The notes below the pieces were generated by a model. It saw only the letters and a list, made by a program, of their open reading frames with translations. It did not search any database and was not told the DNA's origin. Below, one piece after another: positions 1-62,222 of a stretch of 62,222 nucleotides of DNA (positions are counted from its first letter, which is position 1; each line of letters starts with the position of its first letter). Position numbers and translations under genes: made by a program. Source of the stretch: a virus (Duplodnaviria > Caudoviricetes); IMG/VR virus record IMGVR_UViG_3300025490_000001, positions 1-62,222 of that record; one strand, written 5' to 3'.

Positions 1-118
1 CTGGCCGCCGCCGCCGCCTCCCCCCGGGTTGGTTCCCCCTGTGGCAGGCTGGAACGGGTGCGAAACGATCGCGAGATTCCGCTAGTGGCTCAAATCTGAA
101 ACGGCTAAAGGTGCGAGC

Positions 119-859
119 ATGTCAGTAAAGCCGCTGACTCAAGCCGCTTTAGCCAAGGCGCTAGGGCTCACCGAAGGCCGCGTTTCGCAGCTCAAAACGC
201 TCGGAATGCCGCTGAGCTCGGTCGAGGCGGCGCAGGCCTGGCGCGAGCAGCAGCAAAACGTGGCCGCGCGCAAGCCGCTGCCGGCCAGCGGCGCCGATTT
301 TCGCGGCTGCGGCGCCGATTTTGCGCGCGTGCACGCCGCCGATCGCGATTTTTCAGCTGCGCCGGCCGATTTTTCGTCCGCCGGCCCGATTTTTGCGCCC
401 GGCGCGCGCGATTTTGCGCCCGCAGAGCCGTTTTTTGGCCAAACTGGGCCTGCGGTGCCTGCCGGCCCCGATTTTGGCCGCCAAGGGCCGGATTTTGAGC
501 CCACCAAGCCCGCCGCCGCGCCGTTTGCGCCAAATTCGGCCCCCAAGCCGGTTTTGGGCCTCATGGACGAAGATTTCCAGATGGCGCGCACCCGGCGCGA
601 GATCGCCGAGGCCAATTTAGCCGAAATGCGCGAGGCCGAGCTCGAGGGCCGGCTGATACGGGTCGAGGTCATCCGCGCAGCATGGGCCAAGCGCGTGGCC
701 AGCACCCGCGATGCCCTGCTGCAAATCCCCAGCCGCTTAGCGCCCACCGTGGCCGCGCAGTCCGATGTTGACCAGGTGGCCCGCGTGCTCGAAGAGGAGC
801 TGCGCCAAGCGCTGGCCGAGCTGAGCCGCGACGGCGTGCCTGTGCAGGAGGTGGCCTAG
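119..859 (+). CDS. terS: Terminase small subunit (Nu1-like) with low-complexity central insert
   Basis: N-terminal HTH (TQAALAKALGLTEGRVSQL), C-terminal ARTRREIAEA..GRLI..DALLQIP, directly upstream of gpA-type terminase. Confidence 0.85.
   Translation: MSVKPLTQAALAKALGLTEGRVSQLKTLGMPLSSVEAAQAWREQQQNVAARKPLPASGADFRGCGADFARVHAADRDFSAAPADFSSAGPIFAPGARDFAPAEPFFGQTGPAVPAGPDFGRQGPDFEPTKPAAAPFAPNSAPKPVLGLMDEDFQMARTRREIAEANLAEMREAELEGRLIRVEVIRAAWAKRVASTRDALLQIPSRLAPTVAAQSDVDQVARVLEEELRQALAELSRDGVPVQEVA
290..560 (+). repeat. Degenerate ~21-bp repeats with phased GATTTT/GTTTT tracts inside terS
   Basis: Tracts start near 296, 317, 347, 368, 388, 410, 430, 470, 491, 522, 551; encode ADF/PIF/PDF-type heptads. 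Confidence 0.75.
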
Positions 860-861
860 CC

Positions 862-2904
862 ATGGGTGCCAGCGAATCTGCCGCCCTTGCCGACCCGGCG
901 CGCGCCGAGCGCTTGGTGGCCGAGCTGTTCGCGGAATTTCTACGCCCCCCAGCCGCCGTAACGGTCAGCCAGTGGGCGGATACGCACCGGATGCTGTCCG
1001 GCAAGGCGTCCAGCGAGCCCGGCCCCTGGCGCACCGACCGCACCCCGTACCTGCGCCAGATCATGGACGACCTGAGCGCCCGCAGCAGCGTGCAAGAGGT
1101 GGTGGTGATGTTTGCCGCGCAGCTGGGCAAGAGCGAAAGCGGTATGAACTGGCTAGGCTACATCATCGACAATGAGCCCGGCCCGGTCATGTGCGTGCAG
1201 CCCACCACCGACATGGCCAAGCGCTTCAGTCGGCAGCGCATCACGCCCATGCTCGAGGAGACGCCCGTACTGCGCCGCAAGGTGCGCGAAAACCGCAGCC
1301 GCGACGACGCCAACACCACGCTGATGAAAGATTTTGCTGGCGGCGTGCTGGTGGTGTCTGGCGGCAACAGCGCGGCCAGCCTGCGATCGATGCCAGTGCG
1401 CTACCTGTTTTTGGACGAAATCGACGCCTACCCGCTTGATGTTGACGGCGAGGGCGACCCGGTGGCGCTGGCCGAAAAGCGCACCAGCACCTTTGCGCGG
1501 CGCAAGGTGCTCAAGGTGTCCACGCCCACCACCAAAGATTTTTCGCGCATCGAGAGCGCCTACCTGCAGACCAATGCCTGCCGCTACCACGTGCCCTGCC
1601 CGCACTGCGGCGAGCACCAGGCGCTGGAGTGGGGCGCAAAGGGCGAGCACGGCCTGCGCTGGCACAAGCTCGAGGACGGATCGCCCGACCTCACCAGCGT
1701 GCATTACGTGTGCAAGCACTGCGGCGGCGTGATCGACGAGCACCACAAACCCGCCATGCTGTCGCGCGGCGAGTGGCGGGCCAGCAAGGCCCCCAACCGC
1801 GCCAACCGCCAAACCGGCTATCACCTCAACGCGATTTATGCCCCATTGGGCTGGATCAGCTGGCCCGATCTGGTGGCGCAGTGGCACGATGCCATGCTGG
1901 CCGCCAAGCAGGGCGACGTGAGCAAGCTCAAGACCTTCACCAACACCGTTTTGGCCGAGACTTGGGAGGAGCAGGGCGACAAAGTGGCTACGCACGAGCT
2001 GGCCCGCCGCGCCGAAGACTACCCGCTTGGCCACGTGCCCCATGGCGGCCTGATGCTGAGCATGGGCGTCGATGTGCAGGGCGACCGCATCGAGTACCGC
2101 ACGTGGGCATGGGGCCGCGGGCAAGAGAGCTGGCTCATCGATCGCGAGCTCATTTATGGCGACCCGGCGGTCGAGGAGGGCCAGCCCGGCAGCGTGTGGG
2201 CGCGCTTGACCGAGCGCCGCCGCACACCCTACCTGCACGCCAGTGGCTCGCAGGTGCTGGTGCAGGCCTGCGCCATCGACACCGGCGGCCACCACACCCA
2301 GCAGGTGTACGGCTACGTGCGCGCGCACCACCACGCCAACGTGCTGGCCGTCAAGGGCAGCAGCGCCAAGGGCAAGGCGATTTTGAGCAAGCCCAGCGAC
2401 ATCGACGTAACCTGGCGCGGCCAGAAAATCCCCCGGGGCGTCAAGCTCTGGCTGGTGGGCACCGACATTGCCAAGGGCGTGATCTACGGGCGCCTGCGCC
2501 AAGCCCAGCCCGGCCCCGGCTACGTCCATCTGCCCAAGGTGCTGGCCAACACCGACGAATTCGAGCAGATGACCGCAGAGCGGCTTGTCACCAAGTATTT
2601 CAAGGGCCACCCGCGCATGGAGTGGATCAAGCCCAACGGGAGGCGCAATGAGGCGCTGGACTGCGCCGTGTACGCCTACGCCGCGGCGATTTGGGCTGGC
2701 ATCGAGCGCTGGACAGACGTGCAATGGAGCCGCCTCGAAGACCGCATTGCGCCCACCATCCGCGACCTTTTTGCCACGCCGCCGCCCGATGCCGCGCCCG
2801 CCGCGCAGCAGCCCATCACCCAAGCCGTAGGCCAGCCGCCGCCACCGGCCCCCCGCCCGCCTACCCGGCGGCCCATCCAGCAGCAAAGACCACGCACATG
2901 GTGA
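862..2904 (+). CDS. terL: Terminase large subunit, lambda gpA family
   Basis: Walker A AQLGKS, Walker B LFLDEIDAY, VSTPT, CPHC/CKHC zinc motif, GVDVQ nuclease start, RRNEALDC. Confidence 0.95.
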   Translation: MGASESAALADPARAERLVAELFAEFLRPPAAVTVSQWADTHRMLSGKASSEPGPWRTDRTPYLRQIMDDLSARSSVQEVVVMFAAQLGKSESGMNWLGYIIDNEPGPVMCVQPTTDMAKRFSRQRITPMLEETPVLRRKVRENRSRDDANTTLMKDFAGGVLVVSGGNSAASLRSMPVRYLFLDEIDAYPLDVDGEGDPVALAEKRTSTFARRKVLKVSTPTTKDFSRIESAYLQTNACRYHVPCPHCGEHQALEWGAKGEHGLRWHKLEDGSPDLTSVHYVCKHCGGVIDEHHKPAMLSRGEWRASKAPNRANRQTGYHLNAIYAPLGWISWPDLVAQWHDAMLAAKQGDVSKLKTFTNTVLAETWEEQGDKVATHELARRAEDYPLGHVPHGGLMLSMGVDVQGDRIEYRTWAWGRGQESWLIDRELIYGDPAVEEGQPGSVWARLTERRRTPYLHASGSQVLVQACAIDTGGHHTQQVYGYVRAHHHANVLAVKGSSAKGKAILSKPSDIDVTWRGQKIPRGVKLWLVGTDIAKGVIYGRLRQAQPGPGYVHLPKVLANTDEFEQMTAERLVTKYFKGHPRMEWIKPNGRRNEALDCAVYAYAAAIWAGIERWTDVQWSRLEDRIAPTIRDLFATPPPDAAPAAQQPITQAVGQPPPPAPRPPTRRPIQQQRPRTW

Positions 2905-3227
2905 CCAAGCCCCCAGCCGACCAGCCAGACGCCCTGCAGGCCGTCCAATACACCGACGATGTGGTCGAGTACACACTGCGCTGTGTGCTGGCCCTTGCGC
3001 CCAGCTTCCAAGCCTGCCTTGCGCGCCAGATCGAGGCCCAAGTGCGCGGCACTTTTGGCGGCGCTCGGGTGTACGTGGGCAAGCGCGCCGGCGAAGGCGC
3101 CGCCACCCGCAACGCCGCCATCCGCCGCGACTACCGCGCCGGCGAGCGCCTCGAGCTGCTCGAGCGCCGCTATGGTCTAGGCCGCGTGCAGCTCTGGCGC
3201 ATCATCAACGACGTGCCAAACCGCTAG
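2898..3227 (+). CDS. Mor/C-family transcription activator (putative late activator)
   Basis: FGGARVYV..RNAAIRRDY..LERRYGLGRVQLWRII resembles Mu Mor/C; start re-called at ATG 2898. Confidence 0.75.
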   Translation: MVTKPPADQPDALQAVQYTDDVVEYTLRCVLALAPSFQACLARQIEAQVRGTFGGARVYVGKRAGEGAATRNAAIRRDYRAGERLELLERRYGLGRVQLWRIINDVPNR

Positions 3228-3258
3228 GCTGGATCGTCGCGCAAACCACCGCCCCTGG

Positions 3259-3288
3259 TTTTTCGCAACTTGCCTTGTTTGCGAAACA
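3259..3288 (+). promoter_or_regulatory. Late-promoter dyad, copy 1 (putative Mor-like activator site)
   Basis: tttttcgcaacttgccttgtttgcgaaaca, inverted repeat TTTCGCAA..TTGCGAAA, intergenic; 29/30 identical to 5468-5497; TAGAGT at 3299. Confidence 0.7.
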
Positions 3289-3313
3289 CGCGCGCGCCTA
3301 GAGTCGCATCACC

Positions 3314-3862
3314 ATGGCCGAAATTCCAACCGCAGAGCCCGCAGGCGTCAACGCTGGGGACACCGTGCGCTGGCGCCGCTCGCTGGCGCAATACCCGGCC
3401 AGCAGCGGCTGGCAGCTGACGTACACGCTGCTCAACGCTGCGGGCCGCATCACCATCGCCGCCACGGCGCAGGGCGCCGATCACTTGGTCGAGGTGGCGG
3501 CCAGCGCGACCAGCCTTTGGGCTGCTGGTGACTACGCGTGGCGCGCTCAGGTGGCGCTTGCTGGGCAGGTGTTTACGGTGGCCGAGGGGCGCATGACCAT
3601 CCGGCCAAGCTTCGGGGCCGCCACGCTCGACACCCGCACCGCCACCCGCCGCGCGCTCGAGGCGGTTGAGGCCTATCTGGCCGACCCCGGCAATCTGGCG
3701 GCGGCCAAGTACGCTATCGCGGGGCGCAGCCTTGACCGCTTCCCGCTGCCCGAGCTCTGGAGCCACCGCGACCGGCTCAAGGTCGAGGTGGCCCGCGAAG
3801 AGGCCGCCACCGGCGCAGGCCTGCCGGGCCGTGGCCGCATCCAAGTGAGGTTTGGCGCATGA
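3314..3862 (+). CDS. Head completion / head-tail joining protein (gpW-like C-terminus)
   Basis: Position between terL and portal; KYAIAGRSL..LPEL..IQVRF resembles gpW. Confidence 0.65.
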   Translation: MAEIPTAEPAGVNAGDTVRWRRSLAQYPASSGWQLTYTLLNAAGRITIAATAQGADHLVEVAASATSLWAAGDYAWRAQVALAGQVFTVAEGRMTIRPSFGAATLDTRTATRRALEAVEAYLADPGNLAAAKYAIAGRSLDRFPLPELWSHRDRLKVEVAREEAATGAGLPGRGRIQVRFGA

Positions 3863-5439
3863 ACGTTTTTTCTCGGGCTTGGCAGGCGCTGCGCGGCCCT
3901 CAGAAGCCGGTGCAGGTGCGCCGCTTTCAAGCCGCGCGCATCGACCGGCTTACCGCCGACTGGCTATCGACCCAGCAGAGCCTCAACGAGGAGCTGCGCG
4001 GCGACCTCGATCTGCTGCGCCGGCGGGGCCGCGACCTGGTCAACAACAACGACTACGCCAGAAAATTCAGGACGATGGTGCAGGACAACATCGTCGGCCC
4101 GTCTGGCGTGCGCCTGCAGAGCCGCGTGGAAGATCGCCCCGGTGTGCCCGACCGCTTGGCTTGCGCCGCGATTGAGTCGGCTTGGCAAGCGTGGCAGCGC
4201 GAGGCCGACGCGCAGGGCCGGCAGCACTTCCGCGACCTTTGCGCCACGCTGGTGGGCGGGCTGCCGTCGGACGGTGAATTTTTGGTGGCCGTGGTGCGCG
4301 GCCCACAGGCTGGCAACCGCTGGCATTTTGCGCTGCAGGCTATCGACGTTGACCGCATCGACACCACGTACAACGGACGCTGGGGCGACAACGCCGTAAT
4401 CATGGGCGTAGAGGTCAACACCCACCGCCGCCCCGTGGCCCTGCACCTATTCGCGGCCCACCCAAACGACGGCGTCAACAGCAACCGCCAGCGCGTGCGC
4501 CTGCCCATGGCAGACGTGATCCACGCCTACAAGGTCGAGCGCCCCGAGCAGCTGCGCGGCATCCCTTGGATGGTGCCGGGTATGCTGAGCCTGCACCACT
4601 TGGGCAATTTCAAGCTGGCCGCGCTACTGGCCGCCGAGCATGGCGCCAACCACTACGGATTTTTCACGACGCCCGACGGGCAAGCGCCCATTGGCGGCCT
4701 GAGCGCCGACGGCGAGGCGGTGACCGTGAGCCAGCCCGGCACTTTCGACACGCTGCCGCAGGGCGTGAGCTTCCAGGCCTACGACAGCAAATACCCCGAG
4801 GCCAGCTTCGAGCCGTTTGTCAAGACCACGCTGCAGCGCATCTCGAGCGGCTGGGGCGTGGCCTACCATTCGCTGGCCAACGACCTCGAGGGCGTGAGCT
4901 TTTCGAGCATCCGCAGTGGCACGCTCGAGGAGCGCGACCGCTGGATGGCCGACCAAGAATGGTTTGTGCAGGTGCTGCTGGAGCCGGTTTTCCGCCGTTG
5001 GCTGGAGTGGGGCCTGCTCATGGGCACCATCACCATGCCCAACGGTAGCGCTTTGCCCGCAGCCAAGCACGAAAAGTTTGTCCGCCACGAGTGGCAGCCC
5101 CGGCGTTGGGACTGGGTGGACCCCAAGGCCGACACCGAGGCCAACATTTTGAAGGTCAAGGCCGGCCTGATGAGCCCGCAAGACCTGAGCGCCGCCATGG
5201 GCTACGACTTCGAGGACACGCTCAAGAGCATCAAGGCCGCGCAGGACTTGGCCGCCGAGTACGGGGTGCACCTCACGGCCTACGACGGATTGCCGGGTGC
5301 CGCCCAGCCTGCAAGCGCTGCCGCGCCAGCCCCCGCTCCAGCCGACGCGCCCGCAGAAGGCCGGCAGATCGAGCAACAGATCCGCGCCCTGCATGCCTTG
5401 GTGCTGGCCACAGCGCGCCAAGCGCCGCCCGCGATCTGA
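3859..5439 (+). CDS. Portal protein, lambda family
   Basis: LRRRGRDLVNNNDYA, PEQLRGIP, FSSIRSGTLE, WDWVDP motifs. Confidence 0.95.
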   Translation: MNVFSRAWQALRGPQKPVQVRRFQAARIDRLTADWLSTQQSLNEELRGDLDLLRRRGRDLVNNNDYARKFRTMVQDNIVGPSGVRLQSRVEDRPGVPDRLACAAIESAWQAWQREADAQGRQHFRDLCATLVGGLPSDGEFLVAVVRGPQAGNRWHFALQAIDVDRIDTTYNGRWGDNAVIMGVEVNTHRRPVALHLFAAHPNDGVNSNRQRVRLPMADVIHAYKVERPEQLRGIPWMVPGMLSLHHLGNFKLAALLAAEHGANHYGFFTTPDGQAPIGGLSADGEAVTVSQPGTFDTLPQGVSFQAYDSKYPEASFEPFVKTTLQRISSGWGVAYHSLANDLEGVSFSSIRSGTLEERDRWMADQEWFVQVLLEPVFRRWLEWGLLMGTITMPNGSALPAAKHEKFVRHEWQPRRWDWVDPKADTEANILKVKAGLMSPQDLSAAMGYDFEDTLKSIKAAQDLAAEYGVHLTAYDGLPGAAQPASAAAPAPAPADAPAEGRQIEQQIRALHALVLATARQAPPAI

Positions 5440-5467
5440 TCTTTTTGGGCCACAGCCGCCCCCCGAC

Positions 5468-5497
5468 TTTTTCGCAATTTGCCTTGTTTGCGAAACA
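5468..5497 (+). promoter_or_regulatory. Late-promoter dyad, copy 2
   Basis: tttttcgcaatttgccttgtttgcgaaaca upstream of protease-capsid gene. Confidence 0.7.
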
Positions 5498-5519
5498 TGG
5501 TCGGAGGTCAAATGCTCGC

Positions 5520-7388
5520 ATGAGCAAGCAATCCACACCGCTGCACGGCCTCGAGCGCCACCTGAGCAAGGGCCGCGCCGAGCGCGCGCTTTTGGTAGAG
5601 CGCCAGGCCATCAGCGACGAGGCCCGCACCGCCGTGCTGGCCTTTGCGTCAGAGCTGCCCTATGAGCGCTGGTGGGGCATCGAGATTTTGGACGTGACCG
5701 CCACGTCTATGCGCCAGAGCCGGCTGCGCTCTGGTGCCAACCTTTTGATGGATCACGACCATAAAGACGTCGTGGGCGTCATCGAGTCTGTCGAGATCGG
5801 GGCCGACCGGGTAGGTCGGGCCGTGGTGCGCTTTGGCAAAAGCGCAAGAGCAGAAGAAGTGTGGCAAGACGTGCGCGACGGCATCCGCCGCAATGTGAGC
5901 GTCGGCTACATGGTGCACAAGGCGCAACTGATCGAGGTGGATGATGGGCTGGAAACCTATCGCATCACCGATTGGGAGCCGTTCGAGGTGTCGCTGGTCT
6001 CTGTGCCAGCCGATGCCACCGTAGGCGTAGGCCGCAGCTTGGAAGACGACGAGCACGACGTTGACCCAGGCGCGCCAGACGCCACCCCGGCTGCGCAAGC
6101 CGAAACCCAAACCCAAACCCACACCCCCATCAAGGAAAAAGCCATGACTATCGAAGTCGCAGAGCAGCGCAACCACGCTGCCGAAATCAGCAAAATCGCC
6201 GCATCGTTCCCCGGTGGCGCCGATCTGGCCATGAGCGCGATCCAGCGCGGCCTTACGGTCGAGCAATTCCAGCGCGAGGCGCTCGCCAGACTGGCATCTG
6301 CCCCCGTGCCCACCGCCGACATTGGCATGGACAAAAAAGAGGTGCGGCAGTACAGCTTTCTGCGCGCCCTCAACGCGCTGGCCAACCCCGGCGACGCAGT
6401 GGCCCAGAGCGCCGCCGCTTTCGAGCGCGAGTGCTCGGACGCCGCCGCCGCCAAGCTCAAGCGCCAGCCCGGCGGTCTGCTGGTGCCGTTTGATGTGCAA
6501 AAGCGCTCCATGGTGGCCGGCACACCCACCGCTGGCGGCAACCTCGTGGCCACCGACCTGCTGACGGGTTCGTTCATCGACATCCTGCGCAACGCCATGG
6601 TGATCAACGGCATGGGCGCGCAGACCCTCACAGGCTTGGTGGGCAACATCGCCATCCCCAAGCAGACCGGCGCTGCCACTTCGTTTTGGGTGGCTGAAGA
6701 TGCCGCCCTGACCGAGAGCCAGCAGACCATTGGCCAAGTGCCCATGACGCCCAAAACCGTGGGTGCCTTCACGGACATTTCGCGCCGCCTGATCCTGCAA
6801 ACCTCGCTCGACGTGGAAAGCATGGTGCAGCGCGATTTGGCCACCGTGCTGGGCTTGGCGATCCAGCAGGCCGCCATCAACGGCACCGGTGTGAGCAACC
6901 AGCCCTCTGGCATCTTGACGCTGGTCACATCCAATGCCGCCGTGGGCGGCGCCAACGGGGGTGCGCCCACTTGGCAGCACATGATCGACCTCGAGACCGC
7001 TGTGGCTGTGGCCAACGCCGACGTAGGCAGTATGGGCTACCTCACCAATGCCCGCGTGCGTGGCCGTCTGAAATCGACCTCCAAAGTGAGCGGCCAAAAC
7101 GGCTTCATTTGGGAGGACGGCGGCACCCCTGTCAATGGCTACCGCGTGGGCGTGACCAACGCCGTGCCGTCGAACCTGAGCAAGGGCACCGGCACCAACC
7201 TCTCGGCCATTTTGTTCGGGAATTTTGCCGACCTGCTGATCGGCATGTGGGGCGGGCTTGACCTGATGGTCGATCCGTACACCGGCGGCGCTGCCGGCAC
7301 CGTGCGCGTGCGCGTGTTGCAGGACGTTGATGTGGCCGTGCGTCACGTCGAGTCGTTCAGCCGCATGGTTGACGCCATCACACAGTAA
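5520..7388 (+). CDS. Prohead protease-major capsid protein fusion (HK97 fold); internal capsid start at 6144
   Basis: Protease motifs LLMDHD, VSVGY, EVSLVSVPAD followed in frame by capsid domain (GGNLVATDL, LFGNFADL); AAGGA before ATG 6144; start re-called at 5520. Confidence 0.9.
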   Translation: MSKQSTPLHGLERHLSKGRAERALLVERQAISDEARTAVLAFASELPYERWWGIEILDVTATSMRQSRLRSGANLLMDHDHKDVVGVIESVEIGADRVGRAVVRFGKSARAEEVWQDVRDGIRRNVSVGYMVHKAQLIEVDDGLETYRITDWEPFEVSLVSVPADATVGVGRSLEDDEHDVDPGAPDATPAAQAETQTQTHTPIKEKAMTIEVAEQRNHAAEISKIAASFPGGADLAMSAIQRGLTVEQFQREALARLASAPVPTADIGMDKKEVRQYSFLRALNALANPGDAVAQSAAAFERECSDAAAAKLKRQPGGLLVPFDVQKRSMVAGTPTAGGNLVATDLLTGSFIDILRNAMVINGMGAQTLTGLVGNIAIPKQTGAATSFWVAEDAALTESQQTIGQVPMTPKTVGAFTDISRRLILQTSLDVESMVQRDLATVLGLAIQQAAINGTGVSNQPSGILTLVTSNAAVGGANGGAPTWQHMIDLETAVAVANADVGSMGYLTNARVRGRLKSTSKVSGQNGFIWEDGGTPVNGYRVGVTNAVPSNLSKGTGTNLSAILFGNFADLLIGMWGGLDLMVDPYTGGAAGTVRVRVLQDVDVAVRHVESFSRMVDAITQ

Positions 7389-7408
7389 CCCTAGCCGGCG
7401 CCTGCACC

Positions 7409-7681
7409 ATGTTTGCCGAAGACCTCAGCGTGTTTTTCCGCGACTTTGGGGCGCAAGCCACCCTAGGGGCGGCGAGCGTGCGCGGGGTATTCGACAATGC
7501 GTTCGAGAACGCGGGCGATATGGGCGTGTTTGGCACCCAGCCCATCTTCACCTGCGCGACCGGCGATCTGGCTGGCGTGCAGGTGGGGCAGTCGGCCACG
7601 GTGCAGGCCGTGGCTTACCGCATCGTGGGCATCGAGCCGGATGGCACCGGCATATCCACCGTGAGGCTGGAGCGCGCATGA
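7409..7681 (+). CDS. Head-tail joining protein (gpFII-like)
   Basis: 90 aa after capsid; IEPDGTG..LRL-type C-terminus. Confidence 0.7.
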   Translation: MFAEDLSVFFRDFGAQATLGAASVRGVFDNAFENAGDMGVFGTQPIFTCATGDLAGVQVGQSATVQAVAYRIVGIEPDGTGISTVRLERA

Positions 7682-8124
7682 GCACGTCGATCCGCACCCA
7701 AGTCCGGCAAGCGGCAGTCGCGGCGCTCAACGCGGTGCCTGCGCTGGCTGGCAGGGTGTTCGTTGACCAAGAGTACGTGCTGCAACCAAACCAACTACCT
7801 TGCGTGGTGGTGGCTGTGAGCGAAAACGCGCAGCTCGAGGGCGCTTTTTCCGACGGCGTAGAGCGCACCGTCACCGTGCAGGTGCGGGCGCTGGCCAAGG
7901 CCACCGCAGGCCTGAGCGACACCCTAGACGCCATCAGTTTTGCCGCAGAAGGCGCGCTGGTGGTCGGCGGGTTGACGGTGGCTGGGCGCGCTTTCTGGCC
8001 CGATTCTTTTGGCGCCGAAACCCCCGATGTGTCTGCCGTGGGCGACCAGCCGGTCGGCGAGTTGTCGATGGACTTTGTTTTTCTGATCCCCACCCAGCGA
8101 GCGGCCCCGGGCCAGCTTGCCTAA
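7678..8124 (+). CDS. Tail terminator/completion protein
   Basis: Synteny; IRTQVR..LPCVVV pattern; start re-called at ATG 7678. Confidence 0.6.
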   Translation: MSTSIRTQVRQAAVAALNAVPALAGRVFVDQEYVLQPNQLPCVVVAVSENAQLEGAFSDGVERTVTVQVRALAKATAGLSDTLDAISFAAEGALVVGGLTVAGRAFWPDSFGAETPDVSAVGDQPVGELSMDFVFLIPTQRAAPGQLA

Positions 8125-8136
8125 GGAGTATTTGCG

Positions 8137-8787
8137 ATGAGTTTCACACTTCCGGCCGGCGGCTCGCTGGCTATTGCGAGCACATACGGCCCTGTCGTCA
8201 ACATGACGGCCATCACCAATGCCGCCCAAGCTGTGGCCACGCTGGCTGTTGGGCACGCGGTGGTGGTGGGCGACATGCTCGAAATCACCAGCGGCTGGGA
8301 GAGCCTCGATCGGCGCGTGGTGCGCGTGCTGACTGTGGCCACCAACGACGTGACCCTCGAGGGCATCAACACCACCAACACCGCGTTTTTCCCGGCTGGC
8401 GCAGGCGTGGGCAGCATCCGGCGCATCACGGCCTTTACGCCTATCACGCAAGTGGGCGCCATCACCTTTTCTGGCGGCGAGCAGCAGTATGCCGACACAT
8501 CCAGCGTGTTTGGCCGCTTTGACACCCAAATGCCTGCCAGCCGCTCGCCGGTGACGGTAGAGATCTCGCTGCACGACAACCCATCGCTGCCGTTTTACGC
8601 CGTCATTCAGGCCGCAGAGCTGGCTGGGCAGCCGGTGGCCATGCGGATTACTGGAGGCAACGGCGCGCGCACTTTCCACAATGGGTTTTGGAGCATGGCC
8701 CAGTTTGCCACCCTCGAGCGCAACGCGACCGAAAAAAGGTCGGTGTCTTTTGCCGGCGTGGCCGAGCCCACCCGCTACGCCACCTGA
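8137..8787 (+). CDS. Major tail tube protein
   Basis: AITNA..VGDMLEITSGW..SGGEQQY; strong AAGGAG RBS. Confidence 0.85.
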   Translation: MSFTLPAGGSLAIASTYGPVVNMTAITNAAQAVATLAVGHAVVVGDMLEITSGWESLDRRVVRVLTVATNDVTLEGINTTNTAFFPAGAGVGSIRRITAFTPITQVGAITFSGGEQQYADTSSVFGRFDTQMPASRSPVTVEISLHDNPSLPFYAVIQAAELAGQPVAMRITGGNGARTFHNGFWSMAQFATLERNATEKRSVSFAGVAEPTRYAT

Positions 8788-8802
8788 TAGGGCCTGCCAC
8801 AC

Positions 8803-9180
8803 ATGGACCTGACCGACCTCAAGCGCAAGGTGCAAGCAGCGCGCCGTTTCATCGTCGAGATCGACGGGCGCAGCTTCACGCTCCAGCGTCCAAGCCGTTT
8901 TGATATGCAGATGGCCGCCGCGCAGGCGGGCATGGTCCATGGCGACCCCGGCGCCCGCTTGCATTGGGAGCGATTGGTGCTGCTTGGCGCGATTGTGGGC
9001 TGGCAAGGCGTGACGGTGGCCGATTTGGGGCTGCCAGAGGCTGGCCCGCTCGATCACGACGACGGCGCTGTGCTGCTGCTGCTCGACGCGCAGCCCGAGT
9101 GGGGCGACCAGCTGGCGCAGGCTTTGTGGGAGCGACTGGCGCAGGCAAGCGAAGCGGAAGGCACCGCCGCAAAAAACTAA
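8803..9180 (+). CDS. Tail assembly chaperone (gpG-like)
   Basis: Between tail tube and tape measure; ends GCA AAA AAC TAA. Confidence 0.75.
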   Translation: MDLTDLKRKVQAARRFIVEIDGRSFTLQRPSRFDMQMAAAQAGMVHGDPGARLHWERLVLLGAIVGWQGVTVADLGLPEAGPLDHDDGAVLLLLDAQPEWGDQLAQALWERLAQASEAEGTAAKN

Positions 9181-9428
9181 CCGGGCTCCTAGAGTGGGAG
9201 CGCTCTAGGAGCCAGGCCGACAAGCTGCAGGCGGCTGGATTTGGCGAGATTTTGCCAACCCAGCCCAACCTGTGCCCACTGGCCGAGCAGGCCCGGCATT
9301 GCTGGGTCTGGTGCGGTGGCTGGATGCCCGAGCGCTGGCCGCTGTACGAGGCAATACACCCTGTGGCCAATTGGCCGCAGGTGATCGAAATGATGGAGCA
9401 TATCCGTGGTCGGAACAGCGCGAATTGA
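9171..9428 (+). CDS. -1 frameshift extension of tail chaperone (gpGT-like)
   Basis: Slippery A-AAA-AAC at 9171-9177; -1 frame open to 9428 (KLTGLLEWERS...). Confidence 0.75.
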   Translation, partial: KKLTGLLEWERSRSQADKLQAAGFGEILPTQPNLCPLAEQARHCWVWCGGWMPERWPLYEAIHPVANWPQVIEMMEHIRGRNSAN

Positions 9429-11394
9429 CATCACTGCACGGGACGGCGCCAGCGCGGTGTTTGCCCGCGTGCAGCGGTCGATGGGCGAGCTTGATCAGCG
9501 GGCGGGAAAGCTGTCGGCGGGGTTTGCTGGTATTGGCGCGGCGCTTGGCACGGCCACCCTAGCCGGGGCTGGTTTTGCCCTTGTTGTCGCCAACTCCATT
9601 CGGGCTACGGCCAATTTCGGCGACCAGATGGGGCACGCTGCGCAGCGCTTGGGCATCACTGCCGAGTCGATGAGCCGCCTACGCTACGCCGCCACGCAGT
9701 CTGATGCCACCTTCGAACAGCTCGAGCAAGGGCTGCACCGGCTTGGGCAAAGCACCGTCACCAATGCCGCGCTCTTTGACCGCCTGGGCATCGCCACCCG
9801 CGACTCTGCCGGCAATATGCGGGCGAGCGACGCGCTCTTTAAGGACGTGGCCGACCGTTTTGCCGCCATGCCGGCGGGCATCGAAAAAACCAATCTGGCG
9901 ATTGCACTTTTCGGCCGCGAGCTTGGCCCCCGGCTTTTGCCGACGCTCAACAACGGGGCCGATGGCCTGCGCGAACTGGGCGACGAAGCCGAGCGCTTTG
10001 GCCGCGTGGTAACTGATGAGGCTGCAGCGTCGGCTATCCTTTTCAACGACAATTTGTCGAAATTGACAGAGGCGGGCACGGGCCTTGTGCATGTTTTTGG
10101 CAATGCTGTCATCCCCGCTATTGCCCGGCTATCCACGGAAATGCTCGAGGGGCAGCGCATTGCTGGCGGCTTTTGGCAGGCGCTGGGCACCTTTGCCACC
10201 ATTAACCCATTTCGCAGCATCGAGGGCAATCTGGCCGAGCGGCGCCGTGTGTTGGCGCAGTACGAGGCCGAGCTGCAGCACGTGCCAGAGCACATGCGGG
10301 CGCAGACCGACGAGCGGCTAAGGGCCGACATCGCCAGACTGCGCAAGCAAATCGAATTTTTGGAGGGCCAGCAGACCGGCTTTGCCCGCCCGCCGCGCGA
10401 GCGCGTGTATCAGCCGCTGCCCGACGAACCCCCGGCCGCCAACAGAGGCACCCGCGCCCCGCGCACGGGCGGCAGCAGAGCCCCCGCCGCAGCCCGCATC
10501 ACCGAGGCCGAAAAATACCTGCAGGCCCTGCAGCGCCAGCTCGAAGCCATGGATGAGCTGTCCGAGCGCGAGCAGGTGCTGCGAGACATTGGGCTAGGCC
10601 GCCTTGCGGGCTTGACAGCCGCCCAGCGCGAGCAGGCGCTGGCCGTGGCCGACACCATCGACGCCCGCAAGCTAGAGGCCGAGCAAGACCGCGAGCGGCT
10701 GGCCATCATGGGCACGCTGCGCCAAGCTGTGATCGACGAGGCCCGCGCCGTGCAGGCCGCCAACGAGCAGTGGGAAAACATGCTGCAGGCGCTGGTGGCC
10801 GACACCGCCGTCGAGCGCACCCGGCGCCTCACAGAGCAGGTGCTGGTGCTCGATGAGGCGCTCATCGCTGGGCGCATCCATGCCGACCAGCACGCCGACG
10901 CCATTGCCAAAATCACCGAGCGATCGGACGGCGTGGATCGGCTGACCGATTCGGTCAAGGACCTCAATCTGAGCTTCACGAGCGCCTTTGAAAACGCCGT
11001 AGAGTCTGGCGGGCGCCTGCGCGATGTGATCAGCGGCATCATCACCGACATGGCCCGCATGGCCTTCCGGCAGACAGTCTCGCAGCCGCTGAGCAGCGCG
11101 CTCAATTCTTTCATCGGTAGCATTTTCAGCTTCGACGGTGGCGGCTACACCGGCAGCGGCCCGCGCTCGGGCGGCCTCGATGGCCGGGGCGGCTACATCG
11201 CCATGCTGCACCCCCAAGAGACGGTGATCGACCACACCAAGGGCCAAGGCGCCGGGCGCAGCGTAGTCGTCAATCAGTCGTTCAGCTTCAACGGCCCTGC
11301 CGACCAAGCGCTGGTGCTTACTGCCGCGCGCATGGGCGCCGCCATGGGCCGCCGCGCCATTTACGACGACATGGCCAGAGGGCGCATGGCATGA
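9406..11394 (+). CDS. Tape measure protein
   Basis: 662 aa Ala/Leu-rich helical; IDITARD N-terminus; FDGGGYTG..LHPQE C-terminus. Confidence 0.9.
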   Translation: MVGTARIDITARDGASAVFARVQRSMGELDQRAGKLSAGFAGIGAALGTATLAGAGFALVVANSIRATANFGDQMGHAAQRLGITAESMSRLRYAATQSDATFEQLEQGLHRLGQSTVTNAALFDRLGIATRDSAGNMRASDALFKDVADRFAAMPAGIEKTNLAIALFGRELGPRLLPTLNNGADGLRELGDEAERFGRVVTDEAAASAILFNDNLSKLTEAGTGLVHVFGNAVIPAIARLSTEMLEGQRIAGGFWQALGTFATINPFRSIEGNLAERRRVLAQYEAELQHVPEHMRAQTDERLRADIARLRKQIEFLEGQQTGFARPPRERVYQPLPDEPPAANRGTRAPRTGGSRAPAAARITEAEKYLQALQRQLEAMDELSEREQVLRDIGLGRLAGLTAAQREQALAVADTIDARKLEAEQDRERLAIMGTLRQAVIDEARAVQAANEQWENMLQALVADTAVERTRRLTEQVLVLDEALIAGRIHADQHADAIAKITERSDGVDRLTDSVKDLNLSFTSAFENAVESGGRLRDVISGIITDMARMAFRQTVSQPLSSALNSFIGSIFSFDGGGYTGSGPRSGGLDGRGGYIAMLHPQETVIDHTKGQGAGRSVVVNQSFSFNGPADQALVLTAARMGAAMGRRAIYDDMARGRMA

Positions 11395-11993
11395 TCACCC
11401 ATCCTTGGCCCACGGGCCGCGAATTCCACCCGGTGGGTTTTACCTGGGGCGTGCGCGACAACTCGCGTGCATTTGTGTCCGAGCTCTCGGGCGCCATGCA
11501 GACCATGAGCCTGCCAGGCACGCGTTGGGCTGTGATCATGGAGATCAACAACCACGCGCCCGACGATCGCGCCCGCGTCGAGGGCTTTTTGGCCCGTGCG
11601 CGGCAGCAGAGCCGCATCGAGATGCACCGGCTTGACCGGCCCCGCCCCATCGGCACCATCGCCCTCAACACCGTCACCCTGAGCGCGGCGGTTGCGCAGT
11701 TTGCCAGCAGCATCACCCTGGTGGGCTGCGGCGCCAACGCCACCATGCGGGCGGGCTCCATGCTCGGGCTGGGTGGCCAGCTGCTCATGGTGGCGCAAGA
11801 CGCTGCGGCCAACGCATCCGGCGTGATGGTGGTGCAGCTCACACACATGCTGCGCGCTGCGCACTTTGCGGGCGCCCCCGTAGTGCTCGACCGGCCTACC
11901 GCACGCTGGATTCTCAAAACGGGCGAGATCGACTTTCCCCGCTACAAAACGATTGCCACGCCGCTGGTGCTCGAGCTGCAGGAGGCGTTTTAA
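11391..11993 (+). CDS. Distal tail / minor tail protein
   Basis: Synteny after tape measure; SELSGAMQT..PGTRW. Confidence 0.6.
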   Translation: MITHPWPTGREFHPVGFTWGVRDNSRAFVSELSGAMQTMSLPGTRWAVIMEINNHAPDDRARVEGFLARARQQSRIEMHRLDRPRPIGTIALNTVTLSAAVAQFASSITLVGCGANATMRAGSMLGLGGQLLMVAQDAAANASGVMVVQLTHMLRAAHFAGAPVVLDRPTARWILKTGEIDFPRYKTIATPLVLELQEAF

Positions 11994-12577
11994 TGTCCGT
12001 GCGCCCATCCCTGCCCGGTGCGTTTGCCCAAGCGGTGCAGCGCGAGCACATCGTTTGGTTTTGGCTGGCCGAGATGCAACTGCTGGGCGGCACCGTGCGG
12101 CTGGCCGGGCTCGATTTTGACGTGCAATGGGGCGGCCATGACTGGACGGGCGCGCGCGGCCTAGGGGCCATCGCTCCCATCGAGGAGACGCCGGGCGTGA
12201 TCACCGGCCTGCAGCTCACGCTGGCTGGCGTCACGCAAGAGCACATCGCCGCCGTGCTGGCCGAGCCCATCCAAGGGCGGCCCGTGATCATCCGCGTGGC
12301 GGTGCTCGACACCTCGACCGAGCCGCCGGCGCTGGCGGTTGACCCCAATGTGTGGCAGGGCCTGCTCGACGTGCAGCGCTTCAGCGAGGCCTCGGCCACG
12401 GTGGTGGTTAACGCCGAAAACCGCCTTGTCGAGTGGGATCGCCCGCGCCTGCTGCGCTACAGCGACGCCGACCACCGCCGCCTGTGGCCGCACGACGGGT
12501 TTTTCAGGCTGGCCGCAGCCATGGCCGAGCGCGATATTGTGATCTTCTCCAAAGAGGCGCTGGCGCGTCAATCATGA
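11993..12577 (+). CDS. Minor tail (hub, gpL-like) protein
   Basis: Synteny; WGGHDWTGARGLG, RYSDADHRRLWPHDGFF. Confidence 0.6.
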   Translation: MSVRPSLPGAFAQAVQREHIVWFWLAEMQLLGGTVRLAGLDFDVQWGGHDWTGARGLGAIAPIEETPGVITGLQLTLAGVTQEHIAAVLAEPIQGRPVIIRVAVLDTSTEPPALAVDPNVWQGLLDVQRFSEASATVVVNAENRLVEWDRPRLLRYSDADHRRLWPHDGFFRLAAAMAERDIVIFSKEALARQS

Positions 12578-13008
12578 GCAAGCGCATACCCCAGCCCCTG
12601 CCGCCGCGGCACCCAGACTGGCCGCAGCGCCTAGCCGACTACATCGAGCAGCGCCGCGCCCAGCCCTTTGCGTGGGGCGCGCACGACTGCTGCACCTTTG
12701 CGTGCGACGCCGTGCTGCACCTGACCGGCGCCGACCCCATGTCCGACCTGCGCCACGTCAAAACCGCCGCCGCCGCCACGCGGCTGCTCAAGCGCCACCC
12801 GCTGCCCGCTCTGGTGGCCGAGCGCATGGGGCCGATGCAGCCCGCCACCCTAGCGCAGCGCGGCGACGTGGTGTTGATCGAGCAAGAGTCCCGCCAGCTG
12901 CTGGGCGTGTGCCTAGGCAGCCATTGGGCCGCCCCGGGCAACGCCGGGCTGGTGTTTGGCCCCATGGATACCGCGCTGGGCGCTTGGCCTGCTGGGAGGG
13001 GTGCGTAA
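12574..13008 (+). CDS. NlpC/P60-like tail protein (DUF6950-like)
   Basis: PFAWGAHDCCTFA and AQRGDVV motifs; start re-called at 12574. Confidence 0.7.
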   Translation: MSKRIPQPLPPRHPDWPQRLADYIEQRRAQPFAWGAHDCCTFACDAVLHLTGADPMSDLRHVKTAAAATRLLKRHPLPALVAERMGPMQPATLAQRGDVVLIEQESRQLLGVCLGSHWAAPGNAGLVFGPMDTALGAWPAGRGA

Positions 13009-15860
13009 TGCCTGCCGCCATACCTCTGCTCGTCGGCGCCGTCACCGCGTCGGCGGTCGCAAAAACTGCTATTGGCGCCACCGTGCTTTTTGGCGCCGTC
13101 ACCGTGGCCACCGTGGCGGGCGCTGTTGCGTCGTCTGTCGTCGGCTCTGCTGTGGCCCGCCGCCAAGAAAAAAAGATGAGCGCAGCGGCGCAGGCCGGCG
13201 CAGCCAATGCCGCCGCAGCCAATGCCGCCGCCGCCAGACTGCGCGACGTGCAGAGCGTGGTGCGCAGCGCCATCGAGCCCCAGCGCATCGTGTATGGCCG
13301 TGCGCTGGTGGGCGGCACGCTGCCGTTTTGGTTTGTGAGTGGCGATTTAGGCCAGTTCCACCATTGGGCGCAGACGCTGGCCGGGCACCAGATTGATGGC
13401 GTTGACGCCTACTATGTGGGCGACGATCCCGTCACCGTCGATGGCAATGGCTGGGTGACCACGCCGCAGTATTGCCGTGGCGGCACGGTGCCGCTCATCC
13501 GCCTGCGCCTCTACACCGGCACACAGACCACCCTCGACGCCGACCTAGTGGCCGCCAGCGCCGGCGCACTTACCGCCGCCGACGCCGGGCGCGGCATGGC
13601 CTACCTGTACGTGCGCTGGGAGGCCGACTTCGACGTGTTCGGCCAGACCGGCGCCCCCACCATCCGCGCTGTGGTGCGTGGCAAACCCCTGCTCGACCCG
13701 CGCACCGGCCAGACCGTGTTTTCCGACAACGCCGCGCTGGCCGTGCGCGACTACCTCACCAGCCATCAGGGCCTGCGCTGCACCACCGCCGAGGTCAACA
13801 ATGCCGACGTGATCGCCGCCGCCAACATCTGCGACGAGATCATCCCCCTTGCGGGCGGCGCCACCCAGCGGCGCTACACCGTCAACGGCGCCCTGAGCTG
13901 CGGCGACAACCTCAAAGACAACCTCGAAACCCTCACCGACGCCATGGCCGGCATGGCCGCGTGGACGCAAGGCCAATGGAGCGTGCAGGCCGGCGCGTGG
14001 CAGGCGCCCGTAGGCCCCGGCATCGGGGTTGACGACATTATCAGCGTCGAGGAGGTCATCGCCTTCACCCCGCGCCGCGAGCTATTCAATACCGTCACAG
14101 GCACCTACATCGAGCCCGGCGAGGTGTTTGCCGCCAAGCAATTCCCCGCCGTCACCAATGCCGGCTATGTGGCGCAAGACGGCGGCCATGTGGTCGAGCG
14201 CGACCTCACGCTGCCCCTGTGCAACGACGGCGTGCGCGCCCAGCGCATGGCCAAGATCGAGCTCGAGCGCGCCCGCCAAGCCGTGACCGCATCACTGCTG
14301 TGCAAATGGACGACCTACGACCTGCGCCCCGGTAGCCACGTGGCCGTGACCATTCCGCGCTACGGCTGGGCCGGTAAAACCTTCTTCGTGGCCGACCGCA
14401 CCCTGAGCGCCGACGGCATCCGCTACGTGCTGCGCGAAACCGCGCCCCAAGTGTGGGCGTGGAACATGGGCGAGGCCACCGCCACCGACCCCGCGCCCAA
14501 CACCACCCTGCCAAACCCGTTTGTCGCGCCCGCCATCACCGGCCTGGCCGCGCACAGTGGCACCGGCGCACTGCAGATTGCGGGCGACGGCACCGTAATC
14601 AGCCGCATCCGCCTAAGCTGGGCCACCCTTATCAGCCCGCACATACAGACCGCCGGGCGAGTCGAAATTGAATACCGCCCCGTGGGCGCGACCGATTGGG
14701 TAACGGCCCGAGCAGACGGCAGCGAAACTGCGACCTACCTAGGCCCGGTCGAAGATGGCATTGTGTACGAGGTGCGCGCGCGGGCTGTCAACAGCATCGG
14801 CCAGCGCGGCACTTGGGCCAGCATCACGCATACCGTGGTGGGCAAAACCGAGCCACCGCCCAGCGTGACCGGCCTCACGATCAGCGGCGACACTCTCAAC
14901 TGGGCACCTATCGAGGGCGTGGCCGATCTGGCGGGCTACGTGGCGCGCTTCCACTACGGCAACAATCCGTGGTGGCCCACCGCCACGCCGCTGCACGATG
15001 GTGTGATCACGCAATCCCCATGGACGATGATCACCCGGCCCGCAGGCCCCGTCACGCTTATGGTCAAGGCGCTCGACACCTCGGGCAACACCAGCCTGCA
15101 GCCCGCCGTGATCATCACCGATCTAGGTGATCCGCTGGTGGACAACGTGTTGCTGTCGTGGCCACAGGCACCCACTTGGCCCGGCACCATCACCGGCGCC
15201 AGCGTGGCCGCCGGTGTGCTTTGGGCCAGCGAAAATGACAGCTTCTATGGCCCGAGCTTGGCCGCGTTTTACGGCGCCAGCGAGGCCCCGCGCTACGTTG
15301 CGTCAACATTTGCAGATGCGGAATATGCCTTTGCTTTGGTCAACGCAGCCAGCGGGCATCTCACCCTATTGCACAGCATCGATGGACTGAGCCGCACCAT
15401 CGAATTCCAGCGCGACAACCAAAACGCGCGCTATGGTAGCCCCAGCGACCTGTTTTATGCCGGCGCTGGCGCCGACCCTTTCTACGGCTTGCCGCCGGCG
15501 TGGGCTACGTGGCCCGGTGGGCTGATGCTGACGCTGCCCGAGCGCATCGCCTTCCGCGTGCGCGTGGCTGGCGGTTCGCAGCGCGGCAGCATCAGCCTGC
15601 TCACGGCCGTGCTCGACGTGCCCGACGTGATCGAAACCATCGCCGACGCCGTGGTGCCCGCTGGCGGCTCCCGGCTGCCGATCGCGCAAAGCTACCGCCA
15701 GATCGTCAACGTGCAGATCACCCTGCAAGACGACAACAACGGCGGGCGCACCGCCCTCATCATCGACAAAAACCCCGTTTTGGGGCCATCCGTCATCGTG
15801 CTCAACGCCGCCGGCGCCTCGGTGCCCGGGCGCGTCGATGCCACCGTCCAAGGTTTTTGA
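13008..15860 (+). CDS. Tail tip / host specificity protein (gpJ-like, FN3 domains)
   Basis: RIVYGRALVGG, DNAALAVRDYL, YEVRARAVNSIG; start re-called at 13008. Confidence 0.85.
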   Translation: MPAAIPLLVGAVTASAVAKTAIGATVLFGAVTVATVAGAVASSVVGSAVARRQEKKMSAAAQAGAANAAAANAAAARLRDVQSVVRSAIEPQRIVYGRALVGGTLPFWFVSGDLGQFHHWAQTLAGHQIDGVDAYYVGDDPVTVDGNGWVTTPQYCRGGTVPLIRLRLYTGTQTTLDADLVAASAGALTAADAGRGMAYLYVRWEADFDVFGQTGAPTIRAVVRGKPLLDPRTGQTVFSDNAALAVRDYLTSHQGLRCTTAEVNNADVIAAANICDEIIPLAGGATQRRYTVNGALSCGDNLKDNLETLTDAMAGMAAWTQGQWSVQAGAWQAPVGPGIGVDDIISVEEVIAFTPRRELFNTVTGTYIEPGEVFAAKQFPAVTNAGYVAQDGGHVVERDLTLPLCNDGVRAQRMAKIELERARQAVTASLLCKWTTYDLRPGSHVAVTIPRYGWAGKTFFVADRTLSADGIRYVLRETAPQVWAWNMGEATATDPAPNTTLPNPFVAPAITGLAAHSGTGALQIAGDGTVISRIRLSWATLISPHIQTAGRVEIEYRPVGATDWVTARADGSETATYLGPVEDGIVYEVRARAVNSIGQRGTWASITHTVVGKTEPPPSVTGLTISGDTLNWAPIEGVADLAGYVARFHYGNNPWWPTATPLHDGVITQSPWTMITRPAGPVTLMVKALDTSGNTSLQPAVIITDLGDPLVDNVLLSWPQAPTWPGTITGASVAAGVLWASENDSFYGPSLAAFYGASEAPRYVASTFADAEYAFALVNAASGHLTLLHSIDGLSRTIEFQRDNQNARYGSPSDLFYAGAGADPFYGLPPAWATWPGGLMLTLPERIAFRVRVAGGSQRGSISLLTAVLDVPDVIETIADAVVPAGGSRLPIAQSYRQIVNVQITLQDDNNGGRTALIIDKNPVLGPSVIVLNAAGASVPGRVDATVQGF

Positions 15861-15875
15861 AACAGGAGCCCACCC

Positions 15876-16901
15876 ATGACCGCCCCACCCGCCAGAAACA
15901 CACTATCCGGCACCCCGACCAACGCGCAATTCAACGCCGGCATAGGCGCCCTCTACGACTACACCGTGGGCCTGCTGGGCGCCAGCGGCACCCCCGCTGC
16001 CGCCCGCGCCGCGCTCGACGCAGTTGGCCTGACCGGCAACGAGACCATTGCAGGCGTCAAGACGTTCAGTAGCCCGATTGCTGGTGCCACGAACAGCCAA
16101 GTGAGCCTAACTGGCGACCAGACCATTGCTGGAGTTAAGTCCTTCAGCAGCCAGGTCAACGGCAAGACTAGCGGAACAGACTCAATTCCAGCCTTCTCCG
16201 CCGCAACGACCGGTGGTGCTTACAACACTATGTGGGATCGTCGTGGTGCACCGTTCCACGCGGTTTCGGAGACAGTAGGCAGCAGCTATTCCCCGGCTTT
16301 AAGTCACCAGTACACTCATAACGCTGGGTGGGGCGGTGTCTACTCAGTTGGGGTGCTTAACCACGCGGCACAAAGCGCCGGATCGTTTGTCATCCACCAT
16401 ATAAATTCCGCTGCTGCCGAGCATTTCGAGTGGCAGTTCAACGGGTCAAACGGTGACTTCATAGCTCCGGGCGCCATCTCAGCAGATTCTGGGCTTCGAG
16501 CCAACACCATCGCCAACCGCGTAGGAACCGGAGCGCCGAATTTTCCGAATGGGTTAACGGCCCCGTCTATTACCGTGGGGGCGTTGCCTACGTTTCAGTG
16601 CCGCGCATGGGTCAATTTCAACGGCGCGGGCGCGGTGGCTATTCGGGGTGGCGGGAATGTGTCGAGTATTACGGATAACGGGGTGGGTGACTACACGATA
16701 AACTTTATAACCGCCATGCCTGATGGGAATTACGCAATTACAGGAACTTGCAACACCATCCAACAACACCCCGTCGTTGGTGTGAGCCTTCATAATCACG
16801 ATACATCGTTCGCGCGGGTGTTGACAGGGACGTCTGGTAGCTCTGCTTCCACTGGATTCGTCACCGACCCTGATTTTGTGTTTGTCGCCATCTTCCGCTG
16901 A
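15876..16901 (+). CDS. Side tail fibre
   Basis: Two V.LTG..TIAGVK.FSS repeats; C-terminal CRAWVNFNG..NVSSITDNGVGDYTINF; visibly lower GC. Confidence 0.75.
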   Translation: MTAPPARNTLSGTPTNAQFNAGIGALYDYTVGLLGASGTPAAARAALDAVGLTGNETIAGVKTFSSPIAGATNSQVSLTGDQTIAGVKSFSSQVNGKTSGTDSIPAFSAATTGGAYNTMWDRRGAPFHAVSETVGSSYSPALSHQYTHNAGWGGVYSVGVLNHAAQSAGSFVIHHINSAAAEHFEWQFNGSNGDFIAPGAISADSGLRANTIANRVGTGAPNFPNGLTAPSITVGALPTFQCRAWVNFNGAGAVAIRGGGNVSSITDNGVGDYTINFITAMPDGNYAITGTCNTIQQHPVVGVSLHNHDTSFARVLTGTSGSSASTGFVTDPDFVFVAIFR

Positions 16902-16910
16902 TCCCACACC

Positions 16911-17183
16911 ATGAGCACACAACAAATGAACCCCGTCATCATCTACAACCAAGACAACGGCGTAGTAGCCATTATCCGTCCCACTGAAGAAGCCCTTAGC
17001 GTGTACGGTATCGAAGCCATCGCAGCCAAGGATGTGCCCGCAGGCAAGCCATACAGGATCGTGGACGCCAGCGAGATCCCCACTGACCGAAGCCAGCGCA
17101 ATGCATGGACGGTGGATGACGCTGATCTGACGGGCGGCGTAGGCGCTGAATCCAACGAGTTTCCGCAGGGGGTGCAACCGTGA
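16911..17183 (+). CDS. Tail fibre-associated small protein
   Basis: IAAKDVPAGKPYRIVD..PTDR..RNAW pattern; follows fibre gene. Confidence 0.6.
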   Translation: MSTQQMNPVIIYNQDNGVVAIIRPTEEALSVYGIEAIAAKDVPAGKPYRIVDASEIPTDRSQRNAWTVDDADLTGGVGAESNEFPQGVQP

Positions 17184-17461
17184 TTATCAAGATCGACCAG
17201 ACTCTGGCCAAGCCGCCAGTGCCGCAATCCGTCACCATGCGTCAAGCCCGTCTGGCGCTGCTGCGAGCTGGCCTGCTGGACGACGTGGGCGCCGCCATCG
17301 CAGCAATCCCTGATCCTGCCCAACGCAAGGCGGCAGAGATTGAATGGGAGTACGCGCAGACGGTTGACCGAAACAGCCCGTTCACGCAGCAAATGGCGGC
17401 AGGGCTGACCCTGACTGCGGCGCAACTGGACGCACTGTTTACACAGGCGGCTGGGCTGTAA
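17180..17461 (+). CDS. Tail fibre assembly-like protein
   Basis: PQSVTMRQARLALL..IEWEYAQTV; homologue at 45799-46212. Confidence 0.65.
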   Translation: MIIKIDQTLAKPPVPQSVTMRQARLALLRAGLLDDVGAAIAAIPDPAQRKAAEIEWEYAQTVDRNSPFTQQMAAGLTLTAAQLDALFTQAAGL

Positions 17462-17467
17462 CCGGCA

Positions 17468-17716
17468 ATGGACACTACGCCGCGCATCATCAAGATCGGC
17501 GATGCCCTGAGCCAGCTCATCAACGTGGCGCTGCTGCCGGGGCACCGGCAAACCACGGCCAATGAGTCGATTTCAGGCCGGGCGCATCGCATGGGCTGGC
17601 GGCACATCGAGCGCGTGATCGACGCGGTGTTTTCGCCATTCGAGCGCGACCATTGCCGGCGGGCGCACGAATCTGACGTAGCGCGGGCAATGAAACTTTT
17701 GGGATTGGAGGAGTAA
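17468..17716 (+). CDS. Phage hypothetical protein
   Basis: LSQLINV..ESISGRA..DHCRR; homologue at 46209-46448. Confidence 0.6.
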   Translation: MDTTPRIIKIGDALSQLINVALLPGHRQTTANESISGRAHRMGWRHIERVIDAVFSPFERDHCRRAHESDVARAMKLLGLEE

Positions 17717-17718
17717 AC

Positions 17719-18024
17719 ATGGACGACGAATACGACGGCGCAGACCGCAGACGCGAGCCCGAGGGCTGGCACCTCGATAAGCGCATCCCCATTGCGACGC
17801 TTGTGGCGATTCTGACTCTGGCGCTTGGTGGCATCCTGCACATCACGCAGATTCGCACCGATCTGGAGATTTTGCGCCAGCAGCAGGCCGCCCTTTCGCA
17901 GCGCGTGGAGCGCTCTGAGATTGCGAACCGCGAGTACCTGCAAAAGATCGACCGCAGCCTAGAGCGCTTGAACGACAAGCTCGACCGGGCCATTTCAGAC
18001 GGCGCGGTAAGGGGACGGCCATGA
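17719..18024 (+). CDS. Membrane-anchored coiled-coil lysis-cassette protein (holin/antiholin candidate)
   Basis: One TM segment plus coiled coil; GGAGGAG RBS. Confidence 0.55.
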   Translation: MDDEYDGADRRREPEGWHLDKRIPIATLVAILTLALGGILHITQIRTDLEILRQQQAALSQRVERSEIANREYLQKIDRSLERLNDKLDRAISDGAVRGRP

Positions 18025-18083
18025 CGCCGCTGTTTTTCCTGCTGGTGCCCTTTCTTTGGTTCTGGGTTTTGTTTGGAGCTTGA
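18021..18083 (+). CDS. 20-aa hydrophobic micropeptide MTPLFFLLVPFLWFWVLFGA
   Basis: ATGA overlap with upstream stop; homologue at 47452-47508. Confidence 0.6.
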   Translation: MTPLFFLLVPFLWFWVLFGA

Positions 18084-18085
18084 CT

Positions 18086-18322
18086 ATGCCTAACCCAATC
18101 GACCGCTGGAAAAATCGTCGCCGTATGGCCTGGGTGTCGTTGTTCGCGGGCTTTGGTTACCCGCTGTTATTGTGGGTATCCGATTCAGACCAGATCGGCA
18201 GCGTTGCCGGCCCGTTCTACGTGTTCATCTCTGCCGTTATCGCCAGTTATATCGGATGGGCCACGGTCGATGACAAAAATTTCAAGGACACGCCCAAGGG
18301 CGCCGACGAAAGGCAGGAATGA
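18086..18322 (+). CDS. Putative holin (2 TM)
   Basis: Basic N-terminus, two hydrophobic helices, immediately before endolysin; start re-called at 18086. Confidence 0.6.
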   Translation: MPNPIDRWKNRRRMAWVSLFAGFGYPLLLWVSDSDQIGSVAGPFYVFISAVIASYIGWATVDDKNFKDTPKGADERQE

Positions 18323-18861
18323 AGATACTGATCGCAGCCGGGCACGGCGGGATCGACCCCGGCAACACTTGGAACGGCGCGCATGAGGCCGTGTTGATGA
18401 CGCAACTGCGCGACATGGTGGCCGAGCGCCTGCGCCGGGCCGGGCACGAGGTGACGACTGACGGCAACAAGGCGCAGAACCAAGTGCTGCGCGAGTCCAT
18501 GCGGCTTGCTGCCGGGCAGGACGTGGCGATTGAGCTGCACACCAATGCTGCTGCGCGCACAGCGGCTACGGGCGTCGAGGTGATCGCAGATCGGCGCGAC
18601 TCGGCGCTGGCGCAACGCATTGCACAAGCCATTGCCCGTGTGCTGGAAATCCCGGTGCGGCGCAATGCCGGCTGGTTGCCGGTGGCCGATATTGCAGCAG
18701 AGCGCGGTTTCACGCCGGGTTTTGTGCGCGCTGGTGGCCTGATCGTGGAATGTTTTTTCCAGAGCAACCCCGACGACCTGCTCAAGTACCGCGCCCGCAC
18801 CGAGCTGGTGGCCGATGCGATTGCCAACGCGATTGCGCCGCCTGATGGGGCGGCACCGTGA
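18319..18861 (+). CDS. Endolysin, N-acetylmuramoyl-L-alanine amidase (Amidase_3)
   Basis: AGHGGIDPG, HEA, ELHTNA, IVECFF zinc-amidase motifs. Confidence 0.9.
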   Translation: MKILIAAGHGGIDPGNTWNGAHEAVLMTQLRDMVAERLRRAGHEVTTDGNKAQNQVLRESMRLAAGQDVAIELHTNAAARTAATGVEVIADRRDSALAQRIAQAIARVLEIPVRRNAGWLPVADIAAERGFTPGFVRAGGLIVECFFQSNPDDLLKYRARTELVADAIANAIAPPDGAAP

Positions 18862-19376
18862 TCTGGCCCTTGCTTGCAAACCGCTGGCTGCTGGGCGGCC
18901 TAGTGGCTGCCGTGGTGGCCGCTGGGGCTGTCTGGACGGCCTACAACGCTGGCTATGAGGCCGGTGCTACCCGCGTGCAGACCGCATGGGATGCAGAGCG
19001 CCTAGAGGCTCTGCGCGCCCGCGCCGAGTTTGAAACCGCTGCCCGCAAGCGCGAGCAGGAACTGGCTGCAAGAGCAGCGCAACAACGTCAGGATCTACGC
19101 CGTGAAATCACTCGTCTTGAGCAGCGCCACGCTGCTGTTGTTGACAGCCTGCGCGACCGCCCCGACCGCCCCGCCGACGGTGGTTCAGTGCCCGGTGCCG
19201 CCACCGCTGGAGCTGAACCTGCCGCCGGATGTACTGGAGCACAACTTTACAGGCCGGATGGTGAATTTCTTGCAGGGGAGGCTGCCCTCGCAGACCGGCT
19301 TAGGCTTGCCCTCGACGCCTGCATCGCCGCCTACGGGGCCTTGAGTGGGCCGTCGGCTGGCGCAGCAGCGCAGTAG
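18858..19376 (+). CDS. i-spanin (Rz-like)
   Basis: N-terminal TM, coiled coil, C-terminal cysteines. Confidence 0.8.
   Translation: MIWPLLANRWLLGGLVAAVVAAGAVWTAYNAGYEAGATRVQTAWDAERLEALRARAEFETAARKREQELAARAAQQRQDLRREITRLEQRHAAVVDSLRDRPDRPADGGSVPGAATAGAEPAAGCTGAQLYRPDGEFLAGEAALADRLRLALDACIAAYGALSGPSAGAAAQ
19102..19344 (+). CDS. Embedded o-spanin lipoprotein (Rz1-like)
   Basis: +1 frame inside Rz; GTG start, lipobox LLTAC, Pro-rich. Confidence 0.75.
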   Translation: MKSLVLSSATLLLLTACATAPTAPPTVVQCPVPPPLELNLPPDVLEHNFTGRMVNFLQGRLPSQTGLGLPSTPASPPTGP

Positions 19377-19398
19377 GGCTTTGCCTCTGCTCCCGTCA

Positions 19399-20457
19399 TC
19401 AGGCTTGCAGCTCAGCCCAGCGCCGGTGCACATCCTCTGGCCGGATGTGGGTGTAGCGCTTGAGCTGCGCCCAATTCGAGTGCCCCGAGACTTGGGCGAC
19501 TTCCTCGATTTTCAGCCCGGCCCAAAAAAGCTGCGTGATACCCGTGTGGCGCAGATCGTGGAAGCGCAAGTCTGCGATCTTGGGCAGCCCGGTGGCTGCG
19601 ATCCGATCGCGGGCACGCTCAAACGCCGCCAACATCGAGTCGGTTTCGTAAGGGAAAATGCGCCCATCGAGCTTCGGGATTTGCTCAAGCAGCGCGAACG
19701 CCGGGCCTAGCAGCGGCACAGTCTGATCGTTGCCGATTTTTTTGCTCGGGTGCTTCACATCGCGGATAATGACCGTCTTGCGCTTGAAGTCCACGTCGGC
19801 CCAGCGCATGCGCGTCAGCTCGCCGGCGCGGCGCGGTAGGGCAAGGGCCATTTTGTAAACCGGCACCATGTCGATGGTGGTTTGGTGATGGCGGTTGCGG
19901 CGGACAAACTCTGCCAGCAGCGCGGCTTCTTCCTCGTCATCGACCAGGCGCACCACGACGCGGGATTTGCCAATCGCGCCCGCTCCCTTGAGGCGCTTGA
20001 TGGCCAAGTCAACCGGCGCAGGGTCTGCCGCGATGCCGTGCGCGTAGGGTGCCGCGTGCACGGCAGCCGACAGCGGCGAAAGGTTGGCCATGATCGTGGC
20101 CGGTCCTGCCCCCTCTGCCTTGCGGCGCAGTACAAAATCGGTGACGTGCTTGGCCGTGAGCTCGTGCAGCATGACCTTGGCAAACGCTTGGGCAGTGGTT
20201 TCGTGGTTGTGGATCGTGGATCGGCCCAAGGGGCGCAGCTGCTGCTGGTATTCGAGGTGCAGCAAGATCAACTCGCCCACGGTCAATGAGCGCGCCGGCG
20301 CACCTTGGGCGCGCACCTTGGCATCGAGGCGCTCAGCCCAAGATCGCGCCATGGCTTCGCTGGGGAAAGTCTTGGATTCGCTGACTACAATGACGCCTGC
20401 TTTTTTGATGCGGACTTGGGCAAAGTACACGTCGCCGCGCTTTTGGATGGATGGCAT
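19399..20457 (-). CDS. int: Tyrosine integrase (dusA-associated)
   Basis: RAGEL, K, FHDLRH, SGHSNW..LKRY catalytic motifs; divergent from a dusA 5' fragment; start re-called at 20457 (AAGGAG RBS). Confidence 0.92.
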   Translation of the reverse strand: MPSIQKRGDVYFAQVRIKKAGVIVVSESKTFPSEAMARSWAERLDAKVRAQGAPARSLTVGELILLHLEYQQQLRPLGRSTIHNHETTAQAFAKVMLHELTAKHVTDFVLRRKAEGAGPATIMANLSPLSAAVHAAPYAHGIAADPAPVDLAIKRLKGAGAIGKSRVVVRLVDDEEEAALLAEFVRRNRHHQTTIDMVPVYKMALALPRRAGELTRMRWADVDFKRKTVIIRDVKHPSKKIGNDQTVPLLGPAFALLEQIPKLDGRIFPYETDSMLAAFERARDRIAATGLPKIADLRFHDLRHTGITQLFWAGLKIEEVAQVSGHSNWAQLKRYTHIRPEDVHRRWAELQA

Positions 20458-20474
20458 GGTGGGCTCCTTGTGCT

Positions 20475-20765
20475 TGATGCACCGGGCGCTGGCCGGGCGG
20501 TGCATCAGGGGCCGTATGATGCACCAATTGATGCACCAGCAACCAAGAAACCCACGGAAATGCACCAGAATACCCGTCTACCAAGCCACAGAGCATGAGG
20601 CACCGAGTTGACGAACGCCTCACCAAATCAACAACTTGCAGCAAAATCAAGCCCTTGGCGGGTGTGCGTGGCCCCGATGCTCGACTGGACGCAGCCACTT
20701 CTAAGGGCTTGTCACTGAAGCGAAAAAGGCCGCTGGTGCGGCCTTGATGCACTGGGCGGTGCATA
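20475..20765. other. attP region of phage A with integrase arm-type repeats TGATGCAC(C)
   Basis: Repeats at 20475, 20499 (inverted), 20517, 20529, 20559 (partial), 20745, 20758 (inverted), flanking the dusA core on both sides. Confidence 0.75.
20608..20718 (+). pseudogene. dusA: Phage-borne replacement 5' end of dusA (att core about 20668-20691)
   Basis: Translates MTNASPNQQLAAKSSPWRVCVAPMLDWT then diverges and stops; VAPMLDWT is the DusA N-terminal motif. Confidence 0.8.
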
Positions 20766-21029
20766 CGCATGGGGCGGCGGCTGGCGCCGGTGCTTCACTT
20801 CCTCTCCAGCAGGTTGGCCAGCTTCTGCCTTTACTTCGATGCAGGCCGCGAGCTGGGTGTGGTAGCGGCCTTTGGCGGCGCTCGGGTGTACGTGGGCAAG
20901 CGCGCCGCCACCCGCAACGCCGCCATCCGCCGCGACTACCGCGCCGGCGCAATACCCGGCCACCAGCGATGCGATGGCGTCGGTTCTGACCGGCGCGAAG
21001 AACTCACCGGGGATTTCGAGGTCGGTCAT
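20712..21029 (-). pseudogene. Chimeric remnant: truncated phage gene N-terminus, inverted mor fragment, possible xis-like tail
   Basis: MTDLEIPGEFFAPVRTDAIASLVAGY (recalled as DUF4942-protein-like) joined to an antisense copy of 3054-3144. Confidence 0.45.
20871..20949 (+). repeat. Dispersed copy of mor-like gene segment 3054-3144 with 12-bp deletion
   Basis: Identical sequence apart from loss of 12 bp between gcgccg direct repeats. Confidence 0.9.
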
Positions 21030-21643
21030 GCCGCACCCCTGCACGGCATCAGCGCGCCCCATCCGCCGTCGAACCGGTAGACGGCCGTCCCTAGCCCTTC
21101 GACCGACAAGCCGATCATGCAGCCGGGCAGGTCGGCCAGCATGGCCAGGTAGCGGCGCTGGAAGTGGGTGCCGCCCACGAAAACAGCCTGGAAGTCTTCG
21201 CCGGTGCCGTCGCAGCGATCGCATGTGTATTTTTTGGCACCATCTGACGCGGCGCCGGTTTTAATGGAGCCTTCGCCATCGCATTCCTTGCAGAGGTAGG
21301 TGTGCTGGCCGTGGTCAAACTCGCCGTCGCCGTCGCAGTCTTCGCAGTCCACTTGGCAGCCGTAGCCTTTGCCACCGCAATAGATGCAGAACACTTTCGG
21401 CGGCAGCGCGATAGCGGTCACGTCAACCCACCGGCGCTCGTCTTCACCCATGAGACCGTGGTGAAACTTCGCCACTTTGGCGGCAATGGTGTCCTTGGTG
21501 GAGTCGCACTCACGACCATCGTCAGGCACGCAGATCAGGATTTTGCCGTTGGTGGCCACGATGCCCTCGGCGCAGCGCGTGGGCTTGCGGATGTGCGGGC
21601 GCGGATCAGTGTCGGTGGCGCAGAATTTTTGCAGGTCGATCAT
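21026..21643 (-). CDS. Phage protein with DnaJ-like CxxCxGxG zinc-finger repeats
   Basis: CIYCGGKG, CEDCDGDG, CKECDGEG, CDRCDGTG; start re-called at 21643. Confidence 0.7.
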   Translation of the reverse strand: MIDLQKFCATDTDPRPHIRKPTRCAEGIVATNGKILICVPDDGRECDSTKDTIAAKVAKFHHGLMGEDERRWVDVTAIALPPKVFCIYCGGKGYGCQVDCEDCDGDGEFDHGQHTYLCKECDGEGSIKTGAASDGAKKYTCDRCDGTGEDFQAVFVGGTHFQRRYLAMLADLPGCMIGLSVEGLGTAVYRFDGGWGALMPCRGAA

Positions 21644-21894
21644 ACCTGACTCCTTTCCCACAGTGCCTTGGCCTCGGCCTCGGTCTTGTCGATCCATGCG
21701 CCCAGCGCTTCGGCGCTTACCATCATGGGTGCTTTGCGGCTGCTGGTCAGCCGGAAGGCGGGCACCGGCAGCTCGTTGCGCGCGGCTTTTTTCAGCGCCT
21801 CCTCGTAGGACAGCGCGAAATACTTTGCGCACACATCGGCCAGCGGGATTGCTGGCGACTTGTAGATGGACAGCAGGGCCAGGGATGTGATCAT
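21640..21894 (-). CDS. prtN: PrtN-family HTH protein (excisionase-like)
   Basis: IPLADVCAKYF..LPVPAFR..SRKAP..LGAWID. Confidence 0.7.
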   Translation of the reverse strand: MITSLALLSIYKSPAIPLADVCAKYFALSYEEALKKAARNELPVPAFRLTSSRKAPMMVSAEALGAWIDKTEAEAKALWERSQV

Positions 21895-22001
21895 GGTCGT
21901 GCCTCAGAACTTCTTGCCGCCTTCGGCGGTGCGGTTTTCGATCTTGTGGTCTGCGCGCCGGGCATTGAAGGCCAGCTTCTCAGCGATCGCGCCGGCCAGG
22001 T
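21751..22001 (+). repeat. Direct repeat copy 1 (matches 61972-62222)
   Basis: 21751-21874 has 13 mismatches in 124 bp; 21875-22001 is 127/127 identical to the window end; offset 40,221. Confidence 0.95.
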
Positions 22002-22638
22002 CCAGCTGCAGGCCGCCGGCCATGTCGAAGCAGCGGATTACGGCGTCGGCCAGCTCCACTTCCAGCATGGGCCGATGCGGCAGCTTGTCGTCCATCAGGC
22101 CCTTGCGCGCGCCTTCCATGGCCTCGCTCACTTCGCTGTGCACCAGACAAAGCAGCTCACCGATGTTTCGCGGTGGCAGCAGGCCGGGCGTCTTCATGTA
22201 GGCGTACTCGCCCACCAAGCTCTTGCCGTTCAGGATGTTGGTCCACCAGCCGCTGGCCTTGGCCAGGCCGTGGCACTGGCGCTGCACAACACCGGCGGCA
22301 AGCCGGACTTGTTCGGGGTTGAGTGTGAATTGTTCGTCTTGCATGTTCAGGCGGCCATCAGGCCGATAAATGGGTTGTTCGATTCGCGCCATGTGCGGTG
22401 CTTGCGGATGTGGTTGACCGCGGAGAAGTTCAGGCCCAGCTTGCGCGGATGTGTGGGCTTTAGGCCTGATGCCCGCCAAGCGCATCCGGGTAAACCAGCG
22501 CCCGACAATGGGCTTGCCGGCCGCGTTGCGCACGTATTCCCAGCCGTTTTTTTCCAGCCAATCGCACTGGTGGGCCGTGTGGGAGTAGCCCGTCAGTTCG
22601 GCAAGCTCATCGGGCGATAGCAGCTCGGTGCTTTGCAT
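21904..22638 (-). CDS. DUF4224-like HTH fused in frame to MazG-like NTP pyrophosphohydrolase
   Basis: N-terminal LSPDELAELTGY..QCDWL..GKPIV; C-terminal LVHSEVSEAMEG..EVELADAVIR. Confidence 0.7.
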   Translation of the reverse strand: MQSTELLSPDELAELTGYSHTAHQCDWLEKNGWEYVRNAAGKPIVGRWFTRMRLAGIRPKAHTSAQAGPELLRGQPHPQAPHMARIEQPIYRPDGRLNMQDEQFTLNPEQVRLAAGVVQRQCHGLAKASGWWTNILNGKSLVGEYAYMKTPGLLPPRNIGELLCLVHSEVSEAMEGARKGLMDDKLPHRPMLEVELADAVIRCFDMAGGLQLDLAGAIAEKLAFNARRADHKIENRTAEGGKKF

Positions 22639-22639
22639 T

Positions 22640-23140
22640 TCATGGCTCCAGCGCCGGGCTGGCGGGTTGCAGCACCTGCCCGCGATTCATGCGCGTCATC
22701 ACCTCGAGCAGCGCATCACGCATCTGCACCGGGGCGCTCAGGTCGATGAGCTGCTCGTGCAGGTCGATGATCGGCAACAAGTCGGTCATGGCCTGGTAGT
22801 CCAGACCCAAGCGACCGGTGCGCTGGCCGCGCTCTTTGATGCGCATCAGGGCATCTTGCGCGTCGATCACGCGGGCCACCAGTTCCGGCGCGATCTGCTC
22901 GGCACGAATCAGGCAGGTGTTGACCACTACCGCCAGCGTATCGAAGTCGCCCGCGTCGCCTTTGCCGGTGCGCAGCGCTTCGTAGGCCATGCGAACGGGC
23001 AAGCAAAGCTGCGTTTTTTCGTCGGACGTGAATGGCTGCACGCCGCCGATTGCGCGCAGGTAGGCAAACGGATCAGCCCGGCCACGGCCCGGCTTGGCCT
23101 TGGTTGCTTTGGCTGCTTGGCGGCGCTGGGCGCGGTTCAA
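22640..23140 (-). CDS. Phage hypothetical protein (paralogue of 23352-23843)
   Basis: Coupled ORF in leftward operon; similar helical core. Confidence 0.6.
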   Translation of the reverse strand: MNRAQRRQAAKATKAKPGRGRADPFAYLRAIGGVQPFTSDEKTQLCLPVRMAYEALRTGKGDAGDFDTLAVVVNTCLIRAEQIAPELVARVIDAQDALMRIKERGQRTGRLGLDYQAMTDLLPIIDLHEQLIDLSAPVQMRDALLEVMTRMNRGQVLQPASPALEP

Positions 23141-23355
23141 AGCAGCGCTCCTTTGGCTTTGGGTTCAATCACGCCTTGGATGGCGTGCAGCAGCGCATAA
23201 AGCTCCTCGCCCTCTGTGTCGCTTTTCGGCGCCACGGTGCAGAGCACTTCGGCGCACTGGCCCAGCAGGCCCCGCATCACCCGCGCTTCGCCTTGCAGGC
23301 GCTGGAGTTCGTCGGCTGGCGTGGGTTTCTGGCTGAGTAGGATGCGAATTTTCAT
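23137..23355 (-). CDS. Hypothetical protein
   Basis: Overlapping start/stop coupling in operon. Confidence 0.55.
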   Translation of the reverse strand: MKIRILLSQKPTPADELQRLQGEARVMRGLLGQCAEVLCTVAPKSDTEGEELYALLHAIQGVIEPKAKGALL

Positions 23356-23843
23356 AAGTCCATTACCTCCACGTCATGCGGCAAGCGCTTGCCCGCCAAA
23401 ATAGATGCGATCCGCGCCTCAGTCAGCCGGTGGCAGCGGATCATGGTGCGCGCTGGCAGCTGGGCAATGGCCGCAGCGTAATCCTCCAGCACAGCCCGCA
23501 CTGCCAAAATACCCTGCGCATCGAGCCGGATATGCCCGCCCGCCCGGTGGCGCTTGCCCGCCTTGGCCAGCGCCGCCACAGCGTCGGCCAGCAGCCCGTG
23601 CCGGTCGTCGGCGGCCCGCATTTCCAGCACAAGGGTTTCCATCAGGTTGATGGCGTCCGAGCACACGCGCCAGTCGTCTGTGCACGGTGCTGCCGCCGTC
23701 TCGAGCGCGGCCAGACCCAGCCACATCTTGGTAAGCTGGTGCATTTGGTGCGCCGCCGGCAGCGGCTCGGTGGGGCTGGCCAGCAGCTCGTGCAGCAGCG
23801 TGTAGTGGCGGCGCACGGTCGGGCGTTTTTTGGGGCGCTTCAT
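23352..23843 (-). CDS. Phage hypothetical protein
   Basis: Coupled ORF; start re-called at 23843. Confidence 0.6.
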   Translation of the reverse strand: MKRPKKRPTVRRHYTLLHELLASPTEPLPAAHQMHQLTKMWLGLAALETAAAPCTDDWRVCSDAINLMETLVLEMRAADDRHGLLADAVAALAKAGKRHRAGGHIRLDAQGILAVRAVLEDYAAAIAQLPARTMIRCHRLTEARIASILAGKRLPHDVEVMDL

Positions 23844-24082
23844 TGCTTGCCCTCCATCTTTTCGATGAGCTGCAACACGCGGTCGCAATTGACCGTGACA
23901 GTCAAGCGCAGCGCTGTAATAGTGCGCAACAACTGCTGGGTGCGCTCGCGCTCCTCGGCCAGCAGCCGTTCGAGTTCGATCACGCGATCAATCCCGTCGC
24001 GCTCTTGGCGCAGCGCGGCCATGCGGGTTGCGTTTTTGCCCATGGCTGTGCCCTGTGGGGTGATGCGTTTGTGTTGGCTCAT
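23840..24082 (-). CDS. Hypothetical coiled-coil protein
   Basis: Coupled ORF, GGAGGT RBS. Confidence 0.5.
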   Translation of the reverse strand: MSQHKRITPQGTAMGKNATRMAALRQERDGIDRVIELERLLAEERERTQQLLRTITALRLTVTVNCDRVLQLIEKMEGKQ

Positions 24083-24273
24083 ACCTCACCTCCATTCTTT
24101 TCGCTGCTACCGATCAGGTAGCCGATCCCAGCGGGAAACAGGCACATCAAAGCCATTACAAATGGTAGCGACCAAGAATAGGTGCCGCTAAAGTCGTTGC
24201 CGACGTTGTGAATTGCGTGAACAACCCACCCAGTTGTCCATGCTGCCAAAATCACGGCCCAGTACATTCTCAT
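24079..24273 (-). CDS. Small 2-TM membrane protein
   Basis: Two hydrophobic segments; lower GC than neighbours. Confidence 0.55.
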   Translation of the reverse strand: MRMYWAVILAAWTTGWVVHAIHNVGNDFSGTYSWSLPFVMALMCLFPAGIGYLIGSSEKNGGEV

Positions 24274-24749
24274 ACCCCACCCCCGTAGCGCTCCCTCGAT
24301 ATGGTCGCCGCCGCCTTGTGCCCCTTGAGCGGCTCTAGGCGGTCGCCGTAGCGGCTAGGCAGCCGGTAGGCATCCTGCCCCCCGGGGCGCGCAAGCGTGG
24401 CCGGATGCGGCTCAGATTGGTACGTGCCCCGTGCGGCCACGGCGGGCGTCGGCGTCATGGCGCCGTTGGGCGCTCTGCCCCAGCGCCAAACCTCGCGCTG
24501 GTCGTCCTTGGCCTTGTGCGCCAGCTGGCCCGCCGCCAGCTCGGCCAGACCCCGCTTCACCACATTGGCCGGGTAGCCCGTAGCCGCACCGATCTCATCG
24601 GCGGTAAGCTGGCGCGCCTTGAGCAGCGTGTATTCGATGGCGTTGGCTGTTCGGTTCATTGGCTTCCTGTCGGTGTGGCGGTCGTCACGCGCCGCGCAGC
24701 CCGGCCCCTGATTGCAGCCATGGTTGGCGCAAAACGCATCGCAAGCCAT
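24270..24749 (-). CDS. Hypothetical protein with Cys-rich N-terminus and winged-helix-like core
   Basis: CANHGCNQGPGC; LTADEIGAATGYPANVVKRGL. Confidence 0.5.
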   Translation of the reverse strand: MACDAFCANHGCNQGPGCAARDDRHTDRKPMNRTANAIEYTLLKARQLTADEIGAATGYPANVVKRGLAELAAGQLAHKAKDDQREVWRWGRAPNGAMTPTPAVAARGTYQSEPHPATLARPGGQDAYRLPSRYGDRLEPLKGHKAAATISRERYGGGV

Positions 24750-25024
24750 CACGCGCCCCTCCCCACTTTCGGCGGCCAAGCGCCGCTGTTCACCGTCACG
24801 CCCGGCGCGGCGCTGGGCGCTTTCAGCCCGTCGATAAAATTGGACACATCCTGCCCGGTGGCTTTCAGGTAATCCACCTCGACCCTTGCGGTATCCACCA
24901 GCACCCCGGCCACTTGGGCCACGGCGCGGGCGCGGTCGGGTTCCATCGGCGTGTCGGTGCGGCGCAGATCGGCCAGCGTGTCCAGCAGGTGCTGCCGCAA
25001 TTGGTTCATGTGTGGTGCGCTCAT
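24749..25024 (-). CDS. Conserved phage hypothetical protein
   Basis: LRQHLLDTL..RARAV..LVDTARVEVDY; start re-called at 25024. Confidence 0.6.
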   Translation of the reverse strand: MSAPHMNQLRQHLLDTLADLRRTDTPMEPDRARAVAQVAGVLVDTARVEVDYLKATGQDVSNFIDGLKAPSAAPGVTVNSGAWPPKVGRGA

Positions 25025-25683
25025 GCTGCGGCCCCTTTTCCCAAGATGCGCCGCACTTGGCGGTTGATCGTCCCCTTGAGCTGGATCAGCCGCGCCACCT
25101 CGACCGGGTACTTGCTCCAGCTGCTGTTGAGCCGCATGTTTTCCTGCTGGGTCACGCACATCAGCCGGTCTGGCGTGATCTCCTCGAGCGCCACCGTGGC
25201 CATGCCATCCCGGAAGCGCACAACCATGCCCGGCGGAATCGGGCCGTGCGCCGCCTCCCAAACCTCGCGGTGCACGCCGCGCCAGCGTTGCGCCGGCACC
25301 AGGTTCTGGTCGTCGGTGTACTTGCGCTCCAGCCGCCCATCGGCCCCAATGCGCAGCGTGCCAATCGGCACATAGCGCGCGTACTCATGCGCCGCCCGGC
25401 CCGGCTTAAAGCGCGTCTCGGCGCTGCGCCCGCCCGCCTGCCAGCCCTTCAGGCCTTTGTTCTTTGGCACGCTGCCTGCTTGGAAGCGCGTCGGGCTGGC
25501 CGCCATAAACTCAGCCGACTTTTTCAGGCCCAGCTTTGTCGCCCGCCCGCTGATAGCCGGGGCCGTGCGCCCCATCAGGCCCGCCAGCGCGTTGTTCGGC
25601 GTGCTCGGGTACATGGCCACCAGCGTGGCATCGTCAAAATCCGACCATGGCCGATGATCCGGCCTCGAAGGCAGGCGCTTCAT
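25021..25683 (-). CDS. HNH endonuclease-family protein
   Basis: VHREVWEAAHGPIPPGMVVRFRDG..LMCVT..EN; start re-called at 25683. Confidence 0.75.
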   Translation of the reverse strand: MKRLPSRPDHRPWSDFDDATLVAMYPSTPNNALAGLMGRTAPAISGRATKLGLKKSAEFMAASPTRFQAGSVPKNKGLKGWQAGGRSAETRFKPGRAAHEYARYVPIGTLRIGADGRLERKYTDDQNLVPAQRWRGVHREVWEAAHGPIPPGMVVRFRDGMATVALEEITPDRLMCVTQQENMRLNSSWSKYPVEVARLIQLKGTINRQVRRILGKGAAA

Positions 25684-27521
25684 TTGGTGGCCCCTTCGGC
25701 GGTGTTGATCTCGATCAGCTTGTCGATGTAATGCCGCGCCAGCGCCAGCGCGTGCTCGCTGATGGCACGGCAAATGGCCGGGAAGTCGCAGGCGCGGTAC
25801 AGGCGTGCGGCTTTGTCCATGGCCACAGGCTCAAAACCGAGTTGCGTCAGCCCGGCAACGGTGATGGACACGGGAGCCAAGCGGGCATTGATGGCGCCAA
25901 GGGTCAGGCGTTCGCCGTCATCGGCAGGGCCGGGCGTGGTGGGCGCGGCGACAACGGGCGCAGGCGGGGCTTTGGGCGGCGTGTAGGCGGCTGCGGCTTC
26001 TGCTGCTTGGGTGGCGATGCGCTCGCGTGCGCGCTGGGCTTCGGCCTGGGCAATCTCAGCATCAATCCGCGCCCGTTCGGCGGCGGCGGCTGCGCGGGCC
26101 TCGGCCTCGGCTTGCGCGATGATGCGGGCCCGATCGCGCTGGGCTTCGGCCTCGGCCCGTGCCTTGGCCTGGGCGGCTTCGCGCTCCAGCCGCGCCGCTT
26201 CCTCTGCCCGGATGCGCTCGCGCTGGGCCTCTTGCTTGGCTTTTTCTGCCGCTTGCCGCTGGGCGATGATGGCGGCCAGATCGTCGGGGGCTTTGAGCAC
26301 TAGGGCGGCGTCGTCGAAAAACTCCAAGCCAGATGCTGCCAGAGTCTTGACGTTGGCCATGATCCGCGTGGCCACTTCGTTTGCCGCAATCTTGGCGCGG
26401 GCCAACTCGGTATCGACGGCATTTCTGAAGCTGTCGATGGTTTTGAGGCCCGATGCTGCGCCGGCAAAATCGGCTGGGATTTGCGGCATGTAGTCGCCGG
26501 GCATGGCGGCGTTCAACTCGCGCAGGTGCTTGGCAAATGCCTGCTTGCCGGCCTCGATGATTTCGGCCTTGATCGCGGCTTTGCGTGCAGTCACGAGCTT
26601 TTCGCGGTGCAGGCGTGTGGTGCGGGCCAGCGCCTTGAGCTCGGCCACCAAGCGGCGCATGGTTTCCACGTCGGCCATTTGGGCCAGCGCGTTATCCTCG
26701 GCGGCATCAAGCCTTTCCTCGGCCTGTTTGAGCGCCTTGCAGGCTTTGTCGGTGTAGGCAAAATCTTCGTCGGTTGCCGGCACTTCGGGGATGCGGGCAA
26801 TGAACTCGCGCAGGGCGGCGCCCCATTCGGGCAGGTTGGAAAGCACGGCAAGCTGGCCGGATACCTGCACGCGCACGGCGGGCAGGGTTTCGACGGGCGC
26901 AGCCATGACGGGCTCGGGCTTGGCGCTGGGCACGTAGGTGGCCAGGTCGGCCTCCAGTTGCGCCCAGGCGGCCACGATGCGAGCGCGCAATGCTGCGTCA
27001 GGCGTGTACCAGCAGTGGCGTTCTTCCACCAGTTTATCGTCATTCCACTTGCTGGCCATGAACAGGATGCGCTCGCAGCCCGATACCATGGCCTGGTGCT
27101 CCATTTGAATCAGATAGTGCTCAGGCAGGAAGTTGTTTGCGTTCCCGCCTTGCTGGCGGATCGCTTCGCGCAGGCCCTCGTTGAGCGTCTTGTGTTCAAA
27201 CGCCACGTCCCCCAGCATGGTCAGGCCGTCAAAGCTGGCGGAGTAGCGGCCATTCACACCCGTGACCGGGTACAGATCTTCCCCGATGATTTCCTCAGCC
27301 AGCGGTCGGGCCAGGGCCTCAAAGCGGTGGCCATCATCAAACCGGCGTTGAGTTACCGGGTCCACCTCGGGGCTGATGCCGGTGTGCAGCCAGTGCAGCA
27401 ACTCGGTGCGGGTCATGTAGGGGCTGCACCCCATGGCGGCTGGCGCGTCGCTGGCGTTCCAGTGCTGGGCGCGGTGGGCGTGCCATTCAGGCGTTCCCTG
27501 GATGAGTTTGACGATTTTCAT
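25680..27521 (-). CDS. YqaJ / lambda-exonuclease-family protein with long coiled coil
   Basis: QGTPEW..ASDA, ASFDG..FEHK, YLIQMEHQ; start re-called at 27521. Confidence 0.88.
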   Translation of the reverse strand: MKIVKLIQGTPEWHAHRAQHWNASDAPAAMGCSPYMTRTELLHWLHTGISPEVDPVTQRRFDDGHRFEALARPLAEEIIGEDLYPVTGVNGRYSASFDGLTMLGDVAFEHKTLNEGLREAIRQQGGNANNFLPEHYLIQMEHQAMVSGCERILFMASKWNDDKLVEERHCWYTPDAALRARIVAAWAQLEADLATYVPSAKPEPVMAAPVETLPAVRVQVSGQLAVLSNLPEWGAALREFIARIPEVPATDEDFAYTDKACKALKQAEERLDAAEDNALAQMADVETMRRLVAELKALARTTRLHREKLVTARKAAIKAEIIEAGKQAFAKHLRELNAAMPGDYMPQIPADFAGAASGLKTIDSFRNAVDTELARAKIAANEVATRIMANVKTLAASGLEFFDDAALVLKAPDDLAAIIAQRQAAEKAKQEAQRERIRAEEAARLEREAAQAKARAEAEAQRDRARIIAQAEAEARAAAAAERARIDAEIAQAEAQRARERIATQAAEAAAAYTPPKAPPAPVVAAPTTPGPADDGERLTLGAINARLAPVSITVAGLTQLGFEPVAMDKAARLYRACDFPAICRAISEHALALARHYIDKLIEINTAEGATK

Positions 27522-27526
27522 GTGGT

Positions 27527-28408
27527 TTACTCCATGTCCTTGATGAATTGATCGACTTCCGATTCGGGCTCGCTGGCCGGCACGTCGATGACGCCAAGGC
27601 CGGCGATGATGCGGCGCTGTTCGTCGGACAGGCGGGCCTTGCTGGAGATCATGGCTTCGATGCTGGCTGGGGTTTGCTGGCCGCTTTCGACCAGTGCACG
27701 CCACTTGGGCAAGTTGGCTTCGAATCGGTCTTGTGGGTAGAGGCCGATTTCGGCGCGGGTGGGTTTGGGGGGGGGTGTGATCTCGCCGGTTGACTGGTCA
27801 ACTGCAAAATCATCGTTGATGGCTTTGCCGGCCATTTCGTCTGCGGTGGGTTCGCTGCCGATCTCGGGGAAGGCTTTGCGCAGCGCTTGGGCTTCGGCGC
27901 ATTTTGCGATTTGCCCATAGGGGCGCTTTGTCCACATGGCGTTCGGCGCAATGCTCTTTTCCTTGCCACCCTTGACCGCGTAGTTTTCCTTCCACAGCTC
28001 TTTTGCGGTGAAGTCAACCACTTCGCCCGTTGCCAATCGGCGCTTGACGGTGACGCGGCACCAAGCAGGGTAGGTGATGGTTTGGCCGCCAAGGTTTTCG
28101 GTCACGTCCGGGCCGAACTCGGGCTCTGTCACGCCAGCGCAACCCGTGCGGGCAGCTTGGGTGCGGTAGAGGCCGACGCCGGGCATTACCACGTCGCGCG
28201 TCTGCTGGGCTTTGGCGTCCCACATGGGCACGATGTGCACGGGCTTTTGCATCGGATCGAGGCCGGCGGCTTTGCAGTAGGCCAGCACCATCTTGATGCT
28301 GGCTGGCGCTGCGCCGGGGTACAGGCTGGACTGCAAAACCTGCATCAGATCGGCTTCGCTCATCTGCATGGACGGTAGGCCGGCATCGTGTTTGGTGATG
28401 TTGCTCAT
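27527..28408 (-). CDS. bet: Single-strand annealing recombinase (Bet/RecT family)
   Basis: CKAAGLDPMQKPVH, MWTKRPYGQIAKCAEAQALRKAFP; next to exonuclease. Confidence 0.9.
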   Translation of the reverse strand: MSNITKHDAGLPSMQMSEADLMQVLQSSLYPGAAPASIKMVLAYCKAAGLDPMQKPVHIVPMWDAKAQQTRDVVMPGVGLYRTQAARTGCAGVTEPEFGPDVTENLGGQTITYPAWCRVTVKRRLATGEVVDFTAKELWKENYAVKGGKEKSIAPNAMWTKRPYGQIAKCAEAQALRKAFPEIGSEPTADEMAGKAINDDFAVDQSTGEITPPPKPTRAEIGLYPQDRFEANLPKWRALVESGQQTPASIEAMISSKARLSDEQRRIIAGLGVIDVPASEPESEVDQFIKDME

Positions 28409-28800
28409 TTGGTTTCTCCTGCTGGTGTGGTGTGGGTGTGCTGCTGTAGATCGGCGGTGCCGGTGGCCGGCAGCGTGCCGGGGTGCGCCCGGAACCAGTT
28501 AAGAATGTGTTGGCCCAGGGCCTGCTCTTGATCGCGCGTCAGTCGAGGAATGACTTGCTCAGGCTCGATTTCATCGGCAGCGATCTCGGAAACGATTTCA
28601 AAGCAATTCCAGCCGATTCGCGCCGCGAGAGGCGCAAGCAGATCGACGGGTGGCACCAGTCGTGCCGTGTAGATCGGCCCGAAGTTGCCCGGCCCCCACG
28701 CATCGAGCGCATCGGCTTTGGCGGCTTCGAGCGCCTGCTCGCGGGTGTCGAACTCGGACGCGGACTGGTGGCCTTCGAGGATGCACACGAACTTGCTCAT
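28405..28800 (-). CDS. Hypothetical protein
   Basis: Coupled ORF; start re-called at 28800. Confidence 0.55.
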   Translation of the reverse strand: MSKFVCILEGHQSASEFDTREQALEAAKADALDAWGPGNFGPIYTARLVPPVDLLAPLAARIGWNCFEIVSEIAADEIEPEQVIPRLTRDQEQALGQHILNWFRAHPGTLPATGTADLQQHTHTTPAGETK

Positions 28801-28985
28801 ACCAGCCACCCCATCAAAGCCATGACGGTGAGCACCAGCGCCGCAATGGCGCAAGTGGCCACGACGATGACGTCGGCGGCGGGCATCGGCGGGTAGTCTT
28901 CGACGAAGTGGCGGCTGGTGTGCGGCCCGAAGGCTTCTTCCAGTGAGCGCGGGTAGCGCCCGGTGTGGTTGCTGCTGTGGTTCAT
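28797..28985 (-). CDS. Small membrane-anchored protein, first gene of PL operon
   Basis: RYPRSLEEAFGP plus C-terminal TM; AAGGAG RBS. Confidence 0.6.
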   Translation of the reverse strand: MNHSSNHTGRYPRSLEEAFGPHTSRHFVEDYPPMPAADVIVVATCAIAALVLTVMALMGWLV

Positions 28986-29011
28986 GTGGGCTCCTTGGGT
29001 TGGTGAGCCAC

Positions 29012-29053
29012 ACTTTAGCACACTAAACGCAGCTTGTGAAGTAGGCTGCTAAA
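29012..29053 (-). promoter_or_regulatory. PL/OL with two operators (TTTAG-N4-CTAAA)
   Basis: tttagcacactaaa 29014-29027, agtaggctgctaaa 29040-29053; same motif at OR. Confidence 0.7.
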
Positions 29054-29093
29054 CTTTTTTAAGCTGATCGCCCTTGCGATGCGACAAGGCAAC

Positions 29094-29115
29094 AAAAAAC
29101 CCGCCGAAGCGGGTT
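29094..29115 (-). terminator. Rho-independent terminator of cI operon
   Basis: aacccgc-cgaa-gcgggtt stem with U-tract on minus strand. Confidence 0.8.
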
Positions 29116-29123
29116 GCTGCGTG

Positions 29124-29387
29124 TCAGGCGCTGGTGTCTGGGTCCGGGAGCCCGCGGAACACGGCCCAGGCGGCAAAACGCCCAATCGCAAAGCCACCGG
29201 CAAGCCAAAGGAGGATGACGATGGTCATAGCCCATGGATTTGTTGCCAGATAGGCGTCTGCTTGGCTGCCCTGAATTAGTACGCCGCCGGTCATGATGCT
29301 GGCGTACCATGCCGCAACCGTGACGCCTAGCTCAATGCGATTCTTGATAATCCTAGCGACGTCGCGCCACGCGGTTTCCCGGTTCAT
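29124..29387 (-). CDS. 2-TM protein co-transcribed with cI (superinfection exclusion candidate)
   Basis: Start overlaps cI stop; two hydrophobic helices; followed by terminator. Confidence 0.55.
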   Translation of the reverse strand: MNRETAWRDVARIIKNRIELGVTVAAWYASIMTGGVLIQGSQADAYLATNPWAMTIVILLWLAGGFAIGRFAAWAVFRGLPDPDTSA

Positions 29388-30043
29388 CACCTTCTCCTGT
29401 ACTTTCTGTGCTCGACCATGGTGCCGACGATCCGCACCGGTGTGACGTCTGAGCGGATTATGGGGTAGTCGTCGTTCAGAGGCACCAGTTCGAACACCAT
29501 GCTGCCGCGCGCATCCATGGCCCGGGGCCGGTACTTTTTGAAGGTTGCCTCCTCGTCGCCGTTCTTGGCCACCACGTAGTCGCCCGGCTGCGGCGTCAAC
29601 TCGGGGTCGATGATCACCCGGTCGCCGGGCCTGAACTCGGGCAGCATGGATTCGCCCTTGATCTCTAGCGCGAAGGCGGTCGATGACAGGTCGCGGTCCG
29701 TGACCAGGCAATCCTGACCATCGCATGGCTGATAAGACTCGACGCCCCCCGACCAGCAGCCTGCCTGCACGTAGCTGATGAGGGGGATGCGCCGAAGGCC
29801 TATCGTGGCCGGCTGGGTGTTTTTGTCAATCGCCAATTTCTGCCCACGCCCAGTCACCAGCCACGCGGCACGCACGCCAGTCGCCTTCTCAAGCGCCTCG
29901 GCAGTATCGGCACGCAGGCTTTTGATGCGCCCATCCACCCACTGACTCACCGCGCCCGGGCTCTTGTGAGTCTCGGTGGCAATCTGTGCCTGACTCTTGC
30001 CGGAGAGGGCAATCGCCTCGCGGATGCGGTCTGAAAGTGTCAT
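29387..30043 (-). CDS. cI: CI-like repressor (HTH plus S24 peptidase)
   Basis: HTH SQAQIA..AVSQW; VQAG cleavage site; GESM, ATFKKY. Confidence 0.93.
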   Translation of the reverse strand: MTLSDRIREAIALSGKSQAQIATETHKSPGAVSQWVDGRIKSLRADTAEALEKATGVRAAWLVTGRGQKLAIDKNTQPATIGLRRIPLISYVQAGCWSGGVESYQPCDGQDCLVTDRDLSSTAFALEIKGESMLPEFRPGDRVIIDPELTPQPGDYVVAKNGDEEATFKKYRPRAMDARGSMVFELVPLNDDYPIIRSDVTPVRIVGTMVEHRKYRRR

Positions 30044-30050
30044 GGCAGTA

Positions 30051-30106
30051 TTAAGCCAGCTAATTTACGAAGTGTGCTTCACTTATCGGCTATAGTGTGC
30101 TAAACT
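30051..30106. promoter_or_regulatory. OR region: three operators plus divergent promoters
   Basis: ttaagccagctaat 30051, cgaagtgtgcttca 30068, tatagtgtgctaaa 30091; TAAACT -10 at 30101. Confidence 0.7.
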
Positions 30107-30112
30107 GTAACC

Positions 30113-30349
30113 ATGAACACCAACGAAGCCATACAGCTTGCCGGGTCTGCCGCGATCCTTGCCAAGATTCTGAACGTCACGCCTTCGGCTGTGGTGCAGT
30201 GGCGCGACCGCGATCTGCCGGACTTGCGGGCTGTGCAGCTCTACACCGTGAGGCCCGAGTGGTTCAAAGGGCGGGCCGCTCCAACGGTGCGCAGCAAGAC
30301 GCGGCCACGGCGTGCGGCGGCGGTTACGGCCAGCGCACCGGGGGCTTGA
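30113..30349 (+). CDS. cro: Cro-like repressor
   Basis: Divergent from cI; GSAAILAKILNVTPSAVVQW. Confidence 0.85.
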   Translation: MNTNEAIQLAGSAAILAKILNVTPSAVVQWRDRDLPDLRAVQLYTVRPEWFKGRAAPTVRSKTRPRRAAAVTASAPGA

Positions 30350-30468
30350 CATGCAGCCAAGCCATCCAGCGCCCGACGCGGCGCAGCAGCCAGCGAGCAA
30401 CGGGCGCTCGACTTCTTCGTGGTGGCACCAGGCACCGGATACCAAGGCCCAGCAAATGCTGGAAAGCC

Positions 30469-30699
30469 TTAGTCAACCATGCCGCGACGAACAGGCCAGT
30501 CAAGCCACCGCTGAACCTCATCCTGCACAAACTGGTGGAGCCGGGGATCGTCAGCCTCCTGATTCGCCAGGTCGCGCTGCATGCGGGTCAGAACCTGATC
30601 CACAAAAGCCGCGCCTTGTGCTTCGAGTAACTCTGCAAGCAGAGTTTTTTGAACAGCCTGCGCGGCGCGAAGGCGGGCAATGAGTTCATCGTTTTTCAT
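30469..30699 (-). CDS. Hypothetical protein antisense to PR operon
   Basis: MKNDELIARL..., protein-like helical composition, AGGA upstream. Confidence 0.45.
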   Translation of the reverse strand: MKNDELIARLRAAQAVQKTLLAELLEAQGAAFVDQVLTRMQRDLANQEADDPRLHQFVQDEVQRWLDWPVRRGMVD

Positions 30700-30780
30700 G
30701 GGCGGTCCTGTTGCTGATGGCTGGGTGAGAGCATCCATCGTAAGTCAACAGGACTGGCCACCACTCCCAAGGCAAGCAAC

Positions 30781-31713
30781 ATGACAAAAACCACGAGCTC
30801 CTGGATGCCGCTCTGGATTGGCGACTACCTGGCCGACACCCAGCACCTGACCCGCGACGAGCACGGGGCCTACCTGCTGCTGCTCATGACCTACTGGCGC
30901 AATGGCGGCCCGCTGGCCGACGACGACCGACGCCTCGCCGCGATCGTGAAGGCCAGCTCCAAGGAGTGGCGGGCGCTGCGGCCGGTGCTGGCCGAGTTCT
31001 TCACCGTGGCGGGCGGCGTGTGGCGCCAAAAGCGCGTGGAGGCGGAACTGTCCGGCTCAATCGAGCGCGCCGAGAAGGCTGTAAGCAAGGCCAAAAAGGG
31101 GGCGGAGGCACGCTGGAAGCAAAGCCAAGAAGATGCTCCAAGCAATGCTCCAAGCAATGCTCCAAGCAGTCCTCCAAGCAGTCCTCCAAGCAATGCCCAA
31201 GCAATGCCTAGGCAATGCCCTTCACCATCACCTATAAATACCTTTACTAAAGAAGAGAGGTTATCTCTCTCTCCGCGAGGGGTCTGCAGCGAGCTCGATT
31301 TGCCACCAGCAACCGACTACGGCCGCATCTGTTTGGCGATGAAAGCGGCTGGTCTTGCCGACACCAGCCCCGGTAATCCGGAGTTTCGGGTGTTGGTTGA
31401 CGCTGGAGCCGATGCCGCCGAGTTCTTGGCCGCAGCGCAGGAGGCCGTAAGCCGGGGCAAGGGTTTTCGGTACGCTGTGAGCTGCGTGGCCACAGCCCGA
31501 AAGCGGGCCCTAGAACTGGCCGGGCAAATCCACCGTGGCGAATTGCCCGCCACCGAAACCGCCTACCAGCGCTCGATGCGCGAGCGGGTTCGGGAGTTCG
31601 CCCCCAGTGTGGCCAGAAAAGCGCCGCATGAGCGCAGCTCAGCACCGCAAAACACCGCCGAATTTTTCACCACTTTGGGGGCGCAGTCGCGCACCGTTGG
31701 GGCGCTGAAATGA
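30781..31713 (+). CDS. Replication initiator (YdaU/DUF1376 family)
   Basis: WMPLWIGDYLADTQHL..EHGAYLLLL; contains iterons. Confidence 0.85.
   Translation: MTKTTSSWMPLWIGDYLADTQHLTRDEHGAYLLLLMTYWRNGGPLADDDRRLAAIVKASSKEWRALRPVLAEFFTVAGGVWRQKRVEAELSGSIERAEKAVSKAKKGAEARWKQSQEDAPSNAPSNAPSSPPSSPPSNAQAMPRQCPSPSPINTFTKEERLSLSPRGVCSELDLPPATDYGRICLAMKAAGLADTSPGNPEFRVLVDAGADAAEFLAAAQEAVSRGKGFRYAVSCVATARKRALELAGQIHRGELPATETAYQRSMRERVREFAPSVARKAPHERSSAPQNTAEFFTTLGAQSRTVGALK
31133..31220 (+). repeat. Tandem 11-12 bp iterons (probable replication origin)
   Basis: atgctccaagca x3, gtcctccaagca x2, atgcccaagca, atgcctaggca; AT-rich tract follows. Confidence 0.8.
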
Positions 31714-32171
31714 CGATGCCATTACCCTGGGTGGAGAAGATTTTCCGCAAGCTCACACTCGTTTATGGCCGCGATTTCCTCTCGCGCTGGGAGGGCCAAG
31801 AAATCAACGGCGTGATCGACGATTGGGCGCTGGAGCTGGCCGGGTTTGCCAATTGGCCCGAGGCCATCGGCTGGGCACTGAACAACCTGCCACCAGACCG
31901 CCCGCCGACCGTGCTGCAATTCCGCGACATCTGCCGTCGCGCACCCGGCAAGGCCATGCCGGCATTGCCCGAGCCGCCGGCCGATCCCGAGCGTGTGCAG
32001 GCCGAGCTTGCAAAACTCGCCGTCGCACCAAGGCAGCGCCAAGACCCGAAAGCCTGGGCGCAGCGCATCATGGCGCGCCATGCCCACGGCGACCGCCTGA
32101 GCACCATCAGCGTGCGGTTTGCGCGCGAGGCGCTCGGCATTCCGCAACCCGGCGCCACGGCCGAGGTATGA
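31710..32171 (+). CDS. Replication protein P-like helicase loader
   Basis: After initiator; LVYGRDFLSRW..PPTVLQFRDICR. Confidence 0.65.
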   Translation: MTMPLPWVEKIFRKLTLVYGRDFLSRWEGQEINGVIDDWALELAGFANWPEAIGWALNNLPPDRPPTVLQFRDICRRAPGKAMPALPEPPADPERVQAELAKLAVAPRQRQDPKAWAQRIMARHAHGDRLSTISVRFAREALGIPQPGATAEV

Positions 32172-32410
32172 GTTGCAACGCCTGCACCCTCACCCAAACC
32201 CGCCCGCACTGTGGCGCTTACCGGATGCAGTGCCTGGAGTGCTGCACCCGGCTGGTCCTGAGTGCCTACCCGAGCAAGCCGCACGCGGCCGCGATGCTCG
32301 CAGCTATCGAGCGGTTCCAGGGGAACCCTGGCCGGGCGCGCGTGCTGGCGTCCGTTGCCCGTGGCCTGGAGAAACGCCGCTCAGTTACGCCGAAGTCGAG
32401 CACGGATTGA
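32168..32410 (+). CDS. Small Cys-rich hypothetical protein
   Basis: CNAC..CLECC; GAGGT RBS; ATGA coupling. Confidence 0.55.
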   Translation: MSCNACTLTQTRPHCGAYRMQCLECCTRLVLSAYPSKPHAAAMLAAIERFQGNPGRARVLASVARGLEKRRSVTPKSSTD

Positions 32411-32423
32411 GGGAGGGCGTTCT

Positions 32424-33350
32424 GTGACTGCCTACTACAACGAACACGACCCCAAAGCCGCGCAATGGCTGCGCAACCTGATTGCAGCCGGGCACATTGC
32501 GCCCGGCATTGTTGACGAACGGAGTATCGAAGATGTTGCACCAGACGATTTGCGAGAGTTCACCCAATGCCACTTCTTCGCAGGAATTGGGGTCTGGTCA
32601 TACGCACTGCGGCGCGCCGGATGGCCAGACGATCGGCCAGCGTGGAGCGGATCGTGCCCATGCCAACCTTTCAGCGCGACAGGCAAAGGCGCAGGGTTTG
32701 TTGACGAGCGGCACCTATGGCCAGCGTTCTTCCACCTCATCGAGCAGTGCCGCCCTGGCATTGTCTTTGGCGAGCAGGTTGCAAGCGCAGACGGACTTGC
32801 TTGGCTCGACCTTGTATCGGCTGACTTGGAAGGCGCGGGTTACACCGTTGGGGCGCTCGATACCTGCGCTGCAGGCTACGGCGCGCCCCACATTCGGCAG
32901 CGATTGTGGTTTGTCGGGGTGGATCACGCCCAGCGCGAGGGACTGGAAAGACACGCCGGGCATGACAGCGCAGAGGGACGGCAGGGATCGGACAGACCAG
33001 TTGCCGAGGCAGGCCTATCTAGCCGGATGGCCGACACCACAAACGAGCGACAGCACGGGCGGCGGGCAAGCCAAACGAGCAATGGGCGAGACGCGGCACG
33101 GGTCGAACCTGAACGACTTTGCAATGTTGACCCAGGACGGCCCAACCCGACTAACGGCCACTGGCGAAATGCTGACTGGCTGCGCTGCCGCGATGAAAAA
33201 TGGCGGCCAGTTGAACCCGGCACATCCCCGCTGGTTGATGGGGCTGCCGCCCGAGTGGTGCGACTGCGCGCCTACAGCAACGCGATCTGCGCGCCCGTCG
33301 CGCAAGCCTTCATCGAAGCCGTGATGGATGGGCTGGGGGTGGCGCAATGA
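32424..33350 (+). CDS. C5-cytosine DNA methyltransferase, large (alpha) subunit
   Basis: Motif [40 protein letters not shown]-like RAYSNAI; start re-called at GTG 32424. Confidence 0.88.
32482..33324 (+). CDS. Overprinted methyltransferase beta subunit (motif IX); start uncertain
   Basis: 280-codon +1-frame ORF within MTase; [33 protein letters not shown]. Confidence 0.7.
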
Positions 33351-33559
33351 AGCTGTACTGCGCCCTGTGTGGCCGCCCGATGGAGCAGGCCGCCGTGTTG
33401 ATCGGCAATCACCCGGTCGGGCCGAAGTGCGCCCAGCGCGCCGGCCTGATGCCGCTGGCCCAGCGCAAGAGCGGGTTGGTGATTCCAGTGATTCGTCGGC
33501 GCATCGAGAAGCCGCAACACCCCCAGACCCCGGACCTGTTTGATGAGGTGCCGGCATGA
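33347..33559 (+). CDS. Small zinc-finger protein
   Basis: CALCGRP..VGPKCA. Confidence 0.6.
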   Translation: MKLYCALCGRPMEQAAVLIGNHPVGPKCAQRAGLMPLAQRKSGLVIPVIRRRIEKPQHPQTPDLFDEVPA

Positions 33560-34008
33560 AGGCGATGCTGTTGAAAACAGACAAAGGACTTCGCGGGGCA
33601 ACACCTGCAGACCATGAGGCTTGGTCCAAGTTTCGGCGCCGGCTGGAGACCATGAAGCCGGGTACATGGATTCGCATGGAGTGGGCGCGACCACGCCACG
33701 GCAAGCATCACCGCAAGTTCTTCGCTTTGCTGCAACTGGTGGCCGAAAACAGCGAAACCTACGACACGGTGGAGAAAGCCCTGGTAGCCATCAAGTTGGT
33801 GACGGGCTACTGCGATCCGGTCATCCACCCGGAAACCGGGGAGTTGCTGCCGGTGCCACGGTCGATCAGCTACGACTCCATGGAGCAAGACGAGTTCGAC
33901 AAGTTCTATTCCGCTGCGATCGACGGCGTTCTGCGCCACATCCTGCCACACCTGGACGAGGAAAAAGCAGAGCGGTTGATTGACATGATTGTGGAGGGAT
34001 GGGCATGA
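33556..34008 (+). CDS. DUF1367 / NinB-like protein
   Basis: RHGKHHRKFFALL, PRSISYDSMEQDEF. Confidence 0.75.
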   Translation: MKAMLLKTDKGLRGATPADHEAWSKFRRRLETMKPGTWIRMEWARPRHGKHHRKFFALLQLVAENSETYDTVEKALVAIKLVTGYCDPVIHPETGELLPVPRSISYDSMEQDEFDKFYSAAIDGVLRHILPHLDEEKAERLIDMIVEGWA

Positions 34009-34241
34009 AGCGGGATGTTGATGTCGAAGACTTCCCGCCAGGCGCCCGCGTCAAGACGCCCACCGGCCGCACTGGCACCGTCATTAAGCATCGAGGGCAT
34101 GAAAGCAAGTTCGATCACTTCCTGCGCGTGACCGTGCAGATGGATGGAGGCAGCCGCCACGACCTGGTGACGCTGCAGCCGCACCTGTTGAGCAAATGTC
34201 CGCCAGAGCCTGAGCTGGCGCAAAGAATTGAAGCACCATGA
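34005..34241 (+). CDS. Hypothetical protein (SH3/KOW-like)
   Basis: FPPGARVKTPTGRTGTV; coupled ORF. Confidence 0.5.
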   Translation: MKRDVDVEDFPPGARVKTPTGRTGTVIKHRGHESKFDHFLRVTVQMDGGSRHDLVTLQPHLLSKCPPEPELAQRIEAP

Positions 34242-34690
34242 TTACGCAGCAAGAACTTAAGGCCGCCCTTCAGTACGACGAAGCGACCGGAGATTTTCAG
34301 TGGGCCTCCAAGGTCCACAGGAAAGTGGTTGTCGGATCAAAAGCTGGATGCCTGACCCTCCCATGGCCACCCACTGGCCTGAGCCCAAACGCCAGAAACC
34401 ACTGGGCCAAGACCGCCAAGCTGAAAAAGCAGTACCGCGAGGCCTGCGCCTGGACGGCTGCGAGCCAAGGCGCGCACCCACTGAAGGCCGACAAGCTGCA
34501 CCTGACGCTCACGTTCGTGCCACCCAACCGAAGGGAGTACGACCTGGACAACGCCCTTGCGAGGATGAAGGCCGGGCTGGATGGCTTGGCCGATGTGCTG
34601 CGTGTGGATGACAGGCACTGGAGCCTGACGATCCGCAAGGGCGAGGGCATCGGTGGGTTTGTGCGCGTAGAGGTGCACTGCAATGGCTAG
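34238..34690 (+). CDS. rusA: RusA-like Holliday junction resolvase with HNH-gene-like N-terminus
   Basis: LPWPP..LSPN, YDLDN..KAGLDG..DD. Confidence 0.75.
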   Translation: MITQQELKAALQYDEATGDFQWASKVHRKVVVGSKAGCLTLPWPPTGLSPNARNHWAKTAKLKKQYREACAWTAASQGAHPLKADKLHLTLTFVPPNRREYDLDNALARMKAGLDGLADVLRVDDRHWSLTIRKGEGIGGFVRVEVHCNG

Positions 34691-35267
34691 GCCCAGCAAG
34701 CTGAGCCCGGAGCAGTGGCGAGAGATTGAGCGCCGGCATGCTGCGGGCGAGGGAGCATCTGATCTGGCCAGAGAGCACGGGGTGCACCCGTCACAGATCA
34801 CCAGGCGGGTAACGCAAGTATCGCAAAAAGTGCGAAACGTTGCGCAAAGTCTTGCGAAAGCGCAGACCGAGCTGGCCGAGCTGCCAGTTGCGCAGCAGTA
34901 TGCAGCCATAAGCCTAGCCGATAAGCTGCGCTCGATCAGCAGCAGCCTGGCCAGCGCCGCCGAGCTGGGCGCCAAGACCGCGCACCGGCTGCACGCCCTG
35001 GCTAACTCCGAGGTCGCCAAAGTGGACGACGCCGAGCCGCTGCATTCGCTGGAAGCGCTCAAGGGTGTCGGGGTGCTCACGAAACTGGCAAACGACAGCG
35101 CGCAGATCGCCGTGGGGCTGCTGACAGCCAACCGCGAGACGATGAGGGAGGAAGCTAGGCCGCCGGCGGCAGAAACGGCGCAGTCCGGCGTGCTGATGGT
35201 GCCGGGCGTGTTGGACGAAGCCGACTGGGAAAAGATGATGGCCAAGCAGCAGGAGGGCGGGGCATGA
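34683..35267 (+). CDS. Terminase small subunit (putative)
   Basis: MARPSKLSPEQW HTH; upstream of terL. Confidence 0.6.
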   Translation: MARPSKLSPEQWREIERRHAAGEGASDLAREHGVHPSQITRRVTQVSQKVRNVAQSLAKAQTELAELPVAQQYAAISLADKLRSISSSLASAAELGAKTAHRLHALANSEVAKVDDAEPLHSLEALKGVGVLTKLANDSAQIAVGLLTANRETMREEARPPAAETAQSGVLMVPGVLDEADWEKMMAKQQEGGA

Positions 35268-35503
35268 CGCGCGATGCCGACTATGACAAGCGCCTGGCCG
35301 AAGCCAGCAAAACCCTGGGCGGCAACGCCCTGAAGATGGTCGGCTTGATCCTGCAGAAGCACGATGCGGCAGTGATTGAGGCCAGCATGGAGGCCATCGA
35401 GGCCGCTGTGGCTGCCGAGCGCGAGGCGTGTGCGCAGTTGTGCGAGGAATTTAAGGGCTACCACGGTGACGTTTGCGCCGCCGCCATCCGAGCAAGGGGG
35501 TAG
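35264..35503 (+). CDS. Hypothetical protein
   Basis: AEREACA..CAAAIRARG phage motif. Confidence 0.6.
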   Translation: MTRDADYDKRLAEASKTLGGNALKMVGLILQKHDAAVIEASMEAIEAAVAAEREACAQLCEEFKGYHGDVCAAAIRARG

Positions 35504-35505
35504 GC

Positions 35506-35766
35506 ATGAGGAACGAAAAACAGGTCGAGGCATCCACCACCAAGAATCGTGGCCTGGTGTACCAGCAGATCGCAGCGGTGTTCGACCAGCTGCCGGAGAG
35601 ATTCAAGGCCACCGAGCTGTACGAGCTGGCAAAGATGCCCAGCACTCACTCGATGCAGCGCCGGATGCTGATTGCATCGGTGCTGGTGCACGACTTCAAG
35701 TGCATGCAGATGAACAGCCCAGGCGGCCGTGGCCGGCACTGGAAGAAGCCGGGAGCTGTGACTTGA
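35506..35766 (+). CDS. Hypothetical protein (possible winged helix)
   Basis: Coupled to terL start; start re-called at 35506. Confidence 0.5.
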   Translation: MRNEKQVEASTTKNRGLVYQQIAAVFDQLPERFKATELYELAKMPSTHSMQRRMLIASVLVHDFKCMQMNSPGGRGRHWKKPGAVT

Positions 35767-37145
35767 CGACACGCTGGGCCCCACTGCCTGGCGCGCAGTT
35801 CCAATTCCTGACGTGCCCGATCTACGAGGCGCTGATGCACGGCACGCGGGGCGGCGGCAAGACGGATGCGCTGCTGATGAGTTTTGCGCAGCACGTGGGC
35901 AAGGGCTGGGGCCAGCACTGGCGCGGTGTGCTGTTCCGACTCACCTACCCGCAACTGGCGGACGTGGTGGCAAAGAGCCGTAGGTGGTTTGCGCAGATAT
36001 TTCCAGAGGCGCGATTCAACAAAGCCGACTACTACTGGGAGTGGCCGGGCGGGGAAATGCTCATGTTCCGGTACGGGGCAACAGAGGGGGACTACTGGAA
36101 CTACCATGGACACGAATATCCATGGATCGGATTCGAGGAACTCACGAACTGGCGCGACCTAAGTTTCTATGAGGCCATGCACTCGACCTGCCGCAGCAGT
36201 TATCCCGGTATGCCGCGCATGGTGCGGGCGACCTGCAACCCGTTTGGCAAAGGCCACGGCGCAGTGCGGGACAGATTCAGGCTAGGCGAGGGTGGCGTAC
36301 CGTCTGGCCAGGTGATCCGCGACGATGGGGAAAAGCCGCGCGTGGCGATTTTCTCCAGCATTCTGGAAAACCGCATTCTGCTGGCCAACGACCCGGACTA
36401 TTTGGCAACATTGCAGGCGCTCAAAGACCCTAACAGGCGCAAGGCCTGGTTGAGCGGCGACTGGGACATTCACGTCGGCAGCTTTTTCGACAGCGTGTGG
36501 AACGCCGCGCGGCATGTGATCGAGCCGTTTCCAATACCTGCAAGCTGGAAGGTGTGGAAGGCCATGGATTGGGGCTATGCGGCCCCGTATTGCGTGTTGT
36601 GGCTGGCGATGGACCCGGACGGATGCATTTACGTCTGGCGCGAACTGTACGGCGCGGGCGAAAAGGCGGGCGAGGGCAGCAGAGAACCTGCTGATGCGGT
36701 TGCGCGCAAGATCAAAACGGTCGAGCAGCATGACGAGCGGCTGGGTTACGAATACCGCATGAATCTGGCCGACCCGGCGATTTTCTCGAACGTGGGCACC
36801 ATGCAGACCATCGGCGGCATTTTTCGCGCGCATGGTGTGCGGTGGCAAGAGGCGTGGAACGGCAAAGGTTCTGTGGCAAACGGTGCGCAGGAAATCATGC
36901 GCCTGCTGGCTGAAGACAAGCTCAAGATTTTCAGGACGTGCCGACACTTGATTCGAACCCTGCCCGCGCTGGGCCCGGACGAAACCGACCCCGAGAAATA
37001 CGACAGCGACGGGGAGGATCACGCGGCCGACTGCCTGCGCTATGGCGTGATGCGCCGACGCCGCAACCCGGACGCCGAACAAAAGTCCGATGAGCCGGAT
37101 GAGCCGACAACAAAATCCGAAGCAGGATATATTTTGAAAGTGTGA
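35763..37145 (+). CDS. terL: Terminase large subunit
   Basis: GTRGGGKT, IGFEEL, ATCNP, AMDWG, EDHAADCLRY; TTG start 35763. Confidence 0.92.
   Translation: MTTRWAPLPGAQFQFLTCPIYEALMHGTRGGGKTDALLMSFAQHVGKGWGQHWRGVLFRLTYPQLADVVAKSRRWFAQIFPEARFNKADYYWEWPGGEMLMFRYGATEGDYWNYHGHEYPWIGFEELTNWRDLSFYEAMHSTCRSSYPGMPRMVRATCNPFGKGHGAVRDRFRLGEGGVPSGQVIRDDGEKPRVAIFSSILENRILLANDPDYLATLQALKDPNRRKAWLSGDWDIHVGSFFDSVWNAARHVIEPFPIPASWKVWKAMDWGYAAPYCVLWLAMDPDGCIYVWRELYGAGEKAGEGSREPADAVARKIKTVEQHDERLGYEYRMNLADPAIFSNVGTMQTIGGIFRAHGVRWQEAWNGKGSVANGAQEIMRLLAEDKLKIFRTCRHLIRTLPALGPDETDPEKYDSDGEDHAADCLRYGVMRRRRNPDAEQKSDEPDEPTTKSEAGYILKV
37079..37116 (+). promoter_or_regulatory. Putative late promoter motif, copy 1 (upstream of portal)
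   Basis: ACAAAAGTCCG-N21-CAAAAT. Confidence 0.5.
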
Positions 37146-37146
37146 A

Positions 37147-39021
37147 ATGCTCACAGCAGACGAAAAGCCAAGCGCCGAAGCGCGCGAAACACCGGCGACG
37201 GATCAATTGGCGCAGAAGTGGGGGCGGCGTATCGAGCAGGCTCGCAAGCACTGGGACAAATTCCATAAGCGCGTGCGCCACAACCGCGAGACGGTCGCCG
37301 GGTTCGACTGGACTGCCGACCCGCGCAGCCCCGAGTTCTACAGGCCGCGGGCGAACCTGATTCAGGGCACCATCACCGCGCTGCTGCCTGCGATCTACGC
37401 TCGCAACCCGGAAATCAGCGCGATACCGCTGCACAAAGCCGGCAACCTGAAGCTGTTTTGCAAGACGATCGAGACGGTGACCAACCGGCACCTCGACCGC
37501 GCCGACCTCAAGGGTAAAGCCAAGGCCACGGTGCGGGCTGCACTCACGACCAGCTTTGGGATCGTCAAAGTGATGTACCAGCGCGACATCAAGCGCGACC
37601 CGATCATCCAGAGCCGCATCAACGACACGCAGGACAACATCGTGGCACTGGAGCGCCTGCTGGCCGAGCTCAAAGACCCGGCGCAGCGCGGCGATCTGGA
37701 GGCCAAGCGCGCAGAGCTGGAGCAGATGGTGGGCGCACTGGAAGAGCAGGTCGAAGTCACGGCAGCAGAAGGCTTGGTGATCGACCGGGTGCTGACGGAA
37801 AACCTGTTGATCGAGCCCGGCGTGTGCGAGTTCTGGGACTACCGCGACGCAGATTGGCTGTGCCAGATCGTGCCGATGAAGAAGAGCCACGCCGAGGCCG
37901 TCTATGGCGTGAAGCTGGACAAGGCCAAAGCCTACAGCGACGGCAAGCAAGGCGGTGCAAAAGACGGGCGATTTGCCAGCGCATCATCTGCGGGCGCAGA
38001 CGATGACAGGCAGATTGCCGTGCTGGAAATCTGGGACAAGACCACCCAGCGCGTGTACACGATGGCCGATGGGTGCGATCACTGGCTGCGCGAACCCTAC
38101 AGTCCGCCCAAAGCGGGTGAGCGCTGGTTTCCGTTTTTTCTGCTGCCGTTTCAGGTAGTTGACGGGCAGTTTGTGGCCCCGTCGCTGGTGGACCTGACCG
38201 AGAAGCTGCAGCACGAGCACAACAAAGCGCGCGAGCGGTTCAACCAGCACCGGGATTTGTGCCTGCCGGGCTGGATTGCTGGGGGCGATATCAGCGAAAA
38301 GAGCATCAAGCGCTACAGCGACAGCGCCATTGGCGAAATCACGATCATCGACACCGAGGGCCGACCGCTCAATCAGGTGATCATCCCGCGCCAGCATCCG
38401 CCCATCGACGCCGCGGTGTACGACACCAGCGCAGTGCGCTACGACTGGGAGCAGGTGACGGGGCTGCAAGACGCGGCCCGCTCGACCGTGGTGAAGGCCA
38501 AGACCGCGACCGAGGCTAACATCCTGCAGCAAAACCTAAGCGGCCGGGTGAGCGAGTTCCAAGACCAGGTGGAAGACTGGCTGCAAGAAATCAGCCGCTA
38601 CGCTGCCGAGGTGCTGCTGCAGGAGCTGACGCCCGCGCAGGTTGAGCGCATCATGGGGCCGCCAGAGGTGCAGGTAATCGACGTAGGCGGACAGCAGATG
38701 CAGGTCGAAGTAAAACCTTACGACTGGCCGGAGCTTGCGCGCGAGCAGGTGTTCGACATGATCGAGATGAAGATCAGGGCGGGCACCACTGGCGCGCCAG
38801 ACAAGATGCAGCAGCAGGAAGCGTGGTCACAGGTGCTGCCGATCGTGCAGGGCCTGATCACGCAAATCGTCCAACTGCAAGCCGCCGGGCAAGACACGGA
38901 GCCGCTGGCGCACCTGCTGCGCGAGACCGTGCGGCGCTTCGATGAGCGACTGGAGGCGGAGCAGTTCATCCCAAAGCCGCAGCAGCAGCCCGTGATGCCG
39001 CCTGACGCGCCGCCCATGTGA
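37147..39021 (+). CDS. Portal protein (podovirus type)
   Basis: 624 aa after terL; VLEIWDK, KTATEANI; Q/P-rich C-terminus. Confidence 0.85.
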   Translation: MLTADEKPSAEARETPATDQLAQKWGRRIEQARKHWDKFHKRVRHNRETVAGFDWTADPRSPEFYRPRANLIQGTITALLPAIYARNPEISAIPLHKAGNLKLFCKTIETVTNRHLDRADLKGKAKATVRAALTTSFGIVKVMYQRDIKRDPIIQSRINDTQDNIVALERLLAELKDPAQRGDLEAKRAELEQMVGALEEQVEVTAAEGLVIDRVLTENLLIEPGVCEFWDYRDADWLCQIVPMKKSHAEAVYGVKLDKAKAYSDGKQGGAKDGRFASASSAGADDDRQIAVLEIWDKTTQRVYTMADGCDHWLREPYSPPKAGERWFPFFLLPFQVVDGQFVAPSLVDLTEKLQHEHNKARERFNQHRDLCLPGWIAGGDISEKSIKRYSDSAIGEITIIDTEGRPLNQVIIPRQHPPIDAAVYDTSAVRYDWEQVTGLQDAARSTVVKAKTATEANILQQNLSGRVSEFQDQVEDWLQEISRYAAEVLLQELTPAQVERIMGPPEVQVIDVGGQQMQVEVKPYDWPELAREQVFDMIEMKIRAGTTGAPDKMQQQEAWSQVLPIVQGLITQIVQLQAAGQDTEPLAHLLRETVRRFDERLEAEQFIPKPQQQPVMPPDAPPM

Positions 39022-39052
39022 CCGATTTTCAACCCAGCAAAGGAACCACGCG

Positions 39053-40162
39053 ATGAAAAAATGGAAGCAGCAATGGATGCAACGCCTGATGAAGCCGGCC
39101 GATGGTGAGGGCGGCGACCTTGGTGGCGGCGGTGCCACGGCGGCCGCGATAGAGGCCATGGGCACAGCGCCAGACAGCCAGGCGCAAGAACTGCCGATCG
39201 AATCGCCCGCTGACGCGCAAGCGCAACCCGAAGCGCAGCCGACCGAATCAGTTGCCGAGCAGCCCGCGCGCGGCAAGTCGAAAATGGAGGCCATGCTCGA
39301 CGCGCTGACGGATGATCCAAATACAAGTGCCAAGCCAGCCGCCGAGCCAGTCAACAAGGTCGAGCCAGTCAAAGCCACTGACCAACCCAAAGCGCCCGAG
39401 CAAGAAGTGGCCGAACTGCTGGACGGCGTGAAGTCCGAGCGCGGCCGTGAGCGCATCAAGCAGGCGTTTGCTGAGAAAAAGCAGTTGGAGCAGGAGATCG
39501 GGAGCTTCCGCGAAATGGTGCGCTCAACCGGCATGAGCCCGCAGCAGTTTGCCCAGACGTTGGAGTTTGGCCGCCTGGTGAGCAGCGGCGACGAGAAAAA
39601 CATCCGCATGGCGCTGGAAATGATCGAGGGCCAGCGGGCCGAGCTGTACCAGAAGCTGGGCGTGGAAGCGCCCGGCGTGGATTTGCTGCAGGGCCACGAC
39701 GACCTCAAACAGGCCGTGGACGGCATGGAAATCACGCGCCAGAAGGCCGTTGAACTGGCCAAGTTCCGCAAGCAGCAGCAAGAGGCGCAGCAGCACCAGC
39801 AGGCGCAGCAGCAGACGGTGCAGCAGCAGCACGAGTACCAGCAGCAGGTGCAGCAGGCCACGCAGTCGATGGACGCCTACCTGCAGACGCGGGCCAACGA
39901 GGTGGACCACCCGGCGCGAATCAAGGTGATCACGGAGCACTTCAAAAACCCGGAAAACTTACAGCGATTTGTGAGCACATACCAGCCGCACCAGTGGGCG
40001 GATACCGTGCGGCTGATGTACGACGGCATCCACATCCCGCGCCAAGCCAGCGCACAGCAGCAGCCGATTCGCTCGCGCCCTTCTACCTTGGGTGCGCCCG
40101 CCGCAAACGGCGCATCGGCCATTGACCGAATCGCGCAACGCATGGAAAGCATGGGCCTTTAA
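39053..40162 (+). CDS. Scaffolding protein (putative)
   Basis: Low-complexity N-terminus, Gln-rich coiled coil, between portal and capsid. Confidence 0.65.
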   Translation: MKKWKQQWMQRLMKPADGEGGDLGGGGATAAAIEAMGTAPDSQAQELPIESPADAQAQPEAQPTESVAEQPARGKSKMEAMLDALTDDPNTSAKPAAEPVNKVEPVKATDQPKAPEQEVAELLDGVKSERGRERIKQAFAEKKQLEQEIGSFREMVRSTGMSPQQFAQTLEFGRLVSSGDEKNIRMALEMIEGQRAELYQKLGVEAPGVDLLQGHDDLKQAVDGMEITRQKAVELAKFRKQQQEAQQHQQAQQQTVQQQHEYQQQVQQATQSMDAYLQTRANEVDHPARIKVITEHFKNPENLQRFVSTYQPHQWADTVRLMYDGIHIPRQASAQQQPIRSRPSTLGAPAANGASAIDRIAQRMESMGL

Positions 40163-40182
40163 TTCAATCCCCGGAGAAAGCA

Positions 40183-40539
40183 ATGTCACAAGCAGCACAA
40201 CTTCAAATCAGCCAGCCCTACTACGCCGACACCAGTACGCCACTGGCCGCCAGCGCCACGTTCACCGGGGCAGCCCGAGACATGGGCGCCAGCAATGCAG
40301 AGTTCCGTTCGTTCAGCGCGACGTTCTTTGCATCGCACGCCAGCGCAACCAACGGAGCCAAGATTCAGATGTCGAACGACGGCATCGCCTGGGTGGATGC
40401 AGCCGTAGCCACACTGGCCGCCAACGTGCCCCAGTCCCTGAGCGTGCCCGTGGTGGCGCGCTACTACCGCACGCAGCTGATCAACGGCGCCACGCTGCAA
40501 ACCGCTGTGGCCGTCAACTCTGCTGCATCGCGCACCTAA
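40183..40539 (+). CDS. Small beta-rich virion protein (decoration candidate)
   Basis: STPLAASATFTG..ARYYRTQLING. Confidence 0.55.
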   Translation: MSQAAQLQISQPYYADTSTPLAASATFTGAARDMGASNAEFRSFSATFFASHASATNGAKIQMSNDGIAWVDAAVATLAANVPQSLSVPVVARYYRTQLINGATLQTAVAVNSAASRT

Positions 40540-40575
40540 CAAAAATCCGTTGAGGGGTTGACACCCTGCAATAAT
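40539..40575 (+). promoter_or_regulatory. Putative late promoter motif, copy 2 (capsid leader)
   Basis: ACAAAAATCCG-N20-AATAAT. Confidence 0.55.
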
Positions 40576-40581
40576 CCATTT

Positions 40582-40830
40582 GCCAGTGCTGCATCGCTGT
40601 GCTGGCTGGTCCGTGATGAGCGTAAGCGGGGATCGCCACCCGCAACGGATCAGCCGGCATGACGATGCAGAACACGCCGAATTTGTCGCCGCATCGGTGG
40701 GGTCGCGTCCACCAGCGCAGAGCGCATCAGGCCAAGCCGTACCCGAGTCGCGCCGGGAGCCGAGATGTGCTGAATTGACGGGCTTGCGTGCCGTCACGGT
40801 GTGAAAGGTCAAGCACAAACCCTTTCATTT
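40582..40830 (+). ncRNA. Candidate structured RNA / capsid 5' leader
   Basis: Long stem with G-U pairs (40589-40614 with 40645-40670) and repeated hairpins with TCGC loops. Confidence 0.55.
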
Positions 40831-40841
40831 CGGAGCGACAA

Positions 40842-41888
40842 ATGCCTATTTCAGCACCAGACCTCGCTGAACTCACCAAAATCTCACTAGATGAGTTTCT
40901 GCGCAACATGCCCGTGGACCAGATCGCCACGGAGCGCCCACTTCTCAAAAAACTGATGGCCGGCCGCAAGACGTTCTTGGGCGCCCGGCAAAACATCGTC
41001 GAAAACATCCGCCGCGCCTACGGCTCCAACTTCAATTGGGCCTACGGTGAAGACCCCGTGGTGTTCAACAAGCGCAACACCACCGAGCAGGCCGCTTTCC
41101 CGTGGCGGCGCGCCGTTGATGGCCTCTACCTCGACTACGACCGCCTTTTCGGCAACGGCATCAAGGTGCGCGAGGGTGAGCGCGGGGCCTTTAAGCTGGA
41201 GCAAAACGAGAAGGTGCAACTGCTGAACCTGCTCGATGAGCAAATGGAATCCCTGCGCGAAGGTTTCATGCAGCGCCTCGACCTCGAACTGCACCGCAAC
41301 GGCACCGCCGACCCCGATTCAATCGTCGGCCTGGACACGCTGGTCTCTGTCGCGCCTACCACTGGCACGGTGGGCGGCCTTGATCGTGCTACAGCGACTT
41401 ACTGGCGCAACCACGCAGAAACCGGCATCTCGACGGCCACGGTGGGCACGCTGGCGCAGCGCATGGAACTGGCCTGGCGGCGCTGCATCCACAACGGCGG
41501 CTCCCCGGACTTCATCCTTGCCGGCGGCGACTTCATCGACGCATACCGGCGCGAGATCACCGTGACGCAAAACGCCAGCGCGGGCAGCGTCAAAAACCTC
41601 GATGCAGGGGTGGGCAGCGGCGTGAGCACAGGCCTGCACTTCAAGGGCGTGGAAATCATCTGGGACCCCCAGTTCGAAGAAATGCAGACGCTCGAAAGCC
41701 CGCTGGTTTCGTGGAACCGGCGCTGCTACTTCATCAACACCAAGTTCATGAAGTACCGCGACGACGACATGGACATCGTGACACCGGTGCGCCCGCACGA
41801 CACGCTGGCCATGTACGCGATGGTGAACCTGCGCTGCGCGCTGTCGATCAGCCGCGCCAACGCGCACGCTGTGCTGGCCATCGCCTAA
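40842..41888 (+). CDS. Major capsid protein
   Basis: 348 aa; IVGLDTLV..GTVGGLDRA..YWRN, SPDFIL, FKGVEIIWDP; start re-called at 40842. Confidence 0.88.
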   Translation: MPISAPDLAELTKISLDEFLRNMPVDQIATERPLLKKLMAGRKTFLGARQNIVENIRRAYGSNFNWAYGEDPVVFNKRNTTEQAAFPWRRAVDGLYLDYDRLFGNGIKVREGERGAFKLEQNEKVQLLNLLDEQMESLREGFMQRLDLELHRNGTADPDSIVGLDTLVSVAPTTGTVGGLDRATATYWRNHAETGISTATVGTLAQRMELAWRRCIHNGGSPDFILAGGDFIDAYRREITVTQNASAGSVKNLDAGVGSGVSTGLHFKGVEIIWDPQFEEMQTLESPLVSWNRRCYFINTKFMKYRDDDMDIVTPVRPHDTLAMYAMVNLRCALSISRANAHAVLAIA

Positions 41889-41939
41889 CGACCAGGCCCG
41901 GCCCGGTGCCGGGTCATTCCCTTCCCTTTGGAGATTTCA

Positions 41940-42269
41940 ATGAGCGACAAAATCGAAGTTCCGATGATCGAGGTCATGGTGCGGCGCGATGCCAACACCA
42001 TTACCACCGTGGCCGTGCCGCCCTACGAGTTGACGATGCTGCGGCAGATGTTCGGCAAGGAAAACGTCACCGGCGACACCGTGGTGGGCCGCATCGAGGT
42101 GGCACCAGACCAAGAGGCCGAGCGCCTGAGCGCCAAGTACGGGCCGGGCAAGGTGATCAAGGTGTACGGCGACGACGGCGGCGAGCGCTTGCGCGAGCTG
42201 GTTGAAAAGGCCGCGTCCTCGCACCAGGCGGAAAGCGCACCCAAGGCCCGAGCGGCAGCCGCCAAATAA
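41940..42269 (+). CDS. Hypothetical virion-associated protein
   Basis: GGAG RBS, follows capsid. Confidence 0.6.
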   Translation: MSDKIEVPMIEVMVRRDANTITTVAVPPYELTMLRQMFGKENVTGDTVVGRIEVAPDQEAERLSAKYGPGKVIKVYGDDGGERLRELVEKAASSHQAESAPKARAAAAK

Positions 42270-42281
42270 AGGGGCACCAAG

Positions 42282-44129
42282 ATGCCGCAGCCGACCGCAT
42301 ACCAGCGCACCGTCGATTTCACCGAGCGCGATGGCGACGACACCAACCACGGGGGCATCAATGCCGAGTTGGATGCGGCGGCGCTTTCTGTAAACCAAAT
42401 CCGGGCCAACCTCGCCCTGATCCAAAAAGACGACGGCACACTGGCCAACGGCAGCGTGGGTGCCGAGCAACTTGCGGCCGGCGCATTCGACGCTGTGCAA
42501 GCTTCGGTGAACGCGGCGACCCAGGCCGCCAGCGGGTCTGCGCAGTCGGCTTTGACGTCGGCTTTGTCGGCCCAGCAGGCGGCGACCGATGCAGCGCAGA
42601 CCATCAGCACGGTGCAGCAGCACGCAGCAGCGGCGCTGCTGAACGCGCAATCGGCGTCAGTGTCAGCGTCGGCGGCGTCATCTAGCGCAGCCAGTGCGAC
42701 AGGATCAGCAGCCAGCGCCACGGCCTCGCAGGGGGCAGCAGCCGCCAGCGCGAGCAGTGCGGAAGCCTCGGCCTCGGCGGCGCTGGCCTCACAAACTGCG
42801 GCTGCCACAAGCGCCACGAACGCAGGGGATTCCGCTGGCTCCGCAGCCACCTCGCAGGCCGCAGCGGCCACCAGCGCGAGCAGCGCAGCGACGTCGGCGG
42901 CTGCTGCAACGACCTCGCAATCAGCTGCGGCCACAAGTGCGGCTGCTGCGCTGGCATCACAAGGAGCGGCGGCCACCAGTGCAGCCGAAGCCGCTGCCAG
43001 TGCGCTCAGTGTAGATGCTGCAAACTTGGTGCAGGTTACTGGCGACCAGTCAATCGGAGGCGTCAAGACACTCCTCGAATTCCCCATACTCCCCGCATCG
43101 CTGAGCGGCTTTGCCAAAGCAGACCAAAACCGCAGTGCATTTATCAAAACCGGCGCAACAACGGTGAGTATCCGCGCCGAAACGCGAGTCGAAATCGCGG
43201 GGCGTTGGCACCGCTTCGAGGTGCAAACCGCAGTACCAATGCCTGCACTGGTTGCTGGCGAGGACTACGCTATTTGGTGTACGCCTGATGGGGCGCTGGC
43301 CTGCAATGCCGACCCATTCAGTAGTCCGGCTGCACCGCCGGTTGGCGGCTCGCGCAAAATCGGTGGCTTCCATTATGGCCTGGTTGCACCCGGCACTACG
43401 GTTGCCGGGGGCGGATTTGCCACTACCGGGTTCACCAACCAGGGCGGCAGCATGATCTGGACGCAAGCCGCGGTGGATCGAATTGCAGGCATCAACGAGT
43501 TCAGTTTGTGGGATTTGGCTTGGCGCTGCAAAGGCCAGCAGCGCGGCATGGTGCTAGACCCGCAAACCGAATCTTGGCACGCGATTTATTTCTGTGGCGC
43601 AAACCACATTGTCAACGGCATCAGCCGGTTTAACACTGATGTTGCCAGCGGCACGGTATTGCCGCGTATTCCGCTTGCATACGGCGGCAACGGCACACTG
43701 GCATACGGGCGAATGTCGCAATATGAGGCGGAAGAAATCGCTTCTAGCTTCAATTTGCGTATGCCAGACCCGCACGAGTTTCGCAGTGCTGCGTTTGGCG
43801 TGACGGAATTTCAGTCGCTGGGCGGCGCGGCAGCTACCATACCCAGCACACTGAGGCAATCAGGCTACACCAGCAGGCTCGGCATCGAGCAGGCAACTGG
43901 GCACCAATGGATATGGGCGCGAGGCAATAGCTCAACAGGCGCTGTCGGCTGGATTGCAGGCCCCCACCGGGGGGATGCCCACAACAACCTGTTCGTTACA
44001 CTGCTGGGTGGCGGTCGCAGCAGTGCTGCGCATTCCGGCTCTCGGGCGTCCGCCTCGAGCAACGTCGCGTGGGACTCGAACTGGCACATTGCGTTGCGCG
44101 CTGCCGGTGACCACCTGAAGCATGTTTGA
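42282..44129 (+). CDS. mtd: Tail fibre with C-terminal Mtd-like (C-type lectin) domain; DGR target
   Basis: Anchor N-terminus, Ala/Ser-rich shaft, Mtd-like C-terminal part ending GG..SGSRAS..W.SNW.IALRA; VR at 3' end. Confidence 0.88.
   Translation: MPQPTAYQRTVDFTERDGDDTNHGGINAELDAAALSVNQIRANLALIQKDDGTLANGSVGAEQLAAGAFDAVQASVNAATQAASGSAQSALTSALSAQQAATDAAQTISTVQQHAAAALLNAQSASVSASAASSSAASATGSAASATASQGAAAASASSAEASASAALASQTAAATSATNAGDSAGSAATSQAAAATSASSAATSAAAATTSQSAAATSAAAALASQGAAATSAAEAAASALSVDAANLVQVTGDQSIGGVKTLLEFPILPASLSGFAKADQNRSAFIKTGATTVSIRAETRVEIAGRWHRFEVQTAVPMPALVAGEDYAIWCTPDGALACNADPFSSPAAPPVGGSRKIGGFHYGLVAPGTTVAGGGFATTGFTNQGGSMIWTQAAVDRIAGINEFSLWDLAWRCKGQQRGMVLDPQTESWHAIYFCGANHIVNGISRFNTDVASGTVLPRIPLAYGGNGTLAYGRMSQYEAEEIASSFNLRMPDPHEFRSAAFGVTEFQSLGGAAATIPSTLRQSGYTSRLGIEQATGHQWIWARGNSSTGAVGWIAGPHRGDAHNNLFVTLLGGGRSSAAHSGSRASASSNVAWDSNWHIALRAAGDHLKHV
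44008..44111 (+). repeat. DGR variable repeat (VR)
   Basis: 104 bp, 96/104 identical to TR; all mismatches opposite TR adenines. Confidence 0.95.
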
Positions 44130-44147
44130 GGCTGCGAAAGCAGCCTC
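44128..44147 (+). other. DGR target-recognition hairpin downstream of IMH
   Basis: GAGGCTGC-GAAA-GCAGCCTC perfect 8-bp stem. Confidence 0.88.
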
Positions 44148-44155
44148 TGAAGCAG

Positions 44156-44548
44156 ATGATGGAACAAACAGACCAAACCGCAGCAAAGACTGAGCCGCGT
44201 GCAGCGATGGCGGTAGTGGTGCGCCTCGACGGTTTTGTCAACTACATTTACCCTATGTTGACGAATACCAGTCGCCAACATAGAGTGTTGCGAGACACAA
44301 TGATCGCAGCTATTTTTGAGCAGTATCGTTTATTTCATGCTGCCGGAAAAAGCAATCAAGTCTCGCGGGTATACGAGGCAGACGCCGGGCTGGCGTACCT
44401 CAAAGAGCTTTTGCGCTTCATGGCAGCGCCTGAACGCAAGCTGGTGTCACGTCGCCAATACGAGATTGCCAGCGTGCATCTCGCAGAGACGGGCGCCATG
44501 CTTGGGGCTTGGGCAAAGTCTGCGCAAAAGAGGCAAGGAGGGGGCTAA
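44156..44548 (+). CDS. avd: DGR accessory variability determinant
   Basis: About 130 aa basic helical protein between VR and TR; YIYP, ADAGLAYLK.LLRF, ETGAMLGAW. Confidence 0.88.
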   Translation: MMEQTDQTAAKTEPRAAMAVVVRLDGFVNYIYPMLTNTSRQHRVLRDTMIAAIFEQYRLFHAAGKSNQVSRVYEADAGLAYLKELLRFMAAPERKLVSRRQYEIASVHLAETGAMLGAWAKSAQKRQGGG

Positions 44549-44549
44549 A

Positions 44550-44653
44550 GTGGCGATCGCAACAATGCTGCGCATTCCGGCTCTCGGGCGTCCAACTCGA
44601 ACAACGTCGCGTGGAACTCGAACTGGAACATTGCGTTGCGCGCTGCCGGTGAC
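44550..44653 (+). ncRNA. DGR template repeat (TR)
   Basis: Intergenic VR copy with 8 in-frame AAC/AAT codons, 20 adenines. Confidence 0.95.
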
Positions 44654-44819
44654 GATAAAAGTCAAGGCTCCTGTACTTGGTGCCGCTACGGCAACACCAA
44701 GCGACCTTTTTAGATATGGTCAGCCCCTCTTGGCCTGCTTCGGCAAACACACTAAGCGGTTCGGAGAACGGGGAGTAGGGCTTTGCCCGAAACCCGCGCC
44801 GACTTATAAGGAGTCCGCG

Positions 44820-45806
44820 ATGGGCAAAAAATACAAAAACTTGTTTGATCAAATTACCGACCCGGACAACCTTTGGGAAGCGTACCGCAAGGCATCGCTG
44901 GGCAAGCGCCTGACTATGGGCTACCTGCTGTTTAAGCAGGACGAAGCCGCAAACCTGTCTTGGTTGCGCCGGAGCCTAGTGGCTGGAACCTATCGGTCCG
45001 GCGAACCGCATACGTTTATGGTGTACGAGCCAAAGCCAAGGGAAATCAGCGCCCTGCCTTTCGTTGATCGCGTGGCGCAACACGCCTTTTGCAATATAGT
45101 TGAGCCGCTGTTTGAGCGCGCATTCTTGCCGCAAAGCTATGCCTGCCGCATTGATCGCGGAACGCACGCAGCAGCCGCATCGGTGCAGTCGATGTTGCGC
45201 CGAATCATTGCTGGCGGAGGGGACCCATGGGTACTAAAGACCGACTTTTCACGCTACTTCGCGTCAGTCCGCAGGAGTGTGCTGCGCCAAGAATTCGCTC
45301 GCAAAATCAGTTGCAGCAGGACGCTGGAGCTTTTGCGGCGATTTATCCCGCCCGATGGTTGCGGCCTGCCTATTGGTAGCCTTACCAGTCAGCTTGCGGC
45401 CAATATCTACGGGCACATCTATGACCGATGGCTCGTACACACAGTGGGCGTAAAGCAGTTTGCCCGGTACATGGACGACGTTGTGGTGGTTGGTTACAGC
45501 CGAGAAGCAATGGCGCTACTGCAAACGCAAGCGGCATCGTTCACCCTCCAGAACATGGGCTTGCGCTTTTCGCGCTGGAGTGTACTGCCATGGACTGCCG
45601 GGGTAAACTTTTGCGGCTATCGAATTTGGCCCACACACAAGCTGCTCCGCAAATCCAGTGTTATTCGAGCCAAGCGCAAACTGCGGAATTTCGATGCCCG
45701 CGGGGACGCCGAGGGCCGACTCAAGTTCCTTGCTGCATGGCGCGGCCACGCGCAGTGGGCAGACACCCACCACCTGATTCAACACCTAGGAGTCGAGCAT
45801 GACTGA
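44820..45806 (+). CDS. brt: DGR reverse transcriptase
   Basis: PFVDRVAQHA, LKTDFSRYF, GLPIGSLTSQ, RYMDD, FCGY; AAGGAG RBS; 328 aa. Confidence 0.95.
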   Translation: MGKKYKNLFDQITDPDNLWEAYRKASLGKRLTMGYLLFKQDEAANLSWLRRSLVAGTYRSGEPHTFMVYEPKPREISALPFVDRVAQHAFCNIVEPLFERAFLPQSYACRIDRGTHAAAASVQSMLRRIIAGGGDPWVLKTDFSRYFASVRRSVLRQEFARKISCSRTLELLRRFIPPDGCGLPIGSLTSQLAANIYGHIYDRWLVHTVGVKQFARYMDDVVVVGYSREAMALLQTQAASFTLQNMGLRFSRWSVLPWTAGVNFCGYRIWPTHKLLRKSSVIRAKRKLRNFDARGDAEGRLKFLAAWRGHAQWADTHHLIQHLGVEHD

Positions 45807-46212
45807 ATTTTATTACAGCCCCCGCACCGGCGAGCATATCGCAACAGCCACGCCCGCAGACTGGATGGGTGTCACACTGCTGCCGCCGCCAGCCCATGAT
45901 CGAGCAACACAAAGCGCGTTTTTCCGTGACGGCTCGTGGGTTGTTGAAACGGCACTGCCCCCGCAGCCGCAAACCCCTCAATCCGTCACCATGCGCCAAG
46001 CGCGGCTGGCTCTGCTTTCTGCCGGGTTGCTGGCGGCGGTAAACGCAGCAATTGCAGCCATGCCGGGTGTTGCTGGTGAGGCTGCGCGCATCGAGTGGGA
46101 GTATGCGCAGACTGTTGAGCGCGACTCGCCGCTGGTCGCCGGGCTGACGGCTGCGCTGAATCTCACTCAAACCCAGATCGACGATCTGTTCGCATTGGCG
46201 GCAACACTATGA
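45799..46212 (+). CDS. Tail fibre assembly-like protein
   Basis: Homologous to 17180-17461. Confidence 0.65.
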   Translation: MTEFYYSPRTGEHIATATPADWMGVTLLPPPAHDRATQSAFFRDGSWVVETALPPQPQTPQSVTMRQARLALLSAGLLAAVNAAIAAMPGVAGEAARIEWEYAQTVERDSPLVAGLTAALNLTQTQIDDLFALAATL

Positions 46213-46448
46213 AAACTCAACTGCGCCGCATCGCTGCATGGCTCAGTCAGGGCGTGAACTGCATCCTGCTCGGCGGGCATCACGATGTAACCGTGAGCGC
46301 TCGCGCCTATCTCAGTCGCAACCGGCGAGGCTGGCGGCTGGTTTATCGCGTCGCCAATGCGGTGTTTTTCTGGCAGGACGATCATTGCCGGGATTCGTAC
46401 CTGGCTGATGTGGCTTGGGCCAAGGAAATTTTGGAGTTCGAGGAATGA
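46209..46448 (+). CDS. Phage hypothetical protein
   Basis: Homologous to 17468-17716. Confidence 0.6.
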   Translation: MKTQLRRIAAWLSQGVNCILLGGHHDVTVSARAYLSRNRRGWRLVYRVANAVFFWQDDHCRDSYLADVAWAKEILEFEE

Positions 46449-46648
46449 AACCCTGGTACAAATCCCGCACGTTGATCGTGAACGCCGCCGTGGCCGCGCT
46501 GGCGGCGTTTGAGCTGGTTTCTGGCCTGCTCCAGCCGTTTCTGCCGGTCAACGTGTTCACCGCCGTGGCCGTGGGCCTGCCTGTCATCAACGCGATTCTG
46601 CGCGTGATTACCACGCAAGGCGTAGTCTTTTCGCAAAAGGACGACTGA
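46445..46648 (+). CDS. Putative holin
   Basis: MKPWYKSRT plus two TM helices; start re-called at 46445. Confidence 0.65.
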   Translation: MKPWYKSRTLIVNAAVAALAAFELVSGLLQPFLPVNVFTAVAVGLPVINAILRVITTQGVVFSQKDD

Positions 46649-46649
46649 C

Positions 46650-47153
46650 ATGCTTTGGCCGCTTCTCACCGGACGCCTTGGCATCGCGCTCGGCTCGGCC
46701 TTGGCCGCTGGGGCGCTGGCGGCTTGGGGTACTGCAACCTTCCTGAGCGCCAGCCATGACGCCGAAATCCAATCCATCCGCGCCGCCGCCGCAGAGCAGT
46801 ACGCAACCGCAACCCAGCGCGCAGTCGAAGTAGAGCGCGCTCATGCGCAACTGGCAACACAACTAGAGGTGCAACATGAAAAAGCAACTAGGCAACTGGC
46901 TGCGGTGCGCGCTGATAACAGGCGTCTCGCTCGTGATCTTGGCGGGCTGCGCGACCCCTTCGCAGCAGCTTCCACCTGCCCCGTGCCCACCGGTTCCGAC
47001 AGCGCCGTCGATCCTGCTGCTACCGCCACCGTCGGCAGACTTTCAGACGAGGCTTCGCAGTTTCTTCTTGAATTCGCCTACGACGCCGACAGAGCAGCAG
47101 AATACGCCAACACCTGCTACAAGTGGGTCAAGCAACTAAAGGGAATGCAATGA
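46650..47153 (+). CDS. i-spanin (Rz-like)
   Basis: N-terminal TM, coiled coil, DADRA..TC. Confidence 0.78.
   Translation: MLWPLLTGRLGIALGSALAAGALAAWGTATFLSASHDAEIQSIRAAAAEQYATATQRAVEVERAHAQLATQLEVQHEKATRQLAAVRADNRRLARDLGGLRDPFAAASTCPVPTGSDSAVDPAATATVGRLSDEASQFLLEFAYDADRAAEYANTCYKWVKQLKGMQ
46876..47139 (+). CDS. Embedded o-spanin lipoprotein (Rz1-like)
   Basis: +1 frame; GAGGT RBS; lipobox ILAGC; Pro-rich. Confidence 0.78.
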   Translation: MKKQLGNWLRCALITGVSLVILAGCATPSQQLPPAPCPPVPTAPSILLLPPPSADFQTRLRSFFLNSPTTPTEQQNTPTPATSGSSN

Positions 47154-47455
47154 ACATCGAAATACTTGGCACCAAGCTCGACGCACTGCGCTCTGATCTT
47201 GATGCGCAGCGGGCGATACTGATCAAGCTCAGTGATTCATTCACACTGCTGGCGCGAGTTGAGGAGCGGCAGACCAATATCAGCATCGGCCTAGATCGTG
47301 CGTTTCAGGCAATTGAGCGGCTTGATGTGCGCTTGCAAACTGCCGAAGCAAGGTTGCCAGCATTTTCGCAAACGTCTGTTTGGGTTGAGCGTTTCATTAT
47401 TGCCTTGGTCGTAGCTCTTGGGACGTATGTCGCAAAAGAAGTGGGACTGCTATGA
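47150..47455 (+). CDS. Coiled-coil protein with C-terminal TM (lysis cassette)
   Basis: LARVEERQ..C-terminal hydrophobic helix; start re-called at 47150. Confidence 0.55.
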   Translation: MNIEILGTKLDALRSDLDAQRAILIKLSDSFTLLARVEERQTNISIGLDRAFQAIERLDVRLQTAEARLPAFSQTSVWVERFIIALVVALGTYVAKEVGLL

Positions 47456-47508
47456 ACCCACTCTTTTTCCTGCTCTGGCCGATCTTCCTTTTCTGGTGGG
47501 CGCTATGA
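47452..47508 (+). CDS. 18-aa hydrophobic micropeptide MNPLFFLLWPIFLFWWAL
   Basis: ATGA coupling on both sides; homologue at 18021-18083. Confidence 0.6.
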   Translation: MNPLFFLLWPIFLFWWAL

Positions 47509-47576
47509 AAATCTTGGTCTGCGCTGGCCACGGCGGCACCACAGAGGCGTCGCTGATTTTCTGGTGGCTGGCCTAA
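47505..47576 (+). pseudogene. Deleted amidase endolysin remnant
   Basis: MKILVCAGHGG matches phage A amidase MKILIAAGHGG, then stops after 23 aa. Confidence 0.7.
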
Positions 47577-47600
47577 AGCCGCATATTTTGGAGAGCTAAC

Positions 47601-48299
47601 ATGCCTCAAGCCACGGCCTACAACCGAGCCAAGAATTTCTTGGAAAACAACCCAGATCGCACCGATCACGCGGCCCTGAATGCTGAGCTGGACAGGGCAG
47701 CGCTGTCCATCAACGAGCTGCGCGCCAATGCAGCCCTGCTGCAAAATGATGACGGCACGCTGCGCAATGCAATCGTCACCCTCGCCAGCCTTGCCCCGCA
47801 GCTGGTAGCTGAGTTGACCGGGCCGCAGGGCATCGCTGGCCCAGCAGGACCGGCGGGGCCAGCAGGTCCGGCTGGCCCGCAAGGCGTGAAGGGCGACACC
47901 GGGGCCTCGTTTGACGCAGACGCGCGCGACACGTTTGCCAATCGCGGCCTGTACAACGGCCAGCCCAAGGGTTTCAGCATGCTGGCAATTGACACCGGCC
48001 AGTTGTTCTTCAAGTTGTCGAACACCGCAGGCGACTGGTCGGCGGGCGCGCCGTTCGGCACGGGCGCAACCGGCCCAGCAGGCCCGGCAGGCCCGGCGGG
48101 GCCGCAGGGATTGCAGGGCCTGCAAGGAATCCAAGGGCCACCCGGCGCGCAGGGGCCAGCAGGCATCAACGGCATCAATGGGGCGGTGACCAGCATCGAC
48201 ACGGCACTCAAAAGCGCCAGCTTGATCGGGCGATCCAGCATCAACGCACAGCTGCAACTGGTGGACGGGCAACTGCGCATCGTTCTGACCACATCGTGA
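47601..48299 (+). CDS. Second fibre with collagen-like Gly-X-Y repeats
   Basis: N-terminus paralogous to 42282 gene; two GPAGPAGPQG tracts. Confidence 0.75.
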   Translation: MPQATAYNRAKNFLENNPDRTDHAALNAELDRAALSINELRANAALLQNDDGTLRNAIVTLASLAPQLVAELTGPQGIAGPAGPAGPAGPAGPQGVKGDTGASFDADARDTFANRGLYNGQPKGFSMLAIDTGQLFFKLSNTAGDWSAGAPFGTGATGPAGPAGPAGPQGLQGLQGIQGPPGAQGPAGINGINGAVTSIDTALKSASLIGRSSINAQLQLVDGQLRIVLTTS

Positions 48300-48306
48300 G
48301 GCCAAA

Positions 48307-49014
48307 ATGAACGGACTGACAGAACGCAATAGGACGTTGGGCGAACTGATGACCGAGCTGCGCGCGCGGCTTGGATTTGTCGCGCAGGGCAGCGCCTCGA
48401 AAAGCAACGACGCGACGATCAAGAGTTTTTTGCAGGAGGCCCATGAGTACGTGTTTGGCGACTTGGAGCCGCCCGCCATGCGCAAGAAAGCCACCATCAA
48501 GATGGAGGCCGGGTCGTTTCTGTACGACTGGCACAACGACGTGGAAGATGAACCCATCAGTCCGGGCCGCGTGCTGTCTGTCTGGGTGAAGGTGGGCGAT
48601 CAAATCAGGGAGCGGCTGTCGCAAGGCATTACCGAGCTCGACCGCAGCTTTTCGTCGCTGACCGGCCAGCCGACCAAGTACGACCACCTGAACGGGCAGA
48701 TCGAGCTGTACCCGATCCCTGACGCGCCCTACGACATGATCGTGGAGTACACGGCCGACCGTGGGCGATTCGACCGCGCGAGTGACCGCACCAGTGTGCC
48801 CGACCGCCTGGTGTTCCTGTACGCGCTGGCCAACGCCAAGGCGCACTACCGCCACCCGGATGCGCAGGCGGCGGCAACGGCTTTCCAGAACATGCTGGGC
48901 CGTGAAAAATTCAGGCAAAAAGAAAACCGACGCTATTTCATGGACACCAGCACAACCCGTTCTGATGCGCAAGTAGCACGCACGGCCAATGGTGGCTACA
49001 CGCTCAGGAGCTGA
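48307..49014 (+). CDS. Head-tail adaptor protein
   Basis: TLGELMTELRARLG..GQPTKY..IELYPIPD. Confidence 0.7.
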   Translation: MNGLTERNRTLGELMTELRARLGFVAQGSASKSNDATIKSFLQEAHEYVFGDLEPPAMRKKATIKMEAGSFLYDWHNDVEDEPISPGRVLSVWVKVGDQIRERLSQGITELDRSFSSLTGQPTKYDHLNGQIELYPIPDAPYDMIVEYTADRGRFDRASDRTSVPDRLVFLYALANAKAHYRHPDAQAAATAFQNMLGREKFRQKENRRYFMDTSTTRSDAQVARTANGGYTLRS

Positions 49015-49017
49015 TCG

Positions 49018-50421
49018 GTGTCACAGATCACTTTTGACCGCTACGACTTAGGCATTGATTTGCGCAAGGGCTCCAGCGTGTCGGATGCAAACCGGCTGCT
49101 GGAGATGCGCAATGCCTACGTAACGACGGGATTGGCGGCGCAAAAACGCCCCGGCCTGACCAAGGTGGCGGATTTGGAGCCCGGCACCAGGGGCTTGTTT
49201 GCGGCTTTTGGCCGGCTGCACACGTTTTACGGCAGCGGCACGATCACGCACGCCAACCCGCTGTTTCAGGCCAACAGGGTGCAATTCTCTGGCGGCGCGC
49301 AGGCGGTGGCCGACGTGCCCTTTGCCGATGTGTTCAATGCCTTCATTTACTGCGCCGTGCAGTACGCGAGCGGGCAAGTGGAGCACCACTATCTCGACGG
49401 CAGCCCAGCCACGCACGTTGCTGACGCCAACTGCCCCGACACGCGGGCCTGCCTGAAGATTGCCAGCAAAATCTTCGCAGTGGGCGCGGGCAACGCGGAT
49501 GTGGTGCGCTACTCCAAAACGGGTAACCCGCGCGACTGGACGGCGGCCAACGACGCCGGATTTTTGCCTACCGGGCTAAACAGCCAAGGCGACCGGGCCG
49601 CCAATGCTTTGGGCGTGTACCAGGGCAATCTGGTTGTGCTGTCGCGGGATGGTGCGCAAGTGTGGGTGGCCGACCCAAACCCTACTGCCATGCGCCTGGA
49701 GGACATTGTGGAGAACGTGGGGACGAGCTTCCCGCGCTCGGTGGTGAGCGTGGGCGGCGACCTGTATTTTCTGAGCGACTACGGGTTTCGGTCGATCACC
49801 ACGCTGCGGCATACCAACAGCCTGGCCGATGTGGATGTGGGCTCGCCAATCGACGCGCTGGTGCGGCCCGAACTGCGTGTGCCGGGTGTCGCCCCAAGGA
49901 GCTTCTACTTTTACGGCACGGGCCAGTACGTGTGCGCAATCGGCAACCGGCTGTTCGTGTACTCGATCAGCCGCACGGCGCGGATTGCGGCATGGAGCCA
50001 GTATTTCTTGAGCGTGCCAGTGGACGCCTTTGCCGAGCTTGGGCAAGAGCTCTACATCCGCAGCGGCGATGCGGTGTACCGGCTCGACGAGCAGGCCAGC
50101 ACGGACGACGGCACTCAGTACGAGGTGCTGATCCAGTTGCCCTACATGGACTTCAAAAGACCGGGCAACCTCAAGCAACTGGTGGGGGCGGATGTGGTGC
50201 TGGAGGGCGCATGCCGCATGTCGATCGGGTTTGATGTGCGCGACCCCGATGCCTTTACCCCAGAGATCAGGGTCAAGGGCAACACCCGGCCCGGCGGGAC
50301 GATTCCGGTTGAATGCACCGGTACAGAGTTTTCTGTCCGGCTGCGCAATTTCGACAACAAGCCCTTCAGAGTGGACGCCATCACCTTGCACTTTCACGAC
50401 TTGGGGCGGGGTGGATCATGA
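49018..50421 (+). CDS. Tail nozzle / DNA stabilisation protein
   Basis: Beta-rich 467 aa after adaptor; AQKRPG, IAAWS. Confidence 0.7.
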   Translation: MSQITFDRYDLGIDLRKGSSVSDANRLLEMRNAYVTTGLAAQKRPGLTKVADLEPGTRGLFAAFGRLHTFYGSGTITHANPLFQANRVQFSGGAQAVADVPFADVFNAFIYCAVQYASGQVEHHYLDGSPATHVADANCPDTRACLKIASKIFAVGAGNADVVRYSKTGNPRDWTAANDAGFLPTGLNSQGDRAANALGVYQGNLVVLSRDGAQVWVADPNPTAMRLEDIVENVGTSFPRSVVSVGGDLYFLSDYGFRSITTLRHTNSLADVDVGSPIDALVRPELRVPGVAPRSFYFYGTGQYVCAIGNRLFVYSISRTARIAAWSQYFLSVPVDAFAELGQELYIRSGDAVYRLDEQASTDDGTQYEVLIQLPYMDFKRPGNLKQLVGADVVLEGACRMSIGFDVRDPDAFTPEIRVKGNTRPGGTIPVECTGTEFSVRLRNFDNKPFRVDAITLHFHDLGRGGS

Positions 50422-50864
50422 GGCTGCGCATGGCCACTGTGGCAGACCTGCCTGCCATTTGCGTGCTGGGCCGGGCCATGCACCAGGAATCGACCTTTGC
50501 GCCCATGGACTACGACCTCGAGCGCGTGAAAGAAACATTGGGCGGCTTGATGGACAAAAGTCAGTTCGTGGTGGTGGCTGAGGGTACAAACGGAGATGTG
50601 ATCGGCGGCATGGCGGGCATGGTGACGCAAAGCTGGTTTGGCAACGACATGGTGGCCAACGATCTGGCGCTGTTCATTCACCCAGACCATCGCGGCGGCA
50701 TGCTGGCGGCGCGGCTGATCAAGACTTTTGTGAAATGGGCGCGGCTGGCGGGTGCCAAGCAGATCAGGCCGGGTGTGATCTCGGGCTGCGAGGTGGCCGA
50801 TGCGTTGTACGAAAAATTGGGCTTCCGCCGGTGCGGGGCCACGTTTGTAATGGAAGGAGTTTGA
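50418..50864 (+). CDS. GNAT-family acetyltransferase-like virion assembly protein
   Basis: LFIHPDHRGG..LYEKLGF; start re-called at 50418. Confidence 0.75.
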   Translation: MRLRMATVADLPAICVLGRAMHQESTFAPMDYDLERVKETLGGLMDKSQFVVVAEGTNGDVIGGMAGMVTQSWFGNDMVANDLALFIHPDHRGGMLAARLIKTFVKWARLAGAKQIRPGVISGCEVADALYEKLGFRRCGATFVMEGV

Positions 50865-50865
50865 T

Positions 50866-51501
50866 ATGGGCGGTGGCGGCGGCGGTGATGGAGGCGCGGG
50901 TGCAGCCCGGCAGCAAGAGGATGACCGTCAAGCGCGCATCCGCGCAGCGACGGATGCGATCAACCAGACGTTCAACGGCGGCGGGCGCGAGTCGCTGTAT
51001 GCCGATCAACGCAACGCGGTGTTTGACCTCAACCGGCAAGACGTTGACCGGCAGGCCACGGAGGCCGAGCGCTTCAACCGTTTTGGCTTGGCGCGCACCG
51101 GGTTGATGGGCGGATCGGTGCAGGTCGATAGCCTGGCCGACATCAACCGGCGCACCAATGAGGGCCTGATGCGCGCAGGCGGCGTGGCCGATCAGGCGGC
51201 GGCCGATCTGCGCACAGCAGACGAGCAGGCGCGCGCCAACTTGATCGGTCTGGCGCAGTCGGGCATCGACACGGGCACCGCCGCATCGCAGTCGCTCAAC
51301 GCGCTGCGCGTCAACAGCGCAAACGCCTCCAGCGCGCGCGCAGGGGCCACGGTGGGCGGGTTGTTCAACGACATGGCGCAAGCCTACCTGATGAACCAGA
51401 TGAACACCGGGCGCGCTGCGGCTGGCAGCGGGACGAATCAGCAGCAGTGGTTTGGCGTATCGAACCCGCGCGCCGGCAACAGCGGCACCGTTACCCGGTA
51501 A
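50866..51501 (+). CDS. Internal virion / DNA ejection protein
   Basis: MGGGGGG N-terminus; podovirus synteny. Confidence 0.6.
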   Translation: MGGGGGGDGGAGAARQQEDDRQARIRAATDAINQTFNGGGRESLYADQRNAVFDLNRQDVDRQATEAERFNRFGLARTGLMGGSVQVDSLADINRRTNEGLMRAGGVADQAAADLRTADEQARANLIGLAQSGIDTGTAASQSLNALRVNSANASSARAGATVGGLFNDMAQAYLMNQMNTGRAAAGSGTNQQQWFGVSNPRAGNSGTVTR

Positions 51502-51511
51502 GGAGCAAATC

Positions 51512-52261
51512 ATGATCCCATTGATCCCGGCGCTCATTGCCACAATTGCAGGCGCGGCCATCCAGAACCGGGCGGCGCGCGATGCGCAGCAGCGCATGGA
51601 ATCAGCAACGCAGCGCAGCCTGGAGAGCCAGCGCCGGTTGCAGATGCAGGCCGAGCGCAGGGCGCTGGACACGGCCGCCACTTACGAGACACCGAAGCGG
51701 CAGGCGGAGCAGACGCAGATTGCGGATCAGATCACGCAGGAACTGATTGCGCCGGTGAGCGAGAGCCAGGCGATCCGCAGCGGCCAGCAGGAAACGCAGG
51801 GCAACGTGTCGGACGACTACCTGACCGCTCGAGCTACCAGCGATCTGAACACCATGCGGCAGGCCGAGCAGCTGGCGCGCCTGCTGGGCAAGACCAGCAG
51901 CGCGGGCCGTCTGCGCATGAACGAGGGCATCCGCATGATGGATGCCGGCATGGATGTGGACCGGCTGGGCAATTTTTCGCGCGGGCAGGCCGGAGCCGAC
52001 CGGATTGCCATCGATGCCGCTGGCCGGGTTGACCCCGGGCAAATGTTCCTTGGCTCACTGCTGCAGGGCGCGGGCACGGCGGGGCTTTCCGCTGGCGGCA
52101 ACAACCTGACATCTCTGGGGGCGGGCCTGAAGTACGGCGCCAGCGGGCAGCAGGCGGCCATGCTGGCGGCGCAGGAGGCGGGCATGGGCACGGGCGGGCT
52201 TTGGAACCTGGGCGGCGCGGCGCGCGATGGGTTTAACCAGTTTGCGAGGGCTTTCCGATGA
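51512..52261 (+). CDS. Internal virion / DNA ejection protein
   Basis: Hydrophobic N-terminus, Q/A-rich helices; AAGGAG RBS. Confidence 0.6.
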   Translation: MIPLIPALIATIAGAAIQNRAARDAQQRMESATQRSLESQRRLQMQAERRALDTAATYETPKRQAEQTQIADQITQELIAPVSESQAIRSGQQETQGNVSDDYLTARATSDLNTMRQAEQLARLLGKTSSAGRLRMNEGIRMMDAGMDVDRLGNFSRGQAGADRIAIDAAGRVDPGQMFLGSLLQGAGTAGLSAGGNNLTSLGAGLKYGASGQQAAMLAAQEAGMGTGGLWNLGGAARDGFNQFARAFR

Positions 52262-53283
52262 TGACGACACTGACGCGCGACCCGACCCAGGCATGGGCTG
52301 GTGCCGGCCGGGGCATTGCGGGGGCGCTTGGGGCGCTGCTTCAGGGCGAGGCAGTGCGCCAGCGCGCCCAGCAAGAGCAGGAGCAGAGCTTGGCCGATAT
52401 CTACTACCGCAACATGAGCGGCAACCGGGCTGGGGCCGACGCGCTCAAGATCGGCGAAGAGGCGACCGGGCTGGGCCTGACCAACGCTGCGCGGCAGGCA
52501 CCGATTGATCCGGCTCTGTCGCGCTACATGCAGGACGCCGTTCGACTGTTCCAAATGACCGGCGACACCAACATGGAGCGGTTTGCCAATGCTGGCACGG
52601 CGATCCAAACCCAAGGTCTGCGCGATCAGGCGCTGGCCAATGTGGGCGACCTGGACAAGATGAACCGGCTGAACACGCTGACGCGACCGGGCGAGACCTA
52701 CATGCCGTTCAGCGCCGTCGGGAATACGGGCGGCGCGATCAACCAGGCAACCGGCGAGGGCACGGTGTGGGATGAAGCGCTGCGCAGCCTTTTTACCCAA
52801 GAATCAGGGGCGCAGGTGGCGCGCGACCGCGGCGCGGCAAACGCATCCAACGCGGCGGCCGGGCGGTCGAGTGCCGAGCGCCAAATGACGCTGGCCGAAC
52901 TGGCGCACCTGAACACGCATGGTGCTAGGCCGGGCACGGGCGCAGAGGCGTCTGAGGGCGCGCTTTCCTCGACCATCTTGCGCACGCTGCAGGTGCCCGC
53001 CCTGGACGACAAGGGGCGGCCGGTGCGCAACCGGACCACGGGTGAGATGCAAACGCAAATCGACCAGGCCGCACTGGCCCGCTTTTACGCATGGACGAGC
53101 GCCAACGGCCGGCGACCCACAGCCACTGCGTTTGCGCAGTGGGAGGCGCAAGGACGGCCCGCAGCCGCCGCAAGCCCGGCAACTGCGCTAGAAAGTGCGC
53201 GCCAGGCGATTGCCAGAGGCGCGCCACGCGAGCAGGTGATTCAGCGCCTGCGGCAAAACGGGATAGACCCAACGGGGCTGTAA
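52258..53283 (+). CDS. Internal virion / DNA ejection protein
   Basis: Synteny; A/G-rich. Confidence 0.55.
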   Translation: MMTTLTRDPTQAWAGAGRGIAGALGALLQGEAVRQRAQQEQEQSLADIYYRNMSGNRAGADALKIGEEATGLGLTNAARQAPIDPALSRYMQDAVRLFQMTGDTNMERFANAGTAIQTQGLRDQALANVGDLDKMNRLNTLTRPGETYMPFSAVGNTGGAINQATGEGTVWDEALRSLFTQESGAQVARDRGAANASNAAAGRSSAERQMTLAELAHLNTHGARPGTGAEASEGALSSTILRTLQVPALDDKGRPVRNRTTGEMQTQIDQAALARFYAWTSANGRRPTATAFAQWEAQGRPAAAASPATALESARQAIARGAPREQVIQRLRQNGIDPTGL

Positions 53284-56200
53284 ATGACCATCGAATTCGA
53301 CGACCTGATACCGCAAAACACCGACATCAGGTTCGACGACCTGATACCGAACGGCGACCCGTCACAACCCCGCACTCGCCGCGCCGTGCCCGAGCGCACT
53401 CTCGGCACGGCGGCGCGCGACCTTGCCGCTGGCGCGCTGCAAATCGGGCCAACCGCCATCAAAGGCGTGGCCGAAATTGGCAGACTGGCCACAGGCGACA
53501 GGCTGGGCGCGGGCCTGTCTGGGCGGATGGAGCGCGGCATGCAGGCGATCCGGGAGGTAGTCGGCTCCGAGCGCGCCGAGGCCATGCGCGAGAATTTCAT
53601 GGCCGACATGGCCGACGATGAGGTCGGCGTCTTGCAAGCAATCAGCCAGAACCCGGGCGCGATTGGCAACATGGTGCTGCCTACCATCGGAAGCATGTTT
53701 TTGCCGGTCGGCGCTGGCGTGGCGGGGGCACGGCTAGCCACGGCTGGCAAAGCGGTGCAGGGCATGAGCAAGGCCGAAATCGCCGCACGGGTGGCGCGCG
53801 CGCAAACTGTGGCAGGCGTCGGCACGATTACGGCCCAAAACGCGGCATCGACGTTCGCCGAACTGGTGGGTCAGGGCGTGCCGATGGAGGACGCATACCT
53901 TGGTGCGGCTATCACGGTGCCGTTTACCGTGGTGGCAGGCGCTCTGACGCGAGGCGGCGCTGAGGGTGCCGTCACGCGAGCGATTACCGGCACTGGCAGC
54001 AGATCAGCGGCGGGCCGCGTCGGGCAAGTGGGTGCAGCGGGCTTGATGGAGGGCGGTCAAGAGGCGATCGAGACGGTTGGGCAAGTGACGGGCCGCGCGG
54101 CCGGGTCAGGGGATGCGCCAAGCGGCACGGCGGCAGTAAAAGAGGTGGCCGTGGCAGGGCTGCTTGGCGCGCTGATGGGCGGCGGCGTGAATGTGGCCAC
54201 CCAAGCAGCCCAGCGCGGCCAGCCCGAGCAGCCAGCCATAAACCTGACCGACTACCAAGAAGCGGCGCGGCAGGCTCTCGGGCAAACCACACCCAGCCAA
54301 GCCCCAGCGCAGCCGGTGGCGGCACTCGATGCCGAGGCGACGAACCGGATTTTGCAGGCCATCGAGCGCGCCCAGAATGTCCAAAACGCAACACCAGCAG
54401 CCCGAACCCAAGCCCCGGCCCAAACCGCGCCAGTTGAAGCGCCGGCGCCAGCAGGAAGCGATGCAACCCCGGCCGCTGTACTACCCGACGCGGGAGGAAG
54501 TGGCGACGTACAAGCCGCTGGGCTGACGTTCGATGACTTGGTGCCCGCTACTACCGAAGCACCGCAAGCTACTACCGAAGCGGCTCCGGTAACGCCTGAT
54601 GCGCCGGTGGATGGTGCCATCACTGATGAGGGTACCAAGCCCGATGTCTCCCTCACGAATGAGGGTAAGACACCCATCCTGCAAAACCGCAACCGCGCCA
54701 CGCCGTCGAGCATTGCGCAGATGCAGAGCATTGCCACCCAGCCCGACTATGGGCGGATGGGCTTCTCGCGCGACTTTGCCAACGGCGCGCCGGTGGTGGC
54801 CGGAGGTGAGATCGCACCGGAGCAGATGGGCCGCCAAGATGTGGCCGTGGCCAGCGACGGACGCCGCATCCCGGTGCAGTACGCCGTGATCGAGGCCAGC
54901 GATGTGCTGACCTCAAACCGGGCGGACGGCGCGGCCAACCCGGACTACGGTAACCAGGCGGTGCAGCGCATCCGCGCAATTGCGGGCAACGGGCGCGTGG
55001 CTGGCTTGCAGGTGGCTTACAGCCAAGGCACTGCGGCAGGGTACACGCAGGAACTGGCGCAAGACACCCTGCACGGCGTGAACCCGGATGTGATTCGCGC
55101 CATGCGCGCGCCGGTGCTGGTGCGCGTGATGCCGGCCGATCAAGTGACGGCCGACATTGGGGATGTGTCCAACACGGTGGGCAACCTGAACCTGTCGGCG
55201 GTGGAGCAGGCCAACAACGACGCGGCGCGCGTGAATTTGAGCGCTTTGAAGTTTGCCGAGGACGGCAGCATTACCCCGGAGGCGGTGCGCCAGTTTGTGC
55301 GCGCCATGCCGCAAGCCGAACAAGGCGGGCTGATCGACACCAACGGGCAGCCAAGCAAGCAGGCAGTGGATCGCATCAATGCGGCTGTGTTTGCCAAGGC
55401 CTACGGCAACGACGAGCTGGTGCGACTGTACGCGCAGGCCCAAGACCCCGAAGCGCGCAACGTGCTGTCGGCGCTGGCGCAAGTGGCGCCGAAGATGGCC
55501 CGACTGGAAGGCGCTGGTGCGCTCGATATCCGCGACGTGGTGACGCAGGCGGCCGAGATCGCGGTCAATGCGCGGCGCGAGGGCCGGGCCTTGGCGCTGG
55601 CGGCGCAGCAGGTTGACATGGCAGCCGACCCCATGGTGGGCGTGGTGCTGGAGTTGTTTGCCCGCAACGCACGCAGCGTCAAGCCGGTGGTGGAGGCCCT
55701 AGGCAATGCCGCCGACTTTGCCTATACTGAGGCAACCAAGCCCGCAGCCGATATGTTCGGCGAGGTGCCGCGCGCCAGCCGCGCCGATGCCATCAACCTA
55801 CTGAGGCCGCAAAATGAACGAGCAAGCCAAGAAAATCTGGAACAGCCCGCAGGGCGTGGGCCTGTTCCGGTCGATGCTGGCCGGGCAGCAGCCGAGCCCG
55901 CAGCAGCAGCAGGCCCTGGGCCAACTCAAGCAGGCCGACCCGCCGCAGATCAAGCAGCCGACCAACCCGCCAGCCAGCCAACCCTAAGCAGCTACACGCC
56001 CGAGGAAGTCACCCAGCGCCTTGAGCGGCTGGAGCAGGCAGAGCGAGAGCGCCAGCAGCAGGAGCGCCAGGCCGAGCAGCGCGAGCGCGCCGACCGCGAG
56101 CGCGGCGAGTTCACCCTGGCCGGCAGCGATCGCGCGGCCGACGCCAACCCGAACCAAGGCGATATTTTCGATCTGCGCGAAGATGGAGGGGCCTACAATG

Positions 56201-59200
56201 CGCAAGCCCCCCGACGCCCCTACACCGATGACCGACAACTCCAACTGTTCCTCGATCGTGGACCTGTCGAAAGCCAGGCAGGAGCGGCCGCTGTTGCTGC
56301 CCAGCGGGCGGCCGTGTCCGCCGTGGATGACATACGATCCACCGGCACCATACTTGGCCTCGCCTTGTCTGGTGATTACGCTGCCCGTCAAAGGGTCAGC
56401 CTCGTCGGACAAAAAGTAGGCAGCGCCGAAGACCTCGCCATTCTGGCGCAGGTGTACCGCGACCCGCGCTTTGAGACGTTCCGCGTGGTGTTCGTGAACG
56501 ACTCCGGCGGCGTGGTTTCGCAGGTTGGCCTAACCAGCCGCCTGCCCGCATCGGTTGACGTCATCATCGGCAACGACATGGATGGCTACCTCGCCGAGCT
56601 TTCGGCCACGGCGCGCAACCGGGGCGCTACCGGGTACTACCTGTTGCACAACCACCCAAGCGGCATTGCCACCCCAAGCCGCGCCGATGTAAACCTGACA
56701 ACGGCGTTTGCAAGCCGGATGCCCATGCTGGAACTCCGGTCGCATGTGGTGATCGACACCAACGAATACTCGACCATCGACAGCCGCGGCGCTGTGCAGA
56801 CCCACCGCAAGGACTTTGGCCAGCCCGCCCCATACCGTGCGCAGGAATGGGCCGAGGTGAAAATTACCGGGCCGTCCGATGTGATGGCTGTGGCCAAGCG
56901 CCTGCAGGTGGACGAGGGCGCCATCACCCTGATCCACACCGACAGCCAGTACAACGTCAAGGCGATCAGCACGATCCCGAACGACGCCAGCACCATGAGC
57001 AAGGAAGAGCTCAAGAAGCTGGTGCTGAGGGCTTCCCTGCAGAAGCAGGGCGCCCAAGTGTTCGCGGTGGGTCGAGACAGCAAGGCGCTCGCGCGCATCG
57101 GCACCATCGTGGTGGACGCGATCTATGTCGAGGACAGTGGCCAAACTCAAAGCCTGAGAAGCATGGGTGTCATCGCTGGCGGTGCACCTTTGCCCAGCGA
57201 TCGGCGCACCCGCGTGAGCCCCGACACCAGCCCCGAATTCGCCTACCTTCGCCGGCAGGCGCAGCCAGCACCGATGCAGCGCGTGGCCGAGGATGGGCCG
57301 CAGTACGACCCCGAGCAGGCCCAAAGCCCCAACCGGGACGCGCTGGGCCGCTTTAAGTTCCGCCTGGGTGAAGTGGCGCTGGGCAAGCTGGAGGCGGCGT
57401 TGCGGCCGGCGCTGGATCTTTTCGGCATGCGCATGGCGTCGCCCGAGCTGCGCAAGCAGCTGCGCCAAATGAAGGCAACCATCGAAAAGGCCAAGCAATC
57501 GGCGGTAGATGTAGCCAAGGAGATGAGCGCCATGCCCGAGGCCGACCGGGTTATGGTGAGCGACATTGTGGAGAAGATGCTGGCACCGGGCGTGATTCCT
57601 CCCGAGCATGCGGTGCGCGTGGCCGACGCGATTACCCGCGCCATGGATCGGCAGACCGACGAGCTGTTGGAGTTGGGCATGCTGAGCAAGGACAGCGCCG
57701 AGCGCTGGCGCGGCCGCTACCTGCCGCGCATCTACAACCGCCAGACCGAGCTTGAGGGCGACCCGCTGGTCAAGCGCCTGTTCAAAACCGGGGTGCCGAC
57801 CATGGCGGGCATTGGTGGCGGATCGCTCAAAGGCCGGGGCATGTTCCAGGACGTGAGCGTGGACGCGGCGGACCAGTGGATTGCCCTGGGCTACGAGGTG
57901 CGCGATCCGCACTGGCGGCTCAATCAAGGCAAGCTCGAGCTCAATGACCCGAACGCGCCCAAGCTGGCGCGTGAGCAGGTGACGGTGTGGCGCGACTGGA
58001 CGCCGAGCGAGCGCGCGCAAATGGGCGAGATGCGCGACGCCATGTACCGCTACGTTGTGGGCTACACCTCGATGCAGCGCGACATTGCCGTGGGCCGCCT
58101 GTTCCACAGCATAGCCAACAACCCGGAATGGACGCGCCGCTCTGGCGCTGACGGCTTTGTGGAGGTGCCGGACACCGAGATTGCCGGCACCGGCGGCGTG
58201 AAGCGCTACGGCCGCCTGGCTGGCCTGTGGGTGCGCAGCGAAGTGATGACGCACCTGACCCAGTTTGAGGAAGGGGCCAACGACACGCTGCAACTGTACC
58301 GCGAGGCAATGGGGATTTGGAAGCAGGGCAAAACAGCGATGAACCCGGTCGCGCACTTCAACAACATCGTATCGAACCTGAGCATGGCGCACTTCGCTGG
58401 CGTGTCGTACTGGGACGGGCACAAATACCTGAACGCGACGCGCGATCTGATTCAGAACGCGCCCATGGTGGATGAAGCGCGAGACGTGGGGTTGTTCACT
58501 GGCAGCTTCACCCGCGAGGAGATGATGCAGAACCTGCCGCCCGAGCTGCAAAAGATGGCCAATATGCAGGAGAGCGGGGCGCGCAAAGGCGGCCGCTTGG
58601 TGCTCAACGCCGTGACGTGCTGGCTGCGCCAGCCGCTGACGCAAGCCTATGAAGCCGAGGACACGTTTTTCAAGTACCTGATCTACCGCGATGCGCGCCA
58701 GCAGGGCATGGAGCCCGCCGAGGCGATGGATTACGCCTTGCGCTACATCTTCGCCTACGACGATCTGCCAAGTGGGGCGCGCAAGGTGCGCGACTATGCG
58801 ATCCCGTTTTTCAGCTACACCTACAAAGCCGTCCCGGCCCTGCTGCATACCGCCATGGTGTACCCGTGGCGACTGGCGGCCCCGGCGGCGTTGCTGCACG
58901 GCATCAATGCGGTGGCCTACGCACTGGCCGCTGGCGACGAGGACGACGACTGGCTGGAAAAGCTCGTCAAAGGGCGCGAGCTTGAGGCCGAGGAGCGCGT
59001 GGCCATGCCCGACCACACGCGCGGCTTGAGCGCGCTCGGCTCACCCAAAACCATACGCCTGGGCACGGATGAGATCACGGGGCTGCCGGTGTTTCTGGAT
59101 GCCTCGCGCATCATTCCGGGCGGCGACATCTTCGACATGCGCAACCAAGCGGGCGGCATGGAATTGCCGGCCCCGCTAACACCCAATCACCCGATTCTCT

Positions 59201-59673
59201 CGACCTTTGCCGCCATACTGGTGAACCGCGAAATGTTCCTTGGGCGCAACGTGACCGACGACAACGACACCGCGGCCGAGAAAGCCGAGAAGCGCGCCAA
59301 GTGGATGGCCATTCTGCTGCTGCCCGCCATTGCGCCGGGCGGCCTGCACTCGCAGCGGCTGATGAACGCGACCGCCAGCGCCATGGACACGGTGATCACC
59401 ACACCGCTAGGGGAGTTCACCGGCGTGGACCGCTCCGGCCTGCCGGTGCAGCCGAAGTACGCTGCCATGCAGACCTTTGGCATCAAGGCCAGACCCGTGG
59501 ATTTGGAACTGGAAGCGCAGCGACGTGGCGCGCAGGAACAAGCGCTGGTGAACTCGATTGCGGCCGAGGTGCGCAGCATGGCGCGCCTGCACCAGCGCGG
59601 GGCCGTGACCGACCGGATGATGGAAGAGACCAGCGAGAAGGCGCGCGAGAAGATCGAGCGCACGCGGGAGTGA
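53284..59673 (+). CDS. Large polyvalent ejection protein (ParB-like and RadC/JAB domains)
   Basis: 2129 aa; QYAVIEASDV..AGNGR ParB-like region; ETF..LLHNHPSG.ATPSRAD..SHVVID JAB motif. Confidence 0.75.
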   Translation: MTIEFDDLIPQNTDIRFDDLIPNGDPSQPRTRRAVPERTLGTAARDLAAGALQIGPTAIKGVAEIGRLATGDRLGAGLSGRMERGMQAIREVVGSERAEAMRENFMADMADDEVGVLQAISQNPGAIGNMVLPTIGSMFLPVGAGVAGARLATAGKAVQGMSKAEIAARVARAQTVAGVGTITAQNAASTFAELVGQGVPMEDAYLGAAITVPFTVVAGALTRGGAEGAVTRAITGTGSRSAAGRVGQVGAAGLMEGGQEAIETVGQVTGRAAGSGDAPSGTAAVKEVAVAGLLGALMGGGVNVATQAAQRGQPEQPAINLTDYQEAARQALGQTTPSQAPAQPVAALDAEATNRILQAIERAQNVQNATPAARTQAPAQTAPVEAPAPAGSDATPAAVLPDAGGSGDVQAAGLTFDDLVPATTEAPQATTEAAPVTPDAPVDGAITDEGTKPDVSLTNEGKTPILQNRNRATPSSIAQMQSIATQPDYGRMGFSRDFANGAPVVAGGEIAPEQMGRQDVAVASDGRRIPVQYAVIEASDVLTSNRADGAANPDYGNQAVQRIRAIAGNGRVAGLQVAYSQGTAAGYTQELAQDTLHGVNPDVIRAMRAPVLVRVMPADQVTADIGDVSNTVGNLNLSAVEQANNDAARVNLSALKFAEDGSITPEAVRQFVRAMPQAEQGGLIDTNGQPSKQAVDRINAAVFAKAYGNDELVRLYAQAQDPEARNVLSALAQVAPKMARLEGAGALDIRDVVTQAAEIAVNARREGRALALAAQQVDMAADPMVGVVLELFARNARSVKPVVEALGNAADFAYTEATKPAADMFGEVPRASRADAINLLRPQNERASQENLEQPAGRGPVPVDAGRAAAEPAAAAGPGPTQAGRPAADQAADQPASQPTLSSYTPEEVTQRLERLEQAERERQQQERQAEQRERADRERGEFTLAGSDRAADANPNQGDIFDLREDGGAYNAQAPRRPYTDDRQLQLFLDRGPVESQAGAAAVAAQRAAVSAVDDIRSTGTILGLALSGDYAARQRVSLVGQKVGSAEDLAILAQVYRDPRFETFRVVFVNDSGGVVSQVGLTSRLPASVDVIIGNDMDGYLAELSATARNRGATGYYLLHNHPSGIATPSRADVNLTTAFASRMPMLELRSHVVIDTNEYSTIDSRGAVQTHRKDFGQPAPYRAQEWAEVKITGPSDVMAVAKRLQVDEGAITLIHTDSQYNVKAISTIPNDASTMSKEELKKLVLRASLQKQGAQVFAVGRDSKALARIGTIVVDAIYVEDSGQTQSLRSMGVIAGGAPLPSDRRTRVSPDTSPEFAYLRRQAQPAPMQRVAEDGPQYDPEQAQSPNRDALGRFKFRLGEVALGKLEAALRPALDLFGMRMASPELRKQLRQMKATIEKAKQSAVDVAKEMSAMPEADRVMVSDIVEKMLAPGVIPPEHAVRVADAITRAMDRQTDELLELGMLSKDSAERWRGRYLPRIYNRQTELEGDPLVKRLFKTGVPTMAGIGGGSLKGRGMFQDVSVDAADQWIALGYEVRDPHWRLNQGKLELNDPNAPKLAREQVTVWRDWTPSERAQMGEMRDAMYRYVVGYTSMQRDIAVGRLFHSIANNPEWTRRSGADGFVEVPDTEIAGTGGVKRYGRLAGLWVRSEVMTHLTQFEEGANDTLQLYREAMGIWKQGKTAMNPVAHFNNIVSNLSMAHFAGVSYWDGHKYLNATRDLIQNAPMVDEARDVGLFTGSFTREEMMQNLPPELQKMANMQESGARKGGRLVLNAVTCWLRQPLTQAYEAEDTFFKYLIYRDARQQGMEPAEAMDYALRYIFAYDDLPSGARKVRDYAIPFFSYTYKAVPALLHTAMVYPWRLAAPAALLHGINAVAYALAAGDEDDDWLEKLVKGRELEAEERVAMPDHTRGLSALGSPKTIRLGTDEITGLPVFLDASRIIPGGDIFDMRNQAGGMELPAPLTPNHPILSTFAAILVNREMFLGRNVTDDNDTAAEKAEKRAKWMAILLLPAIAPGGLHSQRLMNATASAMDTVITTPLGEFTGVDRSGLPVQPKYAAMQTFGIKARPVDLELEAQRRGAQEQALVNSIAAEVRSMARLHQRGAVTDRMMEETSEKAREKIERTRE

Positions 59674-59709
59674 CAAATATCCGGCGGCGCGCCGGGTGCA
59701 GCCAAAAAT
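59673..59709 (+). promoter_or_regulatory. Putative late promoter motif, copy 3 (upstream of endolysin)
   Basis: ACAAATATCCG-N20-AAAAAT. Confidence 0.55.
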
Positions 59710-59735
59710 GGCGGCATCAAGAAAGGACGGCACCC

Positions 59736-60239
59736 ATGGAATTTGATACGGCTTTTGAGAAGCTGCTCGGGCATGAGGGCGGCTTCACCGACGACCCGCG
59801 CGACCCCGGCAACTGGACGGGCGGCCGGGTGAACGTGGGCGAGTTGCGCGGCACCAATTTCGGCATCGCAGCCAACACCTACCCGAACGAGGACATTCGC
59901 AACCTGACCGTGGAGCGCGCCAGGTTCATCTACCGACGCGACTTCTGGGACGCGGTGCGCGCCGACGAGCTACCGCCCGTGGTGCGCTATGCCGTGTTTG
60001 ACGCGGCCGTCAATTCCGGAGTGCGGCAGTCGGTGCGCTGGCTGCAGCGGGCGCTGGGTGTGCGCGATGACGGCGCGCTCGGGCCGGTGACTATGGCTGC
60101 TGTGCGCGCAGCCGACGCCGATGCGCTGCTGCGCCGGGTGCTGGCTACGCGGCTGCGCTTCATGACCGACTTGAGCACCTGGCCGACCTTCGGGCGCGGC
60201 TGGGCCAGGCGGATTGCCGACCTGCTGCGGGCCGCCTAG
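59736..60239 (+). CDS. Endolysin, glycoside hydrolase family 108
   Basis: HEGGFTDDPRDPG..GTNFGI, FDAAVNSG, FGRGWARR; start re-called at 59736. Confidence 0.9.
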   Translation: MEFDTAFEKLLGHEGGFTDDPRDPGNWTGGRVNVGELRGTNFGIAANTYPNEDIRNLTVERARFIYRRDFWDAVRADELPPVVRYAVFDAAVNSGVRQSVRWLQRALGVRDDGALGPVTMAAVRAADADALLRRVLATRLRFMTDLSTWPTFGRGWARRIADLLRAA

Positions 60240-60506
60240 CGATACACCCGCCATCATGACCGCGAACGCCACGCGGGCGCTGGGGCGGGATCAATACCAG
60301 CGCACGAACCAGCCGGGACGGCCCCGGTTATGGCGGGAGCCGATACCGCAGACGGATGTGCCTTGGCATTGTCGGAATCCGTCAAGCCTGCAACCCGGCC
60401 CGGGCGTCAGCAGCAAGTAGAATCCACTGTCGGCGCAAGGCTGCCTGCGCTATTTCCCCGGCGATTCCCCAAATATGCAGCAACCCGTTGAAAAGCCAGC
60501 GGATGG

Positions 60507-60526
60507 GATTCCGGCTCGGGGCACCA
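60507..60526 (+). other. att core: tRNA 3'-end fragment (Leu-like)
   Basis: gattccggctcggggcacca (T-arm half, acceptor strand, CCA) without tRNA 5' part; TTCCCC repeat pairs near 60453-60470 and 60675-60702. Confidence 0.75.
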
Positions 60527-60574
60527 GTGTTGCATTAGACACACAGCAGCACACACAAACACCAAACCCCACAT

Positions 60575-60609
60575 AAGCCCGCTTCTCCTATGAGACTCGG
60601 GCTTTTTTT
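60575..60609 (+). terminator. Rho-independent terminator downstream of att core
   Basis: aagcccg..cgggctt followed by T-run. Confidence 0.65.
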
Positions 60610-60705
60610 ATGGGCCTTGCAACCCGTCGAACACCACACAAGCCAAGCCAGAAACAGCGAGAGCTACAATCCGTTTCCCCAGATTTTACGCGGGCGTTCC
60701 CCATC

Positions 60706-61713
60706 GTGGCCTACATCACCAAACTCAAGAGCGGCTGGCGCGCGCAGATTGCACGGCAAGGGGTGCGCACATCCAAGATGTTCGCAACCAAGGCTGCGGC
60801 GACGGCCTGGGCCGCCGTGGCAGAGGCTGCGATCCTCACCGAGGGCCAGGCCAAGTGGCCCAGCAAAACCCTGGTGGACGCGCTAGAGCGCTACGAGCGC
60901 GAGGTGAGCGCGCACAAGCGCGGCGCTCGGGCTGAGGGGTTGCGGTTCCAGGCGCTGCGGCGGGACTTCCCCGCGCTGTGCGCCAAGCTGCTGCACGAAA
61001 TCACGCCAGCCGATATTTCGATGTGGCGCGATGCGCGCCGCCAAGTGGTGAGCGATTCGTCGGTGGTGCGCGACGCCAACCTGCTGCGCAACGTCTGGAC
61101 GGTGGGGAAGGAGTGGGGATGGTGCGGGGAATCGCCGTGGGGAAAAACCAAGCTGCCGCGTGAAGGCCCGGCAAGAACCAGGCAGACGCACCCGGGCGAG
61201 ATAAAGCGGCTGGTGCGGGCGATGGGCTACGTCACCGGCCAACGGCCAGAGCGCCCGCAGCACGAGGTGGCCTTGGCCTACTTGGTGGCGCACCATACGG
61301 CGCTCCGGGCGGGGGAGGTGCTGAGCCTGAGCCGCAAGACCGTTGACCTCGGGCGGCGCGTTATCAAGCTGGAGTCGCACAAAACGATGGAGCGCGCAGG
61401 AACGCGGTTCGTGCCGTTCACACGCAAGGCGGCGCGGCTGCTGCGCTGGCTGGATGCCTGGGCGATTGCAGCACAGCGCGACGCCTACTTCACGATCGCG
61501 CCGGCCAGCTTGGACGCGCTGTTTCGCAAGGCGCGGGACAGGCTGCTGATCAGCGGGCTGACGTTCCATGACTCGCGTGCGGCGGCGCTGACTCGGTTGA
61601 GCAGGCGCATGGACGTGCTGCGCCTGGCGCGGATCAGCGGCCACACCGACCTGCGCCAGTTGCTCTCGGCCTACTACCGTGAGACGGCTGCCGATGTGGC
61701 TGCCTCTATTTGA
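60706..61713 (+). CDS. int: Tyrosine integrase
   Basis: LRAGEV, K, FHDSR, SGHTD..AYY; start re-called at GTG 60706. Confidence 0.92.
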   Translation: MAYITKLKSGWRAQIARQGVRTSKMFATKAAATAWAAVAEAAILTEGQAKWPSKTLVDALERYEREVSAHKRGARAEGLRFQALRRDFPALCAKLLHEITPADISMWRDARRQVVSDSSVVRDANLLRNVWTVGKEWGWCGESPWGKTKLPREGPARTRQTHPGEIKRLVRAMGYVTGQRPERPQHEVALAYLVAHHTALRAGEVLSLSRKTVDLGRRVIKLESHKTMERAGTRFVPFTRKAARLLRWLDAWAIAAQRDAYFTIAPASLDALFRKARDRLLISGLTFHDSRAAALTRLSRRMDVLRLARISGHTDLRQLLSAYYRETAADVAASI

Positions 61714-61885
61714 GCCCGGCCCACTTGAGGATATCGGCCCGGCTCCAGCGCTTGATGCGGCGGCTGAGGTTGATCGCGGGCTTGGGGAAATCCGGCCGCT
61801 TGATGATGCGATCTACGCAGTGCCGGTGGCACACGCCCAGCAGGCCGGAGATGTCTTTGGTGGTCATGAGTTCTGGTAGCTGCAT
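61706..61885 (-). CDS. AlpA-like excisionase (59 aa, absent from ORF track)
   Basis: MQLPELMTTKDISGLLGV..PDFPKP..RWSRADILKW; AAGGA RBS; convergent on int. Confidence 0.75.
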   Translation of the reverse strand: MQLPELMTTKDISGLLGVCHRHCVDRIIKRPDFPKPAINLSRRIKRWSRADILKWAGLK

Positions 61886-61932
61886 GGGGGTTCCTTAAAC
61901 CAGCGGCCCGGCGGCGGTGCGTTGAAAACTGT

Positions 61933-62115
61933 TCATGCCGTCAGCCTCCCCACAAAAAACCCCAGACCAATCCGGAACGTGGGTACCGGCAGCTCGTTGC
62001 GCGCGGCTTTTTTCAGCGCCTCCTCGTAGGACAGCGCAAAAAACTTCTCGCGCACATCGGCCAGCGGGATGGCTGGCGATTTGTAGATCGACATGAGGGC
62101 CAGGGATGTGATCAT
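61933..62115 (-). pseudogene. prtN: PrtN-family paralogue, C-terminally truncated
   Basis: First ~47 aa match 21640-21894, then diverges; 60 vs 84 aa. Confidence 0.6.
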
Positions 62116-62222
62116 GGTCGTGCCTCAGAACTTCTTGCCGCCTTCGGCGGTGCGGTTTTCGATCTTGTGGTCTGCGCGCCGGGCATTGAAGGCCAGCTTC
62201 TCAGCGATCGCGCCGGCCAGGT
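61972..62222 (+). repeat. Direct repeat copy 2 (includes 3' end of mazG-like gene)
   Basis: See 21751-22001. Confidence 0.95.

Follow-up and report, generated by a model that had tools for sequence, protein, structure and literature searches.

The major capsid gene of phage T7, gene 10, forms a unit with its own promoter, which is served by the phage polymerase, a short structured leader that forms one hairpin, and a strong ribosome-binding site. In T4 the gene 32 protein uses a pseudoknot in the leader of its message to repress its own translation, and in the ssRNA phages of the MS2 type conserved loops are repeated on variable stems, where binding of the coat protein represses translation or nucleates assembly. 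The nut sites of phage lambda are cis-acting nascent RNA in which a single-stranded motif (boxA) is followed by a hairpin (boxB), and the put RNA of HK022, found in early operons, is about 70 nt long and consists of two stem-loops. Put RNA is described as a cis-acting nascent RNA just downstream of phage promoters (PMC9378689). According to the text of another the T4 gene 32 leader pseudoknot has no Rfam model, and five of the candidate structured RNAs (csRNAs) predicted there from IMG/VR typically precede genes of the major capsid protein family PHA00201 (PMC10690425).

The element described here occupies positions 40540-40841 on the + strand of the window, by which is meant the whole stretch of 62,222 nt that was analysed. 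It fills a gap of 302 nt between the stop of the upstream ORF (40539) and the ATG (40842) of an ORF (40842-41888) that matches phrog_9953, major head protein (E = 1.9e-37). An earlier note on this DNA, made from the letters alone, had remarked on about 300 bp with no convincing ORF, and none in the gap is conserved. In the window a 118-aa ORF separates the promoter motif from the scaffold gene, and some relatives likewise have extra sequence there; between the RNA and the capsid start no extra sequence was found in any aligned locus. The large terminase of this phage is full-length, the late genes form a long co-oriented block of roughly 20 kb downstream of the element and ARAGORN found 0 tRNA or tmRNA genes in the whole window.

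The element is present once per genome, directly 5' of the capsid start, both in the window and on some 70 related contigs of phages or prophages whose capsids are 60-97% identical. A search of 65 expected sources gave one match in each, and in another search all of 40 sources were matched. At all loci with compared flanks the match ends a few nucleotides before the capsid homologue and lies downstream of the scaffold homologue. Position and orientation before one gene family are fixed, and a scan of 40540-40841 called no terminator-like site, as would be expected of a cis-regulatory leader. The carriers are widespread temperate phages with diversity-generating retroelements, mostly in Betaproteobacteria. 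Cultured phages gave no match in a nucleotide search and only nine matching records, all below 30% identity, in a protein search; at least one cultured strain carries the element in a prophage (locus L001). An order-level sample yielded no match in 150 genomes other than G001, with 13 candidates scored per genome, too few to imply absence. With the first, loose DNA pattern used on IMG/VR, 88 of the 119 new loci among the matches listed were unrelated, and a stricter pattern was used next.

No known RNA family accounts for the element. Across the window the only match to the 4227 models of Rfam 15 at gathering thresholds was Phage_DGR at 44676-44803. When E values up to 10 were allowed for 40400-41000 the best match was mir-2300, with 21.1 bits against a gathering score of 90, and the leaders of 12 diverse relatives gave no match at E up to 0.1. 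The novelty proposed in the earlier note has therefore held up against Rfam. A literature search found no description of the element, with the qualification that the supplementary lists of PMC10690425 may include it. The csRNAs of that paper come from the same kind of data and the element could be among them; no motif described in its text has the element's architecture, and PHA00201 is a family label with no evident relation to the present capsid.

The element folds with a minimum free energy of -121 kcal/mol (z = -2.86), a value equalled by 1 of 200 shuffles, and the decisive evidence that the fold exceeds chance is comparative pairing. In a plain MAFFT alignment 84.9% of cells are paired, against 35.6-40.4% with slid partners, and in the alignment fitted to the covariance model (R1, 260 positions) the figures are 88.6% and 34.4-39.1%, with compensatory changes in 56 of 71 pairs. 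None of 500 shuffles reached the observed values on any of five measures in either alignment. The covariation on which the earlier note had made its RNA depend is thus present, and a covariation scan found no further covarying helices beyond those defined below and a weak 3-bp alternative. Energies of folding gave similar z-scores on both strands; a minus-strand RNA was rejected on the counts of wobble pairs, since among 3710 cells G-U/U-G (400) exceed A-C/C-A (146), which places the RNA on the + strand. Over 216 diverged pairs the leader is 68% identical, as against 49% for four-fold sites of the capsid gene, and in the same pairs unpaired leader columns are 72% and paired columns 65% identical. 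Purifying selection evidently acts on the element, and on this comparative evidence it is a real structured RNA of the + strand.

The same comparison divides the leader into three parts, a 5' hairpin (P1/P2), a core closed by P3 (P4, P6/P7, P8 and the pseudoknot) and a short hairpin (P9) before an unpaired Shine-Dalgarno sequence, with all features on the + strand. P1 (40589-40670) is a long hairpin of 8 + 17 bp with the P2 module at its tip. Its 17-position helix (40598-614/40645-61, with four G-U pairs) and the extension CTGCATCG/CGATGCAG (40589-96/40663-70) had both been noticed before and are confirmed in the letters; compensatory changes are seen in each of the 25 pairs, and the fraction of paired cells is 84.5%. 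RNase III sites, such as the intergenic sites of T7, are near-continuous duplexes of at least about two helical turns, and P1, a near-continuous duplex with one 1x1 mismatch that is kept by covariation, is a possible substrate of that kind. It is much shorter in the short matches L138 and L193 and in the L210 group.

One module occurs four times and makes up the leader: a short single strand of the G-N-G-U-A type and, after it, a hairpin with U-C-G in its loop. Module 1 (40618-40643) comprises the single strand GAGCGTAA and hairpin P2 (40626-30/40639-43, loop GATCGCCA); strand and loop are near-invariant and four of five P2 pairs covary. The core domain (40673-40803) is closed by the long-range helix P3 (40673-79/40797-803), in which 95.7% of cells are paired and four of seven pairs covary; P3 was recovered independently by RNAalifold and is kept in the minimal version of the element, the 81 nt of locus L184. 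Module 2 (40680-40713) has the junction strand AATTTGTCGCCGCATC and hairpin P4 (40696-701/40708-13, loop GTCGCG; 99.4% of cells paired). None of the 55 loci departs from the P4 loop or from the G-C pairs that close it, and the outer stem pairs interchange CG, GC, UA and AU among relatives. Module 3, GCCGTA with hairpin P7 (40742-45/40754-57, loop AGTCGCGC; 99.5% of cells paired), is enclosed by P6 (40722-40770, pairing 40722-28/40764-70 and 40730-32/40759-61). All nine P6 pairs covary; indels move the register of this helix, so that only 60-84% of its cells are paired. L130 has gaps in the P7 columns, and L184 and the L210 group lack both P6 and P7. Module 4 (40776-40796) is hairpin P8 (40777-81/40791-95), with 91.7% of cells paired and covariation in 5/5 pairs. 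Bases of its loop (TGCGT, 40785-40789) form a pseudoknot with GCGCA (40715-40719), in which 100% of cells are paired and three of five pairs covary (CG/GC in 15 cells, GC/AU in 10, AU/CG in 21); the pseudoknot is not in the covariance model.

The last helix, P9 (40804-40825), lies 6 nt 5' of the Shine-Dalgarno sequence and joins a purine-rich arm AAAGG to a pyrimidine-rich arm CCTTT. It is a weak, A/U-rich hairpin of 5-7 bp with 94.6% of cells paired and one covarying pair (GC to UA), and its purine arm is GGAAGG in most relatives. In the window the complementary stretches TGAAAGG (40802-08) and CCTTTCA (40821-27) are followed, as the earlier note had it, by GGAG (40832-35) and the capsid ATG (40842-44); GGAG is invariant in 55/55 loci and unpaired in the consensus fold. 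The four hairpins that had been listed (40626-43, 40696-713, 40742-57 and 40776-96) were likewise all found, and in the alignments their stems covary and their related loops are near-invariant, as had been proposed. The fourth loop (40782-90) differs from that description in that it is part of the pseudoknot and not free, and neither the pseudoknot nor P3 had been described. Three other pairings were tried and rejected. CCGAA (40677-81) with UUCGG (40829-33), which would mask the ribosome-binding site, shows no covariation by eye; loop GUCGC with a GCGAC in the spacer from Shine-Dalgarno to AUG is unsupported, since by eye several lineages keep the loops and lack the spacer motif; and GCGUAAG with the P8 loop fails, GCGUAAG being constant while the loop varies.

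The first part of the element resembles a promoter region. The A-tract motif ACAAAAATCC (40540-40549), directly 3' of the upstream stop codon, is conserved in most of the 55 aligned loci, is found also in diverged members and always stands 21 nt 5' of a -10-like box; it may serve the leader promoter as an activator or UP-like element. The box itself, AATAAT (40570-40575), has T at position 6 in 55/55 loci and A at positions 2 and 4 in at least 90%, and a transcription start near 40582 is predicted from it. Conservation of A2 and T6 is the pattern of sigma-70 -10 elements, whose partner -35 hexamer lies 16-18 bp away. A TTGACA (40558-40563) that is near-invariant in the main group cannot be the -35 of AATAAT, since only 6 nt separate them; this is not a canonical sigma-70 promoter, and a scan called no promoter here. 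The promoter motif after which the earlier note had the structure begin therefore stands as to its AATAAT, which has the -10 pattern, and not as to a sigma-70 spacing of TTGACA. In diverged members, judged by eye, TTGAC follows the A-tract immediately and a spacer of 15 nt leads to the -10 box. A second copy of the A-tract at 37079 has three mismatches, lies inside the terminase ORF and is matched as well in 28 of 100 shuffles; it was taken as chance.

TTGACA often falls in the loop of a weak hairpin, P0, in variable register. Among 41 distinct sequences the mean hairpin energy of P0 was -7.0 kcal/mol on the + strand and -5.8 on the minus strand, against -4.5 for shuffled sequence. The idea that P0, followed by GGATTTTTGT, is a minus-strand terminator was rejected: some relatives lack the hairpin, it has no fixed register, its energy only slightly beats that of shuffles and no minus-strand gene lies to the right. 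In five lineages (L040, L044, L046, L050 and L130) a terminator-like GC-rich hairpin with a T-run was seen by eye just 5' of the A-tract and promoter motif. In the window transcription may read through from upstream genes, since no terminator follows the 118-aa ORF. Contigs from RNA libraries span the leader and the capsid gene (40097-42536, X6; 40592-40939, X17), with DNA carry-over possible. These runs are assembled contigs that carry neither strand nor RNA ends and their uncovered parts are uninformative, so that the limits of X17 (40592) and of X20 (40678-40842, from a relative) are not transcript ends.

Within the record the element is solitary. The covariance model gives one match only, GGGTCGCGTCC with up to two mismatches has 27 hits where 40.5 are expected, and hairpins with UCG/TCGC loops number 64 as against 56.5 in shuffles, with no clustering elsewhere. 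Beyond the close relatives there is a wider class of capsid leaders that the earlier note did not describe, built of the minimal core and repeated UCG-loop hairpin modules, in a capsid lineage that IMG/VR represents by at least 356 stretches. At 72 distinct loci of this family the 250 nt 5' of the capsid gene hold 136 UCG-loop hairpins, compared with 52 in an equal length of coding sequence and 37 in the reverse complement. The 3' part of the loop is complementary to its own 5' flank in 57 of the 136, as against 16.6% with permuted flanks. P9-like hairpins were seen by eye to precede the ribosome-binding site in some of these leaders. The 81-nt core of L184 keeps the conserved junction nucleotides and is followed, before the capsid gene, by a GC-rich hairpin and four U's, at which the scan calls no terminator; the only close relative of the L184 capsid in IMG/VR is L184 itself.

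Protein-binding sites, translational feedback, antitermination and a packaging or decoy RNA had been suggested in the earlier note, and each of these functions is at present a hypothesis. The explanation we favour, at slightly better than even odds, is that the capsid mRNA begins with this RNA as a cis-acting leader that governs its stability and translation, a protein possibly being bound at the repeated loops. A promoter region of its own would be followed by a structured leader of about 255 nt, which would act in cis on the capsid message and set the amount of capsid protein. The structured 5' end would shield the mRNA from decay that depends on the 5' end, and the near-invariant loop array would serve as operator for a protein. 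The complex pseudoknotted fold exceeds the need of 5'-end protection alone. The preferred binder would be a structural protein of the phage, such as unassembled capsid or scaffold, by which capsid translation would be tuned to demand. A bolder form of this reading, which is much less likely than not, is that of a modular pseudoknot-hairpin array whose U-C-G loops are bound by unassembled capsid or scaffold, coupling translation and perhaps procapsid nucleation to head assembly, as an RNA operator system common to many temperate podophages of one large lineage. Alternatively, the invariant loops may make tertiary contacts within a self-contained fold, and the adjacency to the capsid gene may be mere linkage.

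For a cis-acting leader the described systems offer partial precedents. As with T7 gene 10, a podovirus capsid gene in the structural block has a putative promoter to itself, a stable hairpin at the start of its leader and a strong Shine-Dalgarno sequence left exposed at the end, whereas here the leader is about 255 nt long, pseudoknotted and furnished with four repeated loop modules, and the promoter has a -10 of host-type appearance. With T4 gene 32 it shares a leader pseudoknot in the message of a phage protein needed in abundance, which provides the mechanistic precedent, but there are several U-C-G-loop hairpin modules in the present leader and its binding protein is hypothetical. Variable stems that present a repeated conserved loop motif recall the operators and packaging signals of MS2; in contrast the present element is the mRNA leader of a dsDNA phage and has another loop motif, to which a protein would bind only by hypothesis.

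Of the other explanations processive antitermination survives best, though it is unlikely. The nascent leader, with or without a phage protein, would alter the polymerase so that it passes terminators in the late genes, in the manner of HK022 put or lambda nut/N. The element is promoter-proximal like put and nut, starting after the promoter-like motif, and precedes the long co-oriented gene block; its modules, a conserved single strand and then a hairpin, are laid out like boxA-boxB, and two intergenic terminator-like sites lie downstream on the + strand (46344-65 and 47564-82). For L184, where the minimal core precedes a GC hairpin and UUUU, attenuation or antitermination would fit better than the preferred reading. 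However, terminator-like sites in the late region are at chance (20 against 19.3 expected, and 5 against 10.4 by another count), and no Q- or N-like protein was recognised among the genes scanned against Pfam and PHROGs. The architecture is unlike the two stem-loops of put RNA, no put- or nut-like sequence is present and no boxA-like sequence was seen by eye in 40540-40841. The tight spacing to the capsid ribosome-binding site also sets the element apart from put and nut, and antitermination needs no such fixed spacing.

An improbable alternative is that the RNA acts in trans or structurally, being freed by processing, for example by RNase III in the 25-bp P1, as a cofactor of assembly or packaging, a self-associating RNA or a decoy for a host defence or regulator. 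P1 is long enough for such a substrate, the fold is complex with invariant loops and a promoter-like motif of its own, and the P4 and P7 loops contain the self-complementary palindrome CGCG. The phi29 prohead RNA is likewise a structured podovirus RNA and its loops pair between molecules. Against this, no terminator-like site was called between the RNA and the capsid gene in the scan of 40540-40841, and unlike prohead RNA the element has no end of its own before the ribosome-binding site and is fused to the capsid message; an independent small RNA gene would have its own terminator, or another defined 3' end, as well as a promoter. A further contrast with phi29 is the full-length large terminase of the present phage. 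The element is always a few nucleotides from the capsid start in the same orientation, has no further copies or clustered loop motifs elsewhere in the record and matches neither the phi29 pRNA family nor any other in Rfam.

Still harder to credit is a riboswitch-like sensor in which the core of P3, P4, the pseudoknot and P8 would gate expression of the capsid on binding an ion or small molecule. A compact 81-nt core that retains its junction nucleotides, unpaired positions that are the most conserved and the terminator-like hairpin directly after the core, which is found in L184 alone, would suit such a sensor. A riboswitch joins an aptamer to a mutually exclusive expression platform, but in the window's family the covariation scan revealed no conserved alternative pairing that hides the Shine-Dalgarno or forms a terminator, and the candidate CCGAA/UUCGG pairing was rejected as above. 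Interchangeable repeated modules, more in some relatives than in others, do not resemble one ligand pocket, and no Rfam riboswitch matched even at E up to 10.

That the conservation stems not from RNA but from a small coding gene or a DNA-level site (operator, packaging site) is scarcely credible: the window does contain + strand ORFs of 74 codons from TTG (40580-40804) and 39 codons from ATG (40659-40778), and the A-tract and TTGAC motifs near the promoter probably act at the DNA level, but no frame stays open among relatives (the shortest stop-free stretch per frame is 15-33 codons), 27 of the 53 different lengths of the element are not multiples of three, both ORFs and a 210-aa minus-strand ORF lack Pfam and PHROG matches, and a protein-binding DNA site would not yield an excess of G-U together with compensatory substitutions between helix strands as much as 130 nt apart.

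To our knowledge structured leaders in phage late genes have been little studied outside T4 and T7. The present locus adds a large RNA with strong covariation support and a pseudoknot, without an Rfam model, before the most highly expressed structural gene. An Rfam entry is merited and would better annotate hundreds of viral contigs. The repeated-module design and the 81-nt core of L184 offer handles for mutagenesis, and experiments are feasible because the L001 prophage sits in a cultured strain. If a structural protein binds the loops, the leader would be a new case of assembly-coupled translational control in a dsDNA phage; if none does, it would remain a compact natural element with which to drive strong expression or stabilise an mRNA.

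The leader is located among the head genes of a temperate podophage-like genome within the 62-kb IMG/VR virus record. On the + strand the genes for the large terminase (35376-37145) and portal (37147-39021) are followed by that for a 369-aa protein (39053-40162), without a family match and termed scaffold by position only, a 118-aa ORF (40183-40539), a 302-nt gap that constitutes the leader region (40540-40841) and the major capsid gene (40842-41888; phrog_9953). As a scaffold homologue lies directly upstream of the element in most relatives, the 118-aa ORF has been inserted between the scaffold gene and the element. None was seen in the relatives whose flanks were compared, its match to the galactose-binding domain PF22633 was weak and sub-threshold (18.8 bits against a cut-off of 27.8) and it resembles a moron or decoration-type insertion. 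Extra sequence occurs at the same spot in some relatives, with a terminator-like hairpin there in five.

Downstream, also on the + strand, is a complete diversity-generating retroelement (42282-45806). Its target is an Mtd-like tail-fibre gene (42282-44129; PF21916), and it includes an Avd-like gene recognised by a domain match (44126-44548), a Phage_DGR RNA matched in Rfam (44676-44803) and a reverse-transcriptase domain in the ORF at 44316-45806. The variable repeat (44008-44111) and template repeat (44550-44653) are 92% identical and 542 nt apart, and assembly collapse over them is the simplest reading of an RNA-library contig that joins 44007 to 44550. Two intergenic terminator-like hairpins of the late region (46344-46365 and 47564-47582, + strand) lie 3' of this cassette and 5' of a collagen-repeat tail-fibre gene; they would be relevant if the leader had an antitermination role. 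The 2129-aa ORF at 53284-59673, with a ParB domain resembling ddrB and a JAB domain resembling RadC, probably encodes an internal virion protein that the podophage ejects. Parts of two phages seem to be joined in the record, as seen at 1-20565: in the first ~19 kb there are tail genes together with genes for a large terminase of the lambda gpA type (862-2904) and a protease-capsid fusion of the HK97 type (5091-7388); an integrase gene (19399-20565) comes next, and the podophage genome with the leader begins beyond it. A second integrase-like gene is found at 60610-61713.

Searches with the capsid protein yielded nine loci from bacterial genomes and metagenome-assembled genomes (80-91% identity) and 45 from IMG/VR (65-97%), and in all 54 the ~300 nt 5' of the capsid ATG aligned with the window, giving an alignment of 55 sequences including the window, 45 of them distinct. 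Additional, more diverged members with capsids 60-77% identical were found by DNA-pattern scans. A covariance model of the leader (R1; 260 positions, 66 base pairs) gave one match in each of 65/65 expected sources (108-266 bits) and a single weak, partial match among 35 control loci (L070, 25 bits); on a second set 40/40 sources were matched. One copy was detected in the window's record and one in each of three host genomes, and at limited sensitivity none in 150 other genomes sampled from the order of the host of L001, a locus in the prophage of a cultured strain. The element is single-copy and locked to the capsid start, with the Shine-Dalgarno sequence exposed.

Every helix that the earlier note had read in this region is present where it was placed. 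Single-sequence folding of the leader was somewhat better than that of shuffles (z = -2.86), but so was that of the opposite strand (z = -3.25), and folding energy alone therefore decides nothing. RNAalifold on the plain alignment recovered P1, P2 and P4 and revealed two further long-range pairings that are not in the earlier note: helix P3 (40673-79 with 40797-803), and GCGCA (40715-19) with TGCGT (40785-89) of the P8 hairpin loop. The full model comprises P1, P2, P3, P4, P6, P7, P8, P9 and this pseudoknot. Covariation upheld the note's proposal of a structured RNA: in a MAFFT alignment 84.9% of cells were paired, against 35.6-40.4% with partners slid by 1-3 columns, changes on both sides were found in 50/74 pairs, and none of 500 shuffles reached any measure. 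In a model-fitted alignment, which leans towards nested helices, the values were 88.6% against 34.4-39.1%, with 56/71 pairs compensatory. The pseudoknot is absent from the covariance model, so that its count is not biased by it; 100% of its cells pair, and three of its five positions show exchanges (CG/GC, GC/AU and AU/CG). Inner P6 scores poorly (60%); by eye, the 3' side of P6 has one extra base in the window at a place where the helix of L001 and the related L002 runs on unbroken for 11 bp. A scan for additional stacked covarying column pairs found the defined helices only.

Paired cells held 400 G-U/U-G against 146 A-C/C-A combinations, and G-U is invariant at several pairs, so that the transcribed RNA corresponds to the + strand. 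Among 216 diverged pairs of sequences, four-fold degenerate capsid sites were 49% identical compared with 68% for the leader, within which unpaired columns (72%) exceeded paired columns (65%). This pattern is the signature of an RNA in which loops and junctions matter as sequence and stems as pairs. The leader is a conserved, pseudoknotted + strand RNA under selection.

A much reduced version was found in L184, a related locus whose capsid is 39% identical to the window's. This 81-nt version is made up of P3, the junction GUCGCUG, P4 with its loop unchanged, UAG, five bases complementary to the P8 loop, and P8; as P1/P2, P6/P7 and P9 are absent, it represents the conserved core. The core is followed (L184 192-244) by a GC hairpin of 7 bp, closed by a 3-nt loop, then G and four U's, ~40 nt before the capsid start; it was the only sequence of its kind found and was not called a terminator by a scan. 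The segment just 5' of it repeats five P8-loop bases of the pseudoknot, which makes an alternative pairing conceivable. Homologues of the L184 capsid numbered 369 proteins at E <= 1e-20 and, in IMG/VR, 356 stretches, the best 80 of which were taken as a wider-family set; 9 of these 80 matched the covariance model at E < 1e-3. Most of the other leaders, ~60-230 nt, carry a hairpin like those of the window, with a 4-7 bp stem and the loop N-N-U-C-G-Y-N-N; in many cases G-N-G-U-A-A/G precedes it. The 250 nt upstream of the capsid gene in 72 distinct loci contained 136 such hairpins (at least one in 64/72), compared with 52 in an equal length of capsid coding sequence and 37 in the reverse complement. 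In 57/136 at least four Watson-Crick pairs are possible between the 3' part of the loop and the hairpin's own 14-nt 5' flank, against a mean of 16.6% and a maximum of 24% when flanks were permuted (200 permutations) and 3/129 for coding-region hairpins. GTA lay within the final 9 nt of the 5' flank in 41% of leader hairpins versus 8% of coding-region hairpins. From the hairpin counts and flank pairing it follows that P2, P4, P7 and P8 of the window are four copies of one small module, a short single strand and then a hairpin with a U-C-G loop; at least P8 demonstrably forms a loop-to-flank pseudoknot. The 305-nt leader of another related locus (L194 7684-7988) contains a P7-like module twice, near-identical (AAGCCGAG, then a UUCGCGU-loop hairpin), which suggests that modules can duplicate.

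The element block opens with ACAAAAATCC right after the upstream stop codon, with TTGACA at 40558-63 and then AATAAT at 40570-75. In AATAAT the final T is invariant (55/55 loci) and conservation is at least 90% for the A's in positions 2 and 4; we take these to be the key positions of a -10 hexamer. TTGACA, 6 nt away, is too close to be its -35, and a consensus promoter scan called no promoter at the element. In the most diverged members the same A-tract, by eye, leads directly into a TTGAC-like hexamer, from which a -10-like hexamer is separated by a 15-nt spacer. In five lineages (L040, L044, L046, L050 and L130) a GC-rich hairpin and T-run just upstream of the A-tract motif, read by eye, resemble an intrinsic terminator; if termination there is real, capsid transcription must restart at the A-tract motif. 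Our conclusion is that transcription of the element starts from a promoter of its own, at a predicted position near 40582, seven nucleotides before P1. TTGAC itself (window 40558-40563 and, in L001-L054, the column aligned with it) is near-invariant, stands 6-7 nt 5' of the -10-like box and is often in the loop of a weak hairpin of floating register; in diverged relatives it occupies the normal -35 position, a shift of ~9 bp relative to the main group. Metatranscriptome contigs (40097-42536, 40592-40939 and, from a relative, 40678-40842) show the stretch in RNA libraries joined to the capsid gene, as assembled contigs in which DNA carry-over is possible.

We infer a cis-acting role for the RNA, as the 5' leader of a capsid mRNA transcribed from an internal promoter. 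A processive antitermination RNA would fit the promoter-proximal position, the boxA-boxB-like layout of the modules and the hairpin after the L184 core, but terminator counts are at chance level and the element is tightly spaced to the ribosome-binding site. A riboswitch would share the compact core with conserved junctions, although not the modular redundancy, and the leader is without an expression platform. Against a processed trans-acting RNA, the leader does not have its own 3' end. Both a peptide gene and a DNA site are effectively excluded. No open frame is conserved on either strand across the family (minimum stop-free stretches 15-33 codons) and 27 of 53 distinct element lengths are not multiples of three.

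For a cis-acting capsid leader two non-exclusive effects are favoured, message protection and operator function. A 25-bp helix and a compact core would stand almost at the very 5' end of the transcript, and such structures hinder 5'-end-dependent decay in Proteobacteria. The three or four near-invariant loops on variable stems would resemble repeated binding sites for an oligomeric protein, for which, speculatively, a phage structural protein would be the natural candidate. Precedents exist in T4 gene 32, in the operators that RNA-phage coat proteins bind, and in the P22 scaffolding protein, which regulates itself post-transcriptionally.

The earlier suggestion that the RNA was novel agrees with the lack of an Rfam model for it; 12 diverse leaders gave no Rfam match, and literature searches found no description of the element. 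The element may be among the candidate structured RNAs predicted from IMG/VR (PMC10690425). We rate the element as a phage mRNA leader that is structured in an unusual way, from repeated modules and with a pseudoknot, and its wide distribution as previously uncatalogued.
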